NCBI GenBank assembly: GCA_964511435.1
Contig: CAZEFH010000003.1
Span: 1,283-65,282, forward strand
Source of the DNA: an uncultured Candidatus Saccharibacteria bacterium
GTDB lineage: Bacteria; Patescibacteriota; CPR2; UBA1875; CAIMLA01
Direction of reading: 5' to 3'
Length of the DNA: 64,000 bases
In this document: positions 1 to 64,000 of the stretch, one piece after another
Layout of the letters: every line of letters starts with the position of its first letter
Position numbering within the stretch: the stretch's first letter is position 1
Translations under genes and position numbers: made by a program
Notes under the pieces: model-generated
The model's input: only the letters and a program-made list of their open reading frames with translations
The model's database searches: none
What the model was told of the DNA's origin: nothing

Positions 1-221
1 TGGCATCATAATACCATTTGATAAAACCATACTGCCTTTTCGCTGCTGAGTGTTCTGTTTGTATTGTTTTTAGAAGCTCTTTTTCTTCACCTCGAGCTAG
101 GCGTATCGTCCATTCATCAATAATTGGAGTTAACCCAAGGTCCTCGAGTTTCTTGATAAGGGAAACCTTCTCATTCCTCTTCTTGGAACTTCCGCAAATA
201 ACTAGTTTCATAATGAAATAA
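1..221 (-). CDS. Hypothetical protein, N-terminal part only (start codon at 219-221, continues past the window edge)
   Basis: Reverse-strand reading from ATG at 221 gives MKLVICGSSKKRNEKVSLIKKLEDLGLTPIIDEWTIRLARGEEKELL... with no stop before position 1. The N-terminal MKxVICGSS resembles Rossmann/LOG-like starts, but this is weak. The + strand ORF 18..221 in the track is judged spurious. Confidence 0.35.
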
Positions 222-242
222 TACCACATGTATGCGATAAAA

Positions 243-321
243 CAAAAAAGGCTTAATAAAGCCTTAAAATATTCATGGTGGAGCATAGTAGAAGTAGTTT
301 TGAACTACTTCTACCCACCAT
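243..321. repeat. Copy 1 of a repeat resembling the tmRNA 3'-end plus its terminator (terminator hairpin aaggctt..aagcctt, then catggtggagc, then a 12-bp extended hairpin)
   Basis: aaaaaggcttaataaagccttaaaatattcatggtggagc closely matches 9741-9781 (the ssrA terminator plus the last 9 nt of tmRNA) and 1088-1130. It is followed by a perfect hairpin, gtagaagtagtt/aactacttctac nested in atggtgg/ccaccat. Confidence 0.6.
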
Positions 322-336
322 TATTATATCGTTAGT

Positions 337-1029
337 TTATTTAGCTGTTTGTGTTTTATGCTTACGTGGAATGAAATAGTTGAGGTGCCACAAGATATGG
401 AGAATCGATATCTCTGCCATTACTGTGCCACCGATAACGTGCCAGTATATCGTGGAGAAGGGAAAGTTTAGTACTAGGCCATAAGTGACTTTGAGCACGA
501 GTAAAATTCCAAATATTCCAGCCGGGATAAAGCTAAAGAGAAGGGTATAGTTCCAAATTTTCTTATGAGTAATAGTTTTAATTTTTTCGAACTTCGACAG
601 TAACCAAGTAGCCAGATATAGACCAAGAGTAACTATTGTCGTTTCTAAGAAGTAATAATTTTTTGTTGGATTCTTGATTTCATTTGTCTTCTCTTGTTGC
701 TTTTCTGAGACAATCTGATCCGTAGAGGTCCCACTACCCGTAACAAGTGATTTAGCTATGTCATTAGCGGAGCTGGGCTCAAGGCCAGCATTGTCATGAA
801 GTTTCTGAATCTCATCAGAGGTACTGATGGTTATCCCTAGTAGCTTACCAAGATTCTCGGCATATTTGGCGGCAGATATTTTATAAAAATCAGCAACTTC
901 CTGAACGCTCATTGCCTTAATTTCACCGCCAGATAGGCTTGTCCCATCATCTTCGGCAAAAACAGCTGTAAGGGGGGAAAGAGTGAGTAATAAACCGAAA
1001 GTAATAAGAATTGATTTTAGCTTTTTCAT
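337..1029 (-). CDS. Secreted or membrane-anchored protein of unknown function (N-terminal signal peptide, C-terminal transmembrane helices)
   Basis: 230-aa ORF. The N-terminus MKKLKSILITFGLLLTLSPLTAVFA looks like a signal peptide, and two to three hydrophobic helices lie near the C-terminus. Flanked by repeat copies 1 and 2. Confidence 0.5.
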   Translation of the reverse strand: MKKLKSILITFGLLLTLSPLTAVFAEDDGTSLSGGEIKAMSVQEVADFYKISAAKYAENLGKLLGITISTSDEIQKLHDNAGLEPSSANDIAKSLVTGSGTSTDQIVSEKQQEKTNEIKNPTKNYYFLETTIVTLGLYLATWLLSKFEKIKTITHKKIWNYTLLFSFIPAGIFGILLVLKVTYGLVLNFPFSTIYWHVIGGTVMAEISILHILWHLNYFIPRKHKTQTAK

Positions 1030-1087
1030 TTGGCTCCTTTATTATTACTTAAAATAATATGAAAGATAACTGAGAAAAAGCTGAAAA

Positions 1088-1158
1088 CAAAAAAAGCTTC
1101 GGAAAGCCTTAATAATTGTCATGGTGGAGCATAGTAGAAGAAGTTTGGAACTACTTTT
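1088..1158. repeat. Copy 2 (degenerate) of the tmRNA-3'-end/terminator-like repeat
   Basis: aaaaagcttcggaaagccttaataattgtcatggtggagcatagtagaagaagtttggaactactttt. The hairpin arms carry mismatches. There is no upstream gene on the strand it would terminate, so it is an orphan copy. Confidence 0.55.
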
Positions 1159-1241
1159 CAAATATTCCAATAAATATCACGATTTAGGAAATAGTTAGAA
1201 AAAAGCGTTTAATATTTAATATTAAATGTTATAATCGTGGC

Positions 1242-2891
1242 ATGATAATATTAGGCGTTAATGGTTGGTTTACTCGAAGTCATGATGGTTCCGCGGCATT
1301 AATTAAAGATGGAAAAATAGTTGCTTTCGCTGAGGAAGAAAGATTTACTAGGTATAAACATGCGTTTGAGCAGCTCCCCCATAGAGCAATTCAGTCTTGT
1401 TTAGATAAAGCAGGTATAACGTCAGATGAAATTGATGTTCTTGCAATTGGCTGGGATTATGAACTTAAGTACCGTTTACGCAATATTGAGTTTCCTGATA
1501 CCGATCTTGCAGATTTATATTTACCAAAAGATATTTTTAAAAGAAAAAAAGAGCCCAAGGTGGTAATTGTTAATCACCATTTAGCTCATGCAAGCCTAGC
1601 ATACAGGCTGTCAAAAGCCGACAAGTCAGCAATCTTGGTAGTTGATGGTCAAGGTGAAGATTCTTCTATTTCAATTTGGAAGGGTAATGACGGTGAGATT
1701 GAGCTTATCCAAAAGTATCCCCTAGAAGCTTCAGTGGGGTTTTTTTATGAATCTATCAACAAGATGATTGGATTCGATTACTTTGATAGTGGTAAAACCA
1801 TGGGTCTTTCTAGTTATTCTCAAGATTCGCTTGAAATAACAGAGATTGATACATATGGCAGTGATGTGACATTCAATTTACCAAACAAAATTGAATTTAG
1901 AAATGATTGTCTTGATGAGCAAATGCAGTTTATGGATGCGTGGGACAAAGTATATTCTAAATATGGCTTAAAGAAGTCTGAACAGAAAAATATGAATAGT
2001 GCTTTTTACGAGAATGAGTATTTACTAGCAGGAACGGCGCAGAAAAATCTTGAAAGAATTATGCTTAAATTAGTATTTATTGCCAAGGAAATTGTCGGTA
2101 CAGATAATATCTGTATTGCTGGAGGGACAACTCTAAACTGTAATGTGAATTCTATTATCAAGAAATCTAACATTTTCAAGAATGTTTTTGTCTTTCCAGT
2201 AACAAATGATACGGGCGTTAGTCTTGGGGCGGCATTGGAGACAAGCTATAATGAAGGAGGCGAAAAGTTCTATGATTTTACTCCTTATCTAGGTCCAGAC
2301 TTTTCTGATACAGAAATTGAAGATTGTCTAATAAGACATAAATTGCATTATGCAAAGTCTGAAAATGTTGCGAAGGAAGCCGCTAAGTATCTGAGTGAAG
2401 GCAAGATTATTGCTTGGTTTCAAGGAAGGATGGAGGCAGGTCCTAGAGCGCTTGGAAATAGAAGCATAATAGCCAACCCAACTATCAAGGGTATGAATGA
2501 TAAAGTAAATAACATAAAAAACCGTGAATTATGGAGACCGTTAGCACCAAGTGTATTAGCCGACTACGCAGAAGAGATATTTGATGATAGTTTTTATTCT
2601 CCCTATATGCTTCATACTTTTAATATTAAACAAGACTATTTATCTCGTATACCCGCTGTTTGTCATGTTGATAAATCGGCACGCCCACAAATGGTAAAAA
2701 TTGATGATAATCCTCTGTTTTATTCCTTAATAGATGAATTTAAAAATACTACAGGGGTCCCAATAGTTCTAAATACTTCGCTAAATGGACCAGGAGAGCC
2801 TCTTATTTGTAAGCCAGACGAAGCAGCAAAAATATTATTAAGGACAAAGATTGACTATCTTTTTATCGGCAACTATATAGCTTGGAAATAG
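1242..2891 (+). CDS. Carbamoyltransferase, NodU/CmcH/TobZ family (Kae1-like + YrdC-like fold)
   Basis: 549 aa. The N-terminus ILGVNGWFTRSHDGSAALIKDGKIVAFAEEERFTRYKH and the HHLAHA motif are typical of O-carbamoyltransferases of the NodU/NovN/TobZ family. The size also fits. Confidence 0.75.
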   Translation: MIILGVNGWFTRSHDGSAALIKDGKIVAFAEEERFTRYKHAFEQLPHRAIQSCLDKAGITSDEIDVLAIGWDYELKYRLRNIEFPDTDLADLYLPKDIFKRKKEPKVVIVNHHLAHASLAYRLSKADKSAILVVDGQGEDSSISIWKGNDGEIELIQKYPLEASVGFFYESINKMIGFDYFDSGKTMGLSSYSQDSLEITEIDTYGSDVTFNLPNKIEFRNDCLDEQMQFMDAWDKVYSKYGLKKSEQKNMNSAFYENEYLLAGTAQKNLERIMLKLVFIAKEIVGTDNICIAGGTTLNCNVNSIIKKSNIFKNVFVFPVTNDTGVSLGAALETSYNEGGEKFYDFTPYLGPDFSDTEIEDCLIRHKLHYAKSENVAKEAAKYLSEGKIIAWFQGRMEAGPRALGNRSIIANPTIKGMNDKVNNIKNRELWRPLAPSVLADYAEEIFDDSFYSPYMLHTFNIKQDYLSRIPAVCHVDKSARPQMVKIDDNPLFYSLIDEFKNTTGVPIVLNTSLNGPGEPLICKPDEAAKILLRTKIDYLFIGNYIAWK

Positions 2892-2960
2892 TTTACACAA
2901 AGGTAAGAATGTGTTATAATCGCGTCGTATAGTTAGGCACTATAAGAACACTGTTAGGGG

Positions 2961-3569
2961 GTGGGTGACTTGAGGACTGAGCCGTTCTTTGATGAGAAGA
3001 ACCGTCTAGTCAAAGAAACAATCCAAGACGGGAGGGTCGTAAGGTTCTACTTGGGAGATGATTGTCAGGGGGTCATCCACAACAAAGATGGGGAAGAATA
3101 CGTATTCGATCAGCGAGGTAAGCGTCGCTGGAGGGGTACTATTCATCCAGAAGACATGGCCGTCGAATCAGAAGCTATGGACGATTTCGGAGTCATCCTG
3201 ATTAAACCAGACGGCGTTGACCAGGCAGGTGTAATCACCGAGCTCCTCACAGAGGAGGCTTTCACCGTTCTTGTGGCAAGGGAAATGATTCTGACTGTTA
3301 CTATAGTCGAAGAATTGTATCCCATGTTCTACCACGAGAGTTACGAGACCCCCTTCTTCGATTACATGACTTCCGGAGTTGTAAAGGCAATGATTGTGCA
3401 GAGTGATAGTTGCACATCGAGACTCCAGAAGTTCAAGGGAGTTATCCGTAGCAGATACGGCAGGAATGGTCACATGCGTAATATGCTTCATTGTTCAAGC
3501 AGTCACAAAGATGCGCTCAGAGAGGCATCTGTGCTATTCTGTATAGGACAATTGAGGCGAAACAACTAG
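2961..3569 (+). CDS. Nucleoside-diphosphate-kinase-like domain protein with a roughly 65-aa N-terminal extension
   Basis: The core FGVILIKPDGV...GRNGHMRNMLHCSSS matches the NDK signature (IKPDGV; GRN..H.SDS with the catalytic His). The ORF is noticeably GC-richer than its neighbours. The start codon is uncertain: GTG at 2961, TTG at 2970 or an internal ATG near 3157. Confidence 0.5.
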   Translation: MGDLRTEPFFDEKNRLVKETIQDGRVVRFYLGDDCQGVIHNKDGEEYVFDQRGKRRWRGTIHPEDMAVESEAMDDFGVILIKPDGVDQAGVITELLTEEAFTVLVAREMILTVTIVEELYPMFYHESYETPFFDYMTSGVVKAMIVQSDSCTSRLQKFKGVIRSRYGRNGHMRNMLHCSSSHKDALREASVLFCIGQLRRNN

Positions 3570-3605
3570 CGGAGGACGCTTAGGCGTCCTCCGCTGAAGG
3601 GAAAA

Positions 3606-4943
3606 ATGTTTATTAAATTACTCTTGTTAATATATATAGTTTTTTCTATACGCTGGATTTACAAAATCTTAAGTTCATATATTTGGATTATTACCTCAAG
3701 AAAAGCTAAAAATAGTTCTTCCGAAGATAAAAAACATTCAATATTCATTTTACTCCCGGTTTTATATGAAAATTATCGCTTACAAGAAGCAGTTGATTAT
3801 TTTAGACAAATATTAGAAAAACACCCAAATATTAAACTTGTCATAATTACTACAGTCCGTGAAAGCTGTTACGAAGATTCGATAACTATAGATTTGGCAA
3901 AAAAGTTAAGCTCGAACAATATAATTCATATCCATGCAAACGACCCTGGTGGAAATATGGCAACCCAACTAAATTGTGCGGTCGATGCACTTTCTGCTGG
4001 TAAATATTTTGAAGACAAAAGGATAGTTTTTGGGGTTTATAATGTTGATTCTAGACCAGAAATAGAAACTTTTGATTGGTTATTAAGTCATCCAAATTTA
4101 AAGGATGATTTATTTTGTTTTCAACAGTATGGTGATTATACAAAAAATACAGACACAATCTCGAAGGCAAGGAATAAATATAGTTTGTTGGCATCATCTT
4201 ATTGGCAAAATAGATGGAGTATGGGCTACGAGATTGCTAGTGCTCTAAGACAATTTTCTAAATTTAGAATACTCAACAATAACTGGAGAACTAATTATTG
4301 TGTTGGTCACGGGGTATTTATAAGTGAGAGCCTGCTAAAAAAGATTGATGGTTTTTGCGGTAAAACTCATAACGAAGATATTTTTCTTGGTCTTACTATA
4401 TCCAATTTAAAGGTCAGGATTTTCCCCATTCCATTTTTTGATTTAGCAGATTCTCCAGATGATTTGTTTTATTTATTCAAACAGAAAACTAATTGGTTTA
4501 TGGGGACATTTCAAGTTATAAAATATTACAGCATTATAAAAGAAAACAAATATTTTGATCATAATAAATTTAGACTTGCTTTTCAGACCCTTCAAATATT
4601 TTTATTATCTCAGTTTTGGATTTGGGGACCAAATGTACTTATGCTTTTGTCCACATATGCTTTATTAACATTAAATTTACAGCTCATATATCTTACCTTG
4701 CTCACATATGTTTTCTACCTAGTATTGCCAAACACACTAGGACAATACTATTTAAAAAAGACAAAGTTTGAGAAGAATTCACTGCTTAATCTATTTTTTA
4801 TATCTTTTTGTGGAAGTTGGCTTGCATCAATTATTCATGGTATTGCACCATTCAACTCTATAAGAAAGTATTTTTTACAAAAGTTACTTGGTATAGAATT
4901 TTTAAAAGGGAAAACGGATATGAGGTTTTATGAAGAGGAATAA
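3606..4943 (+). CDS. Membrane protein with an N-terminal glycosyltransferase-like (GT-A-like) domain and a C-terminal polytopic membrane domain
   Basis: 445 aa. There is an N-terminal transmembrane segment, then a soluble domain (…LLPVLYENYRLQEAV…IHIHANDPGGNMATQLN…), then at least four hydrophobic helices at the C-terminus. Its end overlaps the next gene. The family assignment is tentative. Confidence 0.4.
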   Translation: MFIKLLLLIYIVFSIRWIYKILSSYIWIITSRKAKNSSSEDKKHSIFILLPVLYENYRLQEAVDYFRQILEKHPNIKLVIITTVRESCYEDSITIDLAKKLSSNNIIHIHANDPGGNMATQLNCAVDALSAGKYFEDKRIVFGVYNVDSRPEIETFDWLLSHPNLKDDLFCFQQYGDYTKNTDTISKARNKYSLLASSYWQNRWSMGYEIASALRQFSKFRILNNNWRTNYCVGHGVFISESLLKKIDGFCGKTHNEDIFLGLTISNLKVRIFPIPFFDLADSPDDLFYLFKQKTNWFMGTFQVIKYYSIIKENKYFDHNKFRLAFQTLQIFLLSQFWIWGPNVLMLLSTYALLTLNLQLIYLTLLTYVFYLVLPNTLGQYYLKKTKFEKNSLLNLFFISFCGSWLASIIHGIAPFNSIRKYFLQKLLGIEFLKGKTDMRFYEEE

Positions 4944-6546
4944 ACTGCGCGTAAAACTGGTTTATTATAGGGCAATGATGTCTCAATCAGCTGCTTCACT
5001 TACTATGGGTAGGATTGCTAGCCTTCTAAAAAGAGATAATTTTTTATATGATTTAGTGCTCCTAGAGTCAGATGATATCAATACGATTGAGAGAATCGGA
5101 CTAGACGGCTCAGTGATAATCGCAAAACCAAACTTTAAAGACTATGACATTATTTTGCCGCTACTAAAAAAGATTAAGCAGAAGTGCTCTGATATGCAAA
5201 TATTCTTATGTGGTCCTTATATCAGTTTGGATTACAAAAATATTATCCTAAAAGAAAATTGGCTTGATGGCATAATAGTAGGATTTCCTGAGGAACCAAG
5301 TCATAATCTCGTAAAAGCTATTAGCCAGGGTAAATCTATTGATGATATCGATAATGTGGTTACCCTTAAGAATATTGAACAGTTTAAGATAAGTTCAAAT
5401 AGGATTGATTTCGAGGACTTGCCGACTCCTACTAGAGATATAGAAAGATTTGAGGCTGGTTCATTCACGAACATAGAAGCTTCAAGGGGTTGTGATAACT
5501 TTTGTAGCTATTGTCACATACCTTTATATAGCAGGCAGTGCAACCTAACGAAGAGGGAGCTTAGAAGTAACGAGTCGATAGTAGATGAGATCGAAGAGCT
5601 AAGGGCTATGGGCAAGAACTTCTTGATTTTTAATGATAGTCATTTCTGGTCAAACGATTGTGACAATGAACGGGTGATCAACTTCTGCGACATCTTAATC
5701 AAGAGAAAACTTTCAATCCACTTTTATATTTATCTAAGAAGTTTTCCATTCCCAAATGAGGAAGTGCTTTTGAAATTGAGAGATGCTGGTCTGGCTAGGG
5801 TCTTTATAGGGGTTGAGAATGCTACAGTAGAAAATCAGAAAAGATATAATAAAATTGTAAATCTTGATCAGTTTGATCAAGTTAAATCTAGATGTGAAAA
5901 CATGGGAATAAATGTCCATATTGGGTTCATGCTTTTTAATCCTTACCTTGCATTTAGTGAGATTAAGCCTAATCTGGATTACTTATTAAAAATTAATAAG
6001 ATGTTTCGTTTAGGAGTAATAACTGAACCTGCTCGGGTTATTCCTGGAAGTAAGCTTGAAAAGGATTTAGAGCGAGACGGACTATTGTTTAGAGCCGAGT
6101 CATATAATGCTCCTGTTTTTGAATATAAATTTAAAGATGAGAAAACTGCAATACTATTTCGAGAAATTCGACAGTTATTTATCGGGGAAATATATCTACA
6201 CAGATATAGATTTGAGTATTACGCAATTACTGGACAATTATTCCGAGATCTGACAGAACTAAGCTATTCTGGAATTTCGAATACTTTTAACAAGGAATAT
6301 GAGCAATTCTTACTTTCTAGAGATTACGGTTCACGTTTGATTTATGACTTCCTGATTAGTCAAATTGATGAAATCGATATTAATGGAAAAATAAGCCTTG
6401 ATAACAAGAATGTTTTTAAGGATAAATTTATTGAAGCATGTGCTGACATAGAATTGAAGTGGACTATGCTAAAAAATTCTATTAGTAAAACAGCTGCAAA
6501 AGATGTAATTAAAGAGGTGTATTTTGGCAAAGAAAGAATTAGTTAG
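4930..6546 (+). CDS. B12-binding-domain radical SAM enzyme (class B radical SAM, likely C-methyltransferase or similar tailoring enzyme)
   Basis: 538 aa. CDNFCSYCHIP is the CxxxCxxC radical-SAM cluster motif. The N-terminal roughly 180 aa resemble a cobalamin-binding domain, as in the Fom3/GenK/TsrM class. Overlaps the upstream gene by 14 nt. Confidence 0.65.
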   Translation: MKRNKLRVKLVYYRAMMSQSAASLTMGRIASLLKRDNFLYDLVLLESDDINTIERIGLDGSVIIAKPNFKDYDIILPLLKKIKQKCSDMQIFLCGPYISLDYKNIILKENWLDGIIVGFPEEPSHNLVKAISQGKSIDDIDNVVTLKNIEQFKISSNRIDFEDLPTPTRDIERFEAGSFTNIEASRGCDNFCSYCHIPLYSRQCNLTKRELRSNESIVDEIEELRAMGKNFLIFNDSHFWSNDCDNERVINFCDILIKRKLSIHFYIYLRSFPFPNEEVLLKLRDAGLARVFIGVENATVENQKRYNKIVNLDQFDQVKSRCENMGINVHIGFMLFNPYLAFSEIKPNLDYLLKINKMFRLGVITEPARVIPGSKLEKDLERDGLLFRAESYNAPVFEYKFKDEKTAILFREIRQLFIGEIYLHRYRFEYYAITGQLFRDLTELSYSGISNTFNKEYEQFLLSRDYGSRLIYDFLISQIDEIDINGKISLDNKNVFKDKFIEACADIELKWTMLKNSISKTAAKDVIKEVYFGKERIS

Positions 6547-7393
6547 TTTTCCTAAAGCTATTGAATTTCAGACGGCTTCTTTTTGTAATGGAGGTTGCTC
6601 CATCTGTCCCTATAAAGAGGTCTCAACGAAGCTTCCAGCGGGTGTTATAGAAGAAGATATATTTAAACGTTTAGTCGATGAGATTTCGGAGCATGAAGAA
6701 GTTAGAATAATCCCTTATTTTAATAACGAACCATTCTTAGATAAAAAATTTGTGGACAGACTTAGGTATATCAGATCCGTTTGTCCAAAACATGTTATAG
6801 AAATATCTACCAATATATCTATGCTGACCAGCAATGTACTCGATAAAATGGACGGCCTATACATTGATGATTTAAGAATCAGCTTCTTTTCTTTTAATGA
6901 GAAGTCTTATGAAAATATTATGACTGGTCTAAATTGGGATGTTTCGAAAACAAATCTAGATAATCTGGTGAAAAATAATAGATACAAAAGAATTTTTGGA
7001 AAGATTAGTATAGTTAATGTCGATATAGAAGAACTAAAAAAAGAAGATATAGATTTAGCTAAAAAATATTGCGAAGAAAAAGGACTCAGTTATGAATTTT
7101 GGGGGTTTTTCGATAGGGCGGGCAATGTTAAAAATAGAACGAATAATGTACATAAAGAAGTCGTTAGGGGTTGTGAACAGAATAGACCAATAGAAAGAAT
7201 GCACATAATATTCGATGGGAAAGTTATTTTGTGCTGTATGGACTGGAAGAGAGAATATATCTTAGGCGATTTGAAAATGGATAGTATAAAAGAGATTTGG
7301 AATTCACAAGAATATTCAAAAATAAGAGACGAAATATATGATCCGCAAATTTCGCCTCCCGATCTTTGTAAAAAATGTAAATTAGCAATCTAA
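6524..7393 (+). CDS. Radical SAM protein with a C-terminal SPASM/twitch-like Cys-rich domain
   Basis: FCNGGCSICPY (CxxxCxxC) sits near the N-terminus. The C-terminus GKVILCCMDW…CKKCKLAI carries extra Cys clusters typical of SPASM domains. Overlaps the upstream gene by 23 nt. Confidence 0.6.
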   Translation: MAKKELVSFPKAIEFQTASFCNGGCSICPYKEVSTKLPAGVIEEDIFKRLVDEISEHEEVRIIPYFNNEPFLDKKFVDRLRYIRSVCPKHVIEISTNISMLTSNVLDKMDGLYIDDLRISFFSFNEKSYENIMTGLNWDVSKTNLDNLVKNNRYKRIFGKISIVNVDIEELKKEDIDLAKKYCEEKGLSYEFWGFFDRAGNVKNRTNNVHKEVVRGCEQNRPIERMHIIFDGKVILCCMDWKREYILGDLKMDSIKEIWNSQEYSKIRDEIYDPQISPPDLCKKCKLAI

Positions 7394-8053
7394 ATGAACC
7401 GAAAAACTGGTTATCAAAAATCAATAATCGTTGTTGAGGGAAATGTTTATTCGGGCAAGACGACACTTTGCCTTAAACTCTCAAGCTCTACTAAGTTTAA
7501 GATATTTGAAGACCATGCCTTTGTTGAATTACCGAGAGCTATTCGGAATGATGCAGATGCTCTCTCAAACCAGATTAAATACCTTGAGATAGAAGTATCT
7601 AGATCAGAAAAGATTGGTGAAGAAAAGGGCTACATACTAGACAGGTCAATAATTTCTATTTTTGCTTTTACTTACTATCTTTCAACTCAAGGATACCAAA
7701 TAAAAGAATTTTTTCTTGATGTTGTTGAAAAACTGATACGTGAAAATAGGATAACGATACCTGACTACCTGATTTATCTAAAAGTAAGTGCTGATGAGTT
7801 AGCTGAAAGATTTCAAATTAACAGAGATGCTTCAAAAGCCACGGAAGAGTTTTATGTCAATGAGGAATTTATTGGTATTATGGACCACTTTTGCTGTAAT
7901 TTAATCAGTAAGGTTGGTGGATTAGTGATTACTGGAGAGGATGAGGACAATGTACTAACGAAATCAATCCAATATATTGAAGCTGGCAAAAGGGTTAATA
8001 AAGAGATATTTTTTCAGGTACTCTTCAGTTTAATGAGAGTTTTCGATGAGTAA
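7394..8053 (+). CDS. Deoxynucleoside/nucleoside-monophosphate-kinase-like P-loop protein
   Basis: IIVVEGNVYSGKTTL is a P-loop, followed by DRSIISIFAFTYY (the dNK/dCK-like DRS motif). 219 aa. Directly abuts the previous gene's stop. Confidence 0.55.
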   Translation: MNRKTGYQKSIIVVEGNVYSGKTTLCLKLSSSTKFKIFEDHAFVELPRAIRNDADALSNQIKYLEIEVSRSEKIGEEKGYILDRSIISIFAFTYYLSTQGYQIKEFFLDVVEKLIRENRITIPDYLIYLKVSADELAERFQINRDASKATEEFYVNEEFIGIMDHFCCNLISKVGGLVITGEDEDNVLTKSIQYIEAGKRVNKEIFFQVLFSLMRVFDE

Positions 8054-8699
8054 ATGGTCTAATATATATACAAAATCTATATCTAAAGTAGGCGGATTCG
8101 AAGAATACTATCAAAGTAAACTTATAAGTAAAAAGATTTTGATTGATACTATTACAAGTGAATATGGCGGCACAAAACCTATTGCTGAGATTGGATCGGG
8201 TACAGCAATATTGCCAATTTATTTTTCGAAAAAAGGGTATGATTCTTGGGGGATTGAAGCTGATTTTGAAATGTATACATTATCACGTGAATTTGCCGAG
8301 AAAATTGAATCAACAAATATCAAACTTATTAATGATAATTTTCTTGAATTAGAATTGCCCGAAAAATCTCTCAAATTAATTTACAGTAATGGCTTGCTGG
8401 AACATTTTGATGATGAGAAAATAAAATTCTTAGTACAAAAACAGCTGATGGTCGCGGATAGAGCTATTATATCTGTTCCGACTGATTACTTTATGTCTAG
8501 TCAAGCTGTATACGGTGATGAAAGATTTCTACCTATAAAATATTGGGAACAATTGATTACTTTGTCTGGTGGTAATATCTTATATAAGAGATATTTTGAA
8601 TATAATAATCATTTTCTAAAAATATTAAATAATATAACACAAGGCAGACTTAGATTTAATCCGCCCTTTGTTATATTCATTGTTTCTAAGAATTCGTGA
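8046..8699 (+). CDS. Class I SAM-dependent methyltransferase
   Basis: IAEIGSGTAILPIYF is the glycine-rich SAM-binding motif I, followed by an acidic motif II (WGIEAD). 217 aa. Overlaps the upstream gene by 8 nt. Confidence 0.55.
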   Translation: MSKWSNIYTKSISKVGGFEEYYQSKLISKKILIDTITSEYGGTKPIAEIGSGTAILPIYFSKKGYDSWGIEADFEMYTLSREFAEKIESTNIKLINDNFLELELPEKSLKLIYSNGLLEHFDDEKIKFLVQKQLMVADRAIISVPTDYFMSSQAVYGDERFLPIKYWEQLITLSGGNILYKRYFEYNNHFLKILNNITQGRLRFNPPFVIFIVSKNS

Positions 8700-9108
8700 T
8701 TTCTAGCGTTCTTTTTATGAGACTTTGAAAGTAATTTGGAACTTTGTTATTCTCGCCAAATTTCTCTAGATCTAAAATATCGACCCACTTATAGTCCTGA
8801 TGTTCCTCCGGGTTTAGGATTACATTGCCTGAGATAAAATTGCTTATAAAGAAAACGGTAATATAGTGCATCTCTTTTGAACTCTCGTAGTTAGCAAAGT
8901 AGTGAAATAATTTTGGTTCTGTCGTTGAAATACTTGTTTCTTCTGTTGTTTCTCTAGACACACCCATTGTAAGGTCCTCACTATTCTCAAGAGAGCCTCC
9001 TGGAATATCCCAATAATTTGGAAGATTAGATACGCTTGACGCTCTTTTTAGTAAAAGAACTTTGTCATCATTTCTTACTACATTGTGAATAATTATTTTT
9101 ATTGCCAT
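8686..9108 (-). CDS. NUDIX hydrolase
   Basis: GGSLENSEDLTMGVSRETTEETSI matches the NUDIX box Gx5Ex7REUxEExGU. 140 aa. Confidence 0.7.
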   Translation of the reverse strand: MAIKIIIHNVVRNDDKVLLLKRASSVSNLPNYWDIPGGSLENSEDLTMGVSRETTEETSISTTEPKLFHYFANYESSKEMHYITVFFISNFISGNVILNPEEHQDYKWVDILDLEKFGENNKVPNYFQSLIKRTLEITNS

Positions 9109-9111
9109 TTA

Positions 9112-9720
9112 TTAACCTTCCTTTATTTTAGTAATTATTTCCTTATAAATTATTCTATGAGCGAAATTATTTGGATGAAATCCATCATACGTAATTTTAT
9201 TATATTTAATTAATTTATCAAAAACATTAATATAATTAATCTGGTTATCTATACACACATTATGCAAAAGATGATTATATTCTTTAATATTTGAGTTAGT
9301 TTGATATAAACTAGGTCTCCAAATGACAGGGTATGTTTTTATTTCATTAACAGGTGGAATGCTGATAATATATACATTACTTGAATATTTTTTTGTGACC
9401 TTAGATATTTCAGAAATATTTTTTCTAAAATCTTCTGGATTAATAAAGTACTTATTATTTTTTATATATTTTTGCGAATCATTTATACCTACAAAAATGA
9501 CTATTTTGGAATTGTTATTACGGTTTCTGGCTTTAAGTTCCGAATCTATTCTTTGAAGCAATTTTGTAGATGTGTCGCCAGGTATACTGAGATTATAAAA
9601 TTCTGAAATATTGGTTTGGCATTTATTAAAACTTTTTCTTATTAATGCTGTCCATTCCTTAGCCTTTGAACTCGTTTCAAAGGATAGGCTGTCACCAAAC
9701 ACAAATATCGTACTATTCAT
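9112..9720 (-). CDS. SGNH/GDSL-family hydrolase (esterase/acylhydrolase)
   Basis: The N-terminus IFVFGDSLSF carries the GDS(L) block I with the catalytic Ser. A DGFHPN-like block V (YDGFHPNNFAH) with the catalytic His lies near the C-terminus. Confidence 0.65.
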   Translation of the reverse strand: MNSTIFVFGDSLSFETSSKAKEWTALIRKSFNKCQTNISEFYNLSIPGDTSTKLLQRIDSELKARNRNNNSKIVIFVGINDSQKYIKNNKYFINPEDFRKNISEISKVTKKYSSNVYIISIPPVNEIKTYPVIWRPSLYQTNSNIKEYNHLLHNVCIDNQINYINVFDKLIKYNKITYDGFHPNNFAHRIIYKEIITKIKEG

Positions 9721-9740
9721 AATATTATTATAGCATAAAT

Positions 9741-9768
9741 AAAAAGGCTTAGGAAAGCCTTAATAAAT
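9741..9768 (-). terminator. Rho-independent terminator of ssrA
   Basis: Reading the minus strand after the tmRNA CCA end gives a hairpin aaggcttt-ccta-aagcctt followed by ttttt. Confidence 0.7.
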
Positions 9769-9772
9769 GTCA

Positions 9773-10165
9773 TGGTGGAGCTGGTGGGTACTGCCCCCAC
9801 GTCCGAAAGCGGAATCAGACTGATTTGTAGCAACCTTACTCTAGTCTAGTAGTTTCGATCAAGTGGTAAAGACTGGAGAAAATCCACTATTTCTATTCAC
9901 TAAGTCTTAGGCTCGCTTAGTAAACTCACGAGTAGCATCCTGACATATATGACACTCAGACAGACGATTCAGGCCTCGACTGCTAGAATGGTTACTGTTA
10001 TTAGGCAGCAACTGGCGCAAAACTGTTTACGCGGAAAGCGTTTGCAATCTTGCTAGCAAAAGTGTTTGCACTTATGCGTTGATACGCTTGGTAACGCGGA
10101 CGTATCATTCCGCGGATTGCATCATTCTGATTTCAAGATACCTTCGTCGAAGCTATTTCAGCCCC
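9773..10165 (-). ncRNA. ssrA: tmRNA (transfer-messenger RNA, SsrA), about 393 nt
   Basis: The minus strand reads 5'-GGGGCUGAAAUAGCUUCGACGAAGG… and ends …GGACGUGGGGGCAGUACCCACCAGCUCCACCA-3'. The acceptor stem GGGGCUG/CAGCUCC has a G3:U pair, the Ala identity element. There is a T-arm-like GUGGG/CCCAC, a terminal CCA, and an internal ORF GCA AAC GCU UUC CGC GUA AAC AGU UUU GCG CCA GUU GCU GCC UAA UAA. This gives the tag ANAFRVNSFAPVAA with a double stop, as in canonical SsrA tags ending in AA. Confidence 0.85.
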
Positions 10166-10193
10166 TGAAATGCGGTGTCCGAAGACAATTATT

Positions 10194-10221
10194 ATTATAG
10201 CACAAAATAGTAAAAAATCAA
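10194..10221 (-). promoter_or_regulatory. Putative sigma70-type promoter of ssrA
   Basis: The minus strand reads TTGATT-16 nt-TATAAT, with the -10 about 29 nt upstream of the mature tmRNA 5' end. This fits a short precursor leader. Confidence 0.45.
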
Positions 10222-11237
10222 GTATTTTGTTTGAAAGATTCAAGTTTTTGCAAGTAGAAAAACCCTAGACCTAGTGGTAACCAGAAATTGAGACCACGGA
10301 AGGCGATAGCGATTGCGGTGGCAGATACAAGTGGAACTCCGAAGGAGGTGAAGATTAGTACTATTACGGCTTCAACCGCCCCTACTCCCTCTGGCTGGGG
10401 CGAAATAACACGGGCAACCTCGGCAAAGACATAGCCGGCAACCAGGGCTCCGTAGTGAATCTTGATATCAAATGCGACAAAGATTACGAATAAAGACAGA
10501 ATGTTAATAATGTGGGCAATCAGGGCGTATCCTAGGGTTTCAGCAATTTTAAGATAATGTCCACTTATCATCGAAGCAGCTTCTCGAAGCTCTTCCGTGA
10601 TTGATTCGCCCCACTTCTTCAAGAGTTTCCTTTTACTACGGAATATCTTTAAGAAAAAGTTAACCACCTTTGCTATCCCGTTTAAGAACTTTGTAGTACC
10701 AAGGGGGTTCTTGGCAGCAGTGAATAGTAGTAGTGGTGGTAAGGCAGTAGGAATAACGAATATAGTGGCCCCGATAATTTCATAGGTATTGAGAAAGTTA
10801 TTTCGGGATAGAAAGTAGACTGCAAATATCAGGAGTACAGTAAATGAGGCATAGCTTGAAACAGTACTGACGAGGTAGCCAACCACAGCATGAGTAGAAG
10901 ATTCTTTTCTGCGCGCTGCATCATCGGCAAAAAGAATGGTGCCTGAGTTGCCTGCTGTCGGAGCCAGGGTATTTACAAACAGGGATCCGAGAACGAGGGG
11001 AATAAGATGTTTTAACTTGCGATACATCTTTACTGCTTCGAAAGCCTTCTTGGTCATAAATGAATATACAACGTAGTAGACGGCTTGAAGTAGGGCGGCT
11101 ACTAGAAGCCAGCGCCAACTGCCTCGGGAAAATGCATCTACAACTTCGGACAGCTCTTTTAGATGAAAAAATACATAAGTAATAAATCCTATAAAGAGGA
11201 GCGAAAAAATAATATTACGTGCATTAAGCTTCTTCAT
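10218..11237 (-). CDS. Polytopic membrane protein of the lysylphosphatidylglycerol-synthase-TM-like / flippase-like (UPF0104) family
   Basis: 339 aa with about eight transmembrane segments. Overlaps the upstream GT2 gene by 14 nt, giving a GtrB-like GT2 plus flippase-like arrangement. Paralogous in architecture to 28963..29976. Confidence 0.5.
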   Translation of the reverse strand: MKKLNARNIIFSLLFIGFITYVFFHLKELSEVVDAFSRGSWRWLLVAALLQAVYYVVYSFMTKKAFEAVKMYRKLKHLIPLVLGSLFVNTLAPTAGNSGTILFADDAARRKESSTHAVVGYLVSTVSSYASFTVLLIFAVYFLSRNNFLNTYEIIGATIFVIPTALPPLLLFTAAKNPLGTTKFLNGIAKVVNFFLKIFRSKRKLLKKWGESITEELREAASMISGHYLKIAETLGYALIAHIINILSLFVIFVAFDIKIHYGALVAGYVFAEVARVISPQPEGVGAVEAVIVLIFTSFGVPLVSATAIAIAFRGLNFWLPLGLGFFYLQKLESFKQNT

Positions 11238-11958
11238 GGCTATATTTCTTGATAAATCTACGATAACGATTGTTGAGAGCAGCCATTTCTAGGAATTGCA
11301 GACCGACACGATAGAAGGGGAAAGCGCGGAAAATATTTCCAACCATTCTAAAATCAGCCATTACACCCTGCCAGTAATCCATCTTCTCGTGCTTTGGGGT
11401 GGCGTAAAGATTCGGTAGGTAGACACTGATAAACGTTTTACCGCGGTCTAGAAATGAATCGTTCATTAGTACTTCGAGGCCATAGCCGATACGGGGCTTG
11501 GTCCAGATATTGTAGTCAGCCAGCATTTTCTTTTTGATGCAGCGCTCACCACTAACGAAGTCCATTTTGAACCATTTGTAGATATTCGAGGAATTGCCTC
11601 GAATACTGAGAGTCCAATCAACGAGATTGGTTAGGACCGGAATCGCAAGATCAGTTACGTTCTCGGCTGTAAGATGCTTAAGATCGGCATCGAGAAGCAT
11701 CACCACATCGTTTTTTGCATATTTAAGTCCATATTTTACAGCTAAAGTTTTGCCTAAAGAGTCCTTATGAACGTGTACGTGGGCCTTGTATTTTCGGGCA
11801 ACTTCGACGGTATTATCGGTACAACCGTCGCAGACCACAACTACGTCGTCAACCATCGGATGGTTACACACAATCTTTAGAACATTGCCGATACGATTTT
11901 CTTCATTACGAGCTGCGATGATGACGCTGACTTTTTTCTCTCTTGCTTCCATATGCAC
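11224..11958 (-). CDS. Family 2 glycosyltransferase (polyprenyl-phosphate sugar transferase-like)
   Basis: VSVIIAARNEENRIGNVL…VVVCDGCTD…LLDADL is the GT2 DxD-type N-terminal signature. 244 aa. Confidence 0.7.
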   Translation of the reverse strand: MHMEAREKKVSVIIAARNEENRIGNVLKIVCNHPMVDDVVVVCDGCTDNTVEVARKYKAHVHVHKDSLGKTLAVKYGLKYAKNDVVMLLDADLKHLTAENVTDLAIPVLTNLVDWTLSIRGNSSNIYKWFKMDFVSGERCIKKKMLADYNIWTKPRIGYGLEVLMNDSFLDRGKTFISVYLPNLYATPKHEKMDYWQGVMADFRMVGNIFRAFPFYRVGLQFLEMAALNNRYRRFIKKYSHEEA

Positions 11959-12004
11959 ATTCTACCTGATTTTACGCTATAATTGTACTATAAAGAGGGA
12001 AATC

Positions 12005-13318
12005 ATGAGAATTGCTTACCTTACCGACACATATCAGCCCGAAGTGAATGGAATTGTGACTAGTATTACAAACTTTACCGAGAGACTAGCTGCTGCTGGT
12101 CATGAAGTCCTGATTATTGCGCCGAAGTATAACAAGAAGAAGGACCATCCACTGCCTAGGATTAAGATTAAGAGGTACAAAAGCTTCTCTTTTGCAACCA
12201 ATAAGGAGACGCGCATCGCTTACCCGTCAGTTATTGGAATTATTTCAGACCTTCGAGAATTTAAGCCTGACATCATACATATTCAAACACCGATGAGCAT
12301 CGGTGTTACCGGGGTAATTGCGGCGAAAATTCTGGGAATCCCCAGTATTCAGACCTATCACACATATATTCCTGACTTTATGATTTATGTTAGCCCCTAT
12401 AATCTACTAGGTTTTGGGAAAATGGCTAATGCAATCGCGAGTTCTCGTTTCGCAAAGGCAATTATTAAGTCTGATACATATAAGTTGCTTGAGGAGACCG
12501 GCGATGGTATTACGCGTCGTTCAGAAGTAATTTCGGCGCTAAAGAAGCTTCGCCGCCGCTTCACTCGCCCTGGAGAAAATAGGTTTTCTGATCGGATGGC
12601 ATGGGATATTACCCGTTTTCTGTATGGTAAATCAGACATTGTACTGACGCCTTCTGTAGCTCTAGCGAAGCTGCTCACTCGTCACCGTGTCGGAGTTCCA
12701 GTACTGGACATGAGTAATGGTATTGAGTACGACCACTTCAAAAAGAAAAACCGATATTTTATCAGGAACAGGATAATATATGTCGGTCGCCTAGGACTTG
12801 AAAAGGGAATTGATGTAGTAGTAAAGGCTTTTGCTCTGGCAAAAAAACAGAACCCTGAGCTGAAACTAGACCTATATGGTGATGGTCCTGCCAAGGAAAT
12901 GCTCCATCAGCTAGCCCAGAAACTAGGTATTGAAGATAGTATCCACTTTGTTGGTTTTGTTTCACGCGCCGAGATTAAAAGGTCTTTGAAGCGAAATGAC
13001 TGTTTTGTGACAGCGAGTACAATGGAGACTCAGGGTCTCGTAATTCTCGAGGCGATGGCGGCAGGACTTCCAGTAATTGGGGTGAATGCACTTGCGGTTC
13101 CTGAGCTAGTTCACGACGGGGAAAACGGATATCTAGTAGAGCCACATAACTATAAGCAAATGGCAGAAGCAATGCTAAAACTAACAGAATCAGCCTCAAG
13201 AAACAGGGAATTTGGTAATAAATCCTCTGAATATGCCGAGGTCCACAATGTCACACACTGTGCCGAGAAACTTGAGAGTGTCTACGGAAATCTTCTAGCA
13301 GGAAAATACAAGAAATAA
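12005..13318 (+). CDS. Family 4 (GT-B) glycosyltransferase
   Basis: The start is revised to ATG 12005 (MRIAYLTDTYQPEVNGIVTSI), which has an RBS (aagaggga). The track ORF starting at 11786 overlaps the divergent GT2 gene. The C-terminus has the GT4 motif EAMAAGLPVIG. Confidence 0.75.
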   Translation: MRIAYLTDTYQPEVNGIVTSITNFTERLAAAGHEVLIIAPKYNKKKDHPLPRIKIKRYKSFSFATNKETRIAYPSVIGIISDLREFKPDIIHIQTPMSIGVTGVIAAKILGIPSIQTYHTYIPDFMIYVSPYNLLGFGKMANAIASSRFAKAIIKSDTYKLLEETGDGITRRSEVISALKKLRRRFTRPGENRFSDRMAWDITRFLYGKSDIVLTPSVALAKLLTRHRVGVPVLDMSNGIEYDHFKKKNRYFIRNRIIYVGRLGLEKGIDVVVKAFALAKKQNPELKLDLYGDGPAKEMLHQLAQKLGIEDSIHFVGFVSRAEIKRSLKRNDCFVTASTMETQGLVILEAMAAGLPVIGVNALAVPELVHDGENGYLVEPHNYKQMAEAMLKLTESASRNREFGNKSSEYAEVHNVTHCAEKLESVYGNLLAGKYKK

Positions 13319-13719
13319 TGCACTATATATGCGTCAATTTACGGATTTGTTCTATGTTTTGTTTGCTTTACTAAAGTAAGGTACTTCCAGATACTTTTGT
13401 CTATCGTCACAAAAGTATCCAAAAAGACTCTTTTTACACGTCAGTCTGCGGACTTCCGTGAAGGCTAGTCATCTCATTGGTAGTAGTATATTTAGTTTGA
13501 ACCAAGGTGACGAATAAATAATGTTTTTTCGAAAAATCGCTTTGCCGATTTAGGCCGACATCATAAGTTACAAATTCCAAACATTATATAGAATAATGAT
13601 TAAAATCTATAGTTCCTTCTCTTCGCCTAGAATAACAAAATTAAGTTTTGTAACGAATGACGAGTTTGATTTTTCTTGAACTTAACTCCATTTTCTTTCA
13701 AGAGAAAATGGAAAAAGAA

Positions 13720-14175
13720 TTATTCAAAGTTCTTTAGTTCGCGCTGGGCATCGAGGTTAATATCGTGCTCACGTAGAGCACTGCGTTTATTGTGCAGTTT
13801 TTTGCCTCGAGCAAGAGCAATTTCAAGCTTGATTAGTCCGTGCGAGAAGTATATCTTGACTGGGACAATGGTAAATCCCTGGGCTTCAACTCGACCAATA
13901 AGAGAGTCAATTTCAGTGCGTTTTAGAAGTAAGCGACGGGCGCGAGTCGGCTCTGCATTATTCTGGGCAGCTGGTTTGTAGGGTGAAATATGAGCATTGT
14001 TGAGCCAGATTTGACCATCTTTGACAGTCGCAAAGGCTTCTTTGAGTGAAATGTGGCCATCACGAATAGACTTCACTTCCGGTCCAGTGAGCTCGATTCC
14101 AGCCTCATACTCCTCGAGGAGTTCATAATCGAAGCGGGCTTTTTTATTCTCGGCGATGATTTTGATTGCCTTCAT
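13720..14175 (-). CDS. smpB: SsrA-binding protein SmpB
   Basis: 151 aa. IAENKKARFDYELLEEYEAGIELTGPEVKSIR…GQIWLNNAHISPY…LLLKRTEI is the canonical SmpB sequence. It lies 3.5 kb from ssrA. Confidence 0.9.
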   Translation of the reverse strand: MKAIKIIAENKKARFDYELLEEYEAGIELTGPEVKSIRDGHISLKEAFATVKDGQIWLNNAHISPYKPAAQNNAEPTRARRLLLKRTEIDSLIGRVEAQGFTIVPVKIYFSHGLIKLEIALARGKKLHNKRSALREHDINLDAQRELKNFE

Positions 14176-14226
14176 AATGAGGTCATTATACTATGATTTC
14201 GGCTTTATTTCGAGTATAATGGCTGC

Positions 14227-15861
14227 ATGATTACAGATAAAATCAAAGATAATATATTGCTTGCTATTCAGTCTATTTATCAGCTTCACCCGAAGTCAGA
14301 TGTAATAGAAGTGACTCAAGCTGCAAATCGCGAACACGGTGACTACGCTACTAACATCGCTTTTAAACTGGCGAAGGAGCTGAGCAAGAGTCCGAAAGCA
14401 ATTGCTGAGGAAATTGCAAAAGTGCTAGATTCAGACGGCAGTTTTGCAAAAGTCGAAGCCGTTAATGGCTTTGTGAATATGTTTCTCGATCACAGCTATT
14501 TTCAGGGTGTGGTAGCGCAAATACTGAAAGAAAAAGAACATTATGCCGACCTTAATTTGCTGAGAGATAAGAAAATTCAGGTCGAGTTTATCTCTGCCAA
14601 TCCTACAGGGCCACTGACCCTAGCGAATGGACGCGGTGGATTTAGTGGTGATGTACTGGCAAATGTTTTTACAAAAGCAGGCGCTAAGGTTGAACGCGAA
14701 TACTATGTCAATGATGGTGGTAATCAAGTCCGCATTCTCGGAGATGCTATTCTGGTGTCGGCTGGTCTAAAGAAGGCTGAGGGCGATATTTATCACGGTG
14801 AATACATCGATAATCTTGCAAAGAAATATTCAGATAAACTGGTAGAGTATCAAGATAAGCCTTTTGAACTTGGTGTTATGGCAGCCAAAGACCTGCTTGA
14901 TGCGATGGTGAAACCATCTACAAAAAAGATTGGGATAAACTTTGATAAGTGGTTTTCAGAAAAAGAAATGATTGACCGAGGTGAAGTTGAGGAGTCTCTC
15001 GCCAAAATTCAGGAAATGGGACTTACAAAAACGGAAGAAGGGGCACTCTGGTTCAAAACAACTGAGTTTGGCGATGACAAAGACCGAGTACTAGTAAAGT
15101 CCGATGGCGAAAAAACCTATTTTGCCAATGATGTTGCATATCACTGGGACAAGTTTGAAAAACGTAATTTTGATAAGGTAGTAAACTTTTGGGGAGCCGA
15201 TCACCATGGATATGTTGGCCGAATGCAGGCTGCAGTGACAGCAATGGGCTTCGGGGGTAGATTGAATATTGCCATCATGCAGTTAGTACGACTGATTAAA
15301 GATGGTCAGGAATTCAAGATTTCCAAGAGAAAAGGTAATTTTGTCACAGTAGATGACCTGCTTGATCTGATTGGTGGTTCAGAAAAGGAGGCAGCAGATG
15401 TGGCGAGGTTCTTTTTCCTTATGCGCTCATCTAGTACCCATATGGACTTTGATCTTGATCTGGCTCGCGAACACTCTGACAAAAACCCGGTTTTTTATGT
15501 GAAGTATGCACATGCTCGTATTTCAAGTATTCTCAGGAATGCCGGTGAGTTAAAATTGCCGAAGTCGGAACTGTCACTTCTTACTGAGCCACAGGAAACC
15601 GAGCTGATAGAACAAATGGCCCAACTACCTCAGGTAATCATGAGTATCGTATCTTTTGATGAATATCCGGTGCACTATTTGACTTTTTATGCAATTGACC
15701 TCGCGAAGAAATTTCATGCGTTTTATGATAAATGCAGAGTTATAGACGAGGAAAATTTAGAGCTTACGGCTGCTCGTATTGAATTAGTGAGAGCAACTCA
15801 AATAGTCCTTGGAATTGTGATGCGAGACCTCATCGGCATCGATGCGCCTGAAAAGATGTAA
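14227..15861 (+). CDS. argS: Arginine--tRNA ligase
   Basis: 544 aa. Contains HGDYATNIAFKLAKEL, YVNDGGNQVRILG, FWGADHHGYV and ISKRKGNFVTVDDLLD (MSK-like). The HIGH-position motif reads ANPTGPLTLANGRGG, i.e. TLAN instead of H-x-G-H. Confidence 0.85.
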   Translation: MITDKIKDNILLAIQSIYQLHPKSDVIEVTQAANREHGDYATNIAFKLAKELSKSPKAIAEEIAKVLDSDGSFAKVEAVNGFVNMFLDHSYFQGVVAQILKEKEHYADLNLLRDKKIQVEFISANPTGPLTLANGRGGFSGDVLANVFTKAGAKVEREYYVNDGGNQVRILGDAILVSAGLKKAEGDIYHGEYIDNLAKKYSDKLVEYQDKPFELGVMAAKDLLDAMVKPSTKKIGINFDKWFSEKEMIDRGEVEESLAKIQEMGLTKTEEGALWFKTTEFGDDKDRVLVKSDGEKTYFANDVAYHWDKFEKRNFDKVVNFWGADHHGYVGRMQAAVTAMGFGGRLNIAIMQLVRLIKDGQEFKISKRKGNFVTVDDLLDLIGGSEKEAADVARFFFLMRSSSTHMDFDLDLAREHSDKNPVFYVKYAHARISSILRNAGELKLPKSELSLLTEPQETELIEQMAQLPQVIMSIVSFDEYPVHYLTFYAIDLAKKFHAFYDKCRVIDEENLELTAARIELVRATQIVLGIVMRDLIGIDAPEKM

Positions 15862-15862
15862 A

Positions 15863-15894
15863 AAAAAGAGGCTCGGCTGAGCCTCTTTTAAAAT
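15863..15894. terminator. Bidirectional rho-independent terminator between argS and the convergent gene
   Basis: aaaaaaaagaggctcggctgagcctcttttaaaa: an 8-bp GC-rich stem flanked by A and T runs on both sides. Confidence 0.7.
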
Positions 15895-15900
15895 ACTCAT

Positions 15901-18189
15901 TTACTCTGCGAAACTATATAGAGTACCACTAGCAAAAGTGTAAATCACCTTTGCAGTGTCATCTGCGTAGACTGCAGAAGCTCCGGAGAAGGTGTCGCTG
16001 AGATATTCGCCAACATATTTACCCTCAGCATCAATACGAACGATACGTTTCTCGCTGGCTTCAGAAATGTATAGGCCAGTAGTGTCTTCATTGGTAAATA
16101 CATGTGTAGCTGCTTTGATGGTGATAGGCAGGTTGGAAAGCGAATATTCTTGTTTCTTGCCACCGAGATACTGAATAACTTCACCATTTGCCTTCATAGC
16201 GTATACGTTACTATCAATTGCTAGTGAGATTGCGCCAGCTACGTTGCTACCATCGTTAATATATTCACCCCGGGCGGAGTAACCAGTACTAGTCTTAGTT
16301 CTTTTGTATATTTTGCCATCACTAGTAAGGGTATATATATTAGTGGAAAAGGAGGCCATGGCAATAGCGTTTTCCATATCCCCGGCGATTGCCTGCTTTG
16401 TAAGTGTTAGATCCTTTGTATCAAATTCATAAACATTACCTTTGTCGGTATAGATTACGAGAGTTGACCGCACTGGCACAGCGGTGGCTGCAGTAATCTT
16501 GCCATCGATGCTTGGACTGTCGAGTACATTTGAACTTTCACCGCCATTGATGCTTACAGCAGCAATATTACCATTCGACTTACTTACCATATAGAGACTA
16601 TCATTGACCAGATATGGCCCGAATACATTCTCGCCGACGATACTTTTTACGTCAGCCATCTTGGTGGGGTTTGCGCGTGTTATTGAGAGGACTGTATCGA
16701 GGACGCTAGTTAGCTCTTTCTCAAGGGCAATTGCCTTGTCTTTATAATTTGCGTTCTTTTCGAGGCTTCTAGCAATATCGAGAGCGTTATTTAGAGTAGT
16801 TGCAGCACCGCTGCGGTCACCGCTATCTGCTTGACCCTTGCCGATTGTAAGCTTACTCTGAGCCTCGGTGTAACTTGCTTCAGCGAGTCTCTGGTCCTCG
16901 GCATTTTCCCGAATTCTCCAAACAGAAAAGACACTGACAACCAGTACTAGGAATACTGCCACAGCGACTATCAGCATAGACCGCTTGTTCTGATTAGTTT
17001 TTTTGAGCTTACTACTGAGGTTATCTTTGATTTTACCAGCTTTCGAAAAATCAATTTTTTCGAGCTTAAGCCACTTTGGCTTATTATCGGCTTCTTTGAT
17101 TCTGATAATGTTGTTGTTTTTAGGTGCATCTTCTACATAGGTGTTGGTGTGATCATTGATTTTGAGATCATCGATAGTTTCCTTTGCGGCTTCAACCTCA
17201 ACGACTTCCTTTGGCTGCTCGAAAATAACTGATGCTTCTTTTTTCTCTTTCTTCAGTTTCCCGCTCCTGGTGCCTCGAGCGACGTCGACGATAAAATCAT
17301 AAGTATCAAGCGTATGGTCGTGAATCCATGGCCACATCGTGGCGGTAACGAAACCGCCAAAAGCTGCGAGTCCTTTGCGAGTATAGAAAATAGCTTTTTG
17401 GACAAATGGGGCCGATGCCTCGATAGCGGTCTCAACAGGCTTATTGGGTTCAGCAAGCCAGACCTCATCCTGTATCTCGGTCAGCGTTTCCTCGGAGGCG
17501 GCCTCCGGAGTAATGCCTTCGATGATTAACAGCGAATTGGGCTGCAGGTCGGTACTGTTCCCTTCGAGCAGGTCAGCGATATGACTAATCGCTACCTTGG
17601 GCTGGAATTCTTCCACATAGCGCTGAAGCTCATCCTTGGAAATATGGTAAAAGACTCCAGGAGTGACAAAGACAACTTTATCTCCTTCTAGTAGATCAAA
17701 GATAACGAAGTTCTGAAATGTGCGTAGAGGATTAATGCTGTCGCCGTTCCCGTCTTTTGGAATCAGACTGTCTTTGCCCCCACGATAAAGATGGGCTTCG
17801 ACCTTGCCGGTCTGGGCAACATAGATACCTTCGTCGTTATGGACTGCTAGGATGGCGTGGAGATTGCCCATCCAGTGGATATTGCCATTGTGAGTGGCCT
17901 CAGCGAGCTCTTCATTCACTCTTGCGAGAGCCGCTTCAAAGCTAGCGGAGGCGTCTTTGGTTAGGTCCTGATAATATTCGCCATGAAAAGCATCGATGAT
18001 AAGCTCAGCGATTTCTTCGGCGCTCTCGGACGCAGCATTGACATTTACTAGGGCGTAAATCGAGCCATGGCCACGTTCATCTATATCGGCGGGGATGTGT
18101 TCATAGCTAGTAGCGATGCCTTGGTGTCGGCGACTACGCTTCGACTCGCTCAAAAGTTTTGCGGTTCTCGCAATGATTTTTTTCTGCAT
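15901..18189 (-). CDS. Membrane-anchored protein with an N-terminal PP2C-like (Ser/Thr phosphatase-like) cytoplasmic domain and a C-terminal beta-propeller-like extracellular domain
   Basis: 762 aa. The N-terminal region …IYALVNVNAAS…HWMGNLHAILAVHNDEGIYVAQTGKVEAHLYRGGK resembles the PP2C core (cf. GNKLYVANVGDSRA). There is a single TM helix (MLIVAVAVFLVLVVSVFSVW). The C-terminal 300 aa have repetitive beta-strand-like repeats. Confidence 0.4.
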   Translation of the reverse strand: MQKKIIARTAKLLSESKRSRRHQGIATSYEHIPADIDERGHGSIYALVNVNAASESAEEIAELIIDAFHGEYYQDLTKDASASFEAALARVNEELAEATHNGNIHWMGNLHAILAVHNDEGIYVAQTGKVEAHLYRGGKDSLIPKDGNGDSINPLRTFQNFVIFDLLEGDKVVFVTPGVFYHISKDELQRYVEEFQPKVAISHIADLLEGNSTDLQPNSLLIIEGITPEAASEETLTEIQDEVWLAEPNKPVETAIEASAPFVQKAIFYTRKGLAAFGGFVTATMWPWIHDHTLDTYDFIVDVARGTRSGKLKKEKKEASVIFEQPKEVVEVEAAKETIDDLKINDHTNTYVEDAPKNNNIIRIKEADNKPKWLKLEKIDFSKAGKIKDNLSSKLKKTNQNKRSMLIVAVAVFLVLVVSVFSVWRIRENAEDQRLAEASYTEAQSKLTIGKGQADSGDRSGAATTLNNALDIARSLEKNANYKDKAIALEKELTSVLDTVLSITRANPTKMADVKSIVGENVFGPYLVNDSLYMVSKSNGNIAAVSINGGESSNVLDSPSIDGKITAATAVPVRSTLVIYTDKGNVYEFDTKDLTLTKQAIAGDMENAIAMASFSTNIYTLTSDGKIYKRTKTSTGYSARGEYINDGSNVAGAISLAIDSNVYAMKANGEVIQYLGGKKQEYSLSNLPITIKAATHVFTNEDTTGLYISEASEKRIVRIDAEGKYVGEYLSDTFSGASAVYADDTAKVIYTFASGTLYSFAE

Positions 18190-18373
18190 TTATTAGGCCT
18201 TAATACTTAGGAAACTATAACACTTTCTGCTATCGTTGGCAAATATTTCGATTGCTATATTTTCCTTGTAATGGAGAAGAAAAAGTGTAAGATAGTGTCA
18301 TGTTTCTCACGTAGAAATGCACCGCGTCTACGGACGCTACATCATCCAACTACTGTAGAGGGGTAGGATCATC

Positions 18374-19291
18374 ATGTATAACGGACACCGCATGGTTTGT
18401 GAGGATGGTTGGTACGTCCAGACAGGCCGGGATGGAGTCCGGTTTGGTTATGGCGACCCTGTTCTCGACGAAGAGGATTCCATCTTGCTCGTGCCATTTC
18501 TGGTCGAGTTGTTCGTCCTCAGGCAGGACTACGTCAGGGACTTCCTCGATGCCACCAGTACTGCGAACCACGATGACTATGTTCTGCATCGACTCGTCCT
18601 GAGTCGACAGACAAGAGGAAGTCATCCCTATCACTATCTTGTGATTCAGAGGACGCGCGGAGAGGACTACCTCTTCGGTTTTACGGGCTCTGAATCTCGC
18701 AAGCTTAAGGAGGGACGCGATCGGTGTATCGTGATTCCGGGGAAGGCGTTGAAGCAGATCGCTGCCTCTGGATCTCGCTTGATTCAGGGGATTGGCTACA
18801 GGGCCACTATCGACGATGTCGACTGGAGGCTTTACGGTCATCTCCTGGTATCTAGTCCTGACGAAGGTCCTCGCAGGCCGGGACGAGTCCGGTTCTACCT
18901 GAATGATCACTCGGTGGTCATCAAGACGAAGCCGGATGGTCCTTGGCCGGAGCTGTGGCTGGCTGACAAAGAGGTTCTGCTTCGGGTCTTCCACGACTTC
19001 TCTCATCTTGGGGGCGCTGACAGCGTGAAGATCAGTGAGGTCTGGGACTCCGATAGCTTGCCAGTCACCTATTCGTATGTCATCAAGGGCTTCGGTGGCG
19101 AGTTCACACTCGAGCTCAGTGCAGTCATCCAGGAGGAGAGCGTCAGAAGCGCTATTATCCAGGGGGACTATGAGCTCTTTGATCACCTTGAGAATCTTCT
19201 CGAGATGTTCTGGGATCTCAGCTGCTACTCAGATGACTACAGCTTCAGCGACTACGATGACGACGACGGAGATGTCAGGTCACAGATCTAG
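18374..19291 (+). CDS. Hypothetical protein (GC-rich islet), acidic C-terminal tail
   Basis: 305-aa ORF in a 55-60% GC segment. The + frame has GC-biased third positions and evenly spread aromatics. It ends DYDDDDGDVRSQI. The overlapping minus-strand ORF 18350..19186 is judged antisense noise. Confidence 0.45.
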   Translation: MYNGHRMVCEDGWYVQTGRDGVRFGYGDPVLDEEDSILLVPFLVELFVLRQDYVRDFLDATSTANHDDYVLHRLVLSRQTRGSHPYHYLVIQRTRGEDYLFGFTGSESRKLKEGRDRCIVIPGKALKQIAASGSRLIQGIGYRATIDDVDWRLYGHLLVSSPDEGPRRPGRVRFYLNDHSVVIKTKPDGPWPELWLADKEVLLRVFHDFSHLGGADSVKISEVWDSDSLPVTYSYVIKGFGGEFTLELSAVIQEESVRSAIIQGDYELFDHLENLLEMFWDLSCYSDDYSFSDYDDDDGDVRSQI

Positions 19292-19300
19292 GGAGGAGCT

Positions 19301-19429
19301 ATGACTGAGCAGGCCGCGAACACTATCGGCTACATCGTCCTCGGTGGTTTGGGAGTCTTGCTCCTCTTGATGGCTGCGGTCTTCAAGGTCGGCAAGGGTG
19401 CCCAGAAGTTCTACAAGAATCTCGACTGA
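19301..19429 (+). CDS. Small hydrophobic peptide (42 aa, single TM)
   Basis: An RBS (gggaggag) lies 5 nt upstream of the ATG. The product is MTEQAANTIGYIVLGGLGVLLLLMAAVFKVGKGAQKFYKNLD. GC-rich, like the preceding gene. Confidence 0.4.
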   Translation: MTEQAANTIGYIVLGGLGVLLLLMAAVFKVGKGAQKFYKNLD

Positions 19430-19440
19430 GAGGGGGAGAC

Positions 19441-19677
19441 ATGTTCGTTTCGAATGGAGCAGCAACCACGATCGTTGTTGCTGCGGTTGTCGGTCTGGTG
19501 CTTCTAAGCTCGGCCATCCTCAAGGGTGTTTTCTGGGAAGAGAACATCGAGGAGCTCACGGGTGAGTCCCCGACTCAGCGCCATGGCGCCCAGGAGGAGA
19601 TCGATCTGGGTCAGGCCTTCGCCGTCGAGAATGGCCGCGACCCAATCATCACGACCCCAGCCCTGCCCTGGCAGTAG
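19441..19677 (+). CDS. Small membrane protein (78 aa, N-terminal TM)
   Basis: An RBS (gagggggag) lies upstream. The N-terminus is hydrophobic (VVAAVVGLVLLSSAIL). GC-rich. Confidence 0.4.
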   Translation: MFVSNGAATTIVVAAVVGLVLLSSAILKGVFWEENIEELTGESPTQRHGAQEEIDLGQAFAVENGRDPIITTPALPWQ

Positions 19678-19713
19678 TTCGTGCCTTTCCTGGGAACAGG
19701 GAAAGTATTACGG

Positions 19714-19751
19714 AACCGGCCAGTCGCGTACCAGCGACGGGCCGGTTTTTC
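19714..19751 (+). terminator. Rho-independent terminator closing the GC-rich three-gene cassette
   Basis: accggccagtcgcgtaccagcgacgggccggttttt: a GC-rich hairpin followed by a T5 run. Confidence 0.7.
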
Positions 19752-19797
19752 GTTTGTCTACTAGAATCATATTTTTAGATAAATTAGTATACAGAGT

Positions 19798-20046
19798 ATG
19801 TATACAGAAATTAATGAAACTGTGAAAATGCTAGCACTTTTTAACAACGGAAGTGTTATTCCGCAGAAATTCCGCTGGCACAACCGTGACTATGTCGTGA
19901 AAGAGGTTAGTCTGGCATACCAGCAGCGTGAGGGTCGCTCTGTTAATTATTATTTCAGTATCGAGACCACGGATGGTGGTGTTTTTAAAATCTGTTATAA
20001 CGATGAAGGTTTGGATTGGAAACTACTCGAGATTTGGAATCAGTAA
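19798..20046 (+). CDS. Hypothetical small protein (82 aa)
   Basis: AT-rich ORF MYTEINETVKMLALFNNGSV… sitting between two GC-rich segments. No recognisable motif. Confidence 0.4.
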   Translation: MYTEINETVKMLALFNNGSVIPQKFRWHNRDYVVKEVSLAYQQREGRSVNYYFSIETTDGGVFKICYNDEGLDWKLLEIWNQ

Positions 20047-20121
20047 TACTGTATTGAAAGAGTGGTAATTTTAAGGTAAAATGCCAGCGTCAGTCCATAG
20101 ATCGAAGGGTGGTGAAGTGAT

Positions 20122-20529
20122 ATGTCTAGAATTATCGGAGACCTCCGTCTCCCGGTACGGCGTATCCGCTACTATCCTGAAGCTAGGGCAGAAGTGGTTA
20201 TTGCCTACCCTAGTCGAGTGCGGGAGTGGGTTCCGGGCGAGAAAGTCACCTTCTGGGCAGAGTATTCTCGGAGCAGGAGGCGTCGGGGGTCGTTCTATGT
20301 TGCTCGCGATGAGCACGACGCCATGATCACGAGTGCCGTGGTGGTCCCCAACATCCGTGAGTTTACCTACGTGGTAACTGTGTCGAAGCTTTTCGGCACT
20401 GTTGGGATGGGGACGGCTGAGGTCATCAAGTTCTATGAGAATCAGTTCTCAGGTGACCGGCAGGCTAAGGTGTCGCAGTTCGGCCTTCTCGTTCTCGAGT
20501 TTCGGATTGTGGATAGCCGCTACCTCTAG
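20122..20529 (+). CDS. Hypothetical protein (GC-rich islet), 135 aa
   Basis: The ORF has GC-rich third positions (MSRIIGDLRLPVRRIRYYPEARAEVV…). Its stop codon lies inside a perfect 15-bp palindrome. Confidence 0.4.
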   Translation: MSRIIGDLRLPVRRIRYYPEARAEVVIAYPSRVREWVPGEKVTFWAEYSRSRRRRGSFYVARDEHDAMITSAVVVPNIREFTYVVTVSKLFGTVGMGTAEVIKFYENQFSGDRQAKVSQFGLLVLEFRIVDSRYL

Positions 20530-20556
20530 TGGGGCCCCGCTGGGGCCCCACTAGAG
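20524..20556. repeat. Perfect GC-rich palindrome / hairpin (15-bp stem, 3-nt loop)
   Basis: ctctagtggggcccc-gct-ggggccccactagag. No T-run follows. It lies between the GC-rich ORF and dinB. Confidence 0.8.
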
Positions 20557-20615
20557 AAAGAGAAGCTATAATCTGTATACTACTATTGTACACCAATCGG
20601 GTGTACAATTTTTAT

Positions 20616-21827
20616 ATGCGTAAGATTCTTCACATTGATATGAATAGTTACTTTGCTACAGTCGAACAGCAGGCTAATCCTAAGCTTCGTGGCAAGCCAG
20701 TGGCTGTCCTTGGAAGCAAGGCGAAGCGGAGCATTATTGTAGCTGCAAGTATCGAGGCGAAGAAATATGGCGTCAAAACTGGCACCAGGATAGAGGAGGC
20801 ACCCAGGCTATGCCCGGAGATTATCTTTGTGCATGGAGAACCGCGTAAGTATTCTTGGGTAACGAAGAAATTTATTGAAATATTCGAAGACTACACTGAC
20901 AAAGTGGAGATATTTTCGATTGATGAGTGTTTCCTCGATGTCACCGCCACAGAGCGTATTTATGGTGGGGCGGAGAGAATCGCTCGTGAGATTAAGCGGC
21001 GAATTCGCGAAGAAATTGGCCAGAATATTTCTTGTTCTGTTGGTATTGCGCAGAACAAATTCCTGGCAAAGCTCGGTAGTGACATGCAGAAACCGGATGG
21101 ACTAACGATATTTACATCAGAAAATACTGACAAAATCCTGCTTACAACACCGCTACGAGATTTTTGTGGCATTGGTAGTCGAATCCACGCGCGACTTGGT
21201 GCTCTCGGCATTGAAACCGTAGAAGAGCTTCGAAAATACCCGAATAATTTACTAGCGAAAGAATTCGGTATAGCGACGGGAGAAAAACTGAAGCGAATGT
21301 CGTATGGGATGGATAACTCTCCAGTGACTAGCTGGCACGAGCGGGCTGATGCGAAATCTTATGGCCACTCAAGAACGCTGAATAAAAATATCACCGACCG
21401 AGAGGAAATTAAAAAGCATATCCTGTTACTATCCGAGAAGATAGCCTCAAGGATGCGCAAAGACGGGATGATGGGGCGTGAGATCGGTCTCTGGCTACGT
21501 TATGGTGATTTCGGGGGTACTGGTGAGAGACATCGTGGTAGTCAGTGGACGCACGACGGTCTGGAAATCTATGAATCTGCGGTTCGGATTTTGAGTAAGA
21601 TATCTTTACGTGCGCCAGTTAGGGCAATCGGAGTCTATGTTGCCGGGATCCAAAATGAGAAGAATGTTCCACGCAGTCTGTTACTTGCCGATAAAACTAA
21701 TGACAAGATTCTGGCGGCAATGGATGCGGTCAATGGTCGTTTTGGTGAAACTGTCTTGACCAGAGCTCGTCTGGCTGGGACGAAGATCAAAGAAGTGGTT
21801 TCGGGGATGGGAAGGGATAAATTTTGA
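20616..21827 (+). CDS. dinB: DNA polymerase IV (Y-family translesion polymerase)
   Basis: The start is revised to ATG 20616 (MRKILHIDMNSYFATVEQQANPKLRGKPVAV…). It contains the Y-family motifs SIDECFLD and GIGSRIHARL. 403 aa. Confidence 0.85.
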   Translation: MRKILHIDMNSYFATVEQQANPKLRGKPVAVLGSKAKRSIIVAASIEAKKYGVKTGTRIEEAPRLCPEIIFVHGEPRKYSWVTKKFIEIFEDYTDKVEIFSIDECFLDVTATERIYGGAERIAREIKRRIREEIGQNISCSVGIAQNKFLAKLGSDMQKPDGLTIFTSENTDKILLTTPLRDFCGIGSRIHARLGALGIETVEELRKYPNNLLAKEFGIATGEKLKRMSYGMDNSPVTSWHERADAKSYGHSRTLNKNITDREEIKKHILLLSEKIASRMRKDGMMGREIGLWLRYGDFGGTGERHRGSQWTHDGLEIYESAVRILSKISLRAPVRAIGVYVAGIQNEKNVPRSLLLADKTNDKILAAMDAVNGRFGETVLTRARLAGTKIKEVVSGMGRDKF

Positions 21828-21829
21828 GG

Positions 21830-21858
21830 TTGACACATCTAGTCTAGAATAATATATT
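21830..21858 (+). promoter_or_regulatory. Consensus sigma70-like promoter (TTGACA-17-TATATT) driving non-coding unit A
   Basis: ttgaca catctagtctagaataa tatatt lies immediately after the dinB stop. No ORF follows. Confidence 0.5.
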
Positions 21859-21865
21859 TTAGCTA

Positions 21866-22394
21866 CGCTGAAAGGCTCCTTTACTCGGGAGGGGCCAGAT
21901 TAAGCTGAAAGCGCAGCACCTGACCGTTCCATCCCTTCCTTGCGATGCACACGCGTAGTAAGTGACCCGGGTGAACGTGCTGGAAAATGTTGATAGTTGC
22001 AAGGTCAACGTCTGTCCCGAGTAGGCGGGTTCCTTGCAGAATAGACCTGTGCAGGGTAGTAGGCGGTGGTAACGAACGTTGTGGCCACGCAAACTGAGGG
22101 AGATTACCCATCCCGGTAATCCCTACCTCTACTGCATACAGGTTTAGTCTCGGTGGGAGTTTGTAGCTCCTTGTACACACCGTACCGAGGCGGGCCATCT
22201 GGAGAGCCTCCGAGTGTCGTTTCCTCGGGAATTCCAGCCGTGTCGGTTACTTCCGACACGTTTCCCTCGTCCGAAAGGACGGTCTCCCATGCGCAAGTGA
22301 AGCACTGGAGAGTCACGGGGGAATGCCGGCAGAGATTGTCGACCGTTAGAAATGGTCGACTTACCCGTACTTAGGGCCTGCCGGCCTCTTCTTT
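21866..22394 (+). ncRNA. Candidate structured non-coding RNA A (about 530 nt, GC-rich), identity unknown
   Basis: About 58% GC with no ORF longer than 105 aa in any frame; the short ORF translations are not protein-like. It is bounded by the promoter above and by hairpins (gtcgaccgttagaaatggtcgac; ggcc-tgcc-ggcc followed by tcttcttttatt). The segment gaaaggacggtctcccatgcgcaagtg loosely resembles the RNase P P4/CR-I region, but the match is insufficient to call it. Confidence 0.35.
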
Positions 22395-22396
22395 TA

Positions 22397-22425
22397 TTGA
22401 CAACAAGCTAAATGTTTGATAATAT
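22397..22425 (+). promoter_or_regulatory. Consensus sigma70-like promoter (TTGACA-17-TAATAT) driving non-coding unit B
   Basis: ttgaca acaagctaaatgtttga taatat. No ORF follows. Confidence 0.5.
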
Positions 22426-22432
22426 CTCATAT

Positions 22433-22972
22433 CGGTATGCCCACTAGGTGTGCCATTTTACATGTCAGCGAAAGCTCAAGCCGATGTTAGTAGTCGGCAA
22501 GCACCGTACCGAAAAGGCCCGCTACAAGGTGGTGATGAATGCTCTGAGAGTGCTCTCGGTTCATTTGACACCATTAGGGTACTGCCGACCTTGAGGGGGA
22601 GGAGATAGTACGGGGGAGTATAGGTGAGAATCCTATCGCTGACGCCAAATACTCTACGCCAGATGGCGTTGTACCACATATTTACCCCAAACCCATGGGA
22701 ACATACCATGGATGATGGGACTACCACCCCCAGCAATTCCTGAAGAGTAAAGGGCATAGCTGCAGAATGTAGCGAACCCGGGTGGTAGTATGAGTGTCCT
22801 CAACCGGCGCAAGCCGTGAGGACCTGCCTACCGAGGGCTTCGGCATCTCGGTGGCAAGGTGCGAACCACGTCCAGTGAAGATTCGCACCTGGCCCCTGCG
22901 GGCCTTCGTAGCGTCCCTCCAAGTCAGAGCGGAGACGTTGCGAAGGTCCAACGGGGCCTTTCGCTTTTATTT
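22433..22972 (+). ncRNA. Candidate structured non-coding RNA B (about 540 nt, GC-rich), identity unknown
   Basis: About 57% GC and non-coding in all frames. It ends at a hairpin followed by a T-run (gcgaaggtccaacggggcctttcgc ttttattt). It contains GGUGCG…UUCGCACC and CGAAAAGGCCCGCUACAAGGUGG, which loosely recall RNase P P12 and CR-I but are not convincing. Confidence 0.35.
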
Positions 22973-23698
22973 AGTAGGTTTTTCAGCAATAACATTAAGA
23001 TTTCGAGTTTTGCGGTAAAAATTATAGATTTGAACGTTAGAAAAACCTGCATTTGTGATTGATTTTTTCAATTCTCTTATAGTCCAAGCATGGAAATACC
23101 TTTTTGTGACCAGCTTGCCAGTACTAAGTTTCCAAGGACGATAAAAGTCGCCGAAGTGAAGACTATTATTACTAAAAAATGATTTAACGATTCTTTTCAA
23201 ATACTCGGTTTTATTCCAAAAATACCATGTTTCAACGAATGCCCAGCCCTCAGGCTTTGTAACTCTGTACATTTCGTCCAAGAATTTTTGCCTGGTCTCC
23301 TTAGAGGGTATGTGATGGATTGTTGCAATTGAAACTACGATATTGAAGGTATCCGATTGATAAGGAAGGTTTGTAGCATCACCGACAAGAAAATGAGCTT
23401 TTGGGTACTTCTTCTTTGCAATCCTGATAAGTTCTTCGCTTATGTCTATACCATAGTATTCAATTTCGCGGTCAATAAACATTTCGGAAACGCGTCCGGC
23501 ACCACATCCTATGTCTAATACCTTGAGTGTTTTATTTTTCGGAAATTTCTGCAGAATATCATTTAGTGTTTCTGTGACTTCTATCCAATTATATTTTCGG
23601 GTACTCGCAAACTGCTCGGCGATTAGGTTATAATCATCTCTAGTCTTTAGTATTAATTTTTCAGCAATCTCTTTTTTCATGTATTGTTCCTTCGTCAT
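22967..23698 (-). CDS. Class I SAM-dependent methyltransferase
   Basis: VLDIGCGAGRVSEMF (motif I), then FLVGDATNLPYQSDTFNIVVS. 243 aa. Confidence 0.65.
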   Translation of the reverse strand: MTKEQYMKKEIAEKLILKTRDDYNLIAEQFASTRKYNWIEVTETLNDILQKFPKNKTLKVLDIGCGAGRVSEMFIDREIEYYGIDISEELIRIAKKKYPKAHFLVGDATNLPYQSDTFNIVVSIATIHHIPSKETRQKFLDEMYRVTKPEGWAFVETWYFWNKTEYLKRIVKSFFSNNSLHFGDFYRPWKLSTGKLVTKRYFHAWTIRELKKSITNAGFSNVQIYNFYRKTRNLNVIAEKPTK

Positions 23699-23770
23699 TC
23701 TGAACAGAGTGAAGAATCTAGATACTCCGGGGTTCCTGGATCCTTCGTTTCACTCAGGATGACGATAAAA

Positions 23771-25306
23771 ATGGATATAACCAAACAAATAATTCTTAAA
23801 CTTATCTCTGAAAAGGCGCAGACTCGGGCTGATTTTCGTCGTGTCGTGGCAAAGGTATATAGAGATAATAACACGTCCGGGTATCACGCGAATATCGCCC
23901 TTCGTGAAATTTATGATCAGATGGTAGAATGCGAAGAAATTGAGTCAAACGAGAGCCTAGAAAAAATTCTAACAACGAAGAAAATGCGTTCTCTCTCGGG
24001 GGTATCAGTTATTACTGTTCTGACGAAGCCATATCCTTGCCCAGGTAAATGTATCTATTGCCCTACGCTAGATGATGTGCCGAAAAGCTACCTTCCTGAC
24101 GAACCAGCGGTAATGCGGGCTATTCTAAATAAATATGACGGCGGCAAGCAGGTAGAGACACGTCTCAAGTCACTTGCGAAACAGGGACACCCAATTGATA
24201 AGATTGAATTAATCGTAATTGGTGGTACTTTTAGTCATCTTCCTAGGGACTATCAAGAAGAGTTTATCAAGGGCTGTTTCGATGCGCTGAATGGCTTCGT
24301 TTCTAAAAACCTAGCCGAGGCAAAAGCTGCTAATGAAACAGCGAAATCTCGTTGTGTCGGTCTGACCCTCGAGACGCGTCCGGACCACATTGCAGAGGAA
24401 GAAGTACAGTGGTTTCGTTACCTTGGTGCCACTAGAGTAGAGCTGGGTGTCCAGACAATTTATGACGAAATCTTAGCAAAGAATGGTCGGGGAGAAAAAG
24501 TTGCCGACACTATAAAGGCGACTAAATTACTTAAAAATGCTGGCTTTAAAATTTGCTACCACTTGATGCCAAATCTTTTTGGCTCTAATCTCAGGCTGGA
24601 CAAGAAAATGTTCCAGGAAATCTTTATAAATCCAGATTTCTGCCCTGACTACATCAAAATTTATCCCTGTATGGTGCTAAAAGATACACCCCTATATGAA
24701 CTGTGGCAGAAAGGTGAATACAAAAGTTATACAGACGATGAGCTAAAAGAGTTAATCAAATACGTCAAGGAAATAGTACCTCCTTGGGTGCGAATAATGC
24801 GGACGATTCGAGATATACCGGCTCCAAACATTGTTTCCGGTTCGATACTTTCAAATATGCGCCAGATTGTCCTTGCTGAGCTTGAGAATGAGGGTAAAAA
24901 GTGCGGATGTATTCGTTGCCGAGAAGTTGGAGTGAAAGATTCGGAAACAGATATAAATGTAAAATTATTTATAGATGAGTATGAAGCATCTTGCGGTACC
25001 GAATATTTTCTTAGTTTTGAAGGCGATAGTAGAGAAACGCTATATTCCCTCTTACGCTTGAGACTCGCTGATATTGCTATCATCCGCGAAGTCCATACCT
25101 ATGGTCAGCAAATTGAGGTAGGTGAAAAAGGGGATACACAGCATCGGGGATTCGGTCGAAAACTAATCGCTGAAGCAGAAAGTGTTGCGAAAGAAGCGGG
25201 GTTCTCAAAAATTGCCGTTATCTCAGGCGTCGGCGTCCGTAACTACTACCGCAAGTTTGGCTACGTGCTGGTGGGCGAATATATGGTGAAAAACCTCGAC
25301 AAATAA
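23771..25306 (+). CDS. ELP3-like protein: N-terminal radical SAM domain fused to a C-terminal GNAT acetyltransferase domain
   Basis: The start is revised to ATG 23771 (MDITKQIILKLI…). The radical-SAM cysteine triad is CPGKCIYCP. The C-terminal GNAT motif is HRGFGRKLIAEAESVAKEAGFSKIAVISGVGVRNYYRKFGY. This architecture is diagnostic of Elongator Elp3 homologues. Confidence 0.7.
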   Translation: MDITKQIILKLISEKAQTRADFRRVVAKVYRDNNTSGYHANIALREIYDQMVECEEIESNESLEKILTTKKMRSLSGVSVITVLTKPYPCPGKCIYCPTLDDVPKSYLPDEPAVMRAILNKYDGGKQVETRLKSLAKQGHPIDKIELIVIGGTFSHLPRDYQEEFIKGCFDALNGFVSKNLAEAKAANETAKSRCVGLTLETRPDHIAEEEVQWFRYLGATRVELGVQTIYDEILAKNGRGEKVADTIKATKLLKNAGFKICYHLMPNLFGSNLRLDKKMFQEIFINPDFCPDYIKIYPCMVLKDTPLYELWQKGEYKSYTDDELKELIKYVKEIVPPWVRIMRTIRDIPAPNIVSGSILSNMRQIVLAELENEGKKCGCIRCREVGVKDSETDINVKLFIDEYEASCGTEYFLSFEGDSRETLYSLLRLRLADIAIIREVHTYGQQIEVGEKGDTQHRGFGRKLIAEAESVAKEAGFSKIAVISGVGVRNYYRKFGYVLVGEYMVKNLDK

Positions 25307-25343
25307 GGGCTTTTGTTATACAATACGGGGTCCGAAACACCAG

Positions 25344-25748
25344 TTGTCGTCAATCCGAAGGAAGGTGCCGTCGGTGTACCCTGAACCGAAGATATACTCG
25401 AAAGAGGAACAGATTGTCTGGGGGCTTGTCTTTACGGCAGTCTGTCAGGTTTGTCAGACTCTCATCGAGAGTTTGATTGCATCCGGGAAGACTCCCGAGG
25501 AGGCATCACGCGCCGCGATTCGCTTCGTTTTGCCGATGCTTTCCAGTGCTGAGTTTGACACGGAGCAGGCGCTCATGGACGATGTGCGGAGTAAGCTTCG
25601 CTATCTCTGGCTCGCAACCGATCAAACAGACAAGCTCTTCTCCTCTGTTTTGGCCGAGGAGGGCTGGGTTGATCCGGCGAGTTTCTACTCAGTTGAGCTG
25701 ACCACTGAAGGTAAGTACCGCGTCCGGCCCTACAGTTTCGTAATGTGA
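25344..25748 (+). CDS. Hypothetical protein (GC-rich islet), 134 aa
   Basis: GC-rich ORF with an RBS-like ggaaggtg upstream. The ATGA start/stop overlap with the next gene implies translational coupling. Confidence 0.4.
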   Translation: MSSIRRKVPSVYPEPKIYSKEEQIVWGLVFTAVCQVCQTLIESLIASGKTPEEASRAAIRFVLPMLSSAEFDTEQALMDDVRSKLRYLWLATDQTDKLFSSVLAEEGWVDPASFYSVELTTEGKYRVRPYSFVM

Positions 25749-26173
25749 GGGAGGTGAACGGAATGGGAATCAAGTCCCGAACGGAGATTCTCGGCGCTTT
25801 CAATCTAGTGAAACAGGTTGAAGTCATGACACGAACGTTTCTCTACGCTCGTGACAGCAAGTCCTACAAGCGGGCAGTGTCACTCCTTGAAGTAGCCACC
25901 AGGGGAGAGCTCGTTGAGCTCATCACCTACGCCTACCTCAGGGGCGGCCACTTCGAGGACATGAATGCCGTCGAGAGACGGATTCGTGAACTTGCTGATC
26001 TGGCTACAGTCATCGTCGGAGATTCGCCGCAGGTGGAGCTGACAAGCTTCGTCCTGTCTTCGGCGAACCTCTACCTCGAGCCTGTACCTGTTGGCGACGT
26101 CACGACGCTTGAGCTGGTCAGGAGGGAAGACCTCGAGGAGTTCCTCGCCAGTGCCGGTGTCGGCACCTACTAG
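25745..26173 (+). CDS. Hypothetical protein (GC-rich islet), 142 aa
   Basis: GC-rich ORF (MREVNGMGIKSRTEILGAF…), followed by a large nested GC-rich hairpin (ggtccaccc…gggtggacc) at 26166-26216. Confidence 0.4.
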   Translation: MREVNGMGIKSRTEILGAFNLVKQVEVMTRTFLYARDSKSYKRAVSLLEVATRGELVELITYAYLRGGHFEDMNAVERRIRELADLATVIVGDSPQVELTSFVLSSANLYLEPVPVGDVTTLELVRREDLEEFLASAGVGTY

Positions 26174-26355
26174 GTCCACCCGGGTCGCGCGAACGCATAT
26201 GGTTCGCCCGATCAGGGTGGACCATTTGCGTTAAAAGCTCTCGACAGAAAGGCAAAAATCTGATATAATTTACTGGCTATTTTGAGTTATTCTTCGAGCA
26301 AAGCGAGAAGTTCTCACATGCGTTCGAACAATAACTTTTTATTTTGGAGAAACCT

Positions 26356-28176
26356 ATGAATATCCGTAACATTGCTATCATCGCGCACGTTGACCATGGG
26401 AAAACTACCCTCGTCGATGGCTTTCTGAAACAGACCAAGGTCTTTCGTGAGAACGAGGCCGCCTTTTCGGCTTCACTGATTATGGACTCAGGGGATCAGG
26501 AGCATGAACGTGGCATCACTATTACCGCCAAGAATACCGCGGTAATGTGGAACGACGTGAAGATTAATATCGTCGATACCCCAGGTCATGCCGATTTTGG
26601 TGGCGAGGTAGAACGTACGCTAAATATGGCTGACGGTGCCATTCTCGTCGTCGATGCCCAAGAGGGACCGATGCCACAGACCAAATTCGTCCTACGTAAG
26701 GCGCTAGAACTCGGTCTAAAGATGATTGTCGTCATTAATAAGATTGATAAGCGTGACGCTCGCATCGGCTATGTTATAGACAAGATTCACGACCTATTCC
26801 TAGATCTTGCTACTGACATGGACCAGCTAGAGTTCCCGATTTACTATGCCATTGCCAAGGAAGGTAAATCTTGGGATGAGATGCCACATGACTTTAGCGA
26901 AAAGGCTGACCTCTCACCGATTTTTGAGGCAATTGTGAAGTATGTTCCAGCTCCGGAAACTGACAAAAACAAACCTTTTCAAATGCTAGTTACTACTCTT
27001 GAGCGCGATAGCTATCAGGGTAAGTATGCCATTGGACGTATCAGCCATGGTTTTGCTAAACCTGGTATGACTCTCACGCTGATTAACCGTGAAGGAAATC
27101 AGGAAAGTGCGAGAATTGAAAAAGTATTTGTTTCACAGGGACTCAAGAAAGTGGAAGTTAGTACCGCTGAACCAGGTGACATCGTCGCGCTGACCGGTAT
27201 AAAGAATGCTTCTATTGGCGACACACTAGCCGATCCGGCTGCACCAGAAGCACTCCCAACTATTGAAATCGAAGAACCAACCCTCAAGATGAGCATTGCT
27301 GTAAATACCTCGCCTTTTGCTGGCAAGGAAGGCAAGTTTGTTACTAGCCGTCAAATACTGGACCGCATCAACCGTGAACTTGAGACTAACGTTTCACTCA
27401 AGATGGAGCAGGGAAATGATGCTGACTTTATCCTTTCTGGTCGTGGCGAACTCCATCTCTCAGTATTTATCGAAACCCTTCGTCGTGAAGGCTTCGAACT
27501 TCAGGTGGGGAAACCCCAGGTAATTATCAAGGAAGTTGACGGCGTAAAGATGGAGCCGCTTGAAGAGCTTACGGTTGACGTTGCGACAGAGTATGTTGGT
27601 GGCGTTACTGGTGAAGTTGGTCGTCGCAAGGGTAATCTGATTCAGCAGATTGAAAATTCAGACGGCACAACTCGCCTAATTTTCGAAATTTCTACTCGTG
27701 GGACTCTAGGACTTAGGAATCAGCTGCTGACTCTCTCTCGTGGGACTGCCGTAATGAACTCGCTATTCCTTCGCTTTGAGCCATATACAGGGGCAATTCC
27801 ACGACTTCGTAATGGAGTGCTAATCGCATCTGACGCTGGTAAGGCCGTGACTTATGGATTAAATATCGCCCAGGGTAGAGGGGTGGTCTTTGTCGCTCCT
27901 CAGACTCAGGTATATGCTGGGATGATCGTTGGTCTCAACTCGCGTGATGAGGATATAGATATCAATGTCTGTAAAGAGAAGAAGCTAACAAATACTCGTG
28001 CTTCTGGATCTGACGATACTCTTCAGCTTACTCCTCCGACGATATTTAGTCTTGAGCAGTCACTTGACTTTTTGGAAGACGACGAGTTGCTCGAAGTAAC
28101 ACCAGTGAGCTTGCGTCTAAGAAAGAAGTATCTCGATCCGAACATTCGCAATCGGATGCGTAAACAAACCAAATAA
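26356..28176 (+). CDS. typA: Translational GTPase TypA/BipA
   Basis: [21 protein letters not shown] (G1), [12 protein letters not shown] (G3) and NKIDK (G4). About 606 aa with EF-G-like domains. The start is placed at ATG 26356, which has a GGAGA RBS; the track's TTG at 26344 is less likely. Confidence 0.85.
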
Positions 28177-28182
28177 TTCTAA

Positions 28183-28207
28183 AATCCGGCATGCGCCGGA
28201 TTTTTTA
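28183..28207 (+). terminator. Rho-independent terminator of typA
   Basis: aatccggc-atgc-gccggatt followed by ttttt. Confidence 0.75.
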
Positions 28208-28292
28208 TTGCCAAAACAGTGGTTTCGCGATACAATGACCGGGCCAAGAGGAATATGTGTGGCGATAGCCACCCGTCTGAAGGAGTACTAAG

Positions 28293-28571
28293 ATGCCAGT
28301 TTCGGTGATAGCCCCAGACGGTACGAGTGTCTGGCAGATGAACCTCGCGTACGTTGCCATCGACCCCGACAAGAACGAGGCAGCCATCAGACTGCTAAAC
28401 CAGCAGTACGTCGAAATCAACCCCGACAAACAGGTGGAGCTCGTCTGGGTCGATAGCGAGATTCAGATCTGGCCCTATCCGGAGGGAGCAAGTAAACAGC
28501 TCCCGATGGTGACCGACCGGGTCTTGATCGACGGCGACGGTACCTGGGGAATCTATCCCGAGAGAATCTAG
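28293..28571 (+). CDS. Hypothetical small protein (GC-rich islet), 92 aa
   Basis: GC-rich ORF MPVSVIAPDGTSVWQMNLAYVAIDPDKNEAAIRLL… with an RBS aaggag upstream. Confidence 0.4.
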   Translation: MPVSVIAPDGTSVWQMNLAYVAIDPDKNEAAIRLLNQQYVEINPDKQVELVWVDSEIQIWPYPEGASKQLPMVTDRVLIDGDGTWGIYPERI

Positions 28572-28583
28572 GAGGTGGCAGGT

Positions 28584-28874
28584 ATGGTCAAGTTCTGCAA
28601 GAACGAGGGTAGCGGTGTTCGTGGCCGAGTGGTCACCATCCTTAGGGATGAGGGTATGATGCGGGTTCTGACAGAGGGAGACACCATCTCTCTCCAGTTC
28701 TCGAAGTGCCTCATACCGGTCGAATTCCATGACGGCATCGTCTGCTACGATGAGCCTGGCTGCTCAGATGGCGTGGAGCCGAACTCTCCTGTCATGGTTT
28801 TCCCTGATGGTCACTGGGTGACTCAGGAAGCTCTTGACCACGCTCCGAAAGTCGACACCCGCGTCGACACTTAG
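28584..28874 (+). CDS. Hypothetical small protein (GC-rich islet), 96 aa
   Basis: ATG 28584 is preceded by a ggagg RBS. The product is MVKFCKNEGSGVRGRVVTILRDEG… It is followed by a GC-rich terminator hairpin. Confidence 0.4.
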   Translation: MVKFCKNEGSGVRGRVVTILRDEGMMRVLTEGDTISLQFSKCLIPVEFHDGIVCYDEPGCSDGVEPNSPVMVFPDGHWVTQEALDHAPKVDTRVDT

Positions 28875-28930
28875 GCCGACCCCGGAGAGAGCGGAAGGAT
28901 CCGCCCCTCGGGGTCGGCCTTCTGCTTTTC
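28873..28930 (+). terminator. GC-rich rho-independent terminator
   Basis: aggccgaccccg…cggggtcggcct is an 11-bp stem, followed by tctgcttttc. Confidence 0.6.
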
Positions 28931-28962
28931 AAGAACGAAGTTTGGAGTATAATTATCTAGTT

Positions 28963-29976
28963 ATGAAACGATTTGTGATTTCTATAGTTATAGCGGCTCT
29001 GTTTGTATATTTCTTGTCAAAGAATTTTGACATTGTTACCGGAACATTTTCGGTAATTTCACATGTGTCACCGCTATTTTTGGTAACAGCGGTGCTAATT
29101 TCTGTAGTGTCATATTATCTTATCAGTCGAGCGAGTCGTTCCGTATTTGCAATAATGGGAATGGATAAATCACTCACAGAAATGTTCAAGCTTCAGTTCG
29201 CTTCATCAGCAATTAATATAATCGTACCGACTGGTGGTGCCTCAATAATGTATCTCTACTCTGAAGAAGCCAAGAAGCATGATGAGCCTGTTGCGGCGGC
29301 GGCTGCGGCTTATATGGTCTGGATTCTGGCGACTTATACTTCTCTTTCAATCCTCCTTGCGATTGCTATGACATATCTTTTGTTGACAGGACACCTTACT
29401 GCATTTATTTACATTCCAGCGGCGATTCTCTTCTTTGCACTAATCATAATTCTTCTAGGAATGAGGCTTTCGTCTAAACAGACTACACTCCTTCGAAAAA
29501 TATTTGCTTTTATTATTCGACTCATAAATCGCATCCTTAGTTTGTTCCACAAGATAACACTACGGGAAGAGTTAGCTGATGAGCTTATTCTGGAGGTTCA
29601 GGATGCGCGCGGTAAAATTCGCTCAAATCCGCGGGCTTTCTGGACGGCGATACTAGAAATACTTGGATCTCATCTTTTCTACCTTATCGCAGCGGAAGTA
29701 ATATTTCTTTCCTTCGGCTTTCATCCGCTTTATCGAGTACTTCTTGCTGGTTATGCGGCCGGAGCCCTATTCACAATTGTGTCTCCAACACCGAATGGAA
29801 TTGGTTTTGCCGAGGTAGGGATGGCAGCCGTTTACACAACCCTCGGAGTAGATGTTCACTTAGCTGGTGTAGTGGCAGTTATCTCTAGAATGCTGACTTT
29901 CTGGATTCCGATGCTGATTGGGTTCCTAGTCCTTCAACGAGATAACATCAAAAAGCTTTCTCTAAAGACAAAATAG
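28963..29976 (+). CDS. Polytopic membrane protein, flippase-like / LPG-synthase-TM-like (UPF0104) family
   Basis: The start is revised to ATG 28963 (MKRFVISIVIAALFVYFL…). It has about eight TM helices. The C-terminal motif …VSPTPNGIGFAEVGMAAVYTTLGV… is typical of this family. The track's longer ORF begins inside the upstream terminator. Confidence 0.5.
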   Translation: MKRFVISIVIAALFVYFLSKNFDIVTGTFSVISHVSPLFLVTAVLISVVSYYLISRASRSVFAIMGMDKSLTEMFKLQFASSAINIIVPTGGASIMYLYSEEAKKHDEPVAAAAAAYMVWILATYTSLSILLAIAMTYLLLTGHLTAFIYIPAAILFFALIIILLGMRLSSKQTTLLRKIFAFIIRLINRILSLFHKITLREELADELILEVQDARGKIRSNPRAFWTAILEILGSHLFYLIAAEVIFLSFGFHPLYRVLLAGYAAGALFTIVSPTPNGIGFAEVGMAAVYTTLGVDVHLAGVVAVISRMLTFWIPMLIGFLVLQRDNIKKLSLKTK

Positions 29977-30019
29977 ACCTTGAAAGGTGTATAATATAAC
30001 TATAAATAAGGGGGTAAGT

Positions 30020-30544
30020 ATGGCAACAGAAACACATCCTATCATTAAAGATCTCATGACTCATGTACTGCAAGTGCTCTATATGCTCTTTCTGGGCATT
30101 GTAATTGCGGCATTTGTTGGCCTAGGAGTAGACACTTTCTACACCTCGCCAAAGGCACCTGAGTATCCTCAAATTCTTCAGGACCAGCAATACAAGTCGG
30201 TTCCTACGGACCAAACTGCTGAAGAGAAGGCGGCTCAAAAGACTTATGATGAATCTCAGAAAAAATATTCTGAAGAGATGAAAGTCCATAGTCGTAACGT
30301 CTCTATTGTCGTGATGATTTTCGCAGTTGTCGCACTGGCTCTCAGCTTGACCGTGCTAGTAAAATGGGAGATTATCGCAAACGGATTTCTACTGGGCGGA
30401 GTATTTACGATGGCTTACAGTATCATTCTCGGCATGACCACAGAGGACGTGAAGTTTCGCTTCCTCGTGATTTCGCTGGCGGCGCTAGTAACACTAGGTC
30501 TTGGATACGTGAAGTTTATCCATAAGCTGGAGAAAGCCCAATAG
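30020..30544 (+). CDS. Membrane protein of unknown function (4 TM)
   Basis: ATG 30020 has an RBS aagggggt upstream. The product begins MATETHPIIKDL… and has hydrophobic helices. Confidence 0.45.
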   Translation: MATETHPIIKDLMTHVLQVLYMLFLGIVIAAFVGLGVDTFYTSPKAPEYPQILQDQQYKSVPTDQTAEEKAAQKTYDESQKKYSEEMKVHSRNVSIVVMIFAVVALALSLTVLVKWEIIANGFLLGGVFTMAYSIILGMTTEDVKFRFLVISLAALVTLGLGYVKFIHKLEKAQ

Positions 30545-30701
30545 TTATTGACGTCGAGCTTACTCTGAATAGATTTGGTTTCGGCAAAATTGCGGAGAAT
30601 AAGTTTCAGCTGGGGCCACTGCGATTTTCGAAGTGGAATATTGCTGGAAAACATTCGATTTCGTTTGAAGTGAACTGGATTAACAAAGAGAAATTCAAGA
30701 A

Positions 30702-31355
30702 ATGAAATTTTTATTAACATCAGCGGGTATAACTAATAAGAGTATTGAAACTGCCTTCTTTGATCTGCTCGGGAAGGAAGCCGCGGAAACAAAGGTGGTT
30801 TTTATACCGACAGCTGCGAACGTGGAGACCGGAGATAAACACTGGCTAATAAAGGACTTGGCAGATCAGGAAAGTCGTGGCTTTGCTGAGTTTGATGTAG
30901 TGGATATAGCAGCCGTCCCTAGAGACATATGGGAGCCACGTCTACGAGAGGCAAATGTTCTCGTTTTTGGTGGCGGTAATACATTTTATCTCATTAACTG
31001 GATAATAAAGTCTGGTTTGGGAGATATCTTGCCACAGATATTGGAAGACAAGTTGTGGGTAGGAATAAGCGCTGGTAGTATGGTCACTGGCTTAAGTCTA
31101 GCAACTACGAGTGATCGTATTTTTGCGGAAAACAAGGGAGAATTTACTAGTAATGACGGTTTAAAGTTTGTACCCTTTAGCCTGAAGCCTCACTACCTTT
31201 CTGATTCTTTTCCAGGAAATAATGATGAAAACTTGCTTGTTACCGCAGCTGAGCTTGGAACAAAGCTGTATGCGATTGATGATGATACAGCTATCAAGGT
31301 TGATGGGGAAAATATTGAAGTTGTTTCCGAAGGTAAGTGGAGGGAGTTTAACTAG
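30702..31355 (+). CDS. Peptidase S51 family protein (dipeptidase E / cyanophycinase-like)
   Basis: VVFIPTAANVE…VLVFGGGNTFYL…GISAGSMV carry the S51 Ser-His-Glu triad context. 217 aa. Confidence 0.6.
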   Translation: MKFLLTSAGITNKSIETAFFDLLGKEAAETKVVFIPTAANVETGDKHWLIKDLADQESRGFAEFDVVDIAAVPRDIWEPRLREANVLVFGGGNTFYLINWIIKSGLGDILPQILEDKLWVGISAGSMVTGLSLATTSDRIFAENKGEFTSNDGLKFVPFSLKPHYLSDSFPGNNDENLLVTAAELGTKLYAIDDDTAIKVDGENIEVVSEGKWREFN

Positions 31356-31895
31356 ATGAAAAAAGTTATATTCATCCATGGCTGGGAAAGTGGACCAAGC
31401 GAACACTGGTATCAGGACGAAAAAACAGTATTAGAGACGAGAGGCTACGAGGTTTATATTCCTGAAATGCCTGGCGGCTCTTTTGTCAAGGAAGGTGAAT
31501 GGGTAGAAACTCTCGTTAAACTAGAGCCAGATTCTGAAACTATCCTCATCGGTCACTCTTTGGGCGCACCGACCATTCTACGTTATTTGGAATTAGCCGA
31601 TGTCAAAGTTGATAAAGTTTTCTTAATTGCTGGATTTGCCAGCTCACTTCACCTAGACTATCCAAATGCAGAGTATCCAGATGCCTTTGTAAATCATTCG
31701 TTTGACTGGGAAAAGATTCGACAAGGGGCGGGTGAATTTATTGTTCTGAATCAAGACCATGACCCATGGGTACCATTCGAAAAAGGCGAAGAACTGGCTG
31801 AAAATTTGCACGGTAAACTAGTGAAAGTGGCCGGCGATAATCACTTTGATAAGATGGATTTAGATTTGATAAATAGAGAGATACAATGTCGTTAA
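31356..31895 (+). CDS. Alpha/beta-hydrolase-fold serine hydrolase (YdeN/RBBP9-like)
   Basis: VIFIHGWESGPSEHWY…LIGHSLGAPTIL contains the GxSxG nucleophile motif. 179 aa. Confidence 0.55.
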   Translation: MKKVIFIHGWESGPSEHWYQDEKTVLETRGYEVYIPEMPGGSFVKEGEWVETLVKLEPDSETILIGHSLGAPTILRYLELADVKVDKVFLIAGFASSLHLDYPNAEYPDAFVNHSFDWEKIRQGAGEFIVLNQDHDPWVPFEKGEELAENLHGKLVKVAGDNHFDKMDLDLINREIQCR

Positions 31896-32434
31896 TAGAT
31901 GTACTAAATGAAGACGGGACGAAAACTGGCAAGGAATTATCAAAAGACGAAATACATAAAGGTGGTTTCTGGCACCGTGCCGCTCATTGTTGGATATATA
32001 ATTCAAAAGGAGAAATGCTATTTCAGCTAAGGGCAAAGGATAAGGATAGTTACCCTGGTCTCTTAGATATCTCTGCGGCTGGTCATGTAGATGCAGGCGA
32101 AAGCCCCGAAGACTCAATGATTCGTGAAATAAAAGAAGAAATCGGATTGGACGTAAATATTAACGAGTTAATAACACTGGGAGAGAGAAGGGTTTCGAAA
32201 TATATCCCTGAAATACAATGGCAGAATAATGAGATTAATTCGGTATTTCTGTATAAATATGACGGTGATATAAGTAAATTGGAATTCCCAGACAGAGAAG
32301 TTGAGAGCCTAGAATGGGTTTCAATCAATCAACTAAAGTCAGATCTTTTGGATACTGAAGAGGCAAAAAGATATGTTGATCACGGTGATTATTACAAATT
32401 TGTTATTCATGAAGTTGAACAAAGACTTAAATAG
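31886..32434 (+). CDS. NUDIX hydrolase
   Basis: AGHVDAGESPEDSMIREIKEEIGLDV is a NUDIX box. 182 aa. Confidence 0.65.
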   Translation: MSLIDVLNEDGTKTGKELSKDEIHKGGFWHRAAHCWIYNSKGEMLFQLRAKDKDSYPGLLDISAAGHVDAGESPEDSMIREIKEEIGLDVNINELITLGERRVSKYIPEIQWQNNEINSVFLYKYDGDISKLEFPDREVESLEWVSINQLKSDLLDTEEAKRYVDHGDYYKFVIHEVEQRLK

Positions 32435-32443
32435 AGCAATAAG

Positions 32444-33055
32444 ATGAATAAAAAAGTTATCCTTACCTCTCACTATTCGCAGTCGATAGATTGGGTGGTT
32501 AATTATTTAAAGAATAATAATGTAAAAAAGATTGTGTGTATTTTGGATGCTAAAACCCCAAGATACAAAGAAAACCCGGGATATAACCTTAAGGCTTATT
32601 CAGCATTAAGGGATTACAAAGAATTTGAGGTTGTTGGGGTTTTTCTAGAGGAGCTTGGAGATGTTAAAAAATCTTTAAGTGGTTACGACGCAATTTTTGT
32701 AATTGGGGGCAACTCATTTTATCTATTGAATGCAATTCGTGAAAGTGGCGCGGATGAGGTAATCCGTGAAATGGTTAATAGCGGCACAATATATATTGGA
32801 GAAAGTGCTGGTAGCTATGTAGCCTGTCCGACTATTGAGATGGCTCATTGGAAGCATCAAGACGCAGATATCGTAGGGCTGAATAATCTCGGGGCATTAA
32901 ATTTGGTACCATATTTAGTAACAGTTCATTTCAAGAACGAGTTCAAAGAAGTGATAGATGCTGCCATTAAAAAGACTTGCTATGACGTAAAAATTCTTAC
33001 TGATTATCAGTTAATTTTACGTGAGGGCAACAAGGATACTTTGATTAATCTATGA
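32444..33055 (+). CDS. Peptidase S51 family protein (second paralogue)
   Basis: IFVIGGNSFYLL…IGESAGSYVA. 203 aa. Paralogous to 30702..31355. Confidence 0.55.
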   Translation: MNKKVILTSHYSQSIDWVVNYLKNNNVKKIVCILDAKTPRYKENPGYNLKAYSALRDYKEFEVVGVFLEELGDVKKSLSGYDAIFVIGGNSFYLLNAIRESGADEVIREMVNSGTIYIGESAGSYVACPTIEMAHWKHQDADIVGLNNLGALNLVPYLVTVHFKNEFKEVIDAAIKKTCYDVKILTDYQLILREGNKDTLINL

Positions 33056-33756
33056 CTTACACCGAACTAATGCAAAAGCTGGAGTTCCTGGCTAGTCATG
33101 ATCCAAAAGACTTGGCGGGTATGGCTCGGTTCGGCATCAATGTCGATAAGGCGTGGGTGATTAGTATTCCAAAACTGCGTAAATATGCTAAAGAAATTCG
33201 AAAATCCTTTTCTGACAAAAATAAACTACATCAGCTTGCTTTGCAGGTTTGGGATAGTGGAATCCACGAAGCCAGGATATTGGCTGGACTTTTTGACGAA
33301 CCCACCCATGTTACTGAGGATCAGATGGAGAAGTGGGTGCACGATTTCGACTCCTGGGATGTGACTGACATGGTTTGCGGCAATCTCTTTGATCGTACAG
33401 AATTTGCAGAGCAAAAGGCGATTGAGTGGTCGGAGCGCGAAGAGGAATTTGTAAAAAGAGCTGGTTTTGTGCTTATGGCAGGGCTCGCCGTACACAATAA
33501 AACCATGGATGACAAAGTCTTTGAAAACTTTCTTTTTATAATTGAGCGTGAGTCTACAGATGAGCGCAACTTTGTTCGTAAGGCAGTGAACTGGGCTCTT
33601 CGCACTATCGGCAAAGCGAGGAATAAGTATCTTTACGAAAAATCACTAGTACTTTCACGGAAATTGTACAAAAGTAAAGATAAGACTGCCCGTTGGGTTG
33701 GCTCAGACGCTACTAGAGAGCTAGAGAAGGACTACATCAAGAACTGCTTTATGTAG
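33052..33756 (+). CDS. DNA alkylation repair protein (AlkD/AlkC-like HEAT-repeat glycosylase family)
   Basis: 234 aa. …VHDFDSWDVTDMVCGNLFDRTEF…NFVRKAVNWALRTIGK… matches the 'DNA alkylation repair enzyme' family signature. Confidence 0.55.
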   Translation: MTYTELMQKLEFLASHDPKDLAGMARFGINVDKAWVISIPKLRKYAKEIRKSFSDKNKLHQLALQVWDSGIHEARILAGLFDEPTHVTEDQMEKWVHDFDSWDVTDMVCGNLFDRTEFAEQKAIEWSEREEEFVKRAGFVLMAGLAVHNKTMDDKVFENFLFIIERESTDERNFVRKAVNWALRTIGKARNKYLYEKSLVLSRKLYKSKDKTARWVGSDATRELEKDYIKNCFM

Positions 33757-33881
33757 CAGGCGGATATCAATAACATTACGACATTCGCAAGAATGTCGTA
33801 ATGTTTAATATATACATCAGTTGTCCATAAGACGAAAAGAGGGAGCCACGCAGTCTCTCTTTTCGAGTGCATGTCTCCCTT

Positions 33882-34322
33882 CTAGATAGAGTACCAACCC
33901 CTTGTGTGAATTCGTTCCGGACCGTCTCTGTGTGCCAGAGGTTGGGCCTTGTTGGCACTACTGAACGAGGTGTTAAGCATCTTCTTGTGGGCAGCGAGCT
34001 CGTCCTCGTAGCTCTTCTTCCAGGCCTCCCTCTGCTCGACGAAATGCGGCTGATTCACGTACGCGATCAGCTCGGTACGGATCTCTTCGCTAACTAATCT
34101 CCTGAGCGAGGCCGCGACACGATAGCGCTTGCTACCATTGGTGCCCACTACCGGAGTATCATCTGGCAGCCGACATCTACACAGCTGACGATACATCTCG
34201 TCCGGCAGATTCACCATTCCTTTGACGACAGTGCCGGCATTCTTGCCAGGGTAGACCAGGCAGAGTGCAAGTGCTAGTCGGAGCTCCTCGGTATCGAGAA
34301 ACTCCAGAATGGTCGGGACCAT
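33882..34322 (-). CDS. Hypothetical protein (GC-rich islet), 146 aa
   Basis: GC-rich minus-strand ORF, divergent from the HNH gene, with an AT-rich spacer between them. No motif recognised. Confidence 0.35.
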   Translation of the reverse strand: MVPTILEFLDTEELRLALALCLVYPGKNAGTVVKGMVNLPDEMYRQLCRCRLPDDTPVVGTNGSKRYRVAASLRRLVSEEIRTELIAYVNQPHFVEQREAWKKSYEDELAAHKKMLNTSFSSANKAQPLAHRDGPERIHTRGWYSI

Positions 34323-34478
34323 TTCGAGCCTCCTTTGGCACGAAGAAATTGTTTACAGGTACGCCGGGGAATTATAACCTAAAATCACAATTATTTCAAT
34401 CATCATGTAGTACACTTGACGACATATTTTGATTATTGATAAGCTAAAAATAAGCTGCTCTTTGATTCTCTTAGGGAG

Positions 34479-34778
34479 GTGGACATGATGAAAGAATGTC
34501 GTATCTGTGGCAACTCAGACAAGTGGGCGCTCACAAAGCACCATTTCTTCCACCCGGCTAAGTACTTCAACCTTACGGTTTTCCGTTCTGTTCATGTCCG
34601 CCTTTGTGATTCTTGTCACGCTGGTTATCACCATTTCTACGACGTCTACTGTCGGGGAAGCTTCGACTGTGGTGGTTGTAAGTACCGAAAGGTTTGCTGT
34701 CACAGAAGCCTTTTCAGGTACATGCATATCGCCCTCAAGGGACGTCTAGACTTTGGCTACGGTAGAAGGGCGGCCTAG
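34479..34778 (+). CDS. Stand-alone HNH endonuclease-like protein (99 aa)
   Basis: CRICGNSDKWALTKHHFFHPAKYFNLTVFRSVHVRLCDSCHAGYHH matches the HNH pattern CxxC…HH…N…LCxxCH…H. GC-rich. A perfect 14-bp hairpin follows the stop. Confidence 0.55.
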   Translation: MDMMKECRICGNSDKWALTKHHFFHPAKYFNLTVFRSVHVRLCDSCHAGYHHFYDVYCRGSFDCGGCKYRKVCCHRSLFRYMHIALKGRLDFGYGRRAA

Positions 34779-34812
34779 GGCTGTGTATCCGCAAAGTGGC
34801 GGATACACAGCC
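34779..34812 (+). other. Perfect 14-bp GC-rich hairpin immediately after the HNH gene stop
   Basis: ggctgtgtatccgc-aaagtg-gcggatacacagcc. No T-run follows. Possible processing or recombination site, or a stabiliser. Confidence 0.7.
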
Positions 34813-34834
34813 AAGCCGATTATTGGAAAACTAT

Positions 34835-34900
34835 TTGACACTAGTTTTATCAGGGGTCTAAAATATGTATGAGGTGGATGTCCCGAGACGGGGCATTTTA
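34835..34900 (+). promoter_or_regulatory. pyrG promoter plus leader hairpin (possible CTP-responsive attenuator)
   Basis: TTGACA-18-TAAAAT, then a leader starting around GAGGUGG that contains a hairpin gucccg-aga-cggggc followed by auuuua. This resembles the Firmicutes pyrG reiterative-transcription attenuator. Confidence 0.3.
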
Positions 34901-34929
34901 ATAAAGTAGATGGAGAGGGGAGTACGGCG

Positions 34930-36534
34930 TTGGGTAAGCACACAAAATACATCTTTGTTACAGGTGGAGTACTATCGGGTCTCGGCAAGGGGATATTCGC
35001 GGCCAGCATTGGCAACATCCTCGGAAGCCGAGGTTTTTCTGTTAATATGCAAAAATGCGACCCTTACCTCAATGTCGACGCTGGTACTCTCAATCCTGGT
35101 GAGCATGGTGAAGTTTTTGTTACTGACGACGGCGCAGAGACTGATCTAGATCTCGGCCACTACGAGCGTTTTGTTGATACTCCGATGACAAAGCTCTCAT
35201 CAGTGATGACCGGTAAGATTTACACCCAAGTTTTGGATGACGAACGTAAAGGTAAATACCTCGGCAAAACTGTTCAAGTCGTTCCTCACATTACGACCAA
35301 GATTCAGGAAAACATCATGAAGGCGGCGGGTGACTTCGATATCCATATCGTCGAAATCGGCGGTACTGTCGGTGACTACGAAGGACTGCACTTTATCGAG
35401 GCGATTCGTCAGATGAAGCGCAAGGTCGGTCGCGAGAATGTACTTTATGCTCATCTAGTATATTTGCCCTACCTCAATACTTCAAAGGAGCTGAAGACCA
35501 AGCCGGCTCAGAGCAGTGTTCGCGATCTGTTGCAGCTCGGGATTCATGCAAATATTATCGGTTGTAGAGCCGATAGCGAGATTGGAGAGGAGCATATTCA
35601 GAAAATCGCGATGTTCTCTGATGTCGATAACGAGGCAGTTGTGCCACTACCTACAATCAAAAGTGTCTATGAAGTTCCGCGAAATCTTGAGAAGGCAGGT
35701 CTCGGTGACTACATTTGCGACAAGCTTGAACTACCAAAACATAAGCCAAAGGCAAATGGACTCGAGAAATATCTCGACGACCTGGCAGCTGCCAAGGGCG
35801 AGATTCGTGTAGGACTGATTGCAAAGTATATGGCTAATGAGGATACCTACAAGAGCGTTAATGAGGCTCTTCAGTCAGCAGCAGTTGCCAACGGTAAATG
35901 TGTCAAGATTGAGTGGATTGATGCAGAAAAGATAGAGAAGCAAGGAGTAGAGATTCTTGAGGGCCTAGACGGGATTGTGGTGCCAGGAGGATTTGGAAAT
36001 CGAGGCACTGAAGGCAAGATAATGGCGGCAAAGTATGCGCGTGAGCACGGTGTTCCTTATCTTGGTCTATGTCTCGGAATGCAGATTGCCACAATTGAGT
36101 TTGCGAGGAATGTTCTCGGATGGAAGGATGCAAATAGTGAAGAATTTGCGCCTGAGGGTGGCTGTAATGTGATTCACATCATGCCTGAGCAGAAGGCAAA
36201 AATGGAACAGGATGAGTATGGCGCGACGATGCGTCTCGGGGCTTATCCGTGTGTACTTGATAAGCAATCGCGTTCACGTAAGCTATATGGTACTGACAAG
36301 ATTAGCGAACGTCATCGTCATCGTTTTGAGTTTAACAATGATCATCGCGAGGAGTTTGTATCTGCAGGAATGCTCTTTGCAGGGCTTTCGCCTGATCATC
36401 ACCTAGTAGAAATAGTGGAGATTCCAGAACATAAGTTCTACGTGGGAGTTCAGTTTCATCCAGAGTTCAAGTCTCGTCCAGGGAAGCCACATCCGCTATT
36501 TGATGGTTTTGTTAAAGCTATTCTTCAAAAATAA
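34930..36534 (+). CDS. pyrG: CTP synthase
   Basis: The N-terminus KYIFVTGGVLSGLGKG is the synthetase-domain P-loop. The C-terminal glutamine amidotransferase domain carries GLCLGMQ (catalytic Cys) and HPEF. 534 aa. The apparent start is TTG. Confidence 0.9.
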   Translation: MGKHTKYIFVTGGVLSGLGKGIFAASIGNILGSRGFSVNMQKCDPYLNVDAGTLNPGEHGEVFVTDDGAETDLDLGHYERFVDTPMTKLSSVMTGKIYTQVLDDERKGKYLGKTVQVVPHITTKIQENIMKAAGDFDIHIVEIGGTVGDYEGLHFIEAIRQMKRKVGRENVLYAHLVYLPYLNTSKELKTKPAQSSVRDLLQLGIHANIIGCRADSEIGEEHIQKIAMFSDVDNEAVVPLPTIKSVYEVPRNLEKAGLGDYICDKLELPKHKPKANGLEKYLDDLAAAKGEIRVGLIAKYMANEDTYKSVNEALQSAAVANGKCVKIEWIDAEKIEKQGVEILEGLDGIVVPGGFGNRGTEGKIMAAKYAREHGVPYLGLCLGMQIATIEFARNVLGWKDANSEEFAPEGGCNVIHIMPEQKAKMEQDEYGATMRLGAYPCVLDKQSRSRKLYGTDKISERHRHRFEFNNDHREEFVSAGMLFAGLSPDHHLVEIVEIPEHKFYVGVQFHPEFKSRPGKPHPLFDGFVKAILQK

Positions 36535-36613
36535 TACTTGCATTACCTATTCATAGTCGGGTGTATAATATAGTTAGGTCGACTTATTGATTGGGTTAAT
36601 GAGGGGAAACGTC

Positions 36614-36793
36614 ATGACAAAGAACTTTTTACTTGTTCTCGGCGTCTTGATGCTTCTCATGGGTGTCTGGGGACTTCTAGCTGCTTGGTCTGTTGACCTT
36701 GCTTTCGGTCTTCCTGTCGACCCATGGTGGCACGCTGTCGTCAAGGTCGTGCTTGGTGGTGCTGCTGTTTATGTAGCATATACCGACAAATAA
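36614..36793 (+). CDS. Small membrane protein (59 aa, two TM helices)
   Basis: ATG 36614 has a gagggga RBS upstream. The product is MTKNFLLVLGVLMLLMGVWGLLAAWSVDLAFGLPVDPWWHAVVKVVLGGAAVYVAYTDK. Confidence 0.45.
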   Translation: MTKNFLLVLGVLMLLMGVWGLLAAWSVDLAFGLPVDPWWHAVVKVVLGGAAVYVAYTDK

Positions 36794-36917
36794 TCCTTTC
36801 TGTTGATCTGTTTTGATTCGAAGAAGTCCGTATGGACTTCTTCTTCAATATGTAAAGTATGTATTGACATACTTAGTATATTTGACTAGAATATTTTAGT
36901 AATAAGAAGGAGGAAAC

Positions 36918-38585
36918 TTGGTAAAATTATCTCAAAAATCCAGTGCTGAACCCGCGAAAGAGGGGTTTTTTAGCAAATGGGGAACAGTTTTTGTTCTTAG
37001 TATGGCGCTCGCAATTATTCTGATTGACGCTACCCTACTGAACGTATCACTATCTACCTTAGTAAAAGATTTAAATACTGATATCCAGAGCCTGCAGTGG
37101 GTGATTACTGCATATTCTCTGACTATTGCGGCGCTTACTATTACTGGTGGGCGTCTAGGTGACCTTTTCGGTCGCAAGCGGATGTTTATCGTTGGTGCAG
37201 CACTTTTTGCGGTCGGTTCATTCGTTGCCTCTATTAGTACTAGTGTACCGCAGATGATCCTGGGAGAATCAATCATTGAAGGTATTGGTGCTGCAATGAT
37301 GATGCCTGCTACCGCGTCTCTTCTAGTTTCAAAGTATCATGGTCGTGATCGTGGTGTTGCTTTTGGTATCTGGGGTGGTGTTGCGGCAGCCTCTACTGCC
37401 ATCGGTCCGCTACTTGGTGGCTGGCTTACTACCAACTATAGCTGGCGCTGGGGTTTTCGAATCAATGTTGTGATTGCTGCCCTACTTATCATTGGATCAG
37501 TGATTATCAAGGAGTGTCGTGATCAAGAAGAGAAACCTAGCCTGGACTGGCTTGGGGTAATCCTATCTTCTGGCGGCATGCTTGCTCTGGTCTATGGAAT
37601 TATTGAATCATCAAAATATGGTTGGTGGAAAGCCAAAGAAACTTTAGTCGCTTTCGGCTATAACTTCAAGTTTATCGGCGACCTCTCTGTGACGCCGATT
37701 GCGATTGCAGTTGGAGTCATCATTCTGTCTCTGTTTATTATTTGGGAAAAGAGAACCGAGAGACTAGGGGAAACACCATTGGTATCCATGAGTCTATTTA
37801 AAAATAAACAGTTTGTGTCGGGTGCTATTACGACTTCGATTCTTTCGCTTGGTCAGTCAGGTCTTATCTTCTCAGTGCCGGTATTTCTTCAATCGGTCAG
37901 AGGTGAAGACGCCTTCCATACAGGACTTGCGCTGCTACCAATGTCAGTTACATCGCTCATTGTGGCGCCAGTGGCGGGATTCCTCGGACACAAAGTTGCT
38001 CCGAAGCGACTGGTACAGGTTGGCCTATTTGTAAATACTCTTGCCTATATCACTCTTTATTACACGATGAAGGTTACTAGTGTCCCGGCAGACTTTACAC
38101 CCGCCTTTATCTTGATGGGACTAGGAATGGGACTTACGATGGCATCCATTAGTAATGTCACGCTTTCTGCCGTGTCTCCAGAACAGTCTGGAGAGGCAAG
38201 CGGTGTGAATAACACTCTCCGTCAGCTCGGCGCTACTCTGGGGACCGCGGTTGTTGGTGCTATCATGCTTGGAGCTGTTTCTACTAACCTAACAGACGGA
38301 ATCAATAATAGTAAGGTTATACCAAAAGTAGCTAAGCCAGCCCTTACAGAAATGGCAGCAAATCAGAGCTCCAAGATTGAGTTTGGTGGTGGCGCGAGCG
38401 TGCCGGGCTTTATTGCAGAGCCTATCAGAGTTGAACTTACCAAGATTAGTCACAATGCCATCACCGATGCTAGTCGTAACTCCCTTCTGTATACTATTGC
38501 ATTTGTTGCTCTCGGATTTGTTTCGGCTTTCTGGTTACCAAAGGGAACTCAAATAGAAACCGAAAAGAGTCTAGCAAAGAAGTAG
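36918..38585 (+). CDS. MFS transporter, drug:H+ antiporter-2 (14-TMS, EmrB/QacA-like) family
   Basis: 555 aa with about 14 TM segments. …LGDLFGRKRMFIVG… is the MFS motif A (G-x-L-x-D-R/K-x-G-R-K/R). Confidence 0.7.
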   Translation: MVKLSQKSSAEPAKEGFFSKWGTVFVLSMALAIILIDATLLNVSLSTLVKDLNTDIQSLQWVITAYSLTIAALTITGGRLGDLFGRKRMFIVGAALFAVGSFVASISTSVPQMILGESIIEGIGAAMMMPATASLLVSKYHGRDRGVAFGIWGGVAAASTAIGPLLGGWLTTNYSWRWGFRINVVIAALLIIGSVIIKECRDQEEKPSLDWLGVILSSGGMLALVYGIIESSKYGWWKAKETLVAFGYNFKFIGDLSVTPIAIAVGVIILSLFIIWEKRTERLGETPLVSMSLFKNKQFVSGAITTSILSLGQSGLIFSVPVFLQSVRGEDAFHTGLALLPMSVTSLIVAPVAGFLGHKVAPKRLVQVGLFVNTLAYITLYYTMKVTSVPADFTPAFILMGLGMGLTMASISNVTLSAVSPEQSGEASGVNNTLRQLGATLGTAVVGAIMLGAVSTNLTDGINNSKVIPKVAKPALTEMAANQSSKIEFGGGASVPGFIAEPIRVELTKISHNAITDASRNSLLYTIAFVALGFVSAFWLPKGTQIETEKSLAKK

Positions 38586-38593
38586 GAGGCTGT

Positions 38594-38815
38594 ATGTTTC
38601 ATAAGAAGCCAAAAATGTGGGGAGTATCGACTCTCGGCGAGCGCGGTCAGATTGTAATTCCGGTGAAGATGCGCGACGAGCTAGGCCTCGAGAAAGGTGA
38701 TAATTTCGTATTCATCACTAAGGACAGGCTAATAGGTATGGTTCGTGAGGAAGATATGACTGGTATGTTGAGAGAGATGCTAGATAAAATCGAGGACTTT
38801 AAAAAAGAAAATTAA
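38594..38815 (+). CDS. AbrB/MazE (SpoVT-AbrB, swapped-hairpin) family DNA-binding protein
   Basis: GQIVIPVKMRDELGLEKGDNFVF is the typical SpoVT/AbrB domain. An aggagg RBS lies 4 nt upstream of the ATG. A terminator hairpin gccaggg…ccctggc ttttg follows. Confidence 0.55.
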   Translation: MFHKKPKMWGVSTLGERGQIVIPVKMRDELGLEKGDNFVFITKDRLIGMVREEDMTGMLREMLDKIEDFKKEN

Positions 38816-38860
38816 TACAATGCCAGGGCAGCCGCCCTGGCATTTTGCTATAATACTTAT

Positions 38861-39334
38861 ATGCGCAGAGATGATAAATGGCTATTTCAGAAACTAGATG
38901 AGGTGTGGGATGAGTATTTTTCAGACGTACCGCAAGATAATGATGTTCATATAGTTTGGGGACGTAAAGCAAGGCAGCGACTCGGGAGTATCAAGCCCGG
39001 CGAGAAGATCCCAGGCAAACATCAGGAAACTATTATTACGATTAATTCTCTATTCAAAGACGTATTTATTCCTGAATATGTTGTTACGGCGACTATCGCT
39101 CACGAGCTGGCACATTACGCACACGGATTCCATTCTCCCCTCGAGCGGAAGTATGACAAGCCTCATGAGGGCGGGATAGTGCACAAGGAGCTAGCAAGGC
39201 GTGGCGTCGATAAGCTAGAGAAGATGCAGAAGCGCTGGATGAAAGAAAATTGGCGAGAATATCTAGAAAAACATTTACCCAGGAAAACAGTGACGCGGAA
39301 AGTTAAAAGGAAGATAATTATCAAATGGATTTAA
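38861..39334 (+). CDS. SprT-like / DUF45-like zinc metallopeptidase domain protein
   Basis: IAHELAHYAHGFHSP contains an HExxH zinc-binding motif in a SprT/WLM-like context. 157 aa. Confidence 0.45.
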   Translation: MRRDDKWLFQKLDEVWDEYFSDVPQDNDVHIVWGRKARQRLGSIKPGEKIPGKHQETIITINSLFKDVFIPEYVVTATIAHELAHYAHGFHSPLERKYDKPHEGGIVHKELARRGVDKLEKMQKRWMKENWREYLEKHLPRKTVTRKVKRKIIIKWI

Positions 39335-39939
39335 AAGTAAACTTAGTTAAGGTCGGCCCCGAGCGAACGAACTGCTATATCGTTTCGGCTAGGAACGATT
39401 ATCTCGTGGTAGACCCCGGCGCGGATGCAGAAAAGATATTAGAGCTGATTCCAGCTGGAGCAAAGCTGCATTACATTTTACTTACACACGGACACTTCGA
39501 TCATGTCGGGGGTGTTGATGGAATCAAGTCGAAGTTCCCCGATACGCCAGTGATGTTATCAGAGGAAGATGTGAAACTATATGAGGAAGTTCCGGAGCAA
39601 GGTGTTTTTGTGGGTCAGATTCTGAAAAAGCCAAAAGCAGAACTGGAGGCAATCCGAGGCGGTGAGTTTCTACCGCTTGCTGAAGACGAGATTGAAGTGA
39701 TAGCAACCCCTGGTCACACTCCTGGAGGAGTTTGCTACCGGATAGATAAGTATCTATTTACTGGTGATACGCTTTTTTATCACACTATTGGTCGAACCGA
39801 CTTGCCATTTTCTGATGAGAATGAAATGCGTGTTAGTCTTGACCTGCTAGCGCATTTGGACCGTAAACTCGTGGTTTATCCAGGTCATGGGCGAGAATCA
39901 ACCATCTGTGAGGAAATAAAAAATAATCCATATTTATAA
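39325..39939 (+). CDS. MBL-fold metallo-hydrolase (glyoxalase II-like)
   Basis: LLTHGHFDHVGG is the HxHxDH motif. …TPGHTPGG… and …YPGHG… supply further metal-binding histidines. 204 aa. Confidence 0.7.
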   Translation: MDLKVNLVKVGPERTNCYIVSARNDYLVVDPGADAEKILELIPAGAKLHYILLTHGHFDHVGGVDGIKSKFPDTPVMLSEEDVKLYEEVPEQGVFVGQILKKPKAELEAIRGGEFLPLAEDEIEVIATPGHTPGGVCYRIDKYLFTGDTLFYHTIGRTDLPFSDENEMRVSLDLLAHLDRKLVVYPGHGRESTICEEIKNNPYL

Positions 39940-40027
39940 GTTTTCCACACTAGAAAAGTCTTGCAGTATTTCCTGACATCGATTACAATTCCGTGGCACG
40001 CACCGAAAACAACTGATGGGAGGGGTC

Positions 40028-40681
40028 ATGGCTCCAGTACAAGATCGCTTGTTCGAGCTGTCGGTCTCTCCTTTTTCGAATGACGGAGAAATCGCGGTGG
40101 AGATGCTTCGTTCGGGTACAAGTCTGGCTTCGTTCTCTCGCCTGATGATTCGACTTGCCGCGAATGGCGGTAAGATTCGCACGGGCAGGTATACTTACAA
40201 TCCGCTGCTGCTAGTAGAACGGATCAAGGATATCTTGCTCCGCGGCAAGGAGTCTCCGCATTTCTGGTGTCTCGAACGTGACTTTCCCAACAAGTATGGC
40301 ATCAGGGCATGGGTAAACGACTACTTGCACATTTACCAGCTAGCCAGGCTTCATCCGCTTCGATACCATCTTGACGATATGATCGTAGTTACAACTATCG
40401 GTGAGGTATCACTCGACGGTTGTGACTGGCTAGCGAGAGAGATGGCGACCGTGGCTGGCTACGAAGCAATGCACCATATTGTCGGTGACCAGCTATCGAT
40501 CTACGACATCTCCTTGCCAGACGACCCCTGTATCAGTTGCAATGAGGCGCTCATCTACTGTTCGCCCTCCGGGTACTGTCAGTCGAGGCTGATGTATGTC
40601 GCTGCTACTGAGATGGTTGCTGAGGGGGCCTCGGTTCTTGATGCGATATCAGTAATTGATCGGATGCGTGAAGCCGGCTAG
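40028..40681 (+). CDS. Hypothetical protein (GC-rich), 217 aa
   Basis: ATG 40028 has an RBS gggagggg upstream. The ORF is about 52% GC. A terminator-like hairpin aagccggc…gccggcttt lies at its end. Confidence 0.4.
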   Translation: MAPVQDRLFELSVSPFSNDGEIAVEMLRSGTSLASFSRLMIRLAANGGKIRTGRYTYNPLLLVERIKDILLRGKESPHFWCLERDFPNKYGIRAWVNDYLHIYQLARLHPLRYHLDDMIVVTTIGEVSLDGCDWLAREMATVAGYEAMHHIVGDQLSIYDISLPDDPCISCNEALIYCSPSGYCQSRLMYVAATEMVAEGASVLDAISVIDRMREAG

Positions 40682-40829
40682 GAGGGAGCCGGCTTTCGCC
40701 TTTTATGGTCTTCTATTATAATTTACTAGGCGGGGTGTAGCGCAGTGGCTAGCGGCACCTAATGTGGCGATGAGGCTGGAAGCTCGAGTCTTTTCATCTC
40801 GACCAGAAAATGATGATGAAGGAATAATA

Positions 40830-41417
40830 ATGGTTATCTACAATTCATTTAATAACGAGAAGTTAATCCAGCTAATCAAAGATGGTGGGATTGGCGTGAT
40901 TCCGACCGATACTATATATGGACTCGTTTGCTCGGCTTTTGACCAGGACGCAGTAGAGAAAATTTACGAGATAAAGGGTCGGGATGTTGATAAACCAGTG
41001 ATAATCCTAATCTCAAATCTATCTGATTTGAACAAATTTGGTGTACAGGTTTCTGAGGGTCAGAGAGAGTTTCTAGGAAAATATTGGCCAGGAAAGGTAA
41101 GCGTTATTCTTCCATTGGAAGAGAATGAATTTGACTATCTTTCTCGTGGTCTTGGCACATTAACCTTTCGATTGCCCAATGACGGTAAACTGAAGGCACT
41201 CCTGCAAAAAGTAGGTCCAGTAGTGGCTCCAAGTGCGAATCTACAAGGCGAGGAACCAGCAAAAAACATTGATGAAGCAATGAACTATTTTCTTGGGAGT
41301 GTTGACTTTGGAGTTGATGGTGGCGTGGCCCACGGCAGTGCCTCGACACTAGTGGATTTGACTGGTAATAAACCAAAAGTATTGAGGCAAGGTGATGTCG
41401 AAATCAGAGATATTTAA
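40830..41417 (+). CDS. tsaC: L-threonylcarbamoyladenylate synthase (TsaC/YrdC family)
   Basis: The start is placed at ATG 40830 (MVIYNSF…). The YrdC-domain signature is GVIPTDTIYGLVCSAFDQDAVEKIYEIKGRDVDKPVIILI. About 195 aa. Confidence 0.75.
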   Translation: MVIYNSFNNEKLIQLIKDGGIGVIPTDTIYGLVCSAFDQDAVEKIYEIKGRDVDKPVIILISNLSDLNKFGVQVSEGQREFLGKYWPGKVSVILPLEENEFDYLSRGLGTLTFRLPNDGKLKALLQKVGPVVAPSANLQGEEPAKNIDEAMNYFLGSVDFGVDGGVAHGSASTLVDLTGNKPKVLRQGDVEIRDI

Positions 41418-41700
41418 TCAGGTTTATGAATTAGTTGCACAGGTACCGAAGGGTAAGGTTGTGACCTATGGTGATATTGCGAAAATCGTTGGAGTAAATC
41501 CGCGCTATATTGGCTTCATCCTGCATAATAATCCCTATCCTGGGAAGATTCCTTGTCACCGTGTTGTAAATTCACATGGGAAGGTGGCAGCAAATTTTGC
41601 CTTTGGCGGCGGTGATTCGCAGAAAAAGTTACTAGAGGTGGAAGGAGTAAAAATTGAGAATTCTAAGCTGCATCTCAGTGACTATCGGTACTATTTTTAA
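41395..41700 (+). CDS. Methylated-DNA--protein-cysteine methyltransferase, DNA-binding/active-site domain only (minimal Ogt)
   Basis: VTYGDIAKIVGVNPRYIGFILHNNPYPGKIPCHRVVNSHGKV contains the PCHRV acceptor-cysteine motif. The product is only about 101 aa, i.e. the C-terminal domain without the N-terminal domain. It overlaps the tsaC 3' end. Confidence 0.65.
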   Translation: MSKSEIFNQVYELVAQVPKGKVVTYGDIAKIVGVNPRYIGFILHNNPYPGKIPCHRVVNSHGKVAANFAFGGGDSQKKLLEVEGVKIENSKLHLSDYRYYF

Positions 41701-41753
41701 GCCATTTCAAAATAGCGTATAATTAATGTAGGGCAATAAAGAAAGGAGGCAGG

Positions 41754-41936
41754 ATGAAAGTTTCTAAAGGTAGAGGCATCCAGTTCTTTAAGCAACCATT
41801 TTTTACACGACAGGGGGAGTATGCAGCGAAGATATATCGCTCTGGTCGTGAACAGCTAGTGAATATTTGGCCATTTAGTAAGAAGCCATCCAAATCAGCT
41901 AAAGCCCTAGTGGATAAAAAGAAAGGGGCAAAATGA
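41754..41936 (+). CDS. Small basic protein (60 aa), translationally coupled to mscL
   Basis: A strong RBS aaggaggcagg lies upstream. The stop overlaps the mscL start (aaATGAagg). The C-terminus is Lys-rich. Confidence 0.45.
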   Translation: MKVSKGRGIQFFKQPFFTRQGEYAAKIYRSGREQLVNIWPFSKKPSKSAKALVDKKKGAK

Positions 41937-42238
41937 AGGGATTTGTAGAGTTCATTCGTGAACAAGGAGTCGTTGGTCTTGCAGTCGGTTTCATCCTAGG
42001 CGGAGCCGTCTCGAAGCTAGTCGCCTCCTTCGTTTCAGATATTATTAACCCATTCCTATCTGTAATCCTGGGGGTGGGTGGTGGCATCGCTGGAGCATCA
42101 GTTACATTAGTCGGCGTCAAGGTTACCTACGGAAATTTTCTCGCCACATTGATTGATTTCATAGTGGTAGCCGGAGTGGTTTACTTTGGCGTAAAGATGC
42201 TTGGACTTGATAAGCTGGATAAGAAAAAGGCGGAATAG
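41933..42238 (+). CDS. mscL: Large-conductance mechanosensitive channel MscL
   Basis: MKGFVEFIREQGVVGLAVGFILGGAVSKLVASFVSDIINPFLSVILG matches the canonical MscL N-terminal TM1 region. About 101 aa. Confidence 0.8.
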   Translation: MKGFVEFIREQGVVGLAVGFILGGAVSKLVASFVSDIINPFLSVILGVGGGIAGASVTLVGVKVTYGNFLATLIDFIVVAGVVYFGVKMLGLDKLDKKKAE

Positions 42239-42732
42239 TGAAACATAAGCCACTTACTCTGACAGTAATCACAAAAAATGGCAAGATTTTACTTGGTAAG
42301 AAGAAGCGTGGTTACGCCGAGGGTATCTTGAACGGTTATGGTGGGAAGGTGGAACCGGGAGAAACTCCCGAAGAGGCGATGCTACGAGAGTTCTGGGAAG
42401 AGTCTGGTGCGAAAGCAACTAAATATGAGAAAGTGGGTTACATCGAATTCACATCGAATATTGAAGAATATTTGTCCGAATGCCACCTGTACCAAATTCA
42501 TGATTATGAAGGGGATATAGTAGAAACTGAGGAAATATATCCAGAATGGTTTCCCGTTGATAGTATCCCATATCACAATATGTGGCCAGATGATCCACAC
42601 TGGCTGCCACTGGTTCTTGAGGGTAAGAAGGTTAAGGGAAGATTTCTACTCAAAGACAACAACGTAGTTGATTCATTTGAACTTGTGGAAGTAGAAGGTT
42701 TTGAGCCAGAGATAAGACATGAGACCATATAA
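42238..42732 (+). CDS. NUDIX hydrolase (MutT-like)
   Basis: GGKVEPGETPEEAMLREFWEESG is a NUDIX box. The start is GTG. 164 aa. Confidence 0.65.
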   Translation: MKHKPLTLTVITKNGKILLGKKKRGYAEGILNGYGGKVEPGETPEEAMLREFWEESGAKATKYEKVGYIEFTSNIEEYLSECHLYQIHDYEGDIVETEEIYPEWFPVDSIPYHNMWPDDPHWLPLVLEGKKVKGRFLLKDNNVVDSFELVEVEGFEPEIRHETI

Positions 42733-43364
42733 TGATTAACAAGATGCGCATTGATCTAGTACTTGTTGTACTGCTCTGTATTATCCCGATAGTTATCTGG
42801 TCTACTATGGAGCCTCTGGTTGGCCGCTTTAATAATTACTATTCTCTGATGACATCACTGGGGCAGCTGACATCACTGGTGGGGACAGTATTAATCGCAA
42901 TTTCAATGATCCTTCAGGTCAAGCTTTCATATCTGTTTAGTGTTATTGTGAAGCCAGCAAATATTACCAGCCTACATCATGATGCAGGAGTCTACGGCGT
43001 GGTTTTGGTTTTGTTACACCCAGTATTACTCGCTCTCAGATTTGTTACAATAAATCCTGTCCTCGGGTTCAAATTGCTCTATTCAACCAATCTGGTATAT
43101 CTACTCAGCTTAATGGCGCTTATCATAATGGTTGCCTCGACTGTAGTAGCGGTGTTCGTGCGGCGCAGTTTTGGTCTGTGGAAGATAGTACACCAGACGA
43201 TGCTACTGTCCTATCTGGGTGTATGGTATCATCTAGTCTTTGTATCCAGTGATATCTCGGAAAATTATTTGTTGAGAATATATATTTTGGTATTACTATT
43301 GTTGGGCGGCTTAGCCTTTGCATGGCAAAAGGGGACTAAGTATTTACGGGAAGTTCTCAGCTAA
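42732..43364 (+). CDS. Polytopic membrane protein, possibly a ferric-reductase-like (haem b-binding, His-containing) transmembrane domain
   Basis: Six hydrophobic helices, with conserved-looking His residues inside them (…HHDAGVYGVVLVLLHPVLL… and …HQTMLLSYLGVWYH…). The family assignment is tentative. Confidence 0.35.
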   Translation: MINKMRIDLVLVVLLCIIPIVIWSTMEPLVGRFNNYYSLMTSLGQLTSLVGTVLIAISMILQVKLSYLFSVIVKPANITSLHHDAGVYGVVLVLLHPVLLALRFVTINPVLGFKLLYSTNLVYLLSLMALIIMVASTVVAVFVRRSFGLWKIVHQTMLLSYLGVWYHLVFVSSDISENYLLRIYILVLLLLGGLAFAWQKGTKYLREVLS

Positions 43365-43410
43365 AACTCAGTTTTCTATCATATTCTCTATCAATAATTA
43401 GGAGGAAACC

Positions 43411-43836
43411 TTGGGGAATAAATTTACAAAAATATTACTAATAGTCGCCGTTGGGATATTTGTAGTAACGATGAGCGGATTTGCTATAGTCGGTTTGCGC
43501 TCTACTGGAGGTTCAAAAACTACCAGTTCTAGTAATAACGCATCAAGTAACGAAAGAACAAATACGGCCAATTCTACTAGTCCTACAAGCACAACCGACA
43601 ACTCAGCAACTGCTAGTAGTGCCACGGGCGTGTCTGGGACAGATCTTGCCAGCCATAAAACTACGAGTGATTGTTGGGTAGCTATTAACGGTAAGGTGTA
43701 TGACGTTTCTAGCTATGATCATCCGAAGCTTGATCCATTTACATGCGGAGCTGATGACTCAAGCGGGTGGAATGCAGAACGTAAGCATAACGACTCGCTG
43801 CTTAGTCTAGTGACATATGTTGGTAAGTTAAACTAA
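43411..43836 (+). CDS. Membrane-anchored cytochrome b5-like haem-binding domain protein
   Basis: An N-terminal TM is followed by a Ser/Thr/Asn-rich linker. The C-terminal region HKTTSDCWVAINGKVYDVSSYDHPKLDPF resembles the cyt b5 core (cf. H…DCWV…G.VYDVT.F…HPGG). Confidence 0.45.
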   Translation: MGNKFTKILLIVAVGIFVVTMSGFAIVGLRSTGGSKTTSSSNNASSNERTNTANSTSPTSTTDNSATASSATGVSGTDLASHKTTSDCWVAINGKVYDVSSYDHPKLDPFTCGADDSSGWNAERKHNDSLLSLVTYVGKLN

Positions 43837-43847
43837 AAGAGGTAAAT

Positions 43848-44120
43848 ATGAGCGAAAAGAAACATTTTACAGCAGAAGATGCCGAGAGAATCGGCGGAAT
43901 ACTGGGGGTTGATTGGAGCAAATGGGATGTGGAACAATTCCGCATGGGGATGGATGTAGAACTTGAGCACGGGACTGCTGACCCAAGGACGAACGTTACT
44001 GATAATGATCCGTTACTCACGGGCAAGATTGCCCTTGCGCACTTGAACGAAATCCCAGACTACTACACTCGCCTTGCCGAAATGGAGAAGGTGGGTGAGA
44101 GTTACTGGGAAGGTAAGTAG
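43848..44120 (+). CDS. Hypothetical small protein (90 aa)
   Basis: An RBS aagaggtaaat lies upstream. No motif recognised. Confidence 0.4.
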   Translation: MSEKKHFTAEDAERIGGILGVDWSKWDVEQFRMGMDVELEHGTADPRTNVTDNDPLLTGKIALAHLNEIPDYYTRLAEMEKVGESYWEGK

Positions 44121-44128
44121 CAGTAATT

Positions 44129-44641
44129 ATGAGGTCATTTGTGCCGCAACTAATCACTATTCCCAATCGAAAAATGTTGACGGTTACTACTGTTGGGGAT
44201 CCGACTACTGTGGGTGATGAGGCATTCTCGGCTCTTTATGGTACTGCCTATGGGACCAAGTTTAAGGTGTATAAGCCACAGGGAATTGCAGTAACCTTCG
44301 GTAAACTCTGTGCACTCTGGCCGGACGCTCACCTGAAGCCTAGGGAAGAGTGGACTGGCATCTGGGGTCTACCGGTGCCGGAATGTTATAAAGATGAAGA
44401 TTTGATTCAGAAAAATCCTGAGCTTCCCATAAAGGTTGAGGTTTGGCCTGGAGGCACTTATGCCCAGATCCTGCATATCGGCCCATATTCTGAAGAGGGC
44501 CCAACAGTGGCTCAATTGCATCAGTTTATCGAGGACCAGGGTGTAAAGATGGAGAATGTTCCTGGTACCCACGAAGAAGAGTATCTGACCAGTCCGGATG
44601 CCAAAGTTGTGAAAACTATCATTCGTTATCGTATCAAATGA
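44129..44641 (+). CDS. Putative GyrI-like / small-molecule-binding domain protein
   Basis: 170 aa. …VWPGGTYAQILHIGPYSEEGPTVAQLHQFIEDQG… resembles the effector-binding fold of GyrI/AraC-type proteins. The start could instead be ATG 44174. Weak call. Confidence 0.3.
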   Translation: MRSFVPQLITIPNRKMLTVTTVGDPTTVGDEAFSALYGTAYGTKFKVYKPQGIAVTFGKLCALWPDAHLKPREEWTGIWGLPVPECYKDEDLIQKNPELPIKVEVWPGGTYAQILHIGPYSEEGPTVAQLHQFIEDQGVKMENVPGTHEEEYLTSPDAKVVKTIIRYRIK

Positions 44642-44668
44642 TATAATTTTTATATTAGGAGGGGAAAT

Positions 44669-45211
44669 ATGAGAAAGTACTTACTAGTATTACCAGTTAT
44701 TTGTCTGCTTTTTACGGGGGTAGCGTTTGCGGCAAACGGTGATAAGTCACAGAAGTTGACCAGCTCAGTTTGTAGCTTCATTACTACTAGAATGAGAAAC
44801 AAAGCTACTACTACACAAACCGCCAAGAACAAGCACCTTCAAGCATATTTGAATATGAAAGCTAGGGTTCAAAAGGTGATTGATAAGTATCAAGCAGAAG
44901 GATACGACGTTAGTGCTCTTGTGACCGATCTAGATACTTTTGACAGTCTGCTTGCGAAGTTTCAATCGGATTATCAAGTCTACAAGCTAGATATTTCAGC
45001 ACTAGGCGGGAATATTTGTGCTAATTCAAGGGATGAGATAAAAACACAACTCAACTCCACTAGGGAAGGTCTGCAAATACTACATACTGACATTGAATCT
45101 CTAAATTCACAGTGGAAAACGAAACTAAAAGCTGACTTGCAAGCATTGAAAGCACAGGTTGCGGCAAAATCTGCGGTAAATAACACTGCAACCACTGGAG
45201 GGACAAACTAA
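44669..45211 (+). CDS. Secreted coiled-coil protein of unknown function
   Basis: Signal peptide MRKYLLVLPVICLLFTGVAFAANG, then heptad-rich sequence. The aggagggg RBS is strong. 180 aa. Confidence 0.5.
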   Translation: MRKYLLVLPVICLLFTGVAFAANGDKSQKLTSSVCSFITTRMRNKATTTQTAKNKHLQAYLNMKARVQKVIDKYQAEGYDVSALVTDLDTFDSLLAKFQSDYQVYKLDISALGGNICANSRDEIKTQLNSTREGLQILHTDIESLNSQWKTKLKADLQALKAQVAAKSAVNNTATTGGTN

Positions 45212-45534
45212 TGGCAGAGAATCTTGAAAAAAAATCAATCTGGAAGCATGAACATCCACTCTATGAATGGATTGCGCTATTTGTTACTGTCATAATAATT
45301 CTAGTTATGTCTGGCTGGATTTATCTCAGCTATTTTGACATTCCTGAGCAAGATATGACAATTTGGACTACACACAAAAGCTCTACAACTAGCACGACGA
45401 AAACTACGTCAGAGGCAGCTGACACTAGTGACATTGATAATATAATAAAGGATAACGATACAGCCACGAACGGTGTCGACTCAAGTGACTATAATAGTAA
45501 TGATATTACTGACACTCAGCTAGGCGTCAACTAA
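45211..45534 (+). CDS. Small membrane protein with a Ser/Thr/Asp-rich extracellular tail
   Basis: ATGG overlap with the previous stop. It has a TM helix (IALFVTVIIILVMSGWIYL). A terminator atagccct…agggctattttt follows at about 45551-45580. Confidence 0.45.
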   Translation: MAENLEKKSIWKHEHPLYEWIALFVTVIIILVMSGWIYLSYFDIPEQDMTIWTTHKSSTTSTTKTTSEAADTSDIDNIIKDNDTATNGVDSSDYNSNDITDTQLGVN

Positions 45535-46528
45535 TACTGCTTAATGGTGATATAAAATAGCCCTCTACAAAGGGCTATTTTTGATAAAAGTGTTGACAAA
45601 AACGACTAAAAGTTTATAATCATATGATATCGAGTAATCGAATCGTACCGCGGCTCAAGTGCCGCTACAATCCACGTACAGAAATGGAGGATCACCATGA
45701 GCTATCCGAACTACCACGAGCAGCTTGAGGAGCGACTTCGTCGCGAATCGCCGCTCGTCTACCTTCTCTGGTGTGCTCTCTGTCCTGTGGCAGAGGCGGT
45801 GCTCAGGAGTGGCTGGAGCAGGATCTGAAAGTCATAGGGGACGAAGAGTGCCTAGCACTCCCATGGCCCCGTGACCTACCGCACCGGGCGGATCCCGGTA
45901 CCTACCTCGGCGTCAGGGAGGACGCTCGGGAGAAGTGGAGGTTGTTCAGATGCGCTGCAAGGTGAAGGACGTGTTCTAGGTGTATTCAAACCCGACGCAG
46001 ACCACGATGGTCGTCGTCAACCGTGCCTCCGGCGCCGTCAAGACCGGAACTGAGAAGCTGATCATCACGGGCACCACCGGCCACGTCGCGCTCGGCGCCG
46101 CGCTCTAGCGCGCCCCGGTCGCCACGATCTGTTGGGCTCAGAGTGAGGGGGTTAGAGGATGCGTTACAAACACTGATGACGTCCGTCGGTATTCCTGGGA
46201 GCTTACCGCGCGGTGATGTTTCATCCGGTATCGATTCGCCGGCCTCCTGAGTCACGGCAGGCGTCCGTGGCAATCTGGCTCGCCGCATCGGGGCATCTCC
46301 AAACGCCTCATCGAGCCGACAATCCCGGCCACCACATCTACTTCGGGGGGTGGCAAGCCCGGCGCTACAGCGCCGCCGTTTCAGACTATTGTACGTGGAG
46401 ACAGGGGTCGGTCGGACCATACACACGTCGCGTGAGAGATAGTATCTCATGCCGCGGAGTATGGCCGATCGGCCCCTTCTTCGTTCTTGTCCACTTGTTT
46501 TTGCCCCCTTTTTGGCTAAAATAGAGTC

Positions 46529-47578
46529 ATGGATACAAATACACTTATTATTTTAGGAATTATTGTTGCCGGTTTTGCAGCACTTTTTTACTTTGTGAAT
46601 CAGAAGTTCCAGCAGATTGAAAAGCCAAAAGAAGATGATAAAGCCATGCTGCTTTTACAGCAACAGCTGGCTCAGGTTTCTGACCAGCTGAATAAGGGGC
46701 TCATTGAATCGAATAAGTCTGTCCAGGAGCAGTTTCGTGCTAGTGCTGGTATCATTAAAGATGTCACTGAGAAGCTTAGTAACCTAGAGAATACCAATAA
46801 GCAGGTCCTAGGGATTGCTGATCAGCTACAGGGTCTTGAGAATGTACTAAAGAATCCGAAGCAACGGGGGATACTGGGGGAGTACTATCTTGAGACTCTC
46901 CTCAAGAATATGTTTGGCCCCAAGGATTACCAGATGCAATATGCTTTCAAAAATGGCGATATTGTAGATGCAGTTGTCTTTATTGGGGATAAGATACTGC
47001 CGATCGACTCGAAGTTTTCGCTCGAAAACTATAACAAAATCGTTGAAGAGAAGGATGCCAGTAAACGTGAATCACTTGAGAAGCTCTTTAAACAGGATCT
47101 GAAGAATCGTATTGATGAGACTAGTAAATACATCAAGCCGAAGGAAGGTACGATGGATTTCGCCTTCATGTTTATCCCATCTGAAGGGATATATTATGAC
47201 CTGCTCGTAAACCAAGTAGGTGCGCTGAAGGTGAATACTAGGGACCTTATCGACTACGCATTTAAGGATAAAAGAGTGATTATCGTATCTCCTACTTCTT
47301 TTGCTGCCTATCTACAGACAGTTCTTCAGGGACTTAGGGCGCTTAAAATCGAGGAGTCTATCAAGGACGTACTGGGCAATGTAAATAAGCTTTCGGCCCA
47401 TCTCTCTGCCTACCAGTCTCACATGACGAAGCTGGGTAACTCACTCGGCACCACTGTGAATGCTTACAACTCTGCAAGTAAAGAGTTCGTCAAGATTGAT
47501 AAAGATGTCACCAAGATTACGGGCGAGTCTCTTGATGCAGAGCTTCTGCAGTTAGATAAGCCGAGCACTGAGGAATAG
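46529..47578 (+). CDS. rmuC: DNA recombination protein RmuC
   Basis: An N-terminal TM is followed by coiled coil. …RGILGEYYLETLLKNMFGP…DAVVFIGDKILPIDSKFSLENY…MDFAFMFIPSEGIYYDLL… are RmuC family signatures. 349 aa. Confidence 0.8.
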   Translation: MDTNTLIILGIIVAGFAALFYFVNQKFQQIEKPKEDDKAMLLLQQQLAQVSDQLNKGLIESNKSVQEQFRASAGIIKDVTEKLSNLENTNKQVLGIADQLQGLENVLKNPKQRGILGEYYLETLLKNMFGPKDYQMQYAFKNGDIVDAVVFIGDKILPIDSKFSLENYNKIVEEKDASKRESLEKLFKQDLKNRIDETSKYIKPKEGTMDFAFMFIPSEGIYYDLLVNQVGALKVNTRDLIDYAFKDKRVIIVSPTSFAAYLQTVLQGLRALKIEESIKDVLGNVNKLSAHLSAYQSHMTKLGNSLGTTVNAYNSASKEFVKIDKDVTKITGESLDAELLQLDKPSTEE

Positions 47579-47600
47579 CTAGCCAAGTTTCCCTCCGTTC

Positions 47601-47996
47601 GTGTATAATTTTCATATGAAGACAAAAGGTTTTGTACGTACAGGAGCTTTTTTTGCTCTGATTTCTTTGGGAATATTTCTCTATTCTTTGTATCAGATGG
47701 ACCCTCGGTCTGGTGTGATATCAGTGGCAGTCTTCCTGGGGTCGCTCTTTGTCCTGATTGCCAGTATTTATGCTGTAGTGTCATTTTCGATTATGAACAA
47801 ACTGCGCAACAACGAAACTTATCATTTCACTCTGATATCTAGCATTCGTCGAGGGGCACTACTCGGGTTCTATATAGTCGCTTCACTCTCTCTGTCGGCG
47901 TTACAACTACTGACCTGGTGGGACGCTCTACTTCTAGCTTTCTCTCTAGTTCTTTTTGAGCTATACTTTATATCAGGCAAAGAGAGGGTAATATGA
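47601..47996 (+). CDS. Small membrane protein (4 TM), unknown function
   Basis: 131 aa, hydrophobic. It overlaps the next gene by ATGA. Confidence 0.45.
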   Translation: MYNFHMKTKGFVRTGAFFALISLGIFLYSLYQMDPRSGVISVAVFLGSLFVLIASIYAVVSFSIMNKLRNNETYHFTLISSIRRGALLGFYIVASLSLSALQLLTWWDALLLAFSLVLFELYFISGKERVI

Positions 47997-48358
47997 GCCA
48001 GATTTTTTACGTTATCTTGGGACTCACAATTATTGCTACCTCCAATCTAGTGGGCACCCTAGCACTGGTGTTTTTTTACTTTAAAGTAGCCAAGATAGAG
48101 GAAGTTGCTGCTTACAAATTCAAGCTCTCATTAGTCCTTTCTGGTGTCAATCTGGTGACACAGTTCCTGTCACTGATTGTATTTTCATCGACTGGAGTAC
48201 CGGCATATGTAATTGCTGCTTTCATTCTATCGATGATTGGTTATCTCGGAGTGATGCGCTATGGGTATAAATATCACCTACTAGAATGTGCGATTATTGC
48301 CACTTCACTTGCAATTATACTTAATCCAGTCTGGCTTAGACTATTCGGAATTATTTAA
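47993..48358 (+). CDS. Small membrane protein (4 TM), unknown function
   Basis: 121 aa, hydrophobic. Its stop overlaps the pheS start (TAATG). Confidence 0.45.
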   Translation: MSQIFYVILGLTIIATSNLVGTLALVFFYFKVAKIEEVAAYKFKLSLVLSGVNLVTQFLSLIVFSSTGVPAYVIAAFILSMIGYLGVMRYGYKYHLLECAIIATSLAIILNPVWLRLFGII

Positions 48359-49359
48359 TGAATCAAAATCTACAGAAATTACATGATCAATTTGTTGGCG
48401 AAGTTGCTGCTGTGAAACCTGCAACTATTTCTGATTTGCGGTTGAAGTATCTTGGCCGTAAAAGTGAACTCTCGGCTTTACTCAAATCAATCAAGGATTT
48501 ACCAGTGGCTGAACGCAAACAGTTTGGAGCTGATGCAAACACGTTACTGAAATCAATTGAGCAAGAGATTGCTAATAAGGAAGCTGAGTTCGCGAAGAAT
48601 AAAAATGTTGCTCCGATTGACATCACGGCTCCGGGGCATAGCTATCCGGTAGGCCATATTCACCCTGTAAGTCAGACCCTTGAAGAACTGACAGATATAT
48701 TTGTGGCGATGGGGTATGAAGTGGCATCCGGTCCAGAAGTAGACGATGATTGGCATAACTTCGAGGCTCTTAATATGGGCAAGGAGCATCCTGCTCGTGA
48801 TATGCAAGATACTTTCTATCTACTAGATGGATACATTCCTAGAACTCATACTTCGACCGTGCAGATACGCTACATGGAACAGAATAAGCCCCCAATAAAG
48901 ATAGTTTCTCCAGGCAAGGTTCATCGTAATGAGAATGAAGATGCTACCCATAGCTGGGTATTTCACCAGTTTGAGGGACTCGTCATCGATGAGGGGATCA
49001 CGATGGCTGACCTCAAGGGTACACTTGATCACTTTGCGAAACAGATTTTCGGACCAGGTACAAAGACGAGACTGAGGCCAAATTTTTTCCCATACACAGA
49101 GCCCAGTGCAGAGCTAGATGCCAGCTGTCCTCAGTGTGATGGTAGGGGTTGCCGTTCTTGTGGTGGTACTGGTTGGCTCGAGCTACTTGGATCTGGAATG
49201 GTGCACCCACAAGTCCTTCGAAATATGGGGATCGACCCAGAGAAATATAGCGGCTTTGCCTTTGGTGTCGGTGTGGAGCGAATCGCTATGATTAAATACG
49301 GGATTTCTGATGTACGCAACTGTTGGCACCCCGATGTAAGATTTCTGGAGCAATTCTAA
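48358..49359 (+). CDS. pheS: Phenylalanine--tRNA ligase alpha subunit
   Basis: 333 aa. …FFPYTEPSAELD… and …GFAFGVGVERIAMIKYGI… are class II motifs 2 and 3. The N-terminal coiled-coil tRNA-binding arm is present. Confidence 0.9.
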   Translation: MNQNLQKLHDQFVGEVAAVKPATISDLRLKYLGRKSELSALLKSIKDLPVAERKQFGADANTLLKSIEQEIANKEAEFAKNKNVAPIDITAPGHSYPVGHIHPVSQTLEELTDIFVAMGYEVASGPEVDDDWHNFEALNMGKEHPARDMQDTFYLLDGYIPRTHTSTVQIRYMEQNKPPIKIVSPGKVHRNENEDATHSWVFHQFEGLVIDEGITMADLKGTLDHFAKQIFGPGTKTRLRPNFFPYTEPSAELDASCPQCDGRGCRSCGGTGWLELLGSGMVHPQVLRNMGIDPEKYSGFAFGVGVERIAMIKYGISDVRNCWHPDVRFLEQF

Positions 49360-49634
49360 TGAGTGAAAATATTTATTTATTTATCGGAACCTTTGGTTCA
49401 GTAATATCTGTTGCTGGCAATCTACCGATGCTTGTGCATCTTCTAAAAACAAAGGACTCGACTGGTCAGAGTGTCTTAGCTTGGTCTGTTTGGGAATTCG
49501 CAAACCTACTGTTACTTATTTATGCAATTCATATAAATGATATTGTATTTAGTCTGTTGCAAGTTGCATGGGTTGTCTTTTGTGGTGTGATTATCTCTCT
49601 AGTTATTAAATATAAAAGATTGAATACAAAATGA
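49359..49634 (+). CDS. Small membrane protein (about 91 aa) encoded between pheS and pheT
   Basis: TAATG overlap with the pheS stop. It has three hydrophobic helices and ends 4 nt into pheT (ATGA). Confidence 0.45.
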   Translation: MSENIYLFIGTFGSVISVAGNLPMLVHLLKTKDSTGQSVLAWSVWEFANLLLLIYAIHINDIVFSLLQVAWVVFCGVIISLVIKYKRLNTK

Positions 49635-52000
49635 AACTCTCCTATAACTGGTTACGTGAATATGTAAAAACCAAGTTCTCGGCTGAAGAAGTGGCCGACA
49701 AACTCACCATGGCTGGTCTCGAAGTGGAAGAAGTCATAGATTCTCAGATTTTTTCAGGTGTTGTAATCGGAGAGGTGGTTTCCAAGGAGAAGCATCCAGA
49801 CGCAGATAAATTGAATGTTGCCATAGTAAATGTTGGCAAGGAAAAACTTCAGATTGTTTGTGGTGCGGCTAATCTAGCGACTGGGCAGAGGGTCCCGGTA
49901 GCCTTAGTTGGCGCTAAACTAGGTGATTTTGAGATTGGTAAGGCGAAACTGCGCGGAATCGAATCACATGGAATGATCTGTAGTGAACGTGAGCTCGGCA
50001 TCTCAGAAGAACATCAGGGGATTATGGTACTCGAGCAAGACGCCCCTATCGGAAATGACTTTGGTGAGTATCTAGGTTCAGATAAAGTGATTGACGTCAA
50101 GGTACTAGCAAATCGTCCAGACTGCATGAGTGTCATCGGTCTCGCACGTGAGGTGAGTGCGATTACGAAAGAGAAGCTTACTGTAAAGAATCCAAAAATC
50201 GTTGAATCTAAGTCATCTTCACCAGTGATGGTGACCGTTCAAGATAGTGATTTATGTCCAAGATATCTGTCCTTGGTAGTGAAAAATGTCGTGAGAAATG
50301 AGACCCCTGGTTGGATGAAAGAGCGCTTGCTTTCATCGGGAGTACGTTCTATCGACCTTTTTGTCGACATCTCAAACTATGTGATGCTTGAGTATGGGCA
50401 GCCGTTGCACTTTTTTGACCTAGATAAGCTCACTGACAAGACGATTATCGTTCGAAACGCAAAGACTGGCGAGAACATCAAGACGCTTGACGGCGTAACG
50501 CGGAAGCTAACCCCAGATAATCTCGTAATCGCAAATAGTAAGAGCCCAATCGCGCTTGCCGGTGTCATGGGTGGAGAAACTACTGAAATAGGTGAATCTA
50601 CAAAAAATATTTTCATTGAGGCGGCAGTTTTTGATAAGGCTAGTATTCGTAAAACTTCCAGAGCTCTCGGCCTCAGGTCTGAGGCTGTTGCTAGATACGA
50701 AAAGGGGATTAGTCTCAGTACACCCGAGCTTGCTATCCGCAGAGCGGCAGAGCTACTGACAGAGCTAGCTGATGGTGAGGTAGCAAGCAAGATTACTGAT
50801 TCGTTGAATAAAAAAATTGAACAAAAAGTACTCTCTTTGAACCCGACAAAGCTGAATGCTTTTCTTGGAACTAATTATAGCGATTCCCAGATAAAGAAGA
50901 CTCTTGAAGGTCTCGGATTTGGTGTAACGACTCGGACAAAGTATCTTTTAGAAGTGGCGGTGCCACACTGGCGTATCGACATTGCTGAGCCAGTTGATTT
51001 ATATGAGGAAGTAGCGCGTATTATTGGCTTCGAGAGTATACCGTCCACTCTTCCTTATGCCGTAAAGACACTTTCTCAGACTAATCCGCACTACGAGATG
51101 AATAAGCATATCCGACATGAGCTAGCGGCGATTGGTCTTACGGAAATAATGACCTACTCTTTTGCATCTGAGGCGGAGATTCTGGTTACTGAAACCACTA
51201 CGAATAATGCTTTCGAGCTCGCTAATCCGATGGTAAAAGAGCAGAAATATATGCGCGTAAGTCTGCTACCAAAGATGCTCGAGTCTCTTGCTGCAAATCA
51301 GTTCCTACGTGAATCAGTGAAGTTTTTTGAGCTAGGAAAAACTTTTTATAAGAAAGGGAAGGGCTTACCGCATGAAAAATCGCTTCTCTCAGTCGGTATT
51401 TTGGGCGGTGATACTTGGCCGATTCAATATAAGGACGGCTTAGAGTATTACGGGGCGAAAGGGGCCATCGACCATCTTCTTGCTACATTACGCGTTGATA
51501 ACATTCGATATGAGCCAAAGGATGATTCGGTTTATACGACCGGGCGTGCTGCAACAATATATTCTGGCAAGGAGGTAATCGGTGAAATTGGCGAAGTAGA
51601 TCAGCGGATTGCATCGAAGGCTGGTCTGAAAAAAACTGTCGCCGCAGCTGTCATTGATATCGAAAAGGTAATGGAGCTAGCAAACTGTAGTGTAACCGCA
51701 CGCGATATTAGTCGTTACCAGCAATCTGTTCGCGATATATCAGCCATCTTTGGTACTGCTGTCACAACCGCGGAAATTATGGATGCTATATCTGGGCTTA
51801 ATCCACTGATTGAAAGGGTCGAGATTGTTGATATCTATACCGGTAAGAATCTCGAGCCGGGGAAGAAGAGCATAACTATTCGGCTTACAGTTGTGAGTAA
51901 TGACCATACTCTCACTGAGGCAGAAGTTGAAAAGATTGTTAATGTTTGTCAGAATAAACTAGTTAAACTTGGGGGGTTGGTGCGTGGTAGCAAAGCGTAA
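49631..52000 (+). CDS. pheT: Phenylalanine--tRNA ligase beta subunit
   Basis: 789 aa. The N-terminus MKLSYNWLREYV is followed by tRNA-binding (EMAP-like), B3/B4, B5 and C-terminal FDX-ACB domains (…FGTAVTTAEIMDAI…), as expected for PheT. Confidence 0.9.
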   Translation: MKLSYNWLREYVKTKFSAEEVADKLTMAGLEVEEVIDSQIFSGVVIGEVVSKEKHPDADKLNVAIVNVGKEKLQIVCGAANLATGQRVPVALVGAKLGDFEIGKAKLRGIESHGMICSERELGISEEHQGIMVLEQDAPIGNDFGEYLGSDKVIDVKVLANRPDCMSVIGLAREVSAITKEKLTVKNPKIVESKSSSPVMVTVQDSDLCPRYLSLVVKNVVRNETPGWMKERLLSSGVRSIDLFVDISNYVMLEYGQPLHFFDLDKLTDKTIIVRNAKTGENIKTLDGVTRKLTPDNLVIANSKSPIALAGVMGGETTEIGESTKNIFIEAAVFDKASIRKTSRALGLRSEAVARYEKGISLSTPELAIRRAAELLTELADGEVASKITDSLNKKIEQKVLSLNPTKLNAFLGTNYSDSQIKKTLEGLGFGVTTRTKYLLEVAVPHWRIDIAEPVDLYEEVARIIGFESIPSTLPYAVKTLSQTNPHYEMNKHIRHELAAIGLTEIMTYSFASEAEILVTETTTNNAFELANPMVKEQKYMRVSLLPKMLESLAANQFLRESVKFFELGKTFYKKGKGLPHEKSLLSVGILGGDTWPIQYKDGLEYYGAKGAIDHLLATLRVDNIRYEPKDDSVYTTGRAATIYSGKEVIGEIGEVDQRIASKAGLKKTVAAAVIDIEKVMELANCSVTARDISRYQQSVRDISAIFGTAVTTAEIMDAISGLNPLIERVEIVDIYTGKNLEPGKKSITIRLTVVSNDHTLTEAEVEKIVNVCQNKLVKLGGLVRGSKA

Positions 52001-52043
52001 AAGTGTCGATTCTATAGTTTCACCTGCCGATGTCGGTAGTGAG

Positions 52044-53822
52044 ATGAATATGGGGGAAAAGCCGAATACGCCAGAAACAGAGACTGAGAAGCCGCTACTT
52101 TCGATTATTGAGCCCGAAGCGGTAACTCATAGCTACAATAAATATGCTGATAAGAAGTGGTATATCTGGACCAGGGAACCAAAAGAAAATTCAAAAGTAA
52201 AAATTAAAAAAGAAAAACCAGAAAATAATAAAGCGAAAGATAAATCAAACCCCTTCACGATTCTGAAAAAAGTAAAGAATCCAGACAACTCGGAATCCCT
52301 GGATTCTTTAGTGCAACCTAAGAATGACGCAAAGAATGGCTGGCAAAAGAAGCATAAAGTTATCTTTGCGCTTGTAGTTGTCTTTACGGTTCTCTGTACC
52401 TTGTCGGCTCTCTTGGGTGGTGCTGCCTATGCCCATAATGCTATCTATACCAATAAGGTTTTTCCGGGAGTGACTGTCTGGGGAGAAGAAGTCGGTGGCA
52501 AGAGCGTTATCGAAGTCCAGAAGCTTATTTCGAAGAAGGCCAAGGAATATTCTATTACCCTAAAAGGCCCAGATCAGGATTATAAGGCAACAGTTTCAGA
52601 TCTTGGTATCGTCTTCAATACTGATACGATGGCGCTCGCCGCATTCTCTCGTGGACGTAGTGATCAGTGGTGGGACAACTACCTTACTCGGGCGAGGCTA
52701 CTTTCGACGGAAATAGACTGGCAGCCGTGGCAAAATCTTATTCGCTCGAATGATCTCGCGATTGCACCGAGCTATACTCTAAATAAAGAAAAATTGAATG
52801 CCTACCTGACGAAAATATCAGATAATATTAAGATAGAGGCACAAGATTCACAGGTAACTGTCACTGGTGGTGTTACTCAGCTGAAGCCGGCTATCTATGG
52901 CCGGTCAGTTCGCTTTAATGAACTCAAACAAGCAGTGCTGGCGAGTATTGCTGGTCTTAAAACGGAGAAGATAAATGTAAAAACTGAGACACTAAAACCA
53001 GCAATCGTAGATACAGCAGCAGAAGAAGTAATGGTTCAAGCCCAGAACGTGATGGCTAGACCAGTGGTGCTTACTTATAAAGGGACCGAATATCGTCCAA
53101 ATCAAGATACTGTAGGGTCATGGCTTTCGTTTACCAAGAAAGACGGTGAGACTAAATATACCCTAGTGGTAGATAAGTCGAAAATGGAGAGCTATTTCTA
53201 CTTTCTCGGAAGCAAGATTAACGTTTATTCGAAAGAAAGAATTGTAAGGGTAGAGAATGGTGTGAAACAGACTGAGGCTCAAGCTGGGGTTAATGGTCTT
53301 CTTGTTGACACTGCCCTTCTTGGAAGTCAAATTGCTACTGCTCTACCGAGCCAAGCTAGCGTCAGGTTGGAAATTCCTACATATGTAGACAATTTCAAAA
53401 CTCGCTATGAAAATGTGGTGATTGCTGACTGGGATAAATATATCGATATTAATCTATCAACACAGAAGATGATTGCCTGTGAAAAAGGCGGAGTAAACTG
53501 CCGTGAATGGAGCGTAACAACAGGCGACGATAATCATCCCACACCGACTGGAACCTTCCTGGTTCTGGGTCGTAACGCAAGCTTCTATATGACTGGAGGC
53601 AGTGTTTCTGATGGTAGCTACTATCATCTCTGGGTGGATCATGCCGTCTGGTTTACCAGTGCTGGCCATGCGATTCACGATGCTTACTGGCGTAATGGTT
53701 CCTTTGGTGGGCAAGACTACCATTGGAATGGTTCTCATGGGTGTATCAACTCGCCTGATGATGCGGCAACATATATATTTAATTGGGCCCCTATAGGAAC
53801 TCCGGTGATAGTTCACTACTAA
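52044..53822 (+). CDS. L,D-transpeptidase (YkuD) domain protein with an N-terminal membrane anchor and a large central domain
   Basis: The C-terminus …HAIHDAYWRNGSFGGQDYHWNGSHGCINSP… is the LDT catalytic His/Cys motif. A TM helix lies near residue 120. The start is uncertain: ATG 52044, or TTG 51969 which overlaps pheT. Confidence 0.7.
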   Translation: MNMGEKPNTPETETEKPLLSIIEPEAVTHSYNKYADKKWYIWTREPKENSKVKIKKEKPENNKAKDKSNPFTILKKVKNPDNSESLDSLVQPKNDAKNGWQKKHKVIFALVVVFTVLCTLSALLGGAAYAHNAIYTNKVFPGVTVWGEEVGGKSVIEVQKLISKKAKEYSITLKGPDQDYKATVSDLGIVFNTDTMALAAFSRGRSDQWWDNYLTRARLLSTEIDWQPWQNLIRSNDLAIAPSYTLNKEKLNAYLTKISDNIKIEAQDSQVTVTGGVTQLKPAIYGRSVRFNELKQAVLASIAGLKTEKINVKTETLKPAIVDTAAEEVMVQAQNVMARPVVLTYKGTEYRPNQDTVGSWLSFTKKDGETKYTLVVDKSKMESYFYFLGSKINVYSKERIVRVENGVKQTEAQAGVNGLLVDTALLGSQIATALPSQASVRLEIPTYVDNFKTRYENVVIADWDKYIDINLSTQKMIACEKGGVNCREWSVTTGDDNHPTPTGTFLVLGRNASFYMTGGSVSDGSYYHLWVDHAVWFTSAGHAIHDAYWRNGSFGGQDYHWNGSHGCINSPDDAATYIFNWAPIGTPVIVHY

Positions 53823-53850
53823 GAAATAGAATTTAATATTATTTTCCTAA

Positions 53851-53880
53851 AACAAGCACGAAACGTGCTTGTTTTAATTT
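53851..53880 (+). terminator. Rho-independent terminator after the LDT gene
   Basis: aacaagcacg-aaac-gtgcttgtt followed by ttaatttt. Confidence 0.7.
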
Positions 53881-53919
53881 TGGGAAAAGCATAAAATATA
53901 TGTATAACTTGTGAGGGTG

Positions 53920-56900
53920 ATGAAGCCTAGAAAAGCTCATTTCAGTAAAACGTGGAAAAGGGCTAATAAGACGCTACTGAAAAGTGGTAGTTTTAGCTTT
54001 GTTAAAAGTAGTCTTATTGCTAGATTTTTTGGGGGCGTCTGGAACTTATTCAAGAAGGTCTTGGCCTTTCTGGCGAGAAAGATTATCCTAGTTGTTATAA
54101 AGACAATTGATTTCTTCATCAAAAGACTCCAAATATTCCGTTATGAGTTAACCTACAAGTTTCATCTGAAGGTTCGCTCGGTTCATGATACGCTGGTTGT
54201 AAAGAACGTTGTATATAAGAAAGTCTATGAGAACAAATTGACCCGACCAGTAAAGAATGCAACCATCTCGGCTTTTGTTTGCTCACTTATAATTTTTCTT
54301 TCTTTACAGTACTTATTACCAGTTTTTAATCCTTTTATTCCTCGTTCTGCTCGTGCCGGGTCAAATAGTGTAACATGGACGACGAATGCTGACTTTAATA
54401 CTAATGCCTCATCTACAAATACTGCTACAATCAAGAATACCACTAATTTCGCAGGAACTATTGCTGCTACAAACGGCAGCTCTTCAATAGTAGGTACAGG
54501 AACATATTTTCTAGATAACATTAGCGCCTTTAATGATCCTAAAGCTATAAATATAGACGGTATTTCATACGGCGTATCTACTGTGACAGACAATACTCAC
54601 ATGACACTTGCCACGAGCTTTCAGGGCACAACAGCTGCGGGAAAGACCTTTACTTTTGACAATGTTATAGTAAACAATGATGCCTTGAGTCTGCGCAAAT
54701 ATGGGGCCCCTGTTATAAAGACATCTACCTTTACAGTCCCTAGTGGTGTCACAAAAATCTATGTTGACATAAAAGGTGGCGGAGGTGGAGGCGGAGCTAC
54801 TGTTTATTCTGGGGGTGCATGTGGAGGTTCCGGTGGAACTGGAGGAACCTCAGCTCTCAAGGTTGCTGACGGATTGTTTTACTGGGCATTTGGTGGCTAT
54901 GGTGGTGAGGGCGGCTGCCCAAACAAAGTTGGTGCACAAGGGGCACCGGGGCCCTATAATCACAGGAATGTCCCTACCTTGATCCCAGAAACAGGAGGGG
55001 CGAATAACGGGGGCGCTGGTGGTTACTTTTCTAGCAACAGCAGAGGTGGAAATGGCGGAGGTGGGGGAAGGATTACTGGAACATTAGACGTATCAGTAGG
55101 ACAGGTAGTCACGATTGAAACAGGTGCGGGAGGAGCTGGCGGGACAATGCCTGGTTGGCCGGCAGTAAATGGTACGGCTGGATTGCCTGGTTCTGTTCAA
55201 GTAACATACTATCTTCCTGCTTATGTGAGCACTGGTACTATAACGGGGTTTAAGATTGATGCGGGATCTGAGCTTAAATATAAGTGGAGTTCACTGTCTT
55301 GGAGTACCGAGGCTCTGCCGGCAAATACTTCGGTTACTTTTAAATATAGAACCTCAGATGACGGGACGACATGGTCTGATCCTTCTTGGTCACAGGCAGG
55401 AAGTACACAAACAAGCGGGACTTCCGGTACGGCATCATTAACAGGTCTGGGTGTAACGAGGTTCTTAGAAATGCAGCTAGTCTTAGCTTCTTCTAATGGC
55501 GTCAATTACCCAACATTAAACGATTTTTTTGTTCAGTATGATACATTGGAAACGCCAATAAATGAAAATATATTTGTGTCAGATACAAGCAATACAGCGC
55601 TAAGGAATGGTAACGGCGATATCGCCGACATTCCTATAGAAACTGGTACAGTTCCAGCGGGTCATGCAAGATATGGTACGGCTAGTCTTTATACAAATCA
55701 GACAAGTATACGTGTGAAGGCAAATAATCTTACATGTGGAAGTGGGGCTACCGCATGTACTGTACCTTCAACCAACCTGAGACCAGAGGTGGAAATAAAA
55801 CCGATTATAGGTGGAGTACCCACGGCATTTACTGGTTCCGGAGTTACCGCGGATATTGGTAACACTTACGTTGATATTACGGGTCTAACAGTAGGTTCAA
55901 GCTATCATATTAAGGTGAGGGCGGTTGATAGTCAATCCAGATCCTCGGCTTGGATGTCTTATGGCAATAATATCGAGTCGGAAGCTGACATAACTGTCGA
56001 ACAGACTTCGCCATCACTTCAGCTAAATGGGTTTACCGAAGGTGGTGAATCCAACGTCGATATTGTGGCGAAGAATGGAGTATTGTACGCGAAGAGTAAT
56101 CAGATAAAGGTGAAGATAGCGACCTCTGATACGGGCACGGTGAAGTCAAATCTTGCAAAAGTTCTTATTACAAATAAGACTGACAATACTGGTTGGCAGG
56201 ACGTCACAGATCAGATTACTGACTATCAGACTACCTACCTTGGGCAGGGATCTTTCTCTGGCAATGTACCTTGGACACTTGAGGGCAGTGATGGAGTAAA
56301 GACGGTTACTGTAAAAACAGTCGATAACGCCGGTAATGTAAGTGGCGAAAGCATCTCAGTAACTACTAACCTGTCGACAACAGACAGCACTTTTACGACC
56401 TCGCCAGCAGGTAATACTGGAGGTACTGTGATTGTCGATAATAAGCTTCAGCTTTCTTCGACTACTAGTGGGAGTTCAACTACAAATACAATAAATACCT
56501 ATAATGACTACACTGAATATTGGGACGAGTGGTGCGGCTCGGGAACAGAAGATCTAGCAAACCCAATGTACACAGGATCGGGGTATGATATGGACTGTGG
56601 ATCTTGGAGTAGTGATGCTCATATAATCTTTAATAATGGCCTAGCTAGTGGTGTAACAAACGCGACCCTGAGAATAACCAGTAATACCACTGCTCTTACC
56701 TGGGTATGGCATGATAGAACGGCGCTGTCCGTCAGCGCAAACCTGTCTTTCAACACTCCAGGTACAGTGGATATTACGAGTCAGGTTCAGGCTGATGTTG
56801 CGGCAGGTGATACATATACTGACCTCTGGGTCAACAATGGCTACGGGATATATTCGATGGAAGACGCAAATTTAGCTTATCGTCCTCAGCTCAGTGTTAC

Positions 56901-59900
56901 TAGCGGTACTTCTACTACTACATTTGATACTCCAGAAACATTCACCTCTCGTATTTTATATAGCGGGGCAAGTAGTCCAGACTATGCTTCATTTCTGACC
57001 AGTCAGACTAATAATGGTCAGACTATTTCATATCAGATGCGGAGTGGTAATAATGCCACTACCATCGATGCCAGCTGGGGGAGTTGGTACACAGTTACGC
57101 CTGGAAGCGCGATAAATGCTGCTCTCAGTGGTGCAGGTAGGGGCTACTATCAGTATAAGGCAACTCTATCTACTACTAATGCCGCAGTTACGCCCACAAT
57201 TAGTAGCGTTACTGTCACTGGTACATTTACACCATCTGGTGAAAGTGAGATTTACTCCGCCAATATCACACTCGATATAATAGCCCCTACGTCTTATGCT
57301 CTTTCCGGTCCACTGGATAATACTTGGAGCGGGACAAATAAACCAACCCTGACTTGGAAGGCCTCTGGGGACAATCCGGGTTCCGGGCTGTACAAATACG
57401 AGCTGTATATGGATGGGGTGCTGAAGAAAACGATAGACGATAGCACTATAGGAGCAACCGCGAATATTCTAAGTGCTGCCGCTGGCAGTGATGTTTCTTA
57501 TACCATACAAACTGGGGAAGAAATTTCGGAGAAAATGCACCCATGGTATGTAAAGGTATACGACAAGGCGCTAAATACCACTGAATCTACACGAGGTGCT
57601 AGTAATCCGTATAATATTGGTTATGACAGCTCTCTGCCAAATACGGTGCCCACGACCGACATCGTGGCTCAGGCAAGTGGCTGGTTTACCACGAGCCCTA
57701 TGATTACTCTAATAGCTACGGACCCTGGTTCTGGAGATGGTTCCGGTATTTCGGAGGTCAAGTACCGCTGGGACAACAGTGATCTCTCGACCGGAGCCAC
57801 TACATATTCGGCTGCTTTTGACATGACGACAACTGTTGGTGACGGTACACATATTCTTTACTTCCAATCCAAGGATACGGCCGGGAACTATGAGTCCGTG
57901 AAACAGCAAACTTACAAGCTTGATACGGTAAGACCCACAACAGGCTATTCAATCGTGGGTGATACTCCAAATGGTCAGCATGATTGGTATGTCGGTAGTG
58001 CGCCGACCATTACTCTCTCCCATGATGACGCGGGTGGCGTAAACGCTTCTGGAGTAGCGACTACTAAGTATCAGTGGGTAAACTATGGTAGTCAACCTGG
58101 TGCGACCTGGCAGACGGGTACGAGCTTTACGGCGCCACTTGGGGACAAGACACTCTACTATTACAGTACCGATGTGGCTGGCAATGATGGGGCGCAATAT
58201 GAACAGCAACACGTGAAGTTTGACAATGTAAATCCGATATCTCCTACGGGATTTGCAGCCCCAACTGATAGGGCCTATACTGATTCAATCTATCTGAAAT
58301 GGTTCTCTGTTTCAGACACTTCAGGTGTCCAGACATATGAAATCAGAAGGAAGAAACATGACGACACGTGGAGTGGGCTGAGTGTTGTAAACATAGGTTC
58401 TGTCGGAAATGTTACTAACTACACTGATACTAGTGGACTTGAGGCAGGATTTAAGTACACCTACCAAATAAAAACCCAGGACAATGCTGGAAACTGGAGT
58501 GATGGCTGGTCTGAGGGTAATCCAGATCAAGTAGTTGGTTATACTATTGATACCGTAGCTCCGGTGATTCCAAGCGGGGTAGTGGCCACCGCGTGTGATG
58601 GTAGTGAGGCTACTATCGTCGTCCCTGATACCAATCCGGAGATTACTACCCCCGTCTGTACAGATACAGATAATAAGGGTTTTGAGATTACTCTAGCCTG
58701 GCACCAATCTTCTGACTCAGGAGTTGGTCTTAGTGGCTACAAGATATATCGCTCTGCCGATGGAGACACTTCTGATGAGGACAAGTGGATTTTAGTCGGT
58801 ATTCTTCCTTGGACTGGTGCCGAAATAATGAAATGGAATGATAATGACGTAAATAATGCGGATACTTGGGATATCGGTGTATATCCATCGACACACGAAA
58901 AAAGTGGTCAAGCCGCAGGTAAACTGGACCCATCGGAGCCACTGAGTGACTCTACTACCTACTACTATCGAGTGACGGCTTATGACGCTGTAAATAACGA
59001 GAGTGCTCTTTTCCCGCCAATCTTCCCTGATCCCGATAAAAACCGGGCACTGGCTGAAACCCCTGATGTTACGGCACCAGGCTGGTTTGATGCGCAGGGA
59101 GTTAGGACTAGCGATGCAGGAGTCACCGCTACTGCTCTTGGTCTAGATGGTAGTGATCTAAATAACGAGAGTATAGGCCATCAGAGAATAGTTGTCAGCT
59201 GGAATACAGCAATTGACAAGAAGCACAATGGTGATGTTCTTGCTGGCTCCGTACCTGAGTACGAACTATATCGTTCCACTACAAACTATCAGACAAAAGA
59301 AGAATGGTTAGCGAGCGCGACTAAGCTGACGCTAGATTCTCCAACTGCAGTTACTTATGAAGACAACGGTCTCGCAGACACAACCACTTACTACTACCGT
59401 GTCCTTACCTATGATGGTAGTAATAATAAGTCAGGTCTTTCTGATGGTAGTAGTACCGACCATGCTATTACTTATGATTCAAACATCCCATCGGCCCCGA
59501 GTGAAGTGAGGGTCGCAGCAGTTAAGGGTGACCCCAATGAAAGCGGTTCTCAGGTCGGTAATAGCGTTAACATCACTTTCAAGGGGAGTAATTCGAAGTA
59601 TCGTCAGATCATCAAGTACGAGGTTTATAGGTACGAGGCCGATATAAATGACCTAGATAGTAACCAGTGGCTCGATAATTCCAGGACTACCAAGCTAAAG
59701 TTTACTCATCTCGCTAGCTGTGGCAGTAAGTGTGAAAGTTATAGCACGGGGGCTACGGGAACTGATATAGAAATTACAGCCAACCAGGACGATCGAGATA
59801 ATGAGTATCGGGTTCTAGACACGGGTCTTTCAGATGGGCAAACCTATTTTTACCGCGTCAGAGCCCAGGACAATGCCTATGTTCCGAATGAGCCCGATCA

Positions 59901-62127
59901 AAGCTACCGCTACGGCCCGCTCTCAAGTGTCTCTCCTCTAGATTCATTAGCGGCGAATCGCTATGGCTGGGATACTACACCTGACGCAACCAAGCCAGAC
60001 ATTACTGCGTCCGACCTGGCACTTTCAGTAAAGGATACCCATCCAAGTGAGACCTGGCTTCGTAACGTCGTGACCTGGAAAGTAGCTGATAAAACAAAAA
60101 TCATACGGCGTAAGCCAGCTGATGCTAGTTGTGTAACAGTTCTGACTGTTGGTACAACTGAATATTGTAGTGATTTTGCCAGGTATGAGATTCATCGTGA
60201 AGTCTATGACCAAACCGATGTGCTGATTCCAGAGATGAGCCAGACCTTTACTTTCACTGACATTAATACAAATATCCTAGTAGACTCTGTGGCAGTTGCC
60301 TATAAATCTGATAAATTTAAGTACTACATGGTAATTGTGGATAATGCTGATACTGATTACAAATATGCTAGCGGTGTAGTTATAAATAGCAGTGGTGCCA
60401 CCGTATATGAACCAAATAAAACCAGTAAAATATACTGGAATGGGTCGATTACGCCAGAAAAAGCACACGCCACTATTGACAGTGTGGGTCTTAGTAATAT
60501 CGGAGTTTCTAGTGCGACGGTTACTTGGCATACTGATCAGAGTACAGATTCGCTAGTAGAATATCGGCCAATGAAGAAAGTGAGTGGTAACTGGCAAGTA
60601 GATGATAGTCCTAGTAATCAGTTTGTAGCGGTTGGGCATCGAGAAACTGACGTTAACCACTCCGTCTATATCTTTGGAATGAAGCCAGAAACGAAGTATG
60701 AATACCGCGTAATATCGAAGAATTATCCGTTCGCAAATGAGACAGTGGTGTCTACTGGACTACCAGAGCTAATTACAAAGGGCTTTACCGTTACCTATAT
60801 TCCGAAGCCAGAACTAATCTCCACAGTTTCGGCGGAAATTCACTGGACTACCAATATGCCTTCAAACTCAAATATGGTAGAGTACCGTGAGAGTAATGGC
60901 GCCGAGACCCTCGCTTTTGCAGAGGCGCCACTGAGTCCAGATAAAATTTCAGATGACATGAAGAACTGTACTCTAAATCCGACGTCTCCTCTCTGCTATC
61001 ACTCTGTTACTATATCTCCGCTCAAAAAGCTGACTGTCTATACGATAAATATTATTTCAATCTCGCTTGATAACTACACTTCTACCTCAGGGATGAAGGA
61101 ATTTACAACTGCGAACTCTGACTCGAAGCAATTCACCATGGCTCCATCGGCTTCCAATGTGGCTGAGAGAAATATTACCTCGACTTCTGCTCAAATCGTC
61201 TTCCAGACCTCGGAAGCTACCACAGCAACACTTTATTACGATACCGATAGTGGTGCGCCGGACTATGATCCGAAGGACTACCGTCTTACAGCTACCGACG
61301 CGCTCAAGGGGACAACCCATGCGATACTGCTGGATGGTCTCGAGCCTGGGATGAAATACTACTACATTGTAGTTGTGGACAACGGTCTCCTGAATTACAC
61401 CTCGCCTGAAGCCTCGTTTACAGCTGTGCTAAAACCCAAGATTTCTAATCTGAAAATTGCCGAGGTTAAGCCGTATTCATTTAAGCTAACTTGGGATACT
61501 AATATTGAGACTGAGACACTGATAAATCTAGGTACAAGTACAAATTACTCCGAGAAACGGGGTAAGCCAGGTCTCTCGAAAGTGCACGAGTTGCTAGTCG
61601 AGGGTCTTACCGACAATACTGAATATCATTATCAGATACTTGCTAAGGACGAAACTGGTGAAGAAGTTGCGAGTTCTGATGCTGCTGTTCGTACTCCTCT
61701 CGATACAGAGGGGCCGAAGATTACTGGTGCCAAGGTTGATATCTTGCCAATGGGAGAAAGTGATACTACGGCTTCAATCATTGTGTCGTGGCAAACGAAT
61801 AAGCCCGCAACTACCCTCGTTGAGTACGATGAAGGGATTATTGGCGGCAGCTACAAGAACCAATCTACCGAAGATCCAACTCTAAACAACTCGCACACAG
61901 TTATCATAAAGGGGCTGAGGCCGGCAACCTCGTACCATTTCAGAATGATTTCTAAAGATAAACGTGGTAACACTACTGAGTCGCAAGACTATACTTTTGT
62001 GACACCAACGAAGGAGAAATCAATCCTGCAGCTCATCTTGAAGTCACTAGAGGAGACCTTCGCCTGGACTAGAAATCTCGGCAGCTTCTTCTCGAATATT
62101 GGAAACCGGATAACGGGGAAGAAGTAA
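53920..62127 (+). CDS. Giant (about 2735 aa) cell-surface protein with an N-terminal basic leader plus signal-anchor, a Gly-rich region and many fibronectin-III-like domains, including five tandem C-terminal FN3 (purple-acid-phosphatase-N-like) repeats
   Basis: A single uninterrupted ORF. The N-terminal roughly 110 aa are basic, followed by the hydrophobic segment ISAFVCSLIIFLSLQYLLPVFNPF. The Gly-rich block is GGGGGGGATVYSGGACGGSGGTGGTS…GGNGGGGGRITG. FN3-type signatures recur (…W..S.D.SGV.GY.IYR…; …ATVTWHTDQSTDSLVEYR…YEYRV…). Confidence 0.7.
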   Translation: MKPRKAHFSKTWKRANKTLLKSGSFSFVKSSLIARFFGGVWNLFKKVLAFLARKIILVVIKTIDFFIKRLQIFRYELTYKFHLKVRSVHDTLVVKNVVYKKVYENKLTRPVKNATISAFVCSLIIFLSLQYLLPVFNPFIPRSARAGSNSVTWTTNADFNTNASSTNTATIKNTTNFAGTIAATNGSSSIVGTGTYFLDNISAFNDPKAINIDGISYGVSTVTDNTHMTLATSFQGTTAAGKTFTFDNVIVNNDALSLRKYGAPVIKTSTFTVPSGVTKIYVDIKGGGGGGGATVYSGGACGGSGGTGGTSALKVADGLFYWAFGGYGGEGGCPNKVGAQGAPGPYNHRNVPTLIPETGGANNGGAGGYFSSNSRGGNGGGGGRITGTLDVSVGQVVTIETGAGGAGGTMPGWPAVNGTAGLPGSVQVTYYLPAYVSTGTITGFKIDAGSELKYKWSSLSWSTEALPANTSVTFKYRTSDDGTTWSDPSWSQAGSTQTSGTSGTASLTGLGVTRFLEMQLVLASSNGVNYPTLNDFFVQYDTLETPINENIFVSDTSNTALRNGNGDIADIPIETGTVPAGHARYGTASLYTNQTSIRVKANNLTCGSGATACTVPSTNLRPEVEIKPIIGGVPTAFTGSGVTADIGNTYVDITGLTVGSSYHIKVRAVDSQSRSSAWMSYGNNIESEADITVEQTSPSLQLNGFTEGGESNVDIVAKNGVLYAKSNQIKVKIATSDTGTVKSNLAKVLITNKTDNTGWQDVTDQITDYQTTYLGQGSFSGNVPWTLEGSDGVKTVTVKTVDNAGNVSGESISVTTNLSTTDSTFTTSPAGNTGGTVIVDNKLQLSSTTSGSSTTNTINTYNDYTEYWDEWCGSGTEDLANPMYTGSGYDMDCGSWSSDAHIIFNNGLASGVTNATLRITSNTTALTWVWHDRTALSVSANLSFNTPGTVDITSQVQADVAAGDTYTDLWVNNGYGIYSMEDANLAYRPQLSVTSGTSTTTFDTPETFTSRILYSGASSPDYASFLTSQTNNGQTISYQMRSGNNATTIDASWGSWYTVTPGSAINAALSGAGRGYYQYKATLSTTNAAVTPTISSVTVTGTFTPSGESEIYSANITLDIIAPTSYALSGPLDNTWSGTNKPTLTWKASGDNPGSGLYKYELYMDGVLKKTIDDSTIGATANILSAAAGSDVSYTIQTGEEISEKMHPWYVKVYDKALNTTESTRGASNPYNIGYDSSLPNTVPTTDIVAQASGWFTTSPMITLIATDPGSGDGSGISEVKYRWDNSDLSTGATTYSAAFDMTTTVGDGTHILYFQSKDTAGNYESVKQQTYKLDTVRPTTGYSIVGDTPNGQHDWYVGSAPTITLSHDDAGGVNASGVATTKYQWVNYGSQPGATWQTGTSFTAPLGDKTLYYYSTDVAGNDGAQYEQQHVKFDNVNPISPTGFAAPTDRAYTDSIYLKWFSVSDTSGVQTYEIRRKKHDDTWSGLSVVNIGSVGNVTNYTDTSGLEAGFKYTYQIKTQDNAGNWSDGWSEGNPDQVVGYTIDTVAPVIPSGVVATACDGSEATIVVPDTNPEITTPVCTDTDNKGFEITLAWHQSSDSGVGLSGYKIYRSADGDTSDEDKWILVGILPWTGAEIMKWNDNDVNNADTWDIGVYPSTHEKSGQAAGKLDPSEPLSDSTTYYYRVTAYDAVNNESALFPPIFPDPDKNRALAETPDVTAPGWFDAQGVRTSDAGVTATALGLDGSDLNNESIGHQRIVVSWNTAIDKKHNGDVLAGSVPEYELYRSTTNYQTKEEWLASATKLTLDSPTAVTYEDNGLADTTTYYYRVLTYDGSNNKSGLSDGSSTDHAITYDSNIPSAPSEVRVAAVKGDPNESGSQVGNSVNITFKGSNSKYRQIIKYEVYRYEADINDLDSNQWLDNSRTTKLKFTHLASCGSKCESYSTGATGTDIEITANQDDRDNEYRVLDTGLSDGQTYFYRVRAQDNAYVPNEPDQSYRYGPLSSVSPLDSLAANRYGWDTTPDATKPDITASDLALSVKDTHPSETWLRNVVTWKVADKTKIIRRKPADASCVTVLTVGTTEYCSDFARYEIHREVYDQTDVLIPEMSQTFTFTDINTNILVDSVAVAYKSDKFKYYMVIVDNADTDYKYASGVVINSSGATVYEPNKTSKIYWNGSITPEKAHATIDSVGLSNIGVSSATVTWHTDQSTDSLVEYRPMKKVSGNWQVDDSPSNQFVAVGHRETDVNHSVYIFGMKPETKYEYRVISKNYPFANETVVSTGLPELITKGFTVTYIPKPELISTVSAEIHWTTNMPSNSNMVEYRESNGAETLAFAEAPLSPDKISDDMKNCTLNPTSPLCYHSVTISPLKKLTVYTINIISISLDNYTSTSGMKEFTTANSDSKQFTMAPSASNVAERNITSTSAQIVFQTSEATTATLYYDTDSGAPDYDPKDYRLTATDALKGTTHAILLDGLEPGMKYYYIVVVDNGLLNYTSPEASFTAVLKPKISNLKIAEVKPYSFKLTWDTNIETETLINLGTSTNYSEKRGKPGLSKVHELLVEGLTDNTEYHYQILAKDETGEEVASSDAAVRTPLDTEGPKITGAKVDILPMGESDTTASIIVSWQTNKPATTLVEYDEGIIGGSYKNQSTEDPTLNNSHTVIIKGLRPATSYHFRMISKDKRGNTTESQDYTFVTPTKEKSILQLILKSLEETFAWTRNLGSFFSNIGNRITGKK

Positions 62128-62251
62128 AAGCAAAGTCACTACTCTGTGGATAAAAGTAAGGGCCCAATACAGACCTAAAATAAGTACATTTAGTGCTTGT
62201 TTTAGGTATGAGATAAGCATAAAATATATGTATAAGAATTCACCCCGTTAA

Positions 62252-64000
62252 ATGGAGGGAACGCTGAAGAAACGTTCAAACAAACTCGAAAAGATTACTG
62301 CCCTCCTGAAGCGAATAACGAGCATTATTTCGCGTTTTTTCGGTTTGGCTCTATTCAAATCACTGACATTTGTGGTTAATAAACTCCGTCTTATTAGATT
62401 AGAATTAGGCTACAAGCTGCATCTCAGTGCTAGGACTATCCACGATACACTAGTGATCAAAAGCCCAGTCTATAAGAAAATCACTGAGAACCAGTATGCG
62501 GTACCAGTGAAAAGAGCAACTGTATCGGCCTTTGTACTTTCATTGGTTGTTTTTGTGGGGTTACAGTATCTAACACCATTCTTGAACCCATTCCGACCCG
62601 GTAAGGTGATGGCGAATGCAAATTCCAAAACTTGGGATTTGAGCAATGACTTTAATACAAATGGCGGATTATCCTCCGCAACAACAAAATCCCAGATTGA
62701 TACATCTGGAGACAGAGTGTCATTACAATCCAGCTGGATTACGGGGGTTGGATCCTTCCCCGCGACTAAGAGTGTATATAATACGACATTAAGTGCTGCT
62801 TGGGGACCACAACCAGGAGCGTGTAATAGCCCACAGTGCGCGAGTGGTCTTGATACGGCCTTACCATCTAAATATTCCTTGGTTGCAAGTAATACGGTAG
62901 ATTTTTCTGTTTATCCGGCAAGAAATGCATGTAAGGCCATTGGAGGCAGACTCCCCACGACGGCTGAATTACAAGCGATAATGAATTCAAGATCATCTTA
63001 TGGTATCCCAGATCCCGCAGTCGGAACTTACGCAAATTATTGGACTTCTACAGCTCTTACTAATGCATCTAACGAGCAATCGGCTTACATCGGACAACTC
63101 TGGTGGTACAATAATGTTCTAACTTATACTCCTCAGAGTATTTATGGCAAAAGTACAGCAAATTTAGTCCGGTGCGTACGCGATGTTCCGGGCGACACCG
63201 GCGCGCCATATTCTGTAATTGGTACTCTCGGAGGCACAGCGGCAAGCTCTATCGGACTTCGAGTTGATAATCAGGGAATAACTAAATTTACTTCAGTTGA
63301 GCCATCCTTTGACACTTTAACCACTAGCCAGGCAGTAAAATTTCGTTTGCGCGTAGTAGTGGCTGACACAAATGGTAATGGCCCCCAGGATGAGTTTGAT
63401 ACGGCAACTTGGTATGGACCATCGGGTGCAGTCAGTGACGTCAACAGCTGGACCAGTAACTATTTTGGTAGTAGTAATATTTCTGGTAATACTAATCCAG
63501 CCAATAACAATGTTCCTGCTATTGTTCCACAAGCGAGATATGCAGAGCTTATGCTTCGCCTAGAATCGCCGACTACGAACACTACACCAAACCTTAACAG
63601 TGTCAGGCTGAATTGGAATGAGGCGCCGGCTCCCTCAACACTGATATCAAAGCACTTAGACGGTACTACTGTTTCGAATAATTTTATTAATGAGACAACG
63701 GCAAAATTAGTATTTAATGGGACTCCAACTGCGAGTGGAAATGTAACGCCAGAAGTTGAAATCCAGTCGGTGATATACGGAGATGAAACGCCTAGCTTTA
63801 CCGGGAATGCAACCACTCTTAACGTTACAGCACCGACAGTAAGCGGAACAATTAATACAGAAATAACCAACCTAACAGCAACAGTCACTGGTCTTTCGCC
63901 CGAATATACTTACTATTGGAAAGCGCGCTATACAGATAGTTCTGGTATTCAAAGTGCATGGAGTACTCAAACTGGTATCTTATCAATCGAACAAACTGCT
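62252..64000 (+). CDS. Second giant surface protein, a paralogue of the first (5' portion only; continues past the window end), containing a DUF1566/Lcl-C-terminal-like domain
   Basis: ATG 62252 is followed by an open frame to the window end (583 codons). The N-terminal leader aligns with the first giant protein (…KLRLIRLELGYKLHLSARTIHDTLVIKSPVYKK…VSAFVLSLVVFVGLQYLTPFLNPF…). …CKAIGGRLPTTAELQAIMNS…YWTST… resembles DUF1566. The same promoter-like 20-mer gcataaaatatatgtataa sits upstream of both genes. Confidence 0.6.
   Translation, partial: MEGTLKKRSNKLEKITALLKRITSIISRFFGLALFKSLTFVVNKLRLIRLELGYKLHLSARTIHDTLVIKSPVYKKITENQYAVPVKRATVSAFVLSLVVFVGLQYLTPFLNPFRPGKVMANANSKTWDLSNDFNTNGGLSSATTKSQIDTSGDRVSLQSSWITGVGSFPATKSVYNTTLSAAWGPQPGACNSPQCASGLDTALPSKYSLVASNTVDFSVYPARNACKAIGGRLPTTAELQAIMNSRSSYGIPDPAVGTYANYWTSTALTNASNEQSAYIGQLWWYNNVLTYTPQSIYGKSTANLVRCVRDVPGDTGAPYSVIGTLGGTAASSIGLRVDNQGITKFTSVEPSFDTLTTSQAVKFRLRVVVADTNGNGPQDEFDTATWYGPSGAVSDVNSWTSNYFGSSNISGNTNPANNNVPAIVPQARYAELMLRLESPTTNTTPNLNSVRLNWNEAPAPSTLISKHLDGTTVSNNFINETTAKLVFNGTPTASGNVTPEVEIQSVIYGDETPSFTGNATTLNVTAPTVSGTINTEITNLTATVTGLSPEYTYYWKARYTDSSGIQSAWSTQTGILSIEQTA

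Follow-up and report, generated by a model that had tools for sequence, protein, structure and literature searches.

An array of integrase-less gene cassettes at the 3' end of ssrA in Candidatus Saccharibacteria, probably built by serial insertion

Saccharibacteria are ultrasmall epibionts with genomes below 1 Mb, and to our knowledge the acquisition of accessory genes by these bacteria is poorly understood. In this study, a stretch of 64,000 nucleotides from a Candidatus Saccharibacteria genome (the window) was investigated, and it appears to begin inside a cassette array attached to the 3' end of ssrA, the tmRNA gene. The array boundaries carry one 31-nt site, consisting of a 22-nt motif and a 9-nt core, always on the ssrA strand. 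We lean towards the explanation that the array arose by serial site-specific insertion of integrase-less cassettes at the ssrA 3' end, mobilised in trans.

The tmRNA gene is full length at 10165..9773 on the minus strand (Rfam RF00023, 84.8 bits, E 2e-31); its T-loop is unusual (GGCAGUA), and ARAGORN missed the gene at these positions. Since ssrA is on the minus strand, "downstream" of it means leftwards in the window, so that the terminator and spacer which the earlier note placed downstream of tmRNA are indeed there, only to the left. They are followed by TGCTATAAT and then by the start of a GDSL hydrolase gene. The features of ssrA and of its repeat copies are as follows.

10194..10221, minus strand: promoter-like site for ssrA, TTGATT-16-TGnTATAAT, a presumed promoter (consensus scan, 10/12 matches plus TG)
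9773..10165, minus strand: ssrA (tmRNA), from Rfam, 3' end ...CCCACCAGCUCCACCA at 9773
9773..9781, minus strand: core copy 3, GCTCCACCA, the final 9 nt of ssrA, reading TGGTGGAGC on the plus strand
9741..9772, minus strand: spacer and intrinsic terminator directly after ssrA, hairpin 9761..9744 (terminator scan, sequence)
1131..1161, minus strand: motif copy 2, ...AAGTAGTTCCAAACTTCTTCTACTAT, distal end of cassette A (nhmmer 47.2 bits, E 2.6e-13 for 1161..1122)
1122..1130, minus strand: core copy 2, GCTCCACCA (sequence, pattern scan)
1090..1121, minus strand: spacer and somewhat degenerate terminator hairpin behind core 2, sharing 93% identity with the unit that follows ssrA
285..314, minus strand: motif copy 1, GTAGAAGTAGTTCAAAACTACTTCTACTAT (nhmmer 39.7 bits for 314..276)
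276..284, minus strand: core copy 1, GCTCCACCA (sequence)
244..275, minus strand: spacer and intrinsic terminator after core 1, hairpin 265..248 (terminator scan)

Core, spacer and hairpin (9744-9761) make up a unit of 41 nt at 9741-9781; its copy at 1090-1130 is 93% identical, and the one at 244-284 has 68% ungapped identity and one 1-nt indel. Start-to-start spacings are 846 and 8651 nt, every copy lies on one strand, and a 27-nt degenerate pattern gave two matches where 100 shuffles predict 0.00. The triplicated tmRNA 3' end with its terminator, described in the earlier note, is therefore real, and the structure is tandem, a possibility mentioned there. Its count of three is right for the window, but there are at least four copies in all: the Logan contig L001, which equals window 1-1600 at 100% identity and runs 278 nt further left, ends in a fourth, ...ATAGTAGTTCCAAACTTCATCTACTACGCTCC, about 270 nt past the window's left edge. 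Copy 2 had been called an orphan terminator, and no co-oriented gene is found upstream of it. The similarity between copies 1 and 2 continues through an extension that tmRNA lacks (76% identity over 72 nt without gaps, 87.7% over 73 nt with gaps). This extension, earlier given as 35 nt, is not incidental but represents the conserved 22-nt motif RGTTCCAAACTTCWTCTACTAY, which stands directly 5' of GCTCCACCA in both non-ssrA copies and resembles nothing in ssrA itself. Motif copy 1 forms a perfect 12-bp hairpin. Beside it, TGGTGG at 315-320 is complementary to the core.

Between these copies lie the following cassettes; the genes of cassette A were assigned by Pfam/NCBIfam.

1162..9740, no strand assigned: cassette A, 8.6 kb, 10 genes (nine listed here), GC 33.5% (Pfam, NCBIfam)
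9112-9720, minus strand: GDSL hydrolase, cassette A
8686-9108, minus strand: NUDIX, cassette A
8046-8699, plus strand: methyltransferase, cassette A
7394-8053, plus strand: dNK-like kinase, cassette A
6524-7393, plus strand: rSAM-SPASM, cassette A
4930-6546, plus strand: B12-binding rSAM, cassette A
3606-4943, plus strand: GT2-like protein of 445 aa, cassette A (homologs carry PF13632)
2961-3569, plus strand: NDK-like, cassette A
1242-2891, plus strand: carbamoyltransferase, cassette A
315..1089, minus strand: cassette B, a single gene at 337-1029 (minus) for a 230-aa membrane protein of unknown function (ORF230)
1..243, minus strand: start of cassette C, gene 2-211 (minus), the first 70 codons of a 149-aa protein

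Cassette A is the largest segment seen in any array and is absent after ssrA in the relatives. The cassette C gene, which continues on L001 (1372-1821, with the fourth motif copy at 1847-1878), encodes a nucleoside 2-deoxyribosyltransferase-like protein; the closest homologs looked up (57-61% identity, three contigs) lie among ordinary chromosomal genes on contigs that contain no motif, which suggests that this cassette gene is a captured ordinary gene. Cassette B has a homologue in the relative L015 (80% identity in amino acids, 73% in nucleotides over 821 nt), and the homology breaks off 8 nt beyond the core. The genes on either side of this cassette differ between the window and L015; vertical inheritance instead of movement could account for this shared cassette.

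The relatives were retrieved through the LPG-synthase neighbour, a route that is unbiased by the motif. All four keep the upstream order DinB..ArgRS-SmpB-GT4-GT2-LPG synthase-ssrA, the gene content after ssrA is different in every genome of these Saccharibacteria/Patescibacteria, and in three of the four a conserved anchor (103-aa membrane protein, Zn_ribbon_2, GalT) closes the variable stretch. A truly empty ssrA site, for which the earlier note proposed to look, was found in none of the relatives. GC is 34.0% in 1-9772 versus 44.9% in the rest of the window, and the arrays are lower in GC than both flanks in the four genomes measured (the window, L015, L016 and L018); together with the differing relatives, this upholds the claim of foreign DNA left of ssrA at an ssrA-linked hot spot.

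A search of the relatives' loci with the bare GCTCCACCA revealed one to three extra same-strand copies after ssrA, all with the motif. One motif copy in these loci is split by a 36-nt insertion. Most array segments hold one gene and measure 0.4-2.2 kb; L016 displays five consecutive single-gene segments of 561-859 nt, and spacings elsewhere are 0.37-2.2 kb. The cargo, encoded in both orientations, includes a KAP NTPase pair, peptidases, nucleotide-modifying enzymes and transporters. Between genomes, junction units are about 88-90% identical and the shared genes there about 73% identical in nucleotides. Not all boundaries follow this pattern, which counts against serial insertion: upstream of the ORF230 homolog of L015 the core is missing, and at L032:5879 and L034:4405 it stands without the motif. 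The L020 array has no ssrA close by and begins at a degenerate 3' fragment of a t(m)RNA. Instead of the single decayed island proposed earlier, the window contains a portion of an array that occurs across the lineage and consists mostly of single-gene cassettes without an integrase.

Across about 15 contigs, 22 distinct junction sequences have the conserved 22-nt motif beside the core, and it is nearly invariant. For the last 22 nt the degree of conservation is partly overestimated, as that exact pattern had been used to retrieve loci L019-L034. Conservation is sharpest over the 31-nt block that stops at the very end of ssrA. The motif is confined to the arrays. Exact-pattern scans detected it in Saccharibacteria/Patescibacteria contigs only, with the exception of one match inside an ORF of a Bacteroidota MAG, for which we estimate about 0.3 chance matches, and the viral, phage and plasmid collections contained none. 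The motif is not a dyad, and simple tyrosine-recombinase core sites are dyads, which also counts against serial insertion.

Integrase-like Pfam domains (Phage_integrase, Resolvase, Recombinase) occur in none of the 55 window ORFs scanned, in agreement with the earlier statement that no integrase is present. Likewise, no recombinase was detected among the ORFs of 1-9772, the precomputed Pfam annotations of L015-L018 or 10 larger ORFs of L020, L025, L029, L032 and L034, and neither a circular form nor an excision junction was observed. These results count against serial insertion, and the lack of any recombinase found would suit a rather unlikely scheme without a dedicated one, in which the junction modules (motif, core and terminator, about 75-100 nt) and ssrA act as portable homology, strains swap cassettes by natural transformation and RecA-dependent recombination, and recombination between direct repeats duplicates or deletes them. 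Natural transformability has been reported for Saccharibacteria, a single genome can contain several modules of one type (three in the window, two in L016), followed by different ORFs, and the core stands at 4 of 18 ends of short contigs, as expected with heterogeneous populations. However, 31-75 nt is a short length of homology for RecA to recombine efficiently, and the scheme leaves unexplained the first origin of motif and core beside each new gene, the peak of conservation that stops at the ssrA terminus, and the end of the ORF230 cassette homology no more than 8 nt from the core.

Well-documented cases exist of tandem accretion and decay at tRNA/tmRNA genes (Islander, PMC4383910; tycheposon preprint, 10.1101/2020.12.28.424599; CIMEs, PMC5704250), and the 8.6-kb block of the window is island-like in size and GC. 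Each segment might accordingly be the remnant of an autonomous prophage or genomic island with its own ssrA-specific integrase, the integrases and most other genes having since been deleted, which corresponds to the decayed island of the earlier note. We consider this unlikely, as an integrase domain was found in none of about 26 segments on 11 distinct contigs, many segments of 0.4-0.9 kb consist of one intact ORF with its own terminator and promoter, the motif is nearly invariant rather than decaying, and it is present in no phage or plasmid record and no viral contig.

Of 31 distinct junctions, 20 have an intrinsic-terminator hairpin directly after the core; shuffled sequences gave 1.8 on average and 6 at most. 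These hairpins have several different stem sequences, being conserved as structures, and promoter-like TGnTATAAT elements follow several of the terminators. Both observations fit an RNA-level module, in which a tmRNA 3'-end mimic and terminator would insulate or process read-through from the strongly expressed ssrA, and repetition would be uninformative on mobility. This reading is very improbable: the cassette genes lie in both orientations, the 5' partner of the motif varies with CTACTAY fixed and shows no conserved pairing or covariation, the motif could not be threaded by hand as T-arm plus acceptor strand (a manual attempt, not a tool result), the best Rfam match on 150-1300 has E = 1.1, and variable cargo and low GC are left unexplained. 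Lastly, a genome-wide REP-like or terminator family merely resembling the ssrA end, a possibility already raised in the earlier note, shares just the hairpin-plus-T-run shape and is hardly credible, being contradicted by the lack of many dispersed copies unrelated to ssrA: every nhmmer match of the motif model with E < 1e-5 is on the ssrA strand, there is none in the window from 9.8 to 64 kb or in 125 kb of control loci, the GTDB representative CAZCRI01 has its three exact copies all in the first 4.3 kb after ssrA, and an 848-kb contig holds just two.

Returning to serial insertion of trans-mobilised cassettes, we propose core copy 3 as the primary attachment site and the core as the probable crossover region. 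Each cassette would enter by site-specific, perhaps integrase-mediated recombination between the terminal GCTCCACCA of ssrA, or its copy already in the array, and a cassette-borne site composed of the 22-nt motif and the same 9-nt core. Upon insertion, ssrA would be regenerated intact, the first bases of the incoming cassette would give it a new terminator, often with a promoter for the cargo, and motif and core would stay at the cassette's far end. Repeated insertions would yield the order ssrA-core-[cassette]-motif-core-[cassette]-motif-core..., older cassettes tending to be further out. Since the cassettes contain no recombinase, the enzyme would have to act in trans, its gene lying at another place in the genome or on a helper element.

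More tentatively, the arrays may represent an undescribed integron-like gene-capture platform in Saccharibacteria and some other Patescibacteria, with the ssrA 3' end as fixed entry, one 31-nt site (the motif plus GCTCCACCA) per cassette and a recombinase elsewhere that shuffles single genes, including ones captured from ordinary chromosomal operons; as the site is not a dyad, this recombinase could be of an unfamiliar kind. A fixed hot spot with a recognisable signature would mark the flexible gene pool in metagenomes, explain assembly breaks at the ssrA locus and point to a searchable trans-acting recombination system, and if the 31-nt site alone suffices to direct insertion, Saccharibacteria genetics would have a natural landing pad. 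If only accretion and decay of ordinary islands is involved, this is a routine case of an ssrA integration site.

In comparison with known systems, the arrays resemble the t(m)RNA islands of Islander/TIGER (PMC4383910) in the intact t(m)RNA gene at one end, the same-strand 3'-end copies that bound the insert (identity with ssrA being just 9 nt here), the foreign composition, the differing cargo of relatives and the serial insertions at one site. The intact t(m)RNA gene, the displaced 3' direct repeat, the absence from the site in relatives (L015, L016 and L018 have different genes there) and the atypical composition by which Islander recognises islands were observed, whereas an integrase inside the island was found neither in 1-9772 nor in the 55 window ORFs scanned; the array segments, moreover, mostly hold one gene and end in a conserved 22-nt non-ssrA motif. 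Tycheposons of Prochlorococcus (10.1101/2020.12.28.424599) also occur in streamlined genomes, seed islands at tRNA/tmRNA genes, push older elements inwards and leave partial t(m)RNA repeats scattered through the island, and full and partial t(m)RNA flanks at an island-seeding t(m)RNA gene are present here as well. They are, however, several kb long with tyrosine/serine recombinases and replication modules, while neither such recombinases nor replication/packaging hallmark genes were found in the window or the arrays examined, and the array repeat unit has its own conserved non-tRNA motif.

CIMEs (PMC5704250) are likewise att-flanked, without integration genes, in tandem at the 3' end of a target gene and presumably mobilised by the enzyme of another element; cassettes A and B have cores on both sides and no recombinase or transfer genes. 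CIMEs decay from identifiable ICEs/IMEs of the same species, in contrast to the arrays, for which no parent is known and whose cassettes look purpose-built (terminator, promoter, ORF, motif). With integrons (attI, attC, IntI) the arrays share one fixed entry site, a predominance of single-ORF cassettes of 0.4-1 kb (here often 0.4-0.9 kb), a recombination-site-like repeat ending each cassette, the lack of a recombinase in the cassettes and a mixed accessory cargo. They differ in that no intI lies beside the array, LPG_synthase_TM, GT2, GT4 and SmpB being upstream in all relatives; in that the repeat has a conserved sequence instead of forming an imperfect palindrome with RYYYAAC/GTTRRRY boxes, there being no GTTRRRY box, no covariation and no conserved 5' partner; in the mixed orientations of the cassettes, often with promoter-like TGnTATAAT; and in an entry site that is the end of an RNA gene. 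The array is best read as a variant of tDNA island accretion with an integron-like anatomy.

The tmRNA gene of the window (ssrA) was recovered at full length by Rfam, and on the minus strand its 3' end reads ...CCCACCA-GCTCCACCA, followed by a spacer and an intrinsic terminator. ARAGORN did not detect this gene, probably because its T-loop has the unusual sequence GGCAGUA.

Features of the window around ssrA
10165..9773, minus strand: ssrA (tmRNA), full-length Rfam match, 84.8 bits
9761..9744, minus strand: intrinsic-terminator hairpin after ssrA, from the terminator scan
Right of ssrA: ordinary chromosomal genes including LPG_synthase_TM, GT2, GT4, SmpB, ArgRS, DinB, BipA, CTP synthase, RmuC and PheST
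ssrA to copy 2, 8.6 kb: GDSL hydrolase and NUDIX, co-oriented with ssrA
Same 8.6-kb segment: convergent operon of carbamoyltransferase, NDK-like, GT2-like, B12-binding radical SAM, radical SAM-SPASM, deoxynucleoside-kinase-like and methyltransferase genes
Between copies 2 and 1: one gene, for a 230-aa membrane protein (ORF230)
After copy 1: gene for a 149-aa nucleoside 2-deoxyribosyltransferase-like protein

The 41 nt running from the last 9 nt of ssrA (the core) through the hairpin are repeated at 1090-1130 (copy 2, 93% identity) and again at 244-284 (copy 1, with one 1-nt indel), and a degenerate 27-mer of the repeat gave 2 matches against 0.00 expected. On the side of the core that faces ssrA, copies 1 and 2 have about 30 nt more in common, which brings their shared length to 72-73 nt. 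The triplication of the tmRNA 3' end and terminator described in the earlier note is thus correct and even understated: the Logan contig L001, which matches window 1-1600 at 100% identity and reaches 278 nt further left, shows the gene truncated in the window (2-211, minus strand) to be the 149-aa ORF, and carries after it a fourth copy, ...ATAGTAGTTCCAAACTTCATCTACTACGCTCC, at the contig end. As a separate observation, the 33-nt T-arm and acceptor segment of the gene (window 9773-9805) is identical in permuted (two-piece) tmRNA genes of three IMG/VR viral contigs (L035, L037 and L038).

The GC content is 34.0% in 1-9772 against 44.9% in 10166-64000, where the lowest 2-kb value is 39.0%, and cassette A (1162..9740), between ssrA and copy 2, stands at 33.5%. 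Its cargo cluster (1242-9720) has the appearance of a pathway that modifies nucleosides or sugar nucleotides, and no PADLOC system was matched in it. The best longer-contig homolog of its 445-aa GT2-like protein is 37% identical and lies on an archaeal contig (TFIIB, ribosomal S17e) in a different context, so that movement of cassette A as a unit finds no support there. Elsewhere in the window, a 62-nt direct repeat (53846-53907 and 62174-62235; 81% identity; hairpin plus AT-rich tail) flanks a giant 2738-aa ORF (53911-62127), and a second LPG_synthase_TM paralog is present at 28834-29976.

Relatives were found as homologs of the ssrA-adjacent LPG synthase, giving four loci in three genomes (L015; L016 with L017; L018) with 64-67% protein identity to that of the window. 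In all of them the upstream order DinB...757-aa protein-ArgRS-SmpB-GT4-GT2-LPG synthase-ssrA is kept, and the genes after ssrA differ in every genome compared:

After ssrA in L015: Na/Ca exchanger, serine hydrolase, ArsP, ferredoxin
After ssrA in L016: 143-aa protein, PRK, several unknowns
After ssrA in L018: NmrA, sigma factor, others

The common genes start again at Zn_ribbon_2 and GalT, with a 103-aa membrane protein ahead of these in three genomes, and the GC content of the variable stretch is below that of both flanks in each genome. This is the comparison that the earlier note had called for: the genes that follow ssrA in the window are not beside ssrA in these relatives, and a completely empty ssrA site was not found among them. 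Of two other loci, the P0002 contig stops short of ssrA, and P0010 proved to be true Coriobacteriia with no ssrA nearby. For LPG_synthase_TM itself (window 10218-11958), a homolog of 56% identity is present in an authentic Coriobacteriia MAG (L045), again with a GT2 gene directly upstream and an otherwise different context. Genes may have passed here between Saccharibacteria and Actinomycetota, the phylum to which their known hosts belong.

Each of the homology-derived loci carries one to three extra same-strand copies of the bare core GCTCCACCA after ssrA, and every extra core is preceded by RGTTCCAAACTTC[A/T]TCTACTA[C/T], as in window copies 1 and 2. This 22-nt motif has no counterpart in ssrA. 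The combined motif and core form an asymmetric site, in which GYTCCA is directly repeated at a distance of 22 nt, and not a dyad. Of the two cassettes that meet at a motif, it is the one nearer to ssrA to which the motif belongs. The ORF230 cassette is found in both the window and L015, with 80% protein identity and 73% DNA identity over 821 nt; the alignment begins just past the upstream terminator and stops 8 nt beyond the downstream core, and the neighbours differ on both sides. For the gene of the 149-aa protein, the closest homologs looked up (57-61% identical, three contigs) lie amid ordinary chromosomal genes, two of the three between metallophosphoesterase and AP-endonuclease genes downstream of FtsH and MurJ, with no motif on any of these contigs, and the gene looks like an ordinary one captured into a cassette.

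The observed topology is the one expected when a circular cassette recombines site-specifically with the ssrA 3' end. Because the RNA gene stays intact, its terminus is copied on the same strand, and every insert brings a distal conserved site and a proximal terminator, serial insertion is favoured, and we lean modestly towards integrase-less cassettes inserted one after another by an enzyme supplied in trans. Exchange of cassettes by transformation and homologous recombination, the junctions serving as portable homology, is an alternative that we regard as unlikely. Between the window and L015, junction units of the type core + TGACAATTATTAAGGCTT..AAGCCTTTTTTGTTTT share 88-90% identity, against about 73% for the shared genes of the region, which points either to strong constraint on the junctions or to their horizontal exchange.

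The earlier note had stated that no integrase is present; in the window ORFs scanned there was no integrase, resolvase or transposase domain, and recombinase genes were likewise absent from about 26 array segments. The decay of ordinary islands that once bore integrases, which comes close to the decayed island of that note, is a reading we consider unlikely. No excision product of the cassettes was seen. Two proteins were tried as recombinases and rejected: the 762-aa conserved neighbour gave no Pfam or PDB match of note, and the 593-aa protein encoded next to ssrA in L018 is similar to a glycogen-debranching enzyme. A DDE transposon with a 9-bp target duplication was also discarded, since no inverted repeat is common to the two cassette ends.

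In the direction of ssrA, the junctions follow the order 22-nt motif, 9-nt core, terminator and, frequently, an extended -10 promoter. In 20 of the 31 distinct junctions, the start of an intrinsic-terminator hairpin is no more than about 25 nt away from the core (shuffle mean 1.8, maximum 6), the stems being of several different sequences, and several junctions have TGnTATAAT or a -35/-10 pair directly ahead of the next start codon. Terminators and promoters of this kind would fit an RNA-level insulating module, a reading we hold to be very improbable. The five consecutive one-ORF segments of L016 measure 561, 859, 812, about 673 and about 677 nt; other core spacings range from 368 nt to 2.2 kb, and the 8651-nt segment of the window is the largest of all. 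Cassette genes occur in both orientations, and their miscellaneous cargo includes Peptidase_S51, C39-like peptidase, GIY-YIG, GNAT, radical SAM, PRK, transporters and a KAP-NTPase pair. The latter, a 716-aa KAP-family P-loop NTPase with a 453-aa protein in one cassette of an 848-kb contig (L029, reverse-complemented, 1462-5005), has the look of a defence system. A tight, lower-GC operon at window 30702-33756 (Peptidase_S51, Ser_hydrolase, NUDIX, Peptidase_S51, DNA-alkylation repair protein) has no motif copies; three of its families, Peptidase_S51, Ser_hydrolase and NUDIX, are met again, mostly as single-gene cassettes, in the variable regions linked to ssrA in relatives or in the window.

Exact matches to the last 22 nt of motif plus core amounted to 5 stretches in GTDB contigs (one genome per species), 11 in JGI metagenome contigs and none in IMG/VR; conservation of 1.2-2.0 bits extends leftwards beyond the pattern searched for, over GTTCCAAA. 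All named genomes matched are Saccharibacteria or 'Patescibacteria group' MAGs, bar one Bacteroidota MAG ('Cryomorpha', L022), whose match, within an ORF of 405 aa and missing the motif's left part, was dismissed as no more than chance would yield. The exact core-plus-terminator pattern, GCTCCACCATGAN{5,9}TTAAGGCTTT, was absent from the viral, genome and metagenome collections, outside which the window's own genome lies, and the 12 matches of a 16-nt pattern in viral contigs are not above the estimated chance level. With an nhmmer model built from 23 distinct copies, 100% of the matches at E < 1e-5 were on the ssrA strand and degenerate copies completing the arrays were recovered; neither window 9.8-64 kb nor 125 kb of unrelated loci gave a match. 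CAZCRI01, a GTDB representative genome, has three exact copies, all of them within 4.3 kb after ssrA; the 848-kb contig has two. Since the motif is confined to the arrays in these scans, the genome-wide terminator family that the earlier note had set against its own reading fails, and a dispersed repeat family is scarcely credible. The motif could not be threaded manually as a T-arm and acceptor strand, and Rfam in E-value mode returned only noise, so it was rejected as tRNA-like; a hairpin or attC-like structure was rejected as a general feature, the long hairpin occurring only in the ORF230-cassette junctions.

Both of these junctions harbor an extra TGGTGG(AG), complementary to the core, and there are other irregularities. 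L015 has no core upstream of its ORF230 homolog, and at two positions (L032:5879 and L034:4405) the core stands without the motif. In L018 (14882-14953) the motif is interrupted, between ...CATCTAC and TATGCTCCACCA, by a 36-nt hairpin-forming insertion, CCCGCCCAAACGGATGAACACGTTCATTTGCACGGGC, at the position where the T-arm sits in ssrA. At the contig locus L020 no ssrA is visible: the array sets out from a degenerate piece of a t(m)RNA 3' end that lies 60 nt past tRNA-Leu(UAA), and because of these 60 nt the idea that the array is headed by a tRNA terminating in GCTCCACCA was rejected. Among the ends of short contigs from independent assemblies, 4 of 18 fall within 10 nt of a GCTCCACCA core (L001, L002, L030 and L031), and the NCBI source contig seemingly starts near window position 1, within the array. 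Assemblies break at the ssrA array as expected if populations differ at this locus, and the contig ends at cores are indirect evidence for cassette turnover.

With reference to known systems, earlier work already describes integration at ssrA, islands that end in displaced 3' fragments, accretion in tandem, and att-flanked remnants lacking an integrase (PMC4383910; 10.1101/2020.12.28.424599; PMC5704250). A literature search of incomplete coverage found no published description of such arrays in Saccharibacteria, a weak sign of novelty, and we would only tentatively entertain a dedicated, previously undescribed cassette-capture system. Formally, the proposed insertion at ssrA does not differ from attI x attC insertion in integrons, or from accretion at the att sites of tDNA. 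The array has neither intI nor attC structure and so does not belong to the integrons, and having no integrase or hallmark genes it falls outside classical islands and tycheposons. Unlike in the known systems, about 26 array segments are wholly devoid of recombinase genes, the arrays are built on a single-gene scale from cassettes with built-in terminator and promoter, and a sequence-conserved, non-tRNA motif marks every cassette end across divergent Saccharibacteria/Patescibacteria genomes.

Follow-up and report, generated by a model that had tools for sequence, protein, structure and literature searches.

What does a compact block of nine genes that combines two radical SAM (rSAM) enzymes with nucleotide-handling enzymes make, and how did it reach its present position? 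The block occupies positions 1242-9720 of the 64 kb stretch of DNA analysed here (the window). A preliminary description regarded it as a nucleotide-centred cluster with the logic of natural-product pathways, or else as a viperin-like antiviral system. All nine ORFs are present, seven on the plus strand and two convergent on the minus strand, and the tight packing described earlier was borne out. Neighbouring genes overlap by 14 nt at 4930/4943, by 23 nt at 6524/6546 and by 8 nt at 8046/8053, abut at 7393/7394 and overlap convergently at 8686/8699. The proposed domains were mostly confirmed by Pfam profile search; the B12 and SPASM calls needed extra evidence.

The block lies directly 3' of the tmRNA gene (ssrA; 9773-10165, minus strand), as had been claimed. 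Rfam RF00023 matches this landmark of the integration site over its full length (model positions 1-374; 84.8 bits, E 2e-31), although ARAGORN makes no call for a tmRNA there. The gene contains what looks like a tag reading frame, which ends in ...PVAA-stop. The compositional island suggested at ssrA is real (GC 33.5% versus 44.9% in the rest of the window), and att-like flanking repeats were found in addition: the island is bracketed exactly by a 41-nt direct repeat, on the minus strand, made of the tmRNA 3' end and the terminator. The proximal copy (9741-9781) contains the tmRNA 3' terminus and an intrinsic terminator, with a hairpin at 9744-9761 and then a T-run. The distal copy (1090-1130, minus strand; 93% identity) repeats the final 8-9 nt of the tmRNA (GCTCCACCA) and the terminator hairpin. 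The 25-nt core of the repeat has exactly two occurrences in the 64 kb window versus 0.00 expected. No integrase was found in the island. On the best reading, the nine-gene block was acquired horizontally, as a biosynthetic cassette that inserted at the 3' end of ssrA.

The conserved unit is the GT, the B12-type rSAM, the twitch rSAM and the kinase. Its frequent partners are a second kinase (NDK-like here), a NUDIX hydrolase of the MutT type and a methyltransferase. The four core genes (GT2, B12-type rSAM, twitch rSAM and dNK/Tmk-like kinase) recur in related loci long enough to judge. Of the first 22 loci, 17 are complete enough for this comparison, and all of these carry the four together, as does every metagenome locus with a twitch rSAM at least ~38% identical and a long enough contig. 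Gene order and overlaps are kept at 25-55% protein identity in dozens of bacterial and archaeal loci. The preliminary description had taken the nine genes as one unit and named lack of synteny in relatives as evidence against it. The block proved to be syntenic in relatives, so this objection does not apply; the unit that recurs, however, is smaller than nine genes.

The core gene at 4930-6546 (plus strand) encodes a class-B (cobalamin-domain) rSAM enzyme (Pfam Radical_SAM 8.5e-12) that is OxsB/AprD4-like by profile and fold matches. The B12-binding domain attributed to it has no Pfam match (PF02310), but the B12 type is upheld by full-length sub-threshold matches to more than 10 B12-rSAM NCBIfam families and by sequence and fold matches to OxsB; HpnJ is among the sub-threshold NCBIfam matches. 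Against PDB, the family profile matches OxsB at 2.4e-23 (85.6 bits; next match 49 bits). With the predicted structure (AF2, pLDDT 89.9), Foldseek returned OxsB at 2e-22 (TM 0.66), again well ahead of the next match, and AprD4 at 3e-17. The cysteines C188/C192/C195 of the CX3CX2C motif are invariant in the family, and N68-F69, G95 and E121 align with N186-F187 and the GG and GE cobalamin motifs of OxsB. N68 is also invariant, and its counterpart, Asn186, is the cobalt-proximal residue of OxsB (PMC9204698, PMC13331322). OxsB accepts dAMP, dADP and dATP and works together with a phosphohydrolase in oxetanocin biosynthesis (PMC9204698, PMC7074753). However, identity to OxsB is only 16-17%, the family is without the N-terminal domain of OxsB, its cysteine motif differs from the CX4CX2C of OxsB, and the window has no OxsA homologue.

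Its neighbour (6524-7393, plus strand) was described as a SPASM-type rSAM. It is an rSAM with Pfam matches to Radical_SAM and SPASM (6e-11 and 1.4e-14), but, besides C21/C25/C28, just four auxiliary cysteines (C217/C237/C282/C285) are conserved in the "SPASM" domain, which is therefore of the twitch type, with a single cluster. We assign it as a BtrN-like twitch-domain enzyme: the family profile matches BtrN in PDB at 2.9e-24 (89 bits), the next match being YydG at 33 bits. The resemblance of the two rSAMs to OxsB, AprD4 and BtrN supports the suggestion of a nucleotide-centred cluster with natural-product logic. AprD4 and BtrN, however, are aminoglycoside-pathway enzymes that act on sugar or cyclitol rings and not on nucleotides, so the rSAM pair suits a hexose or cyclitol equally well.

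A nucleotide theme recurs in all cassette variants: a second kinase throughout, a NUDIX in most loci, and HD or MazG-like genes in some. The NDK-like phosphotransferase (2961-3569, plus strand; Pfam NDK 7e-15, residues 78-193) has a conserved extra N-terminal domain of ~70 aa. Its family profile matches the PDB NDK 3vvt at 1.6e-20, and K82/P83/D84, Y120, R163 and H177, the catalytic-His position, are invariant. Translation probably starts at the TTG at 2970 rather than at the GTG at 2961, because a 199-aa record is 99% identical to the protein. The gene is the GC-rich outlier of the island (47.6%) and is present in 12 of the first 20 loci. The core dNK/Tmk-superfamily P-loop kinase (7394-8053, plus strand; Pfam dNK 3e-9) has a family profile that matches NDUFA10 (2.5e-6), dNK (1.7e-5) and Tmk (6e-5) in PDB; NDUFA10, annotated there only as a complex I subunit, has the dNK fold. 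The P-loop GNVxxGKT, R70, D83-R84-S85 and R139 are invariant in this family. The second kinase is NDK-like in CPR loci and Tmk-like in archaeal-type loci, and two loci (L018, L019) have three to four tandem P-loop kinases. The MutT-like NUDIX hydrolase (8686-9108, minus strand; Pfam NUDIX 4e-16), whose best NCBIfam matches are MutT, NudB, NudI and NudG, all under their cutoffs, is found in 16 of 20 loci and in 14 of 26 complete loci. An HD protein is encoded in locus L001, and L026 has MazG-like, PfkB and YfbR-like HD genes.

The remaining core gene (3606-4943, plus strand) encodes a membrane-integrated GT2 of the processive-synthase type. A single TM helix at the N terminus is followed by a GT-A domain, interface helices and, at the C terminus, three long helices. 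Structurally it is a BcsA/HAS-type (cellulose/hyaluronan-synthase type) synthase. Its earlier listing as a "GT-like membrane protein" was right as to a membrane GT but made it one item among nine, whereas few genes accompany the twitch rSAM as constantly as this GT2, also in distant variants without the B12 enzyme (L095, L106). Its synthase type draws the interpretation towards a membrane or exported glycoconjugate.

The other three genes are accessory to various degrees. A class I SAM-dependent methyltransferase (8046-8699, plus strand; Pfam Methyltransf_25 6e-8) is a frequent accessory, with homologues within the cassette in L001, L005, L010, L011, L015 and others. The NodU/CmcH/TobZ-family O-carbamoyltransferase (1242-2891, plus strand; Pfam Carbam_trans_C 1e-65, Carbam_trans_N 2e-41 (~1e-41); PHROG 1601, 5e-116) is a lineage-specific yet recurrent accessory found in a minority of loci. 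In the nearest relative (L107), a homologue with 67% identity immediately precedes the NDK-like gene, and in L024, L098, L099 and L106 a carbamoyltransferase is tied to the cassette or to the twitch rSAM. The GDSL/SGNH hydrolase (9112-9720, minus strand; Pfam Lipase_GDSL_2 9e-15; GC 25.6%) is weakly linked to the cassette, with a homologue nearby in one other locus only (L014).

The cassette, shared by ultra-small bacteria and archaea, is patchily distributed among Patescibacteria, Woesearchaeota, Alphaproteobacteria and gut metagenomes, with only ~47 representative clusters among 1.84 billion proteins. As in the window, GC is low in 16 of the 17 other loci, and L024 adjoins a TrwC relaxase and a Prim-Pol. 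Together with the att-like repeats, the low GC, these neighbours and the patchy hosts are best read as signs of horizontal mobility. Distant variants carry an ABC exporter, aminotransferase, ATP-grasp, SDR, HAD phosphatase and carbamoyltransferase and look like small-molecule pathways. All cassette proteins are divergent and none reached an NCBIfam cutoff for a curated family; PADLOC matched no system to the cassette, and a literature search found no paper that describes it. The cassette is a good target for experiments.

We tentatively favour a pathway in which a substrate derived from a nucleotide has its sugar ring remodelled and is then handed to the membrane synthase. Gene content, core conservation, the signs of mobility and the closest characterised relatives are direct observations; all steps of the pathway, its substrate, their order and its product are what we infer. 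The pathway would start from a salvaged nucleoside or nucleotide and yield a derivative whose sugar ring is remodelled. The two kinases would bring the substrate to the di- or triphosphate, the form used by OxsB, and the OxsB/AprD4-like enzyme would take a ring hydrogen, so that the sugar is rearranged or dehydrated. The BtrN-like enzyme may then oxidise a ring hydroxyl to a ketone, and in the lineage of the window the methyltransferase and O-carbamoyltransferase might decorate the product. By analogy with OxsA of oxetanocin biosynthesis, the NUDIX hydrolase would remove phosphates; alternatively, it would guard the cell's own nucleotide pool from the analogue. Finally, the GT2 could glycosylate and export the product, or the NDP-linked remodelled sugar could be the donor for an exported glycan. 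Against this proposal, the core contains no nucleotidyltransferase; to our knowledge, moreover, cobalamin synthesis is not expected in the mostly CPR/DPANN hosts, and a synthase-type membrane GT2 is unusual in nucleoside-antibiotic clusters and fits a surface polysaccharide better.

A surface glycan or glycolipid pathway is possible but rather doubtful. The GT2 would make and translocate a polysaccharide or glycolipid head group, and the rSAMs would remodel a hexose (on an NDP-sugar, or on a nascent or lipid-linked glycan), much as the GT2 HpnI and the rSAM HpnJ act in hopanoid cyclitol ethers. The methyltransferase, carbamoyltransferase and GDSL esterase would decorate the glycan after the NodC/NodS/NodU logic of Nod factor, while the kinases, NDK-like enzyme and NUDIX would only supply or recycle nucleotides. 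The constancy and synthase structure of the GT, the HpnJ match, the ring substrates of BtrN and AprD4 and the presence of carbamoyltransferase, methyltransferase and SGNH enzymes, classic in glycan tailoring, all agree with this. It leaves unexplained, however, why dedicated divergent nucleotide kinases, two to four in each locus, and NTP pyrophosphatases (NUDIX, MazG, HD) are conserved in the operon. Moreover, the core lacks a sugar-1-phosphate nucleotidyltransferase, an epimerase and a dehydratase, the B12-type rSAM is closest to a nucleotide enzyme, OxsB, and a rare, mobile cassette is no lineage-wide envelope trait.

In an anti-phage system, the kinases would make an NTP, the rSAMs would convert it into a chain-terminating or toxic analogue, as viperin does, and the NUDIX would protect the host. 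We regard this as improbable, even though oxetanocin-type products are antiviral (PMC9204698) and the island location and patchy distribution would fit. In PADLOC, 13 of 20 members weakly match the rSAM PDC-M51A (best 4e-14); its partner in a candidate pair, the kinase PDC-M51B/VakA, is weakly matched too (3e-3 and 2e-7), as is PDC-S07, a NUDIX candidate. All of these are matches at a distant superfamily level, many orders of magnitude under within-family scores. Neither rSAM is viperin-like. The viperin-like proposal was not sustained: viperin is not among the fold matches, PADLOC has no pVip match, and searches of 50,697 phage records and of IMG/VR with the B12-type rSAM, the one protein tested in this way, found no homologue. 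No sensor or effector module is evident, and we know of no nucleotide-based defence system with a membrane synthase GT and tailoring enzymes. The same lack of phage homologues argues against a supply of modified (d)NTPs for DNA or RNA hypermodification, which we consider very improbable. It would follow the T4 hydroxymethyl-dCTP scheme, where a pyrophosphatase yields an NMP, which is modified enzymatically and raised to the NTP by a dNMP kinase and NDK. The NUDIX, modifying enzymes, Tmk/dNK-like kinase and NDK-like enzyme match this scheme formally, and Campylobacter phages hold distant twitch-rSAM homologues, but these are only 24% identical. A polymerase, transglycosylase and DNA-binding partner are all absent, and the membrane GT2 of every complete locus would be unexplained. 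A chance neighbourhood of unrelated housekeeping genes is hardly credible: each domain family is common by itself, but the conserved synteny, the divergence of all the proteins and the island's own composition and flanking repeats contradict it.

Some smaller features accompany the block. A promoter-like site upstream of the NDK-like gene (2892-2920, plus strand; TTTACA-17-TATAAT, 11/12 matches, extended -10 TG) is a consensus match only. The NDK-like gene and the GT are separated by a GC-rich palindromic hairpin of 12 bp (3568-3595), which has no T-run on the plus strand and is therefore not a canonical terminator. A third, diverged copy of the tmRNA-3'-end/terminator repeat (244-284, minus strand; family D1, 68% identity to the reference copy) has a further 26 nt in common with copy 2 (D2, 72 nt at 76%) and bounds a second mini-insert at 285-1089. 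A terminator-like hairpin lies inside this copy, at 248-265.

The nine open reading frames beside the tmRNA gene (ssrA) are organized as the preliminary description had them, with seven plus-strand genes (1242-8699) followed by two convergent minus-strand genes (8686-9720), and the reported overlaps and abutments at their junctions are correct. The domain calls also agree with Pfam, which recognized N- and C-terminal carbamoyltransferase domains, NDK, Radical_SAM, Radical_SAM together with SPASM, dNK, a class I methyltransferase, NUDIX and GDSL. The GC content of the block is 33.5%, compared with 44.9% in the rest of the window, which encodes ordinary bacterial housekeeping proteins, including ArgS, DinB, TypA, PyrG and PheT. 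A full-length tmRNA was found by Rfam (RF00023, 84.8 bits) at 9773-10165 on the minus strand, thus the cluster does sit immediately 3' of ssrA, and both the compositional contrast and the position claimed for it hold. ARAGORN did not report a tmRNA here, perhaps because the gene is too atypical for the program. A plausible tag-peptide frame ending in PVAA-stop is readable in it by eye.

A 41-nt repeat consisting of the last 8-9 nt of the tmRNA (GCTCCACCA) and its terminator hairpin is present at 9741-9781 and at 1090-1130. The two copies are 93% identical and lie just outside the last and the first genes of the block. The 25-nt core of the repeat occurs exactly twice in the 64 kb, against 0.00 occurrences expected by chance. 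An insertion at the ssrA 3' end, direct repeats of that end on both sides and a deviant GC content are features of ssrA (tmRNA) genomic islands. Unlike such islands, the block has no integrase between its repeats (all nine ORFs there are accounted for, and none is an integrase or a recombinase), and the repeated part of the tmRNA is limited to those few last nucleotides and the downstream terminator. A third, more diverged and presumably older copy at 244-284 suggests serial insertions at ssrA, because this copy and the one at 1090-1130 flank a mini-insert. The single ORF of the mini-insert (337-1029, minus strand) encodes 230 aa with a signal-peptide-like N-terminus, C-terminal membrane helices and a weak DUF4234 match. 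The second and third copies share an extra 26 nt, forming a T-arm-like hairpin, that the real tmRNA does not have. Beyond the third copy, a minus-strand ORF (1-211; MKLVICGSSKKRNEKVSLIKKLEDLG...) runs off the window start; its 70 visible amino acids have no Pfam match. The outermost flank lies beyond the end of the window.

To describe the conserved part of the cassette, we gathered the neighbourhoods of about 40 full-length homologues of its B12-type radical SAM (rSAM) enzyme (4930-6546). These homologues are 34-40% identical to it and come from metagenome-assembled genomes (MAGs) of Patescibacteria and Woesearchaeota. The set was supplemented with 17 loci from species-representative genomes and 80 metagenome loci, and all loci were compared with the proteins of the window and with family profiles. 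The glycosyltransferase (GT, 3606-4943), the B12-type rSAM, the second rSAM (6524-7393, referred to below as the twitch rSAM) and the dNK-like kinase (7394-8053) always occur together in loci whose contig is of sufficient length and whose twitch enzyme has about 38% identity or more. The order of the core genes is usually kept, and overlaps are frequent. A second kinase is always present, an NDK-like one in CPR loci and a Tmk-like one in archaeal-type loci; the alphaproteobacterial-type loci carry a tandem array of three to four P-loop kinases. Most loci have a MutT-like NUDIX gene, and about one locus in four has a methyltransferase gene. The proposal that all nine genes form a conserved unit was therefore abandoned in favour of a recurring core of the GT, both rSAMs and the kinase, since most loci have no carbamoyltransferase and the GDSL gene recurs only in locus L014. 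In the nearest relative of the window, L107, the carbamoyltransferase is 67% identical and stands in the same place, immediately before the NDK-like gene; L024, L098, L099 and L106 also have one linked to the cassette or to the twitch enzyme. The B12-type rSAM family proper is small: among 1.84 billion proteins it has about 47 representative clusters, after which the scores show a gap; for the larger sister group beyond this gap we found no curated name.

Every variant of the cassette includes two to four dedicated, divergent nucleotide-type kinases, and most variants include one or more NTP pyrophosphatases or nucleotidases. The latter are NUDIX in most variants, an HD protein in L001, and MazG-like, PfkB and YfbR-like HD proteins in L026. 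The synthase-type GT2, a partner underweighted in the preliminary description, is among the most constant ones, even in distant variants without the B12 enzyme (L095, L106). The distant variants, which encode an ABC exporter, an aminotransferase, ATP-grasp, SDR, an HAD phosphatase and a carbamoyltransferase, resemble small-molecule pathways for a sugar or an aminocyclitol. A truncated Hsp70/actin-fold ATPase of ~430 aa adjoins the cassette in four loci, including distant alphaproteobacterial-type ones (L009, 7490-8770; L014, 13136-13735; L018, 6178-7509; L019, 12903-14210), and may be another accessory component.

The GC content of the cassette is lower than that of its flanks in 16 of 17 other loci, and the cassette of L024 adjoins a TrwC relaxase and a Prim-Pol. 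Carriers are scattered over several Patescibacteria lineages, Woesearchaeota and MAGs labelled Methanosarcinales, Bdellovibrionales and Alphaproteobacteria. Taken together, the low GC, the relaxase neighbour and the scattered carriers make up the pattern of an accessory, horizontally exchanged trait. Human-gut metagenome contigs carry the cassette as well, thus it is not confined to CPR/DPANN lineages of groundwater and sediment. Two of the ENA records L068-L072 are titled human-gut metagenome, and L019 belongs to an Alphaproteobacteria MAG from water-deer rectum. In animal-gut metagenome cassettes the gene order is rearranged and the twitch rSAM lies a few kb from the rest. In the other loci, the cassette does not adjoin tRNA genes clearly more often than expected. 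For the B12-type rSAM, neither phage records nor viral contigs (IMG/VR) gave a match; the twitch rSAM matches phages only at 24% identity, and only distant rSAMs were matched on plasmids. In the record 'Bacteriophage sp.' MT835743, a distant homologue of the twitch rSAM is the only part of the cassette. The phages that encode twitch rSAM homologues at 24% identity include large Campylobacter phages (MK408758, FN667789 and others), where some of these are annotated as 'BtrN protein'. Among PHROGs, only the carbamoyltransferase, NUDIX and kinase families match.

The closest characterized relative of the B12-type rSAM (538 aa, Pfam Radical_SAM) is OxsB of the oxetanocin A pathway, both by sequence profile and by fold. 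The family profile matches OxsB in PDB with 85.6 bits, the next match having 49 bits. The AF2 model (pLDDT 89.9) has OxsB as its best structural match (E 2e-22, TM 0.66), followed by AprD4 and then by TsrM, TokK, CysS and MgmA. Cysteines C188, C192 and C195 are invariant and constitute the [4Fe-4S]-binding radical SAM motif. In the profile alignment, the invariant N68-F69 falls on OxsB N186-F187, and G95 and E121 fall on the GG and GE cobalamin motifs of OxsB. The alignment and the model thus predict an OxsB-type Rossmann domain that binds cobalamin. OxsB Asn186 is the residue nearest to the cobalt (PMC9204698, PMC13331322); the enzyme of the cassette has an Asn at this cobalt-proximal position and the same layout of Rossmann, rSAM and helical C-terminal domains. 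However, it shares only 16-17% identity with OxsB, lacks its domain I (the alignment begins at OxsB residue 138), and its Cys motif is CX3CX2C rather than CX4CX2C (PMC9204698).

The gene contexts can be compared too. OxsB contracts the deoxyribose ring of dAMP, dADP and dATP together with its partner, the HD phosphohydrolase OxsA (PMC9204698, PMC7074753), and in the cluster for albucidin, a relative of the oxetanocin pathway, AlbB is accompanied by a second rSAM, AlbA (PMC7074753). In the cassette, the B12-type rSAM is likewise accompanied by a second rSAM, and the surrounding enzymes set the phosphorylation state of nucleotides, as in the oxetanocin pathway. Pfam detected no HD protein in the window, which has NUDIX in place of OxsA; L001 and L026 are the only loci with HD proteins, and this is a further likeness of these variants to the oxetanocin pathway. 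In contrast to that pathway, the cassette has a membrane GT2, dedicated kinases and a BtrN-like enzyme added, and its hosts are mostly CPR/DPANN, whereas the known producers of oxetanocin and albucidin are Bacillus and Streptomyces.

The second rSAM (289 aa, Pfam Radical_SAM and SPASM) turned out to be a twitch enzyme rather than a SPASM enzyme, because only four auxiliary cysteines are conserved (C217, C237, C282 and C285); the seven-Cys SPASM pattern is absent. BtrN, which has the same four-Cys pattern, is the top PDB match of the family profile (2.9e-24, 89 bits; 33 bits for the next structure), and the match spans, in two stretches, the rSAM core and the C-terminal auxiliary-cluster region. 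A BtrN-type organization, i.e., an rSAM core with a twitch domain carrying one auxiliary [4Fe-4S] cluster, is therefore predicted. BtrN (the butirosin 2-deoxy-scyllo-inosamine dehydrogenase) and AprD4 (the apramycin 1,2-diol dehydratase) are both radical SAM enzymes of aminoglycoside pathways, and the second place of AprD4 among the structural matches of the B12-type rSAM is another likeness to these enzymes. The distant variant L106, where the twitch enzyme is found with an aminotransferase, ADH, a carbamoyltransferase and a GT, is much like an aminoglycoside pathway. However, neither an aminotransferase nor a DOI (2-deoxy-scyllo-inosose) synthase is encoded in the window or in close loci, an Aminotran_3 gene being found only in L106. 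The partners here are nucleotide kinases, and in place of the soluble GTs of known aminoglycoside pathways there is a membrane synthase. A 1405-aa ORF of L104 (9191-13405) encodes a large fusion protein with a domain related to the twitch rSAM.

The GT (445 aa) has no Pfam match itself, and Glyco_trans_2_3 was matched in 13 of 18 members of its family. It consists of a GT-A domain fused to a membrane helical bundle and can be superimposed on known GT2 synthases. As a yardstick we used the motifs of processive GT2 synthases such as BcsA, hyaluronan synthase (HAS) and chitin synthase (D, DxD, TED and Q(Q/R)xRW in canonical order). The family has a DxD-like motif (YNxDS), NED (256-258) where TED would stand, and Q293...W297 on an interface helix, but it does not conserve the Arg of QxxRW at 293-297 and has an extra invariant WQxRW (200-204) on an earlier helix preceding NED. 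The number of predicted long helices, 1 + 3, is smaller than that of BcsA or HAS, and there is no PilZ or other regulatory domain. In size and topology the protein is presumably similar to NodC.

The kinase is intermediate between the dNK and Tmk families; the P-loop, the DRS motif and the lid Arg are invariant in its family. The NDK-like protein (2961-3569; 202 aa) has a Pfam NDK domain in its C-terminal two thirds, retains the catalytic His position and the nucleotide-binding Lys, Tyr and Arg, and begins with a conserved domain of ~70 aa that has no known relative. Its gene is the GC-rich exception of the block, with 47.6% GC within an operon of 30-36% GC, and the nearest relative of the protein is only 51% identical. 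The gene looks like a replacement or an insertion from another source. Its own strong, near-consensus promoter-like site with an extended -10 upstream and a 12-bp GC-rich palindrome (hairpin) downstream (2892-3595 in all) fit such a separate acquisition.

Two themes are robust. One is nucleotides, seen in the dedicated kinases, in the pyrophosphatases or nucleotidases and in OxsB, a nucleotide enzyme, as the closest characterized relative; the other is a membrane or exported endpoint, following from the constancy of the synthase-type GT2. The nucleotide and natural-product logic of the preliminary description stands. Because of these two themes we favour, if only tentatively, a mobile biosynthetic cassette that remodels the sugar ring of a salvaged nucleoside's phosphate and passes the product to the GT2. 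A salvaged nucleoside would be raised to the di- or triphosphate, and its sugar ring would be remodelled by the OxsB/AprD4-like and BtrN-like enzymes. In the lineage of the window the product would also be methylated and carbamoylated; NUDIX would control its phosphorylation state, and the GT2 would receive it for glycosyl transfer and export. Its main rival is a surface glycan pathway: the rSAMs would modify a hexose, and the nucleotide enzymes would do no more than provide or regenerate nucleotides. Such a pathway accounts well for the GT and the tailoring enzymes but leaves the dedicated kinases unexplained, and we consider it rather unlikely. Chance co-location of the genes is contradicted by their synteny. 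The Nod-factor pathway (NodC/NodS/NodU) was rejected: Pfam found no NodA or NodB homologue in the window, and the NodU model scored 191 bits against a cutoff of 1000. A hopanoid pathway of the HpnI/HpnJ type was rejected as well, with only sub-threshold HpnJ and HpnR matches and no hopanoid genes.

An antiviral system analogous to prokaryotic viperins, also proposed earlier, shares with the cassette a radical SAM enzyme paired with a nucleotide kinase and located on an island. However, the rSAMs of the cassette belong to other subfamilies (class B and twitch), which contradicts the analogy. PADLOC gave no pVip match, viperin is absent from the 41 significant fold matches of the B12-type rSAM, and no positive support was found. 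We consider this explanation improbable. PADLOC returned only weak superfamily matches (PDC-M51A/B, VakA, PDC-S07 and mad2), and membership in its systems was rejected. A supply of modified dNTPs for nucleic-acid hypermodification has no positive support either and seems very improbable.

The enzymes of the cassette all fall into known superfamilies, and together they follow a logic like that of nucleoside and aminoglycoside tailoring. No curated family (at NCBIfam cutoffs), PADLOC system or paper that we found describes the cassette. Its combination of an OxsB-like rSAM, a BtrN-like rSAM, nucleotide kinases and a synthase-type membrane GT2 appears undescribed, as does its distribution in organisms with very small genomes. 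A more far-reaching reading is that the cassette is traded among ultra-small symbiotic CPR/DPANN organisms and some gut bacteria and yields a new class of oxetanocin-analogous nucleotides with a remodelled sugar ring, whose release is directly coupled to a cellulose-synthase-like membrane enzyme. We regard this reading as unlikely. If it is true, a nucleoside antimetabolite might be secreted against hosts, competitors or viruses; alternatively, a nucleotide sugar altered by the radical SAM enzymes might be built into a new surface polymer. The usual description of CPR and DPANN metabolism is a minimal one; a dedicated pathway with two rSAMs, passed on horizontally, would mean that these organisms invest in specialized chemistry, possibly for host or phage interactions. 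OxsB is one of the few structurally solved non-methylating cobalamin radical SAM enzymes and has very few studied relatives, and the B12-type rSAM family offers a compact, conserved group with a clear operon context for studying OxsB-type chemistry. We found no description of a synthase-type GT2 coupled to nucleotide-tailoring enzymes; such a coupling could point to a new mechanism of export or glycosylation, or to a nucleoside scaffold that is new and pharmacologically interesting.

Several features of the window outside the island were also observed. On the far side of the tmRNA (10218-13318) are a flippase-like (MprF/HpnL-type) membrane protein and a GT2, i.e., envelope-glycosylation genes with host-like GC, and a further ORF of 510 aa (11786-13318). 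In a GC-rich stretch (18000-23000, 51-54% GC) long ORFs overlap on opposite strands (18350-19186 minus, 18374-19291 plus), and Rfam gave no match there. A single ORF of 2738 aa occupies 53911-62127 on the plus strand. Elp3, a radical SAM/GNAT tRNA-modification enzyme, is uncommon among bacteria; a full-length homologue is encoded at 23684-25306 (TIGR01211, 574 bits against a cutoff of 350) in this otherwise bacterial chromosome.

Follow-up and report, generated by a model that had tools for sequence, protein, structure and literature searches.

Large bacterial RNA classes (>400 nt) are few, and to our knowledge none has been described from Saccharibacteria; a search of the literature on large RNAs in Saccharibacteria or CPR bacteria returned nothing relevant. 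Among the closest described systems are GOLLD and ROOL, ORF-less RNAs of 0.5 to 0.8 kb that are transcribed as independent genes from a promoter of their own to a dedicated terminator, are rich in helices connected by long-range or loop-loop contacts, and are often associated with tRNA genes. ROOL, GOLLD, and OLE are reported to form higher-order assemblies. A different precedent is offered by tRNA-operon spacers that act as RNAs in their own right after tRNA processing, e.g., the leuZ 3′ external transcribed spacer of enterobacteria.

Here we analyze a noncoding locus in a 64,000-nt stretch of DNA from an uncultured Candidatus Saccharibacteria bacterium (hereafter the window). Positions 21830 to 22972 comprise two separately promoted, protein-free plus-strand units of ~530 to 540 nt each, between dinB and a methyltransferase gene. 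We consider it probable, with a likelihood of roughly two in three (0.68), that this interval is a lineage-restricted stable-RNA locus consisting of two independent plus-strand units that would be processed by the tRNA maturation machinery.

Organization and conservation of the locus

In one Saccharibacteria subclade, the syntenic order is dinB, unit 1, unit 2, a convergent methyltransferase gene, and Elp3. The gap between dinB and the methyltransferase gene measures 1.14 kb in the window. Relatives with a DinB that is 61 to 78% identical share the order dinB stop codon, promoter, GC-rich noncoding DNA, and convergent methyltransferase gene, and their dinB-methyltransferase gaps are likewise GC rich. 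In two loci, L001 and L082, a sulfatase-family gene has been inserted after dinB; unit 2, with its own promoter, is nonetheless kept. The best non-self match to the methyltransferase was 66% identical, the sole 100% match (L167) being the same genome. Unit 2 ends in a terminator lying directly against the stop codon of the methyltransferase gene.

The GC content of the interval is 53.5% (unit 1, 55.4%; unit 2, 54.7%), and that of the whole window is 43.3%. Only individual 200-nt windows attain the 57 to 58% GC given in the initial annotation of this DNA. Units 1 and 2 have no sequence in common with each other or with the remainder of the window. Neither unit found a match in nhmmer and blastn searches of 78 dinB-anchored genome loci, sensitive pairwise blastn/tblastx comparisons with the syntenic gaps matched the terminator alone, and blastn in phage and plasmid collections gave no match to the locus. 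The homology of the units was recognized by eye, and only once closer relatives were added.

The two near-consensus σ70 promoters originally placed at 21830 and 22397 were confirmed and proved to be conserved in related loci (Table 1). Both rank within the top four sites of an 11-kb scan, the total of which (18 sites found versus 13.1 ± 3.6 expected) is by itself not significant; the promoter evidence carries weight because of its conservation across related loci rather than because of the scan total. Of 19 related loci, 10, representing 8 distinct sequences, have a TTGAC(A/G)-16/17-TAnnnT site 3 to 11 nt past the dinB stop codon. A second promoter is located 525 to 640 nt beyond the first in L079, L080, and L162, and L163 also has one at the place equivalent to 22397-22425. 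Unit 1 ends in a homologous GGGGCCAUGYCGGCC element in L079, L080, L162, L163, and L091, and both terminators are oriented for the plus strand only. The promoter and terminator scans also bore out the overall picture drawn at the outset, of two promoter-driven, GC-rich units each ending in a hairpin and T-run.

Table 1. Features of the two units (positions are those of the window)
Feature	Position(s)	Strand	Remarks
Unit 1 promoter, TTGACA-17-TATATT	21830-21858	+	11/12 consensus; begins 3 nt past dinB stop
Unit 1 RNA, ~530 nt	21866-22396	+	Start predicted from −10 box; end, terminator T-run
5′ loop motif UUUACUCGGGA, core UACUCGG	21880-21890	+	Conserved; partner in loop-loop pairing
Apical loop GUCCCGAGUAGGC, core CCGAGUA	22014-22026	+	In conserved hairpin 21998-22038
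Helix H1, 5′ strand GCCGGCAG	22325-22332	+	Long-range; closes unit 1 3′ domain
Helix H1, 3′ strand CUGCCGGC	22378-22385	+	Overlaps terminator hairpin
Unit 1 intrinsic terminator, GGGCCUGCCGGCCU + U-run	22374-22396	+	Hairpin 22374-22387, then CTTCTTTTAT
Unit 2 promoter, TTGACA-17-TAATAT	22397-22425	+	10/12 consensus; extended −10 TG
5′ leader hairpin, GGUAUGCC..GGUGUGCC then AUUUUACAU	22434-22463	+	Flagged terminator-like in terminator scan
Expanded tRNA-like element, 184 nt	22464-22647	+	Acceptor stem, T-arm, GCCA
Acceptor stem, 7 bp, GUCAGCG/CGCUGAC	22464-22470 / 22637-22643	+	
T-arm, AUAGG-UGAGAAU-CCUAU	22620-22636	+	
Discriminator G + CCA	22644-22647	+	
Hairpin ACGCC-AGAU-GGCGU then UGUACC	22656-22675	+	9 nt past CCA end; unique in window
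Unit 2 3′ domain	22651-22972	+	Row of very stable hairpins, GCAA/UUCG loops included; z = −7.7
Unit 2 intrinsic terminator	22942-22961	+	Hairpin, then CGCTTTTATT

Predicted structure of the unit 1 RNA

Unit 1 was alignable over its full length with L079 and L162 only, i.e., three sequences including that of the window. In this alignment, 89.4% of the cells are paired, and 39 of the 152 pairs are changed on both sides, compared with 16.3 ± 3.1 in shuffles and 3 to 11 in slid controls (n = 3), the structure having been taken from the same three-sequence alignment on which the pairing was tested. Four- and six-way MAFFT alignments were poor beyond the anchor motifs. A covariance model of the unit 1 5′ domain (CM R1) scored 169 to 200 bits on its three seed sequences; it missed the more distant copies in L080, L163, and L091, its other match being 12-bit noise at positions 28771 to 28843 of the window. 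Because the model found only seeds and noise, the distant unit 1 copies are not automatically alignable.

The two loop motifs are complementary over an 11-bp run in the window, and complementary runs of 7 to 9 bp, with G-C/A-U exchanges, are present in L079, L162, L091, L080, and L163. The stems of the hairpin that carries the apical loop (helices 6 and 7) covary. Helix H1 is 93% paired in six sequences; L080 and L091 have A-U in place of G-C, and L163 has U-A in place of C-G. The observed H1 covariation was reached by 19 of 500 shuffles. The covariation statistics are weak because three sequences span the whole of unit 1 and six to nine the individual motifs. A further match to the H1 pattern, L166, obtained in a scan of viral contigs, falls in coding sequence that is very GC rich and was discarded as a chance match.

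These features suggest that unit 1 is probably a multidomain structured RNA whose 3′ domain is closed by a covarying long-range helix of 8 to 10 bp. The UACUCGG/CCGAGUA pairing could be intramolecular, forming a pseudoknot, or could join separate molecules in a kissing contact.

An expanded tRNA-like element in unit 2

Unit 2 had been proposed as a candidate RNA unit in the initial annotation, which overlooked the tRNA-like element inside it. This element combines an acceptor stem of 7 bp with a neighboring T-stem of 5 bp, the latter capped by a 7-nt loop, and has a discriminator base followed by CCA; long extensions stand in for the D-arm and anticodon arm, with the D-loop replaced by a hairpin. 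The canonical T-loop (UUCRANY) and D-loop/T-loop contacts were not found in the window, where the T-loop reads UGAGAAU; UUCGAGC or UUCGAAU is kept in L079, L138, and L087. In its minimum free energy structure, the element folds into a four-way junction whose terminal stem is 8 bp long (z = −3.8). It is the sole instance of the motif on either strand of the window (128 kb over both strands). Shuffles indicate that 0.67 instances per window are expected by chance, and the significance of the motif therefore rests on its position.

At the equivalent site, L079, L163, L001, L082, L138, and L087 carry tRNAs or tRNA-like elements of 104 to 146 nt. Rfam tRNA matches of 40 to 59 bits were obtained there in L079, L002, L087, L089, L090, L091, and L138, and some of the matches in the relatives have standard anticodons, such as Gly-GCC and Glu-CUC in L091. 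No canonical tRNA was detected in the locus of the window by ARAGORN or by Rfam at E ≤ 10. The lengths form a series, from canonical tRNAs of 75 to 79 nt through the 104- to 146-nt forms to the 184 nt of the window, that would be a natural one for the study of tRNA-scaffold co-option. Judged from sequence comparison, tRNA genes at this locus are becoming enlarged, tRNA-like modules within larger predicted transcripts.

Upstream of the element, the leader hairpin with its U-rich tract and (C)AUG is also present in L079, L163, and L001. Downstream, the hairpin-UUGYACC motif occurs in nine loci, in which it is 95.6% paired with two pairs changed on both sides, a covariation value reached by 24 of 500 shuffles. 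The 3′ cores of the window, L079, L162, and L080 gave an alignment that was uninformative outside short motifs; a terminal CCUUCG...CGAAGG plus GGCC..GGCC architecture is common to the window, L079, L162, L001, and L080.

The alternative that survives best, although we regard it as unlikely, is that the locus is a decaying relic of a tRNA/stable-RNA operon, in which the tRNAs degenerated by insertions, the transcripts are functionless, and the promoters and terminators are left over. L091, L089, and L138 are still partly tRNA operons, with Rfam tRNA matches in the relatives and none in the window, and the tRNA-like modules differ widely from species to species in both size and sequence. Where L079 has a tRNA-like gene, the 77%-identical L162 has unrelated sequence, and sequence turnover at the locus as a whole is very fast, far exceeding that of the tmRNA of these genomes, which is also compatible with weak constraint. 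However, ~1.1 kb of GC-rich noncoding DNA has been kept in a compact genome while the flanking proteins diverged to 61 to 78% identity, and the promoters, terminators, acceptor stem plus CCA, H1, and loop-loop pairing have been maintained through compensatory changes. Unit 1, moreover, shows no sign of tRNA ancestry.

Coding potential and folding

The longest ORF with a start codon in the interval encodes 105 amino acids and the longest stop-free run spans 121 codons, both on the minus strand. A Pfam search of the interval ORFs gave no match at E ≤ 1, which together with the ORF-poor character of the interval upholds the early statement that it contains no protein-like ORF. No ORF or stop-free stretch is common to the window and any relative, and frame-specific GC periodicity showed no steady phase and hence no usable signal. 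The L079 and L162 gaps are 77 to 79% identical; the indels that separate them (1, 5, 2, 1, 1, 2, 6, 1... nt) are mostly not multiples of three, and the substitutions are independent of codon phase (113/108/88), from which it follows that the DNA of the interval is noncoding. Two generic attributes of a structured-ncRNA gene are present at the locus, namely, its own promoter and terminator conserved in position and a noncoding substitution/indel pattern.

It is very unlikely that the units are protein-coding genes that have decayed or been acquired horizontally, or that they encode small proteins. Adjacent GC-rich islands of the same composition do hold ORFs with Shine-Dalgarno sites and fold nearly as stably as the units, and minus-strand stop-free runs extend up to the 121 codons mentioned above. 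Against this, the indels and the lack of codon periodicity in the L079/L162 substitutions, the absence of conserved stop-free stretches in the relatives, the unsteady GC phase, and the negative Pfam search all speak for noncoding DNA; the L079/L162 comparison and the absent Pfam signal also contradict the option of decayed genes that had been entertained initially.

Measured against dinucleotide shuffles, the folds have z values of −4.4 (unit 1) and −8.7 (unit 2), or −4.7 and −6.6, respectively, in a second shuffle run on the plus strand, in line with the stable GC helices that had been ascribed to both units. Since the neighboring GC-rich ORF cassettes also reach a z of approximately −5, the fold z alone is not discriminating. 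Stems capped by GNRA or UNCG loops occur at 3.7 per kb in the locus versus 0.7 per kb in the window. The predicted RNA strand is the plus strand, which folds more stably than the minus strand by 22 to 28 kcal/mol and which carries every one of the promoters, terminators, and CCA ends.

Comparison with known RNA families

A search of positions 21700 to 23100 against Rfam 15 (4,227 families) at E ≤ 10 returned only noise matches (nse_sRNA, XIST A-repeat, and Atu_C9), and at the gathering score the whole window gave no family match within the locus. The candidates named in the initial annotation, i.e., RNase P (A, B, or T), group I/II introns, GOLLD, ROOL, OLE, and HEARO, are unsupported because none was matched at E ≤ 10; its core idea of large structured ncRNA(s) holds, given the synteny, the noncoding evolution, the compensatory changes, and the tRNA-like architecture. 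On the L079 locus, the RNase P, GOLLD, ROOL, OLE, HEARO, raiA, and intron models gave no match at E ≤ 5. A group I/II intron was also rejected on gene content, as no reverse transcriptase, maturase, or homing-endonuclease ORF is present in or beside the interval and its flanks are two complete convergent genes.

It is highly improbable that the locus belongs to a known large-RNA class (GOLLD, ROOL, OLE, HEARO/omega RNA, or a group I/II intron) but has diverged beyond the reach of the models. There is a likeness to GOLLD and ROOL as these are described, in the 0.5-kb size, own promoter and terminator, tRNA association, variable 5′ part, and steadier 3′ part. Nevertheless, no IscB, TnpB, intron-encoded, or Ole protein gene was found among the 10 ORFs between positions 15901 and 28176, and the search failures extend from Rfam 15 (E ≤ 10) to the phage and plasmid collections.

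A purely cis-acting DNA or RNA, such as an unusually long convergent-terminator or 3′-UTR region for dinB and the methyltransferase gene, is scarcely credible. It would agree with the position of the interval between two convergent genes and with the placement of the unit 2 terminator against the methyltransferase stop codon, but not with terminators that both point in the plus direction only, with a consensus promoter conserved across species for each unit, or with the retention of unit 2 and its own promoter in L001 and L082 despite the sulfatase-family insertion.

RNase P RNAs have universally conserved P4 strands, GAAAGUCC... / ...ACAGAAnnCGGCUUA. The notion that either unit encodes a divergent RNase P RNA can be dismissed as extremely improbable: although the size is roughly fitting and a P4-like GAAAGGACGGUCUCCCAU occurs at 22274-22292 (with AAAGUCCAAGUCUAC in L079/L162), the bacterial A/B, RNaseP-T, archaeal, and nuclear models (including RF00010 and RF00011) fail at E ≤ 10 while the tmRNA in the same window is readily detected at 84.8 bits, P4 strands are not found at homologous positions (by eye, GAAAGGACGG in the window and AAAGUCCAAG in L079/L162 fall in different columns), and the RNase P-like strings pointed out earlier are not conserved across the window, L079, and L162.

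A probable stable-RNA locus and its possible significance

The architecture, noncoding evolution, conserved pairing, and lack of a known-family match are shown at the sequence level. For the favored reading as a stable-RNA locus, we propose that unit 2 is laid out like a tRNA operon without canonical tRNAs, consisting of a leader hairpin, the tRNA-like element, a 9-nt spacer, the hairpin-UUGUACC motif, and the 3′ domain. RNase P would cut at 22463/22464 and tRNA 3′-end processing would take place after GCCA, and these cuts would free the tRNA-like RNA and define the 5′ end of the 3′-domain RNA. The products, from a locus predicted to be expressed, may function in trans, as stable RNAs with a structural or RNP role. 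The genomes of CPR/Patescibacteria are small and densely packed with genes. In such genomes, 1.1 kb of conserved, GC-rich, promoter-driven noncoding DNA is costly and probably kept for a reason.

A tentative and still doubtful extension is that units 1 and 2 are the founders of a new, Saccharibacteria-only class of large ornate RNAs, with unit 1 self-associating via its loops and unit 2 bearing a tRNA-like handle. If true, the complementary UACUCGG/CCGAGUA loops of unit 1 would drive higher-order assembly. The expanded handle of unit 2, possibly CCA-tailed or even chargeable, would serve maturation or, alternatively, docking to the machinery of translation or of tRNA modification; the neighboring genes encode Elp3 and a Trm9-like methyltransferase. 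The RNA-locus prediction should be directly testable because some Saccharibacteria, according to a preprint (PMC10187176), are cultivable and genetically manipulable.

Relationship to described systems

The RNA that the locus would specify resembles bacterial RNase P RNA in being large, GC rich, structured, and transcribed from a promoter of its own; it differs in that the Rfam models fail and no conserved P4 strands are present. The two may also be functionally linked, as the tRNA-like element would be a substrate of RNase P.

With GOLLD and ROOL, the locus shares the features outlined at the beginning, in addition to a variable 5′ and a more conserved 3′ part. Those RNAs are found in Firmicutes prophages, whereas this locus is part of the Saccharibacteria core chromosome, beside dinB and without a match in phage records. 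It also differs in its much narrower known distribution, in conservation limited to islands of 7 to 14 nt, and in the lack of a covariance-model match.

The tRNA-like element resembles tmRNA and the bacterial Y-RNA-like YrlA in that an acceptor stem is formed from distant ends and combined with a T-arm, an NCCA end, and a large insertion where the D and anticodon arms would otherwise be. It differs from them in having no G3-U70 pair, recognizable tag frame, canonical T-loop, or Rfam match; the real tmRNA of the window is located elsewhere, at 9773-10165.

The comparison with the leuZ-type spacer concerns gene arrangement. The latter is a short, unstructured sponge, whereas the unit 2 downstream RNA is ~320 nt long and strongly folded (Table 1), and the tRNA-like part of the window is not a decoding tRNA. 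In both cases, a non-tRNA RNA lies directly downstream of a tRNA-shaped element within one predicted transcript, and because of this adjacency the 5′ end of the downstream RNA would arise by tRNA 3′ processing. The likeness extends to the relatives, which carry real tRNAs in unit 2.

A candidate stable-RNA locus downstream of dinB

We read the interval 21830-22972, bounded by the dinB stop codon and the 3′ end of the convergent methyltransferase gene, as a lineage-restricted stable-RNA locus. Judged from comparison with related contigs (designated L plus a number), it has two conserved transcription-unit architectures, evolves as non-coding DNA and maintains its pairings, and it carries a tRNA-like element where relatives have tRNAs. 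A consensus scan recovered both promoters and both terminators proposed in the initial annotation (table), which was borne out as a whole save for an overstated GC content: 57-58% is reached only locally, the interval having 53.5% and units 1 and 2 55.4% and 54.7%, respectively, against 43.3% for the window. As had been claimed, there is no protein-like ORF; ORFs that begin with a start codon do not exceed 105 aa and stop-free runs 121 codons (the longest of each kind lies on the minus strand), and a Pfam search with a cut-off as loose as E ≤ 1 matched neither the ORFs nor the stop-free runs of the interval. No sequence kinship was found between the units or of either with the remaining window.

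Features of the window and strands of the long-range helix H1 in relatives
Feature	Position	Strand	Description
tmRNA	9773-10165	-	Rfam, 84.8 bits; missed by ARAGORN
smpB	13720-14175	-	3.5 kb from tmRNA
GC-rich island	18374-19677		ORFs of 305, 42 and 78 aa
GC-rich island	20122-20529		ORF of 135 aa
dinB	20529-21827		DinB-family polymerase; IMS, IMS_C, IMS_HHH_1 domains
Promoter, unit 1	21830	+	TTGACA-17-TATATT; 11/12 consensus matches
H1, window	22325-22332 with 22378-22385		GCCGGCAG / CUGCCGGC
H1, L079 and L162			GCCGGCAUGG / CCAUGCCGGC
H1, L080			GCUGACAUGG / CCAUGUCGGC
H1, L091			GCCGACAUG / CAUGUCGGC
H1, L163			GCCGGUAUGG / CCAUACCGGC
Promoter, unit 2	22397	+	TTGACA-17-TAATAT; extended -10 TG; 10/12 matches
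Terminators	22374-22387 and 22942-22961	+	Consensus scan
tRNA-like element	22464-22647		GUCAGCG ... AUAGG-UGAGAAU-CCUAU-CGCUGAC-GCCA
Methyltransferase	22967-23698	-	Class I; convergent to dinB; homologue named TRM9 by one source
Elp3	23684-25306	+	TIGR01211, 574 bits; tRNA U34 modification radical-SAM/GNAT enzyme
GC-rich island	25344-26173		ORFs of 134 and 136 aa
typA promoter and 5′ leader	26166-26344		71-75% DNA identity with L001 and L002 over 134-194 nt
Further GC-rich islands	28395-28730, 33882-34322, 45986-46450	-
Single ORF	53911-62127		2738 aa

Folding of the units is much more stable than that of dinucleotide-shuffled sequences (z = -4.4 and -8.7 for units 1 and 2), in keeping with the richness in stable helices noted at the outset, and in both the minus strand folds 22 to 28 kcal/mol less stably than the plus strand. 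Nearby GC-rich islands, which are ORF cassettes, likewise fold stably, so that in this genome neither GC content nor z-score is by itself a sign of an RNA gene.

The islands (54-59% GC) have the look of orphan-gene cassettes, hypervariable and lying between core genes. Three island segments have unusually stable folds (z about -5). The first three islands each have their own promoter-like site, Shine-Dalgarno and ATG starts and terminators, and their ORFs gave no accepted match in Pfam, PHROG or NCBIfam, with one sub-threshold NCBIfam domain match. The same syntenic slots hold other, unrelated GC-rich cassettes in relatives, and the 20122-20529 cassette has no counterpart at all in L002. The slot upstream of dinB, where small genes differ among relatives, is another variable site, with a PF05635 "23S rRNA IVS protein" family protein in L079 (9632-9967) and a GIY-YIG nuclease in L163 (2770-3084). 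The typA leader may be regulatory.

Conservation and non-coding evolution in relatives

Searches anchored on DinB assigned the window to a Saccharibacteria-like lineage of the CPR, with L001 (76% identical) and L002 (72%; labelled Candidatus Saccharibacteria) as the best matches among genomes. Its own genome apart, the protein collection yielded no DinB nearer than 78% identity and the collections no methyltransferase nearer than 66%, so that covariation rests on three to nine sequences. Gene order is conserved (762-aa protein, DUF6504 protein, dinB, GC-rich gap, methyltransferase, Elp3, typA). In relatives with at least 61% DinB identity, dinB is followed by 0.5 to 1.9 kb of GC-rich (0.50-0.62) DNA almost without called genes, the sole one being a 58-aa minus-strand ORF in L163-165. 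Of 19 loci of this kind, 10 (representing 8 distinct sequences) have a near-consensus promoter 3 to 11 nt past the dinB stop, and L079, L080 and L162 have a second one 525 to 640 nt further downstream. The region looks orphan because simple similarity searches (nhmmer, blastn and tblastx) of the window against relatives' gaps found nothing. In L001 and L082 a sulfatase-family gene occupies the place of unit 1 while unit 2 is kept with its own promoter; the units are thus separable. This gene, directly after dinB, is AT rich and encodes 627 aa (L001 11343-13226).

A functionless tRNA-operon relic, the main rival reading of the locus, is less likely, since promoters, terminators, pairings and a GC-rich stretch of 1.1 kb persist while the sequences turn over. 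Decayed or small protein genes are ruled out as the main content by the pattern between the L079 and L162 gaps, which are 77-79% identical with indels of 1, 5, 2, 1, 1, 2, 6, 1... nt, substitutions spread over the three phases (113/108/88) and blocks of 96-98% identity interleaved with blocks of 12-40%, and because no stop-free stretch is common to the window and any relative.

Rfam 15 (4227 models) found only the tmRNA in the window; the locus region at E ≤ 10 gave three matches, all noise, and the L079 locus at E ≤ 5 a tRNA-like gene plus one noise match. Strings that had been noted as weak echoes of RNase P motifs are not conserved among homologues. Phage and plasmid collections gave no match to the locus, and the single match in viral contigs was a chance one in GC-rich DNA. 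Literature searches on such RNAs in Saccharibacteria/CPR bacteria and on tRNA-like elements in CPR bacteria found nothing relevant.

Evidence for a conserved structure in unit 1

Compared side by side, unit 1 of the window, L079 and L162 is clearly homologous, with a common 5′ end (ACGCUGAAA), hairpin loop UACUCGG, CCGGGnGA..GUG, a hairpin UGCnAGnUCAAC..CCGAGUnGG..CUnGCA, the motifs AGUAGGC, UCUAC and UUGUAG, a GACCGUUA..GGUC hairpin and the terminator. In the RNAalifold consensus of the three, 89.4% of cells are paired and 39 of 152 pairs are changed on both sides, compared with 16.3 ± 3.1 in column shuffles and 3 to 11 when the 3′ partner was slid by 1 to 3 columns. Because the structure derives from the same three sequences, these changes are supportive of a conserved structure, not conclusive.

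A covariance model of the 5′ domain scored 169 to 200 bits on the three close copies and did not recover distant ones. Two features reach the distant copies L080, L163 and L091. Pairing in helix H1, which closes the 3′ domain, stands at 93%, and G-C is replaced by A-U and C-G by U-A in some copies (table). The conserved 5′ loop (21880-21890) and the conserved loop in the second hairpin (22014-26) are complementary, in runs of 11 bp (window), 9 bp (L079), 8 bp (L162, L091) and 7 bp (L080, L163), with A-U/G-C swaps between the window (UACUCGGGA/UCCCGAGUA) and L079 (UACUCGGAA/UUCCGAGUA) and swapped partners in L080 (UGCUCGG/CCGAGC). Unit 1 would be a folded structural or RNP RNA, its loop-loop pairing being a pseudoknot or else a kissing contact between molecules.

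A tRNA-like element in unit 2

RF00005 matches of 40 to 59 bits lie inside unit 2 of L079, L002, L087, L089, L090, L091 and L138, several with odd anticodon loops according to ARAGORN. Neither ARAGORN nor Rfam found a tRNA anywhere in the 64-kb window. A scan of the whole window for a 7-bp acceptor stem with an adjacent 5-bp/7-nt T-arm and NCCA returned exactly one instance, in unit 2 (table), where 0.67 per window is expected by chance. It is flanked by a conserved leader (hairpin plus AUUUUACAU) and a conserved hairpin-UUGUACC motif, and equivalents occupy the same place in L079 (109 nt), L163 (125 nt), L001 (146 nt), L082 (145 nt), L138 and L087. In isolation, the element together with three flanking bases (187 nt) is predicted to fold into a four-way junction; its terminal stem has 8 bp, a hairpin stands in for the D-arm, and the "anticodon" arm is ~110 nt long.

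The downstream motif, ACGCC-AGAU-GGCGU-UGUACC, begins 9 nt past the CCA; it occurs at nine loci, where pairing amounts to 95.6% and both sides of two pairs have changed. The last ~300 nt of unit 2 are very stable hairpins in a row (z = -7.7). The terminal architecture is common to the window, L079, L162, L001 and L080; in an alignment judged by eye, the L079 and L162 3′ cores have an additional T-arm/acceptor-like module. RNase P would cut the unit 2 transcript at 22463/22464 and tRNA 3′ processing would follow GCCA, yielding an expanded tRNA-like RNA and a 3′-domain RNA.

Adjoining the tRNA-like locus, the divergent methyltransferase and Elp3 genes may together constitute an mcm5U34 pathway; in a bacterium that would be unusual. 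The ~105-nt tRNA-like genes of L002 (9868-9972), L087 (5539-5639), L138 (5570-5675) and L090 (1973-2071), none called by ARAGORN, are shaped like class-II tRNAs, with a long variable arm; their body is conserved and their anticodon loops vary (CUGGCAG, UUAAAAA, CUGACAA and one of 5 nt). Possible identities are tRNAs of a non-canonical or recoding kind and tRNA mimics that do not decode.
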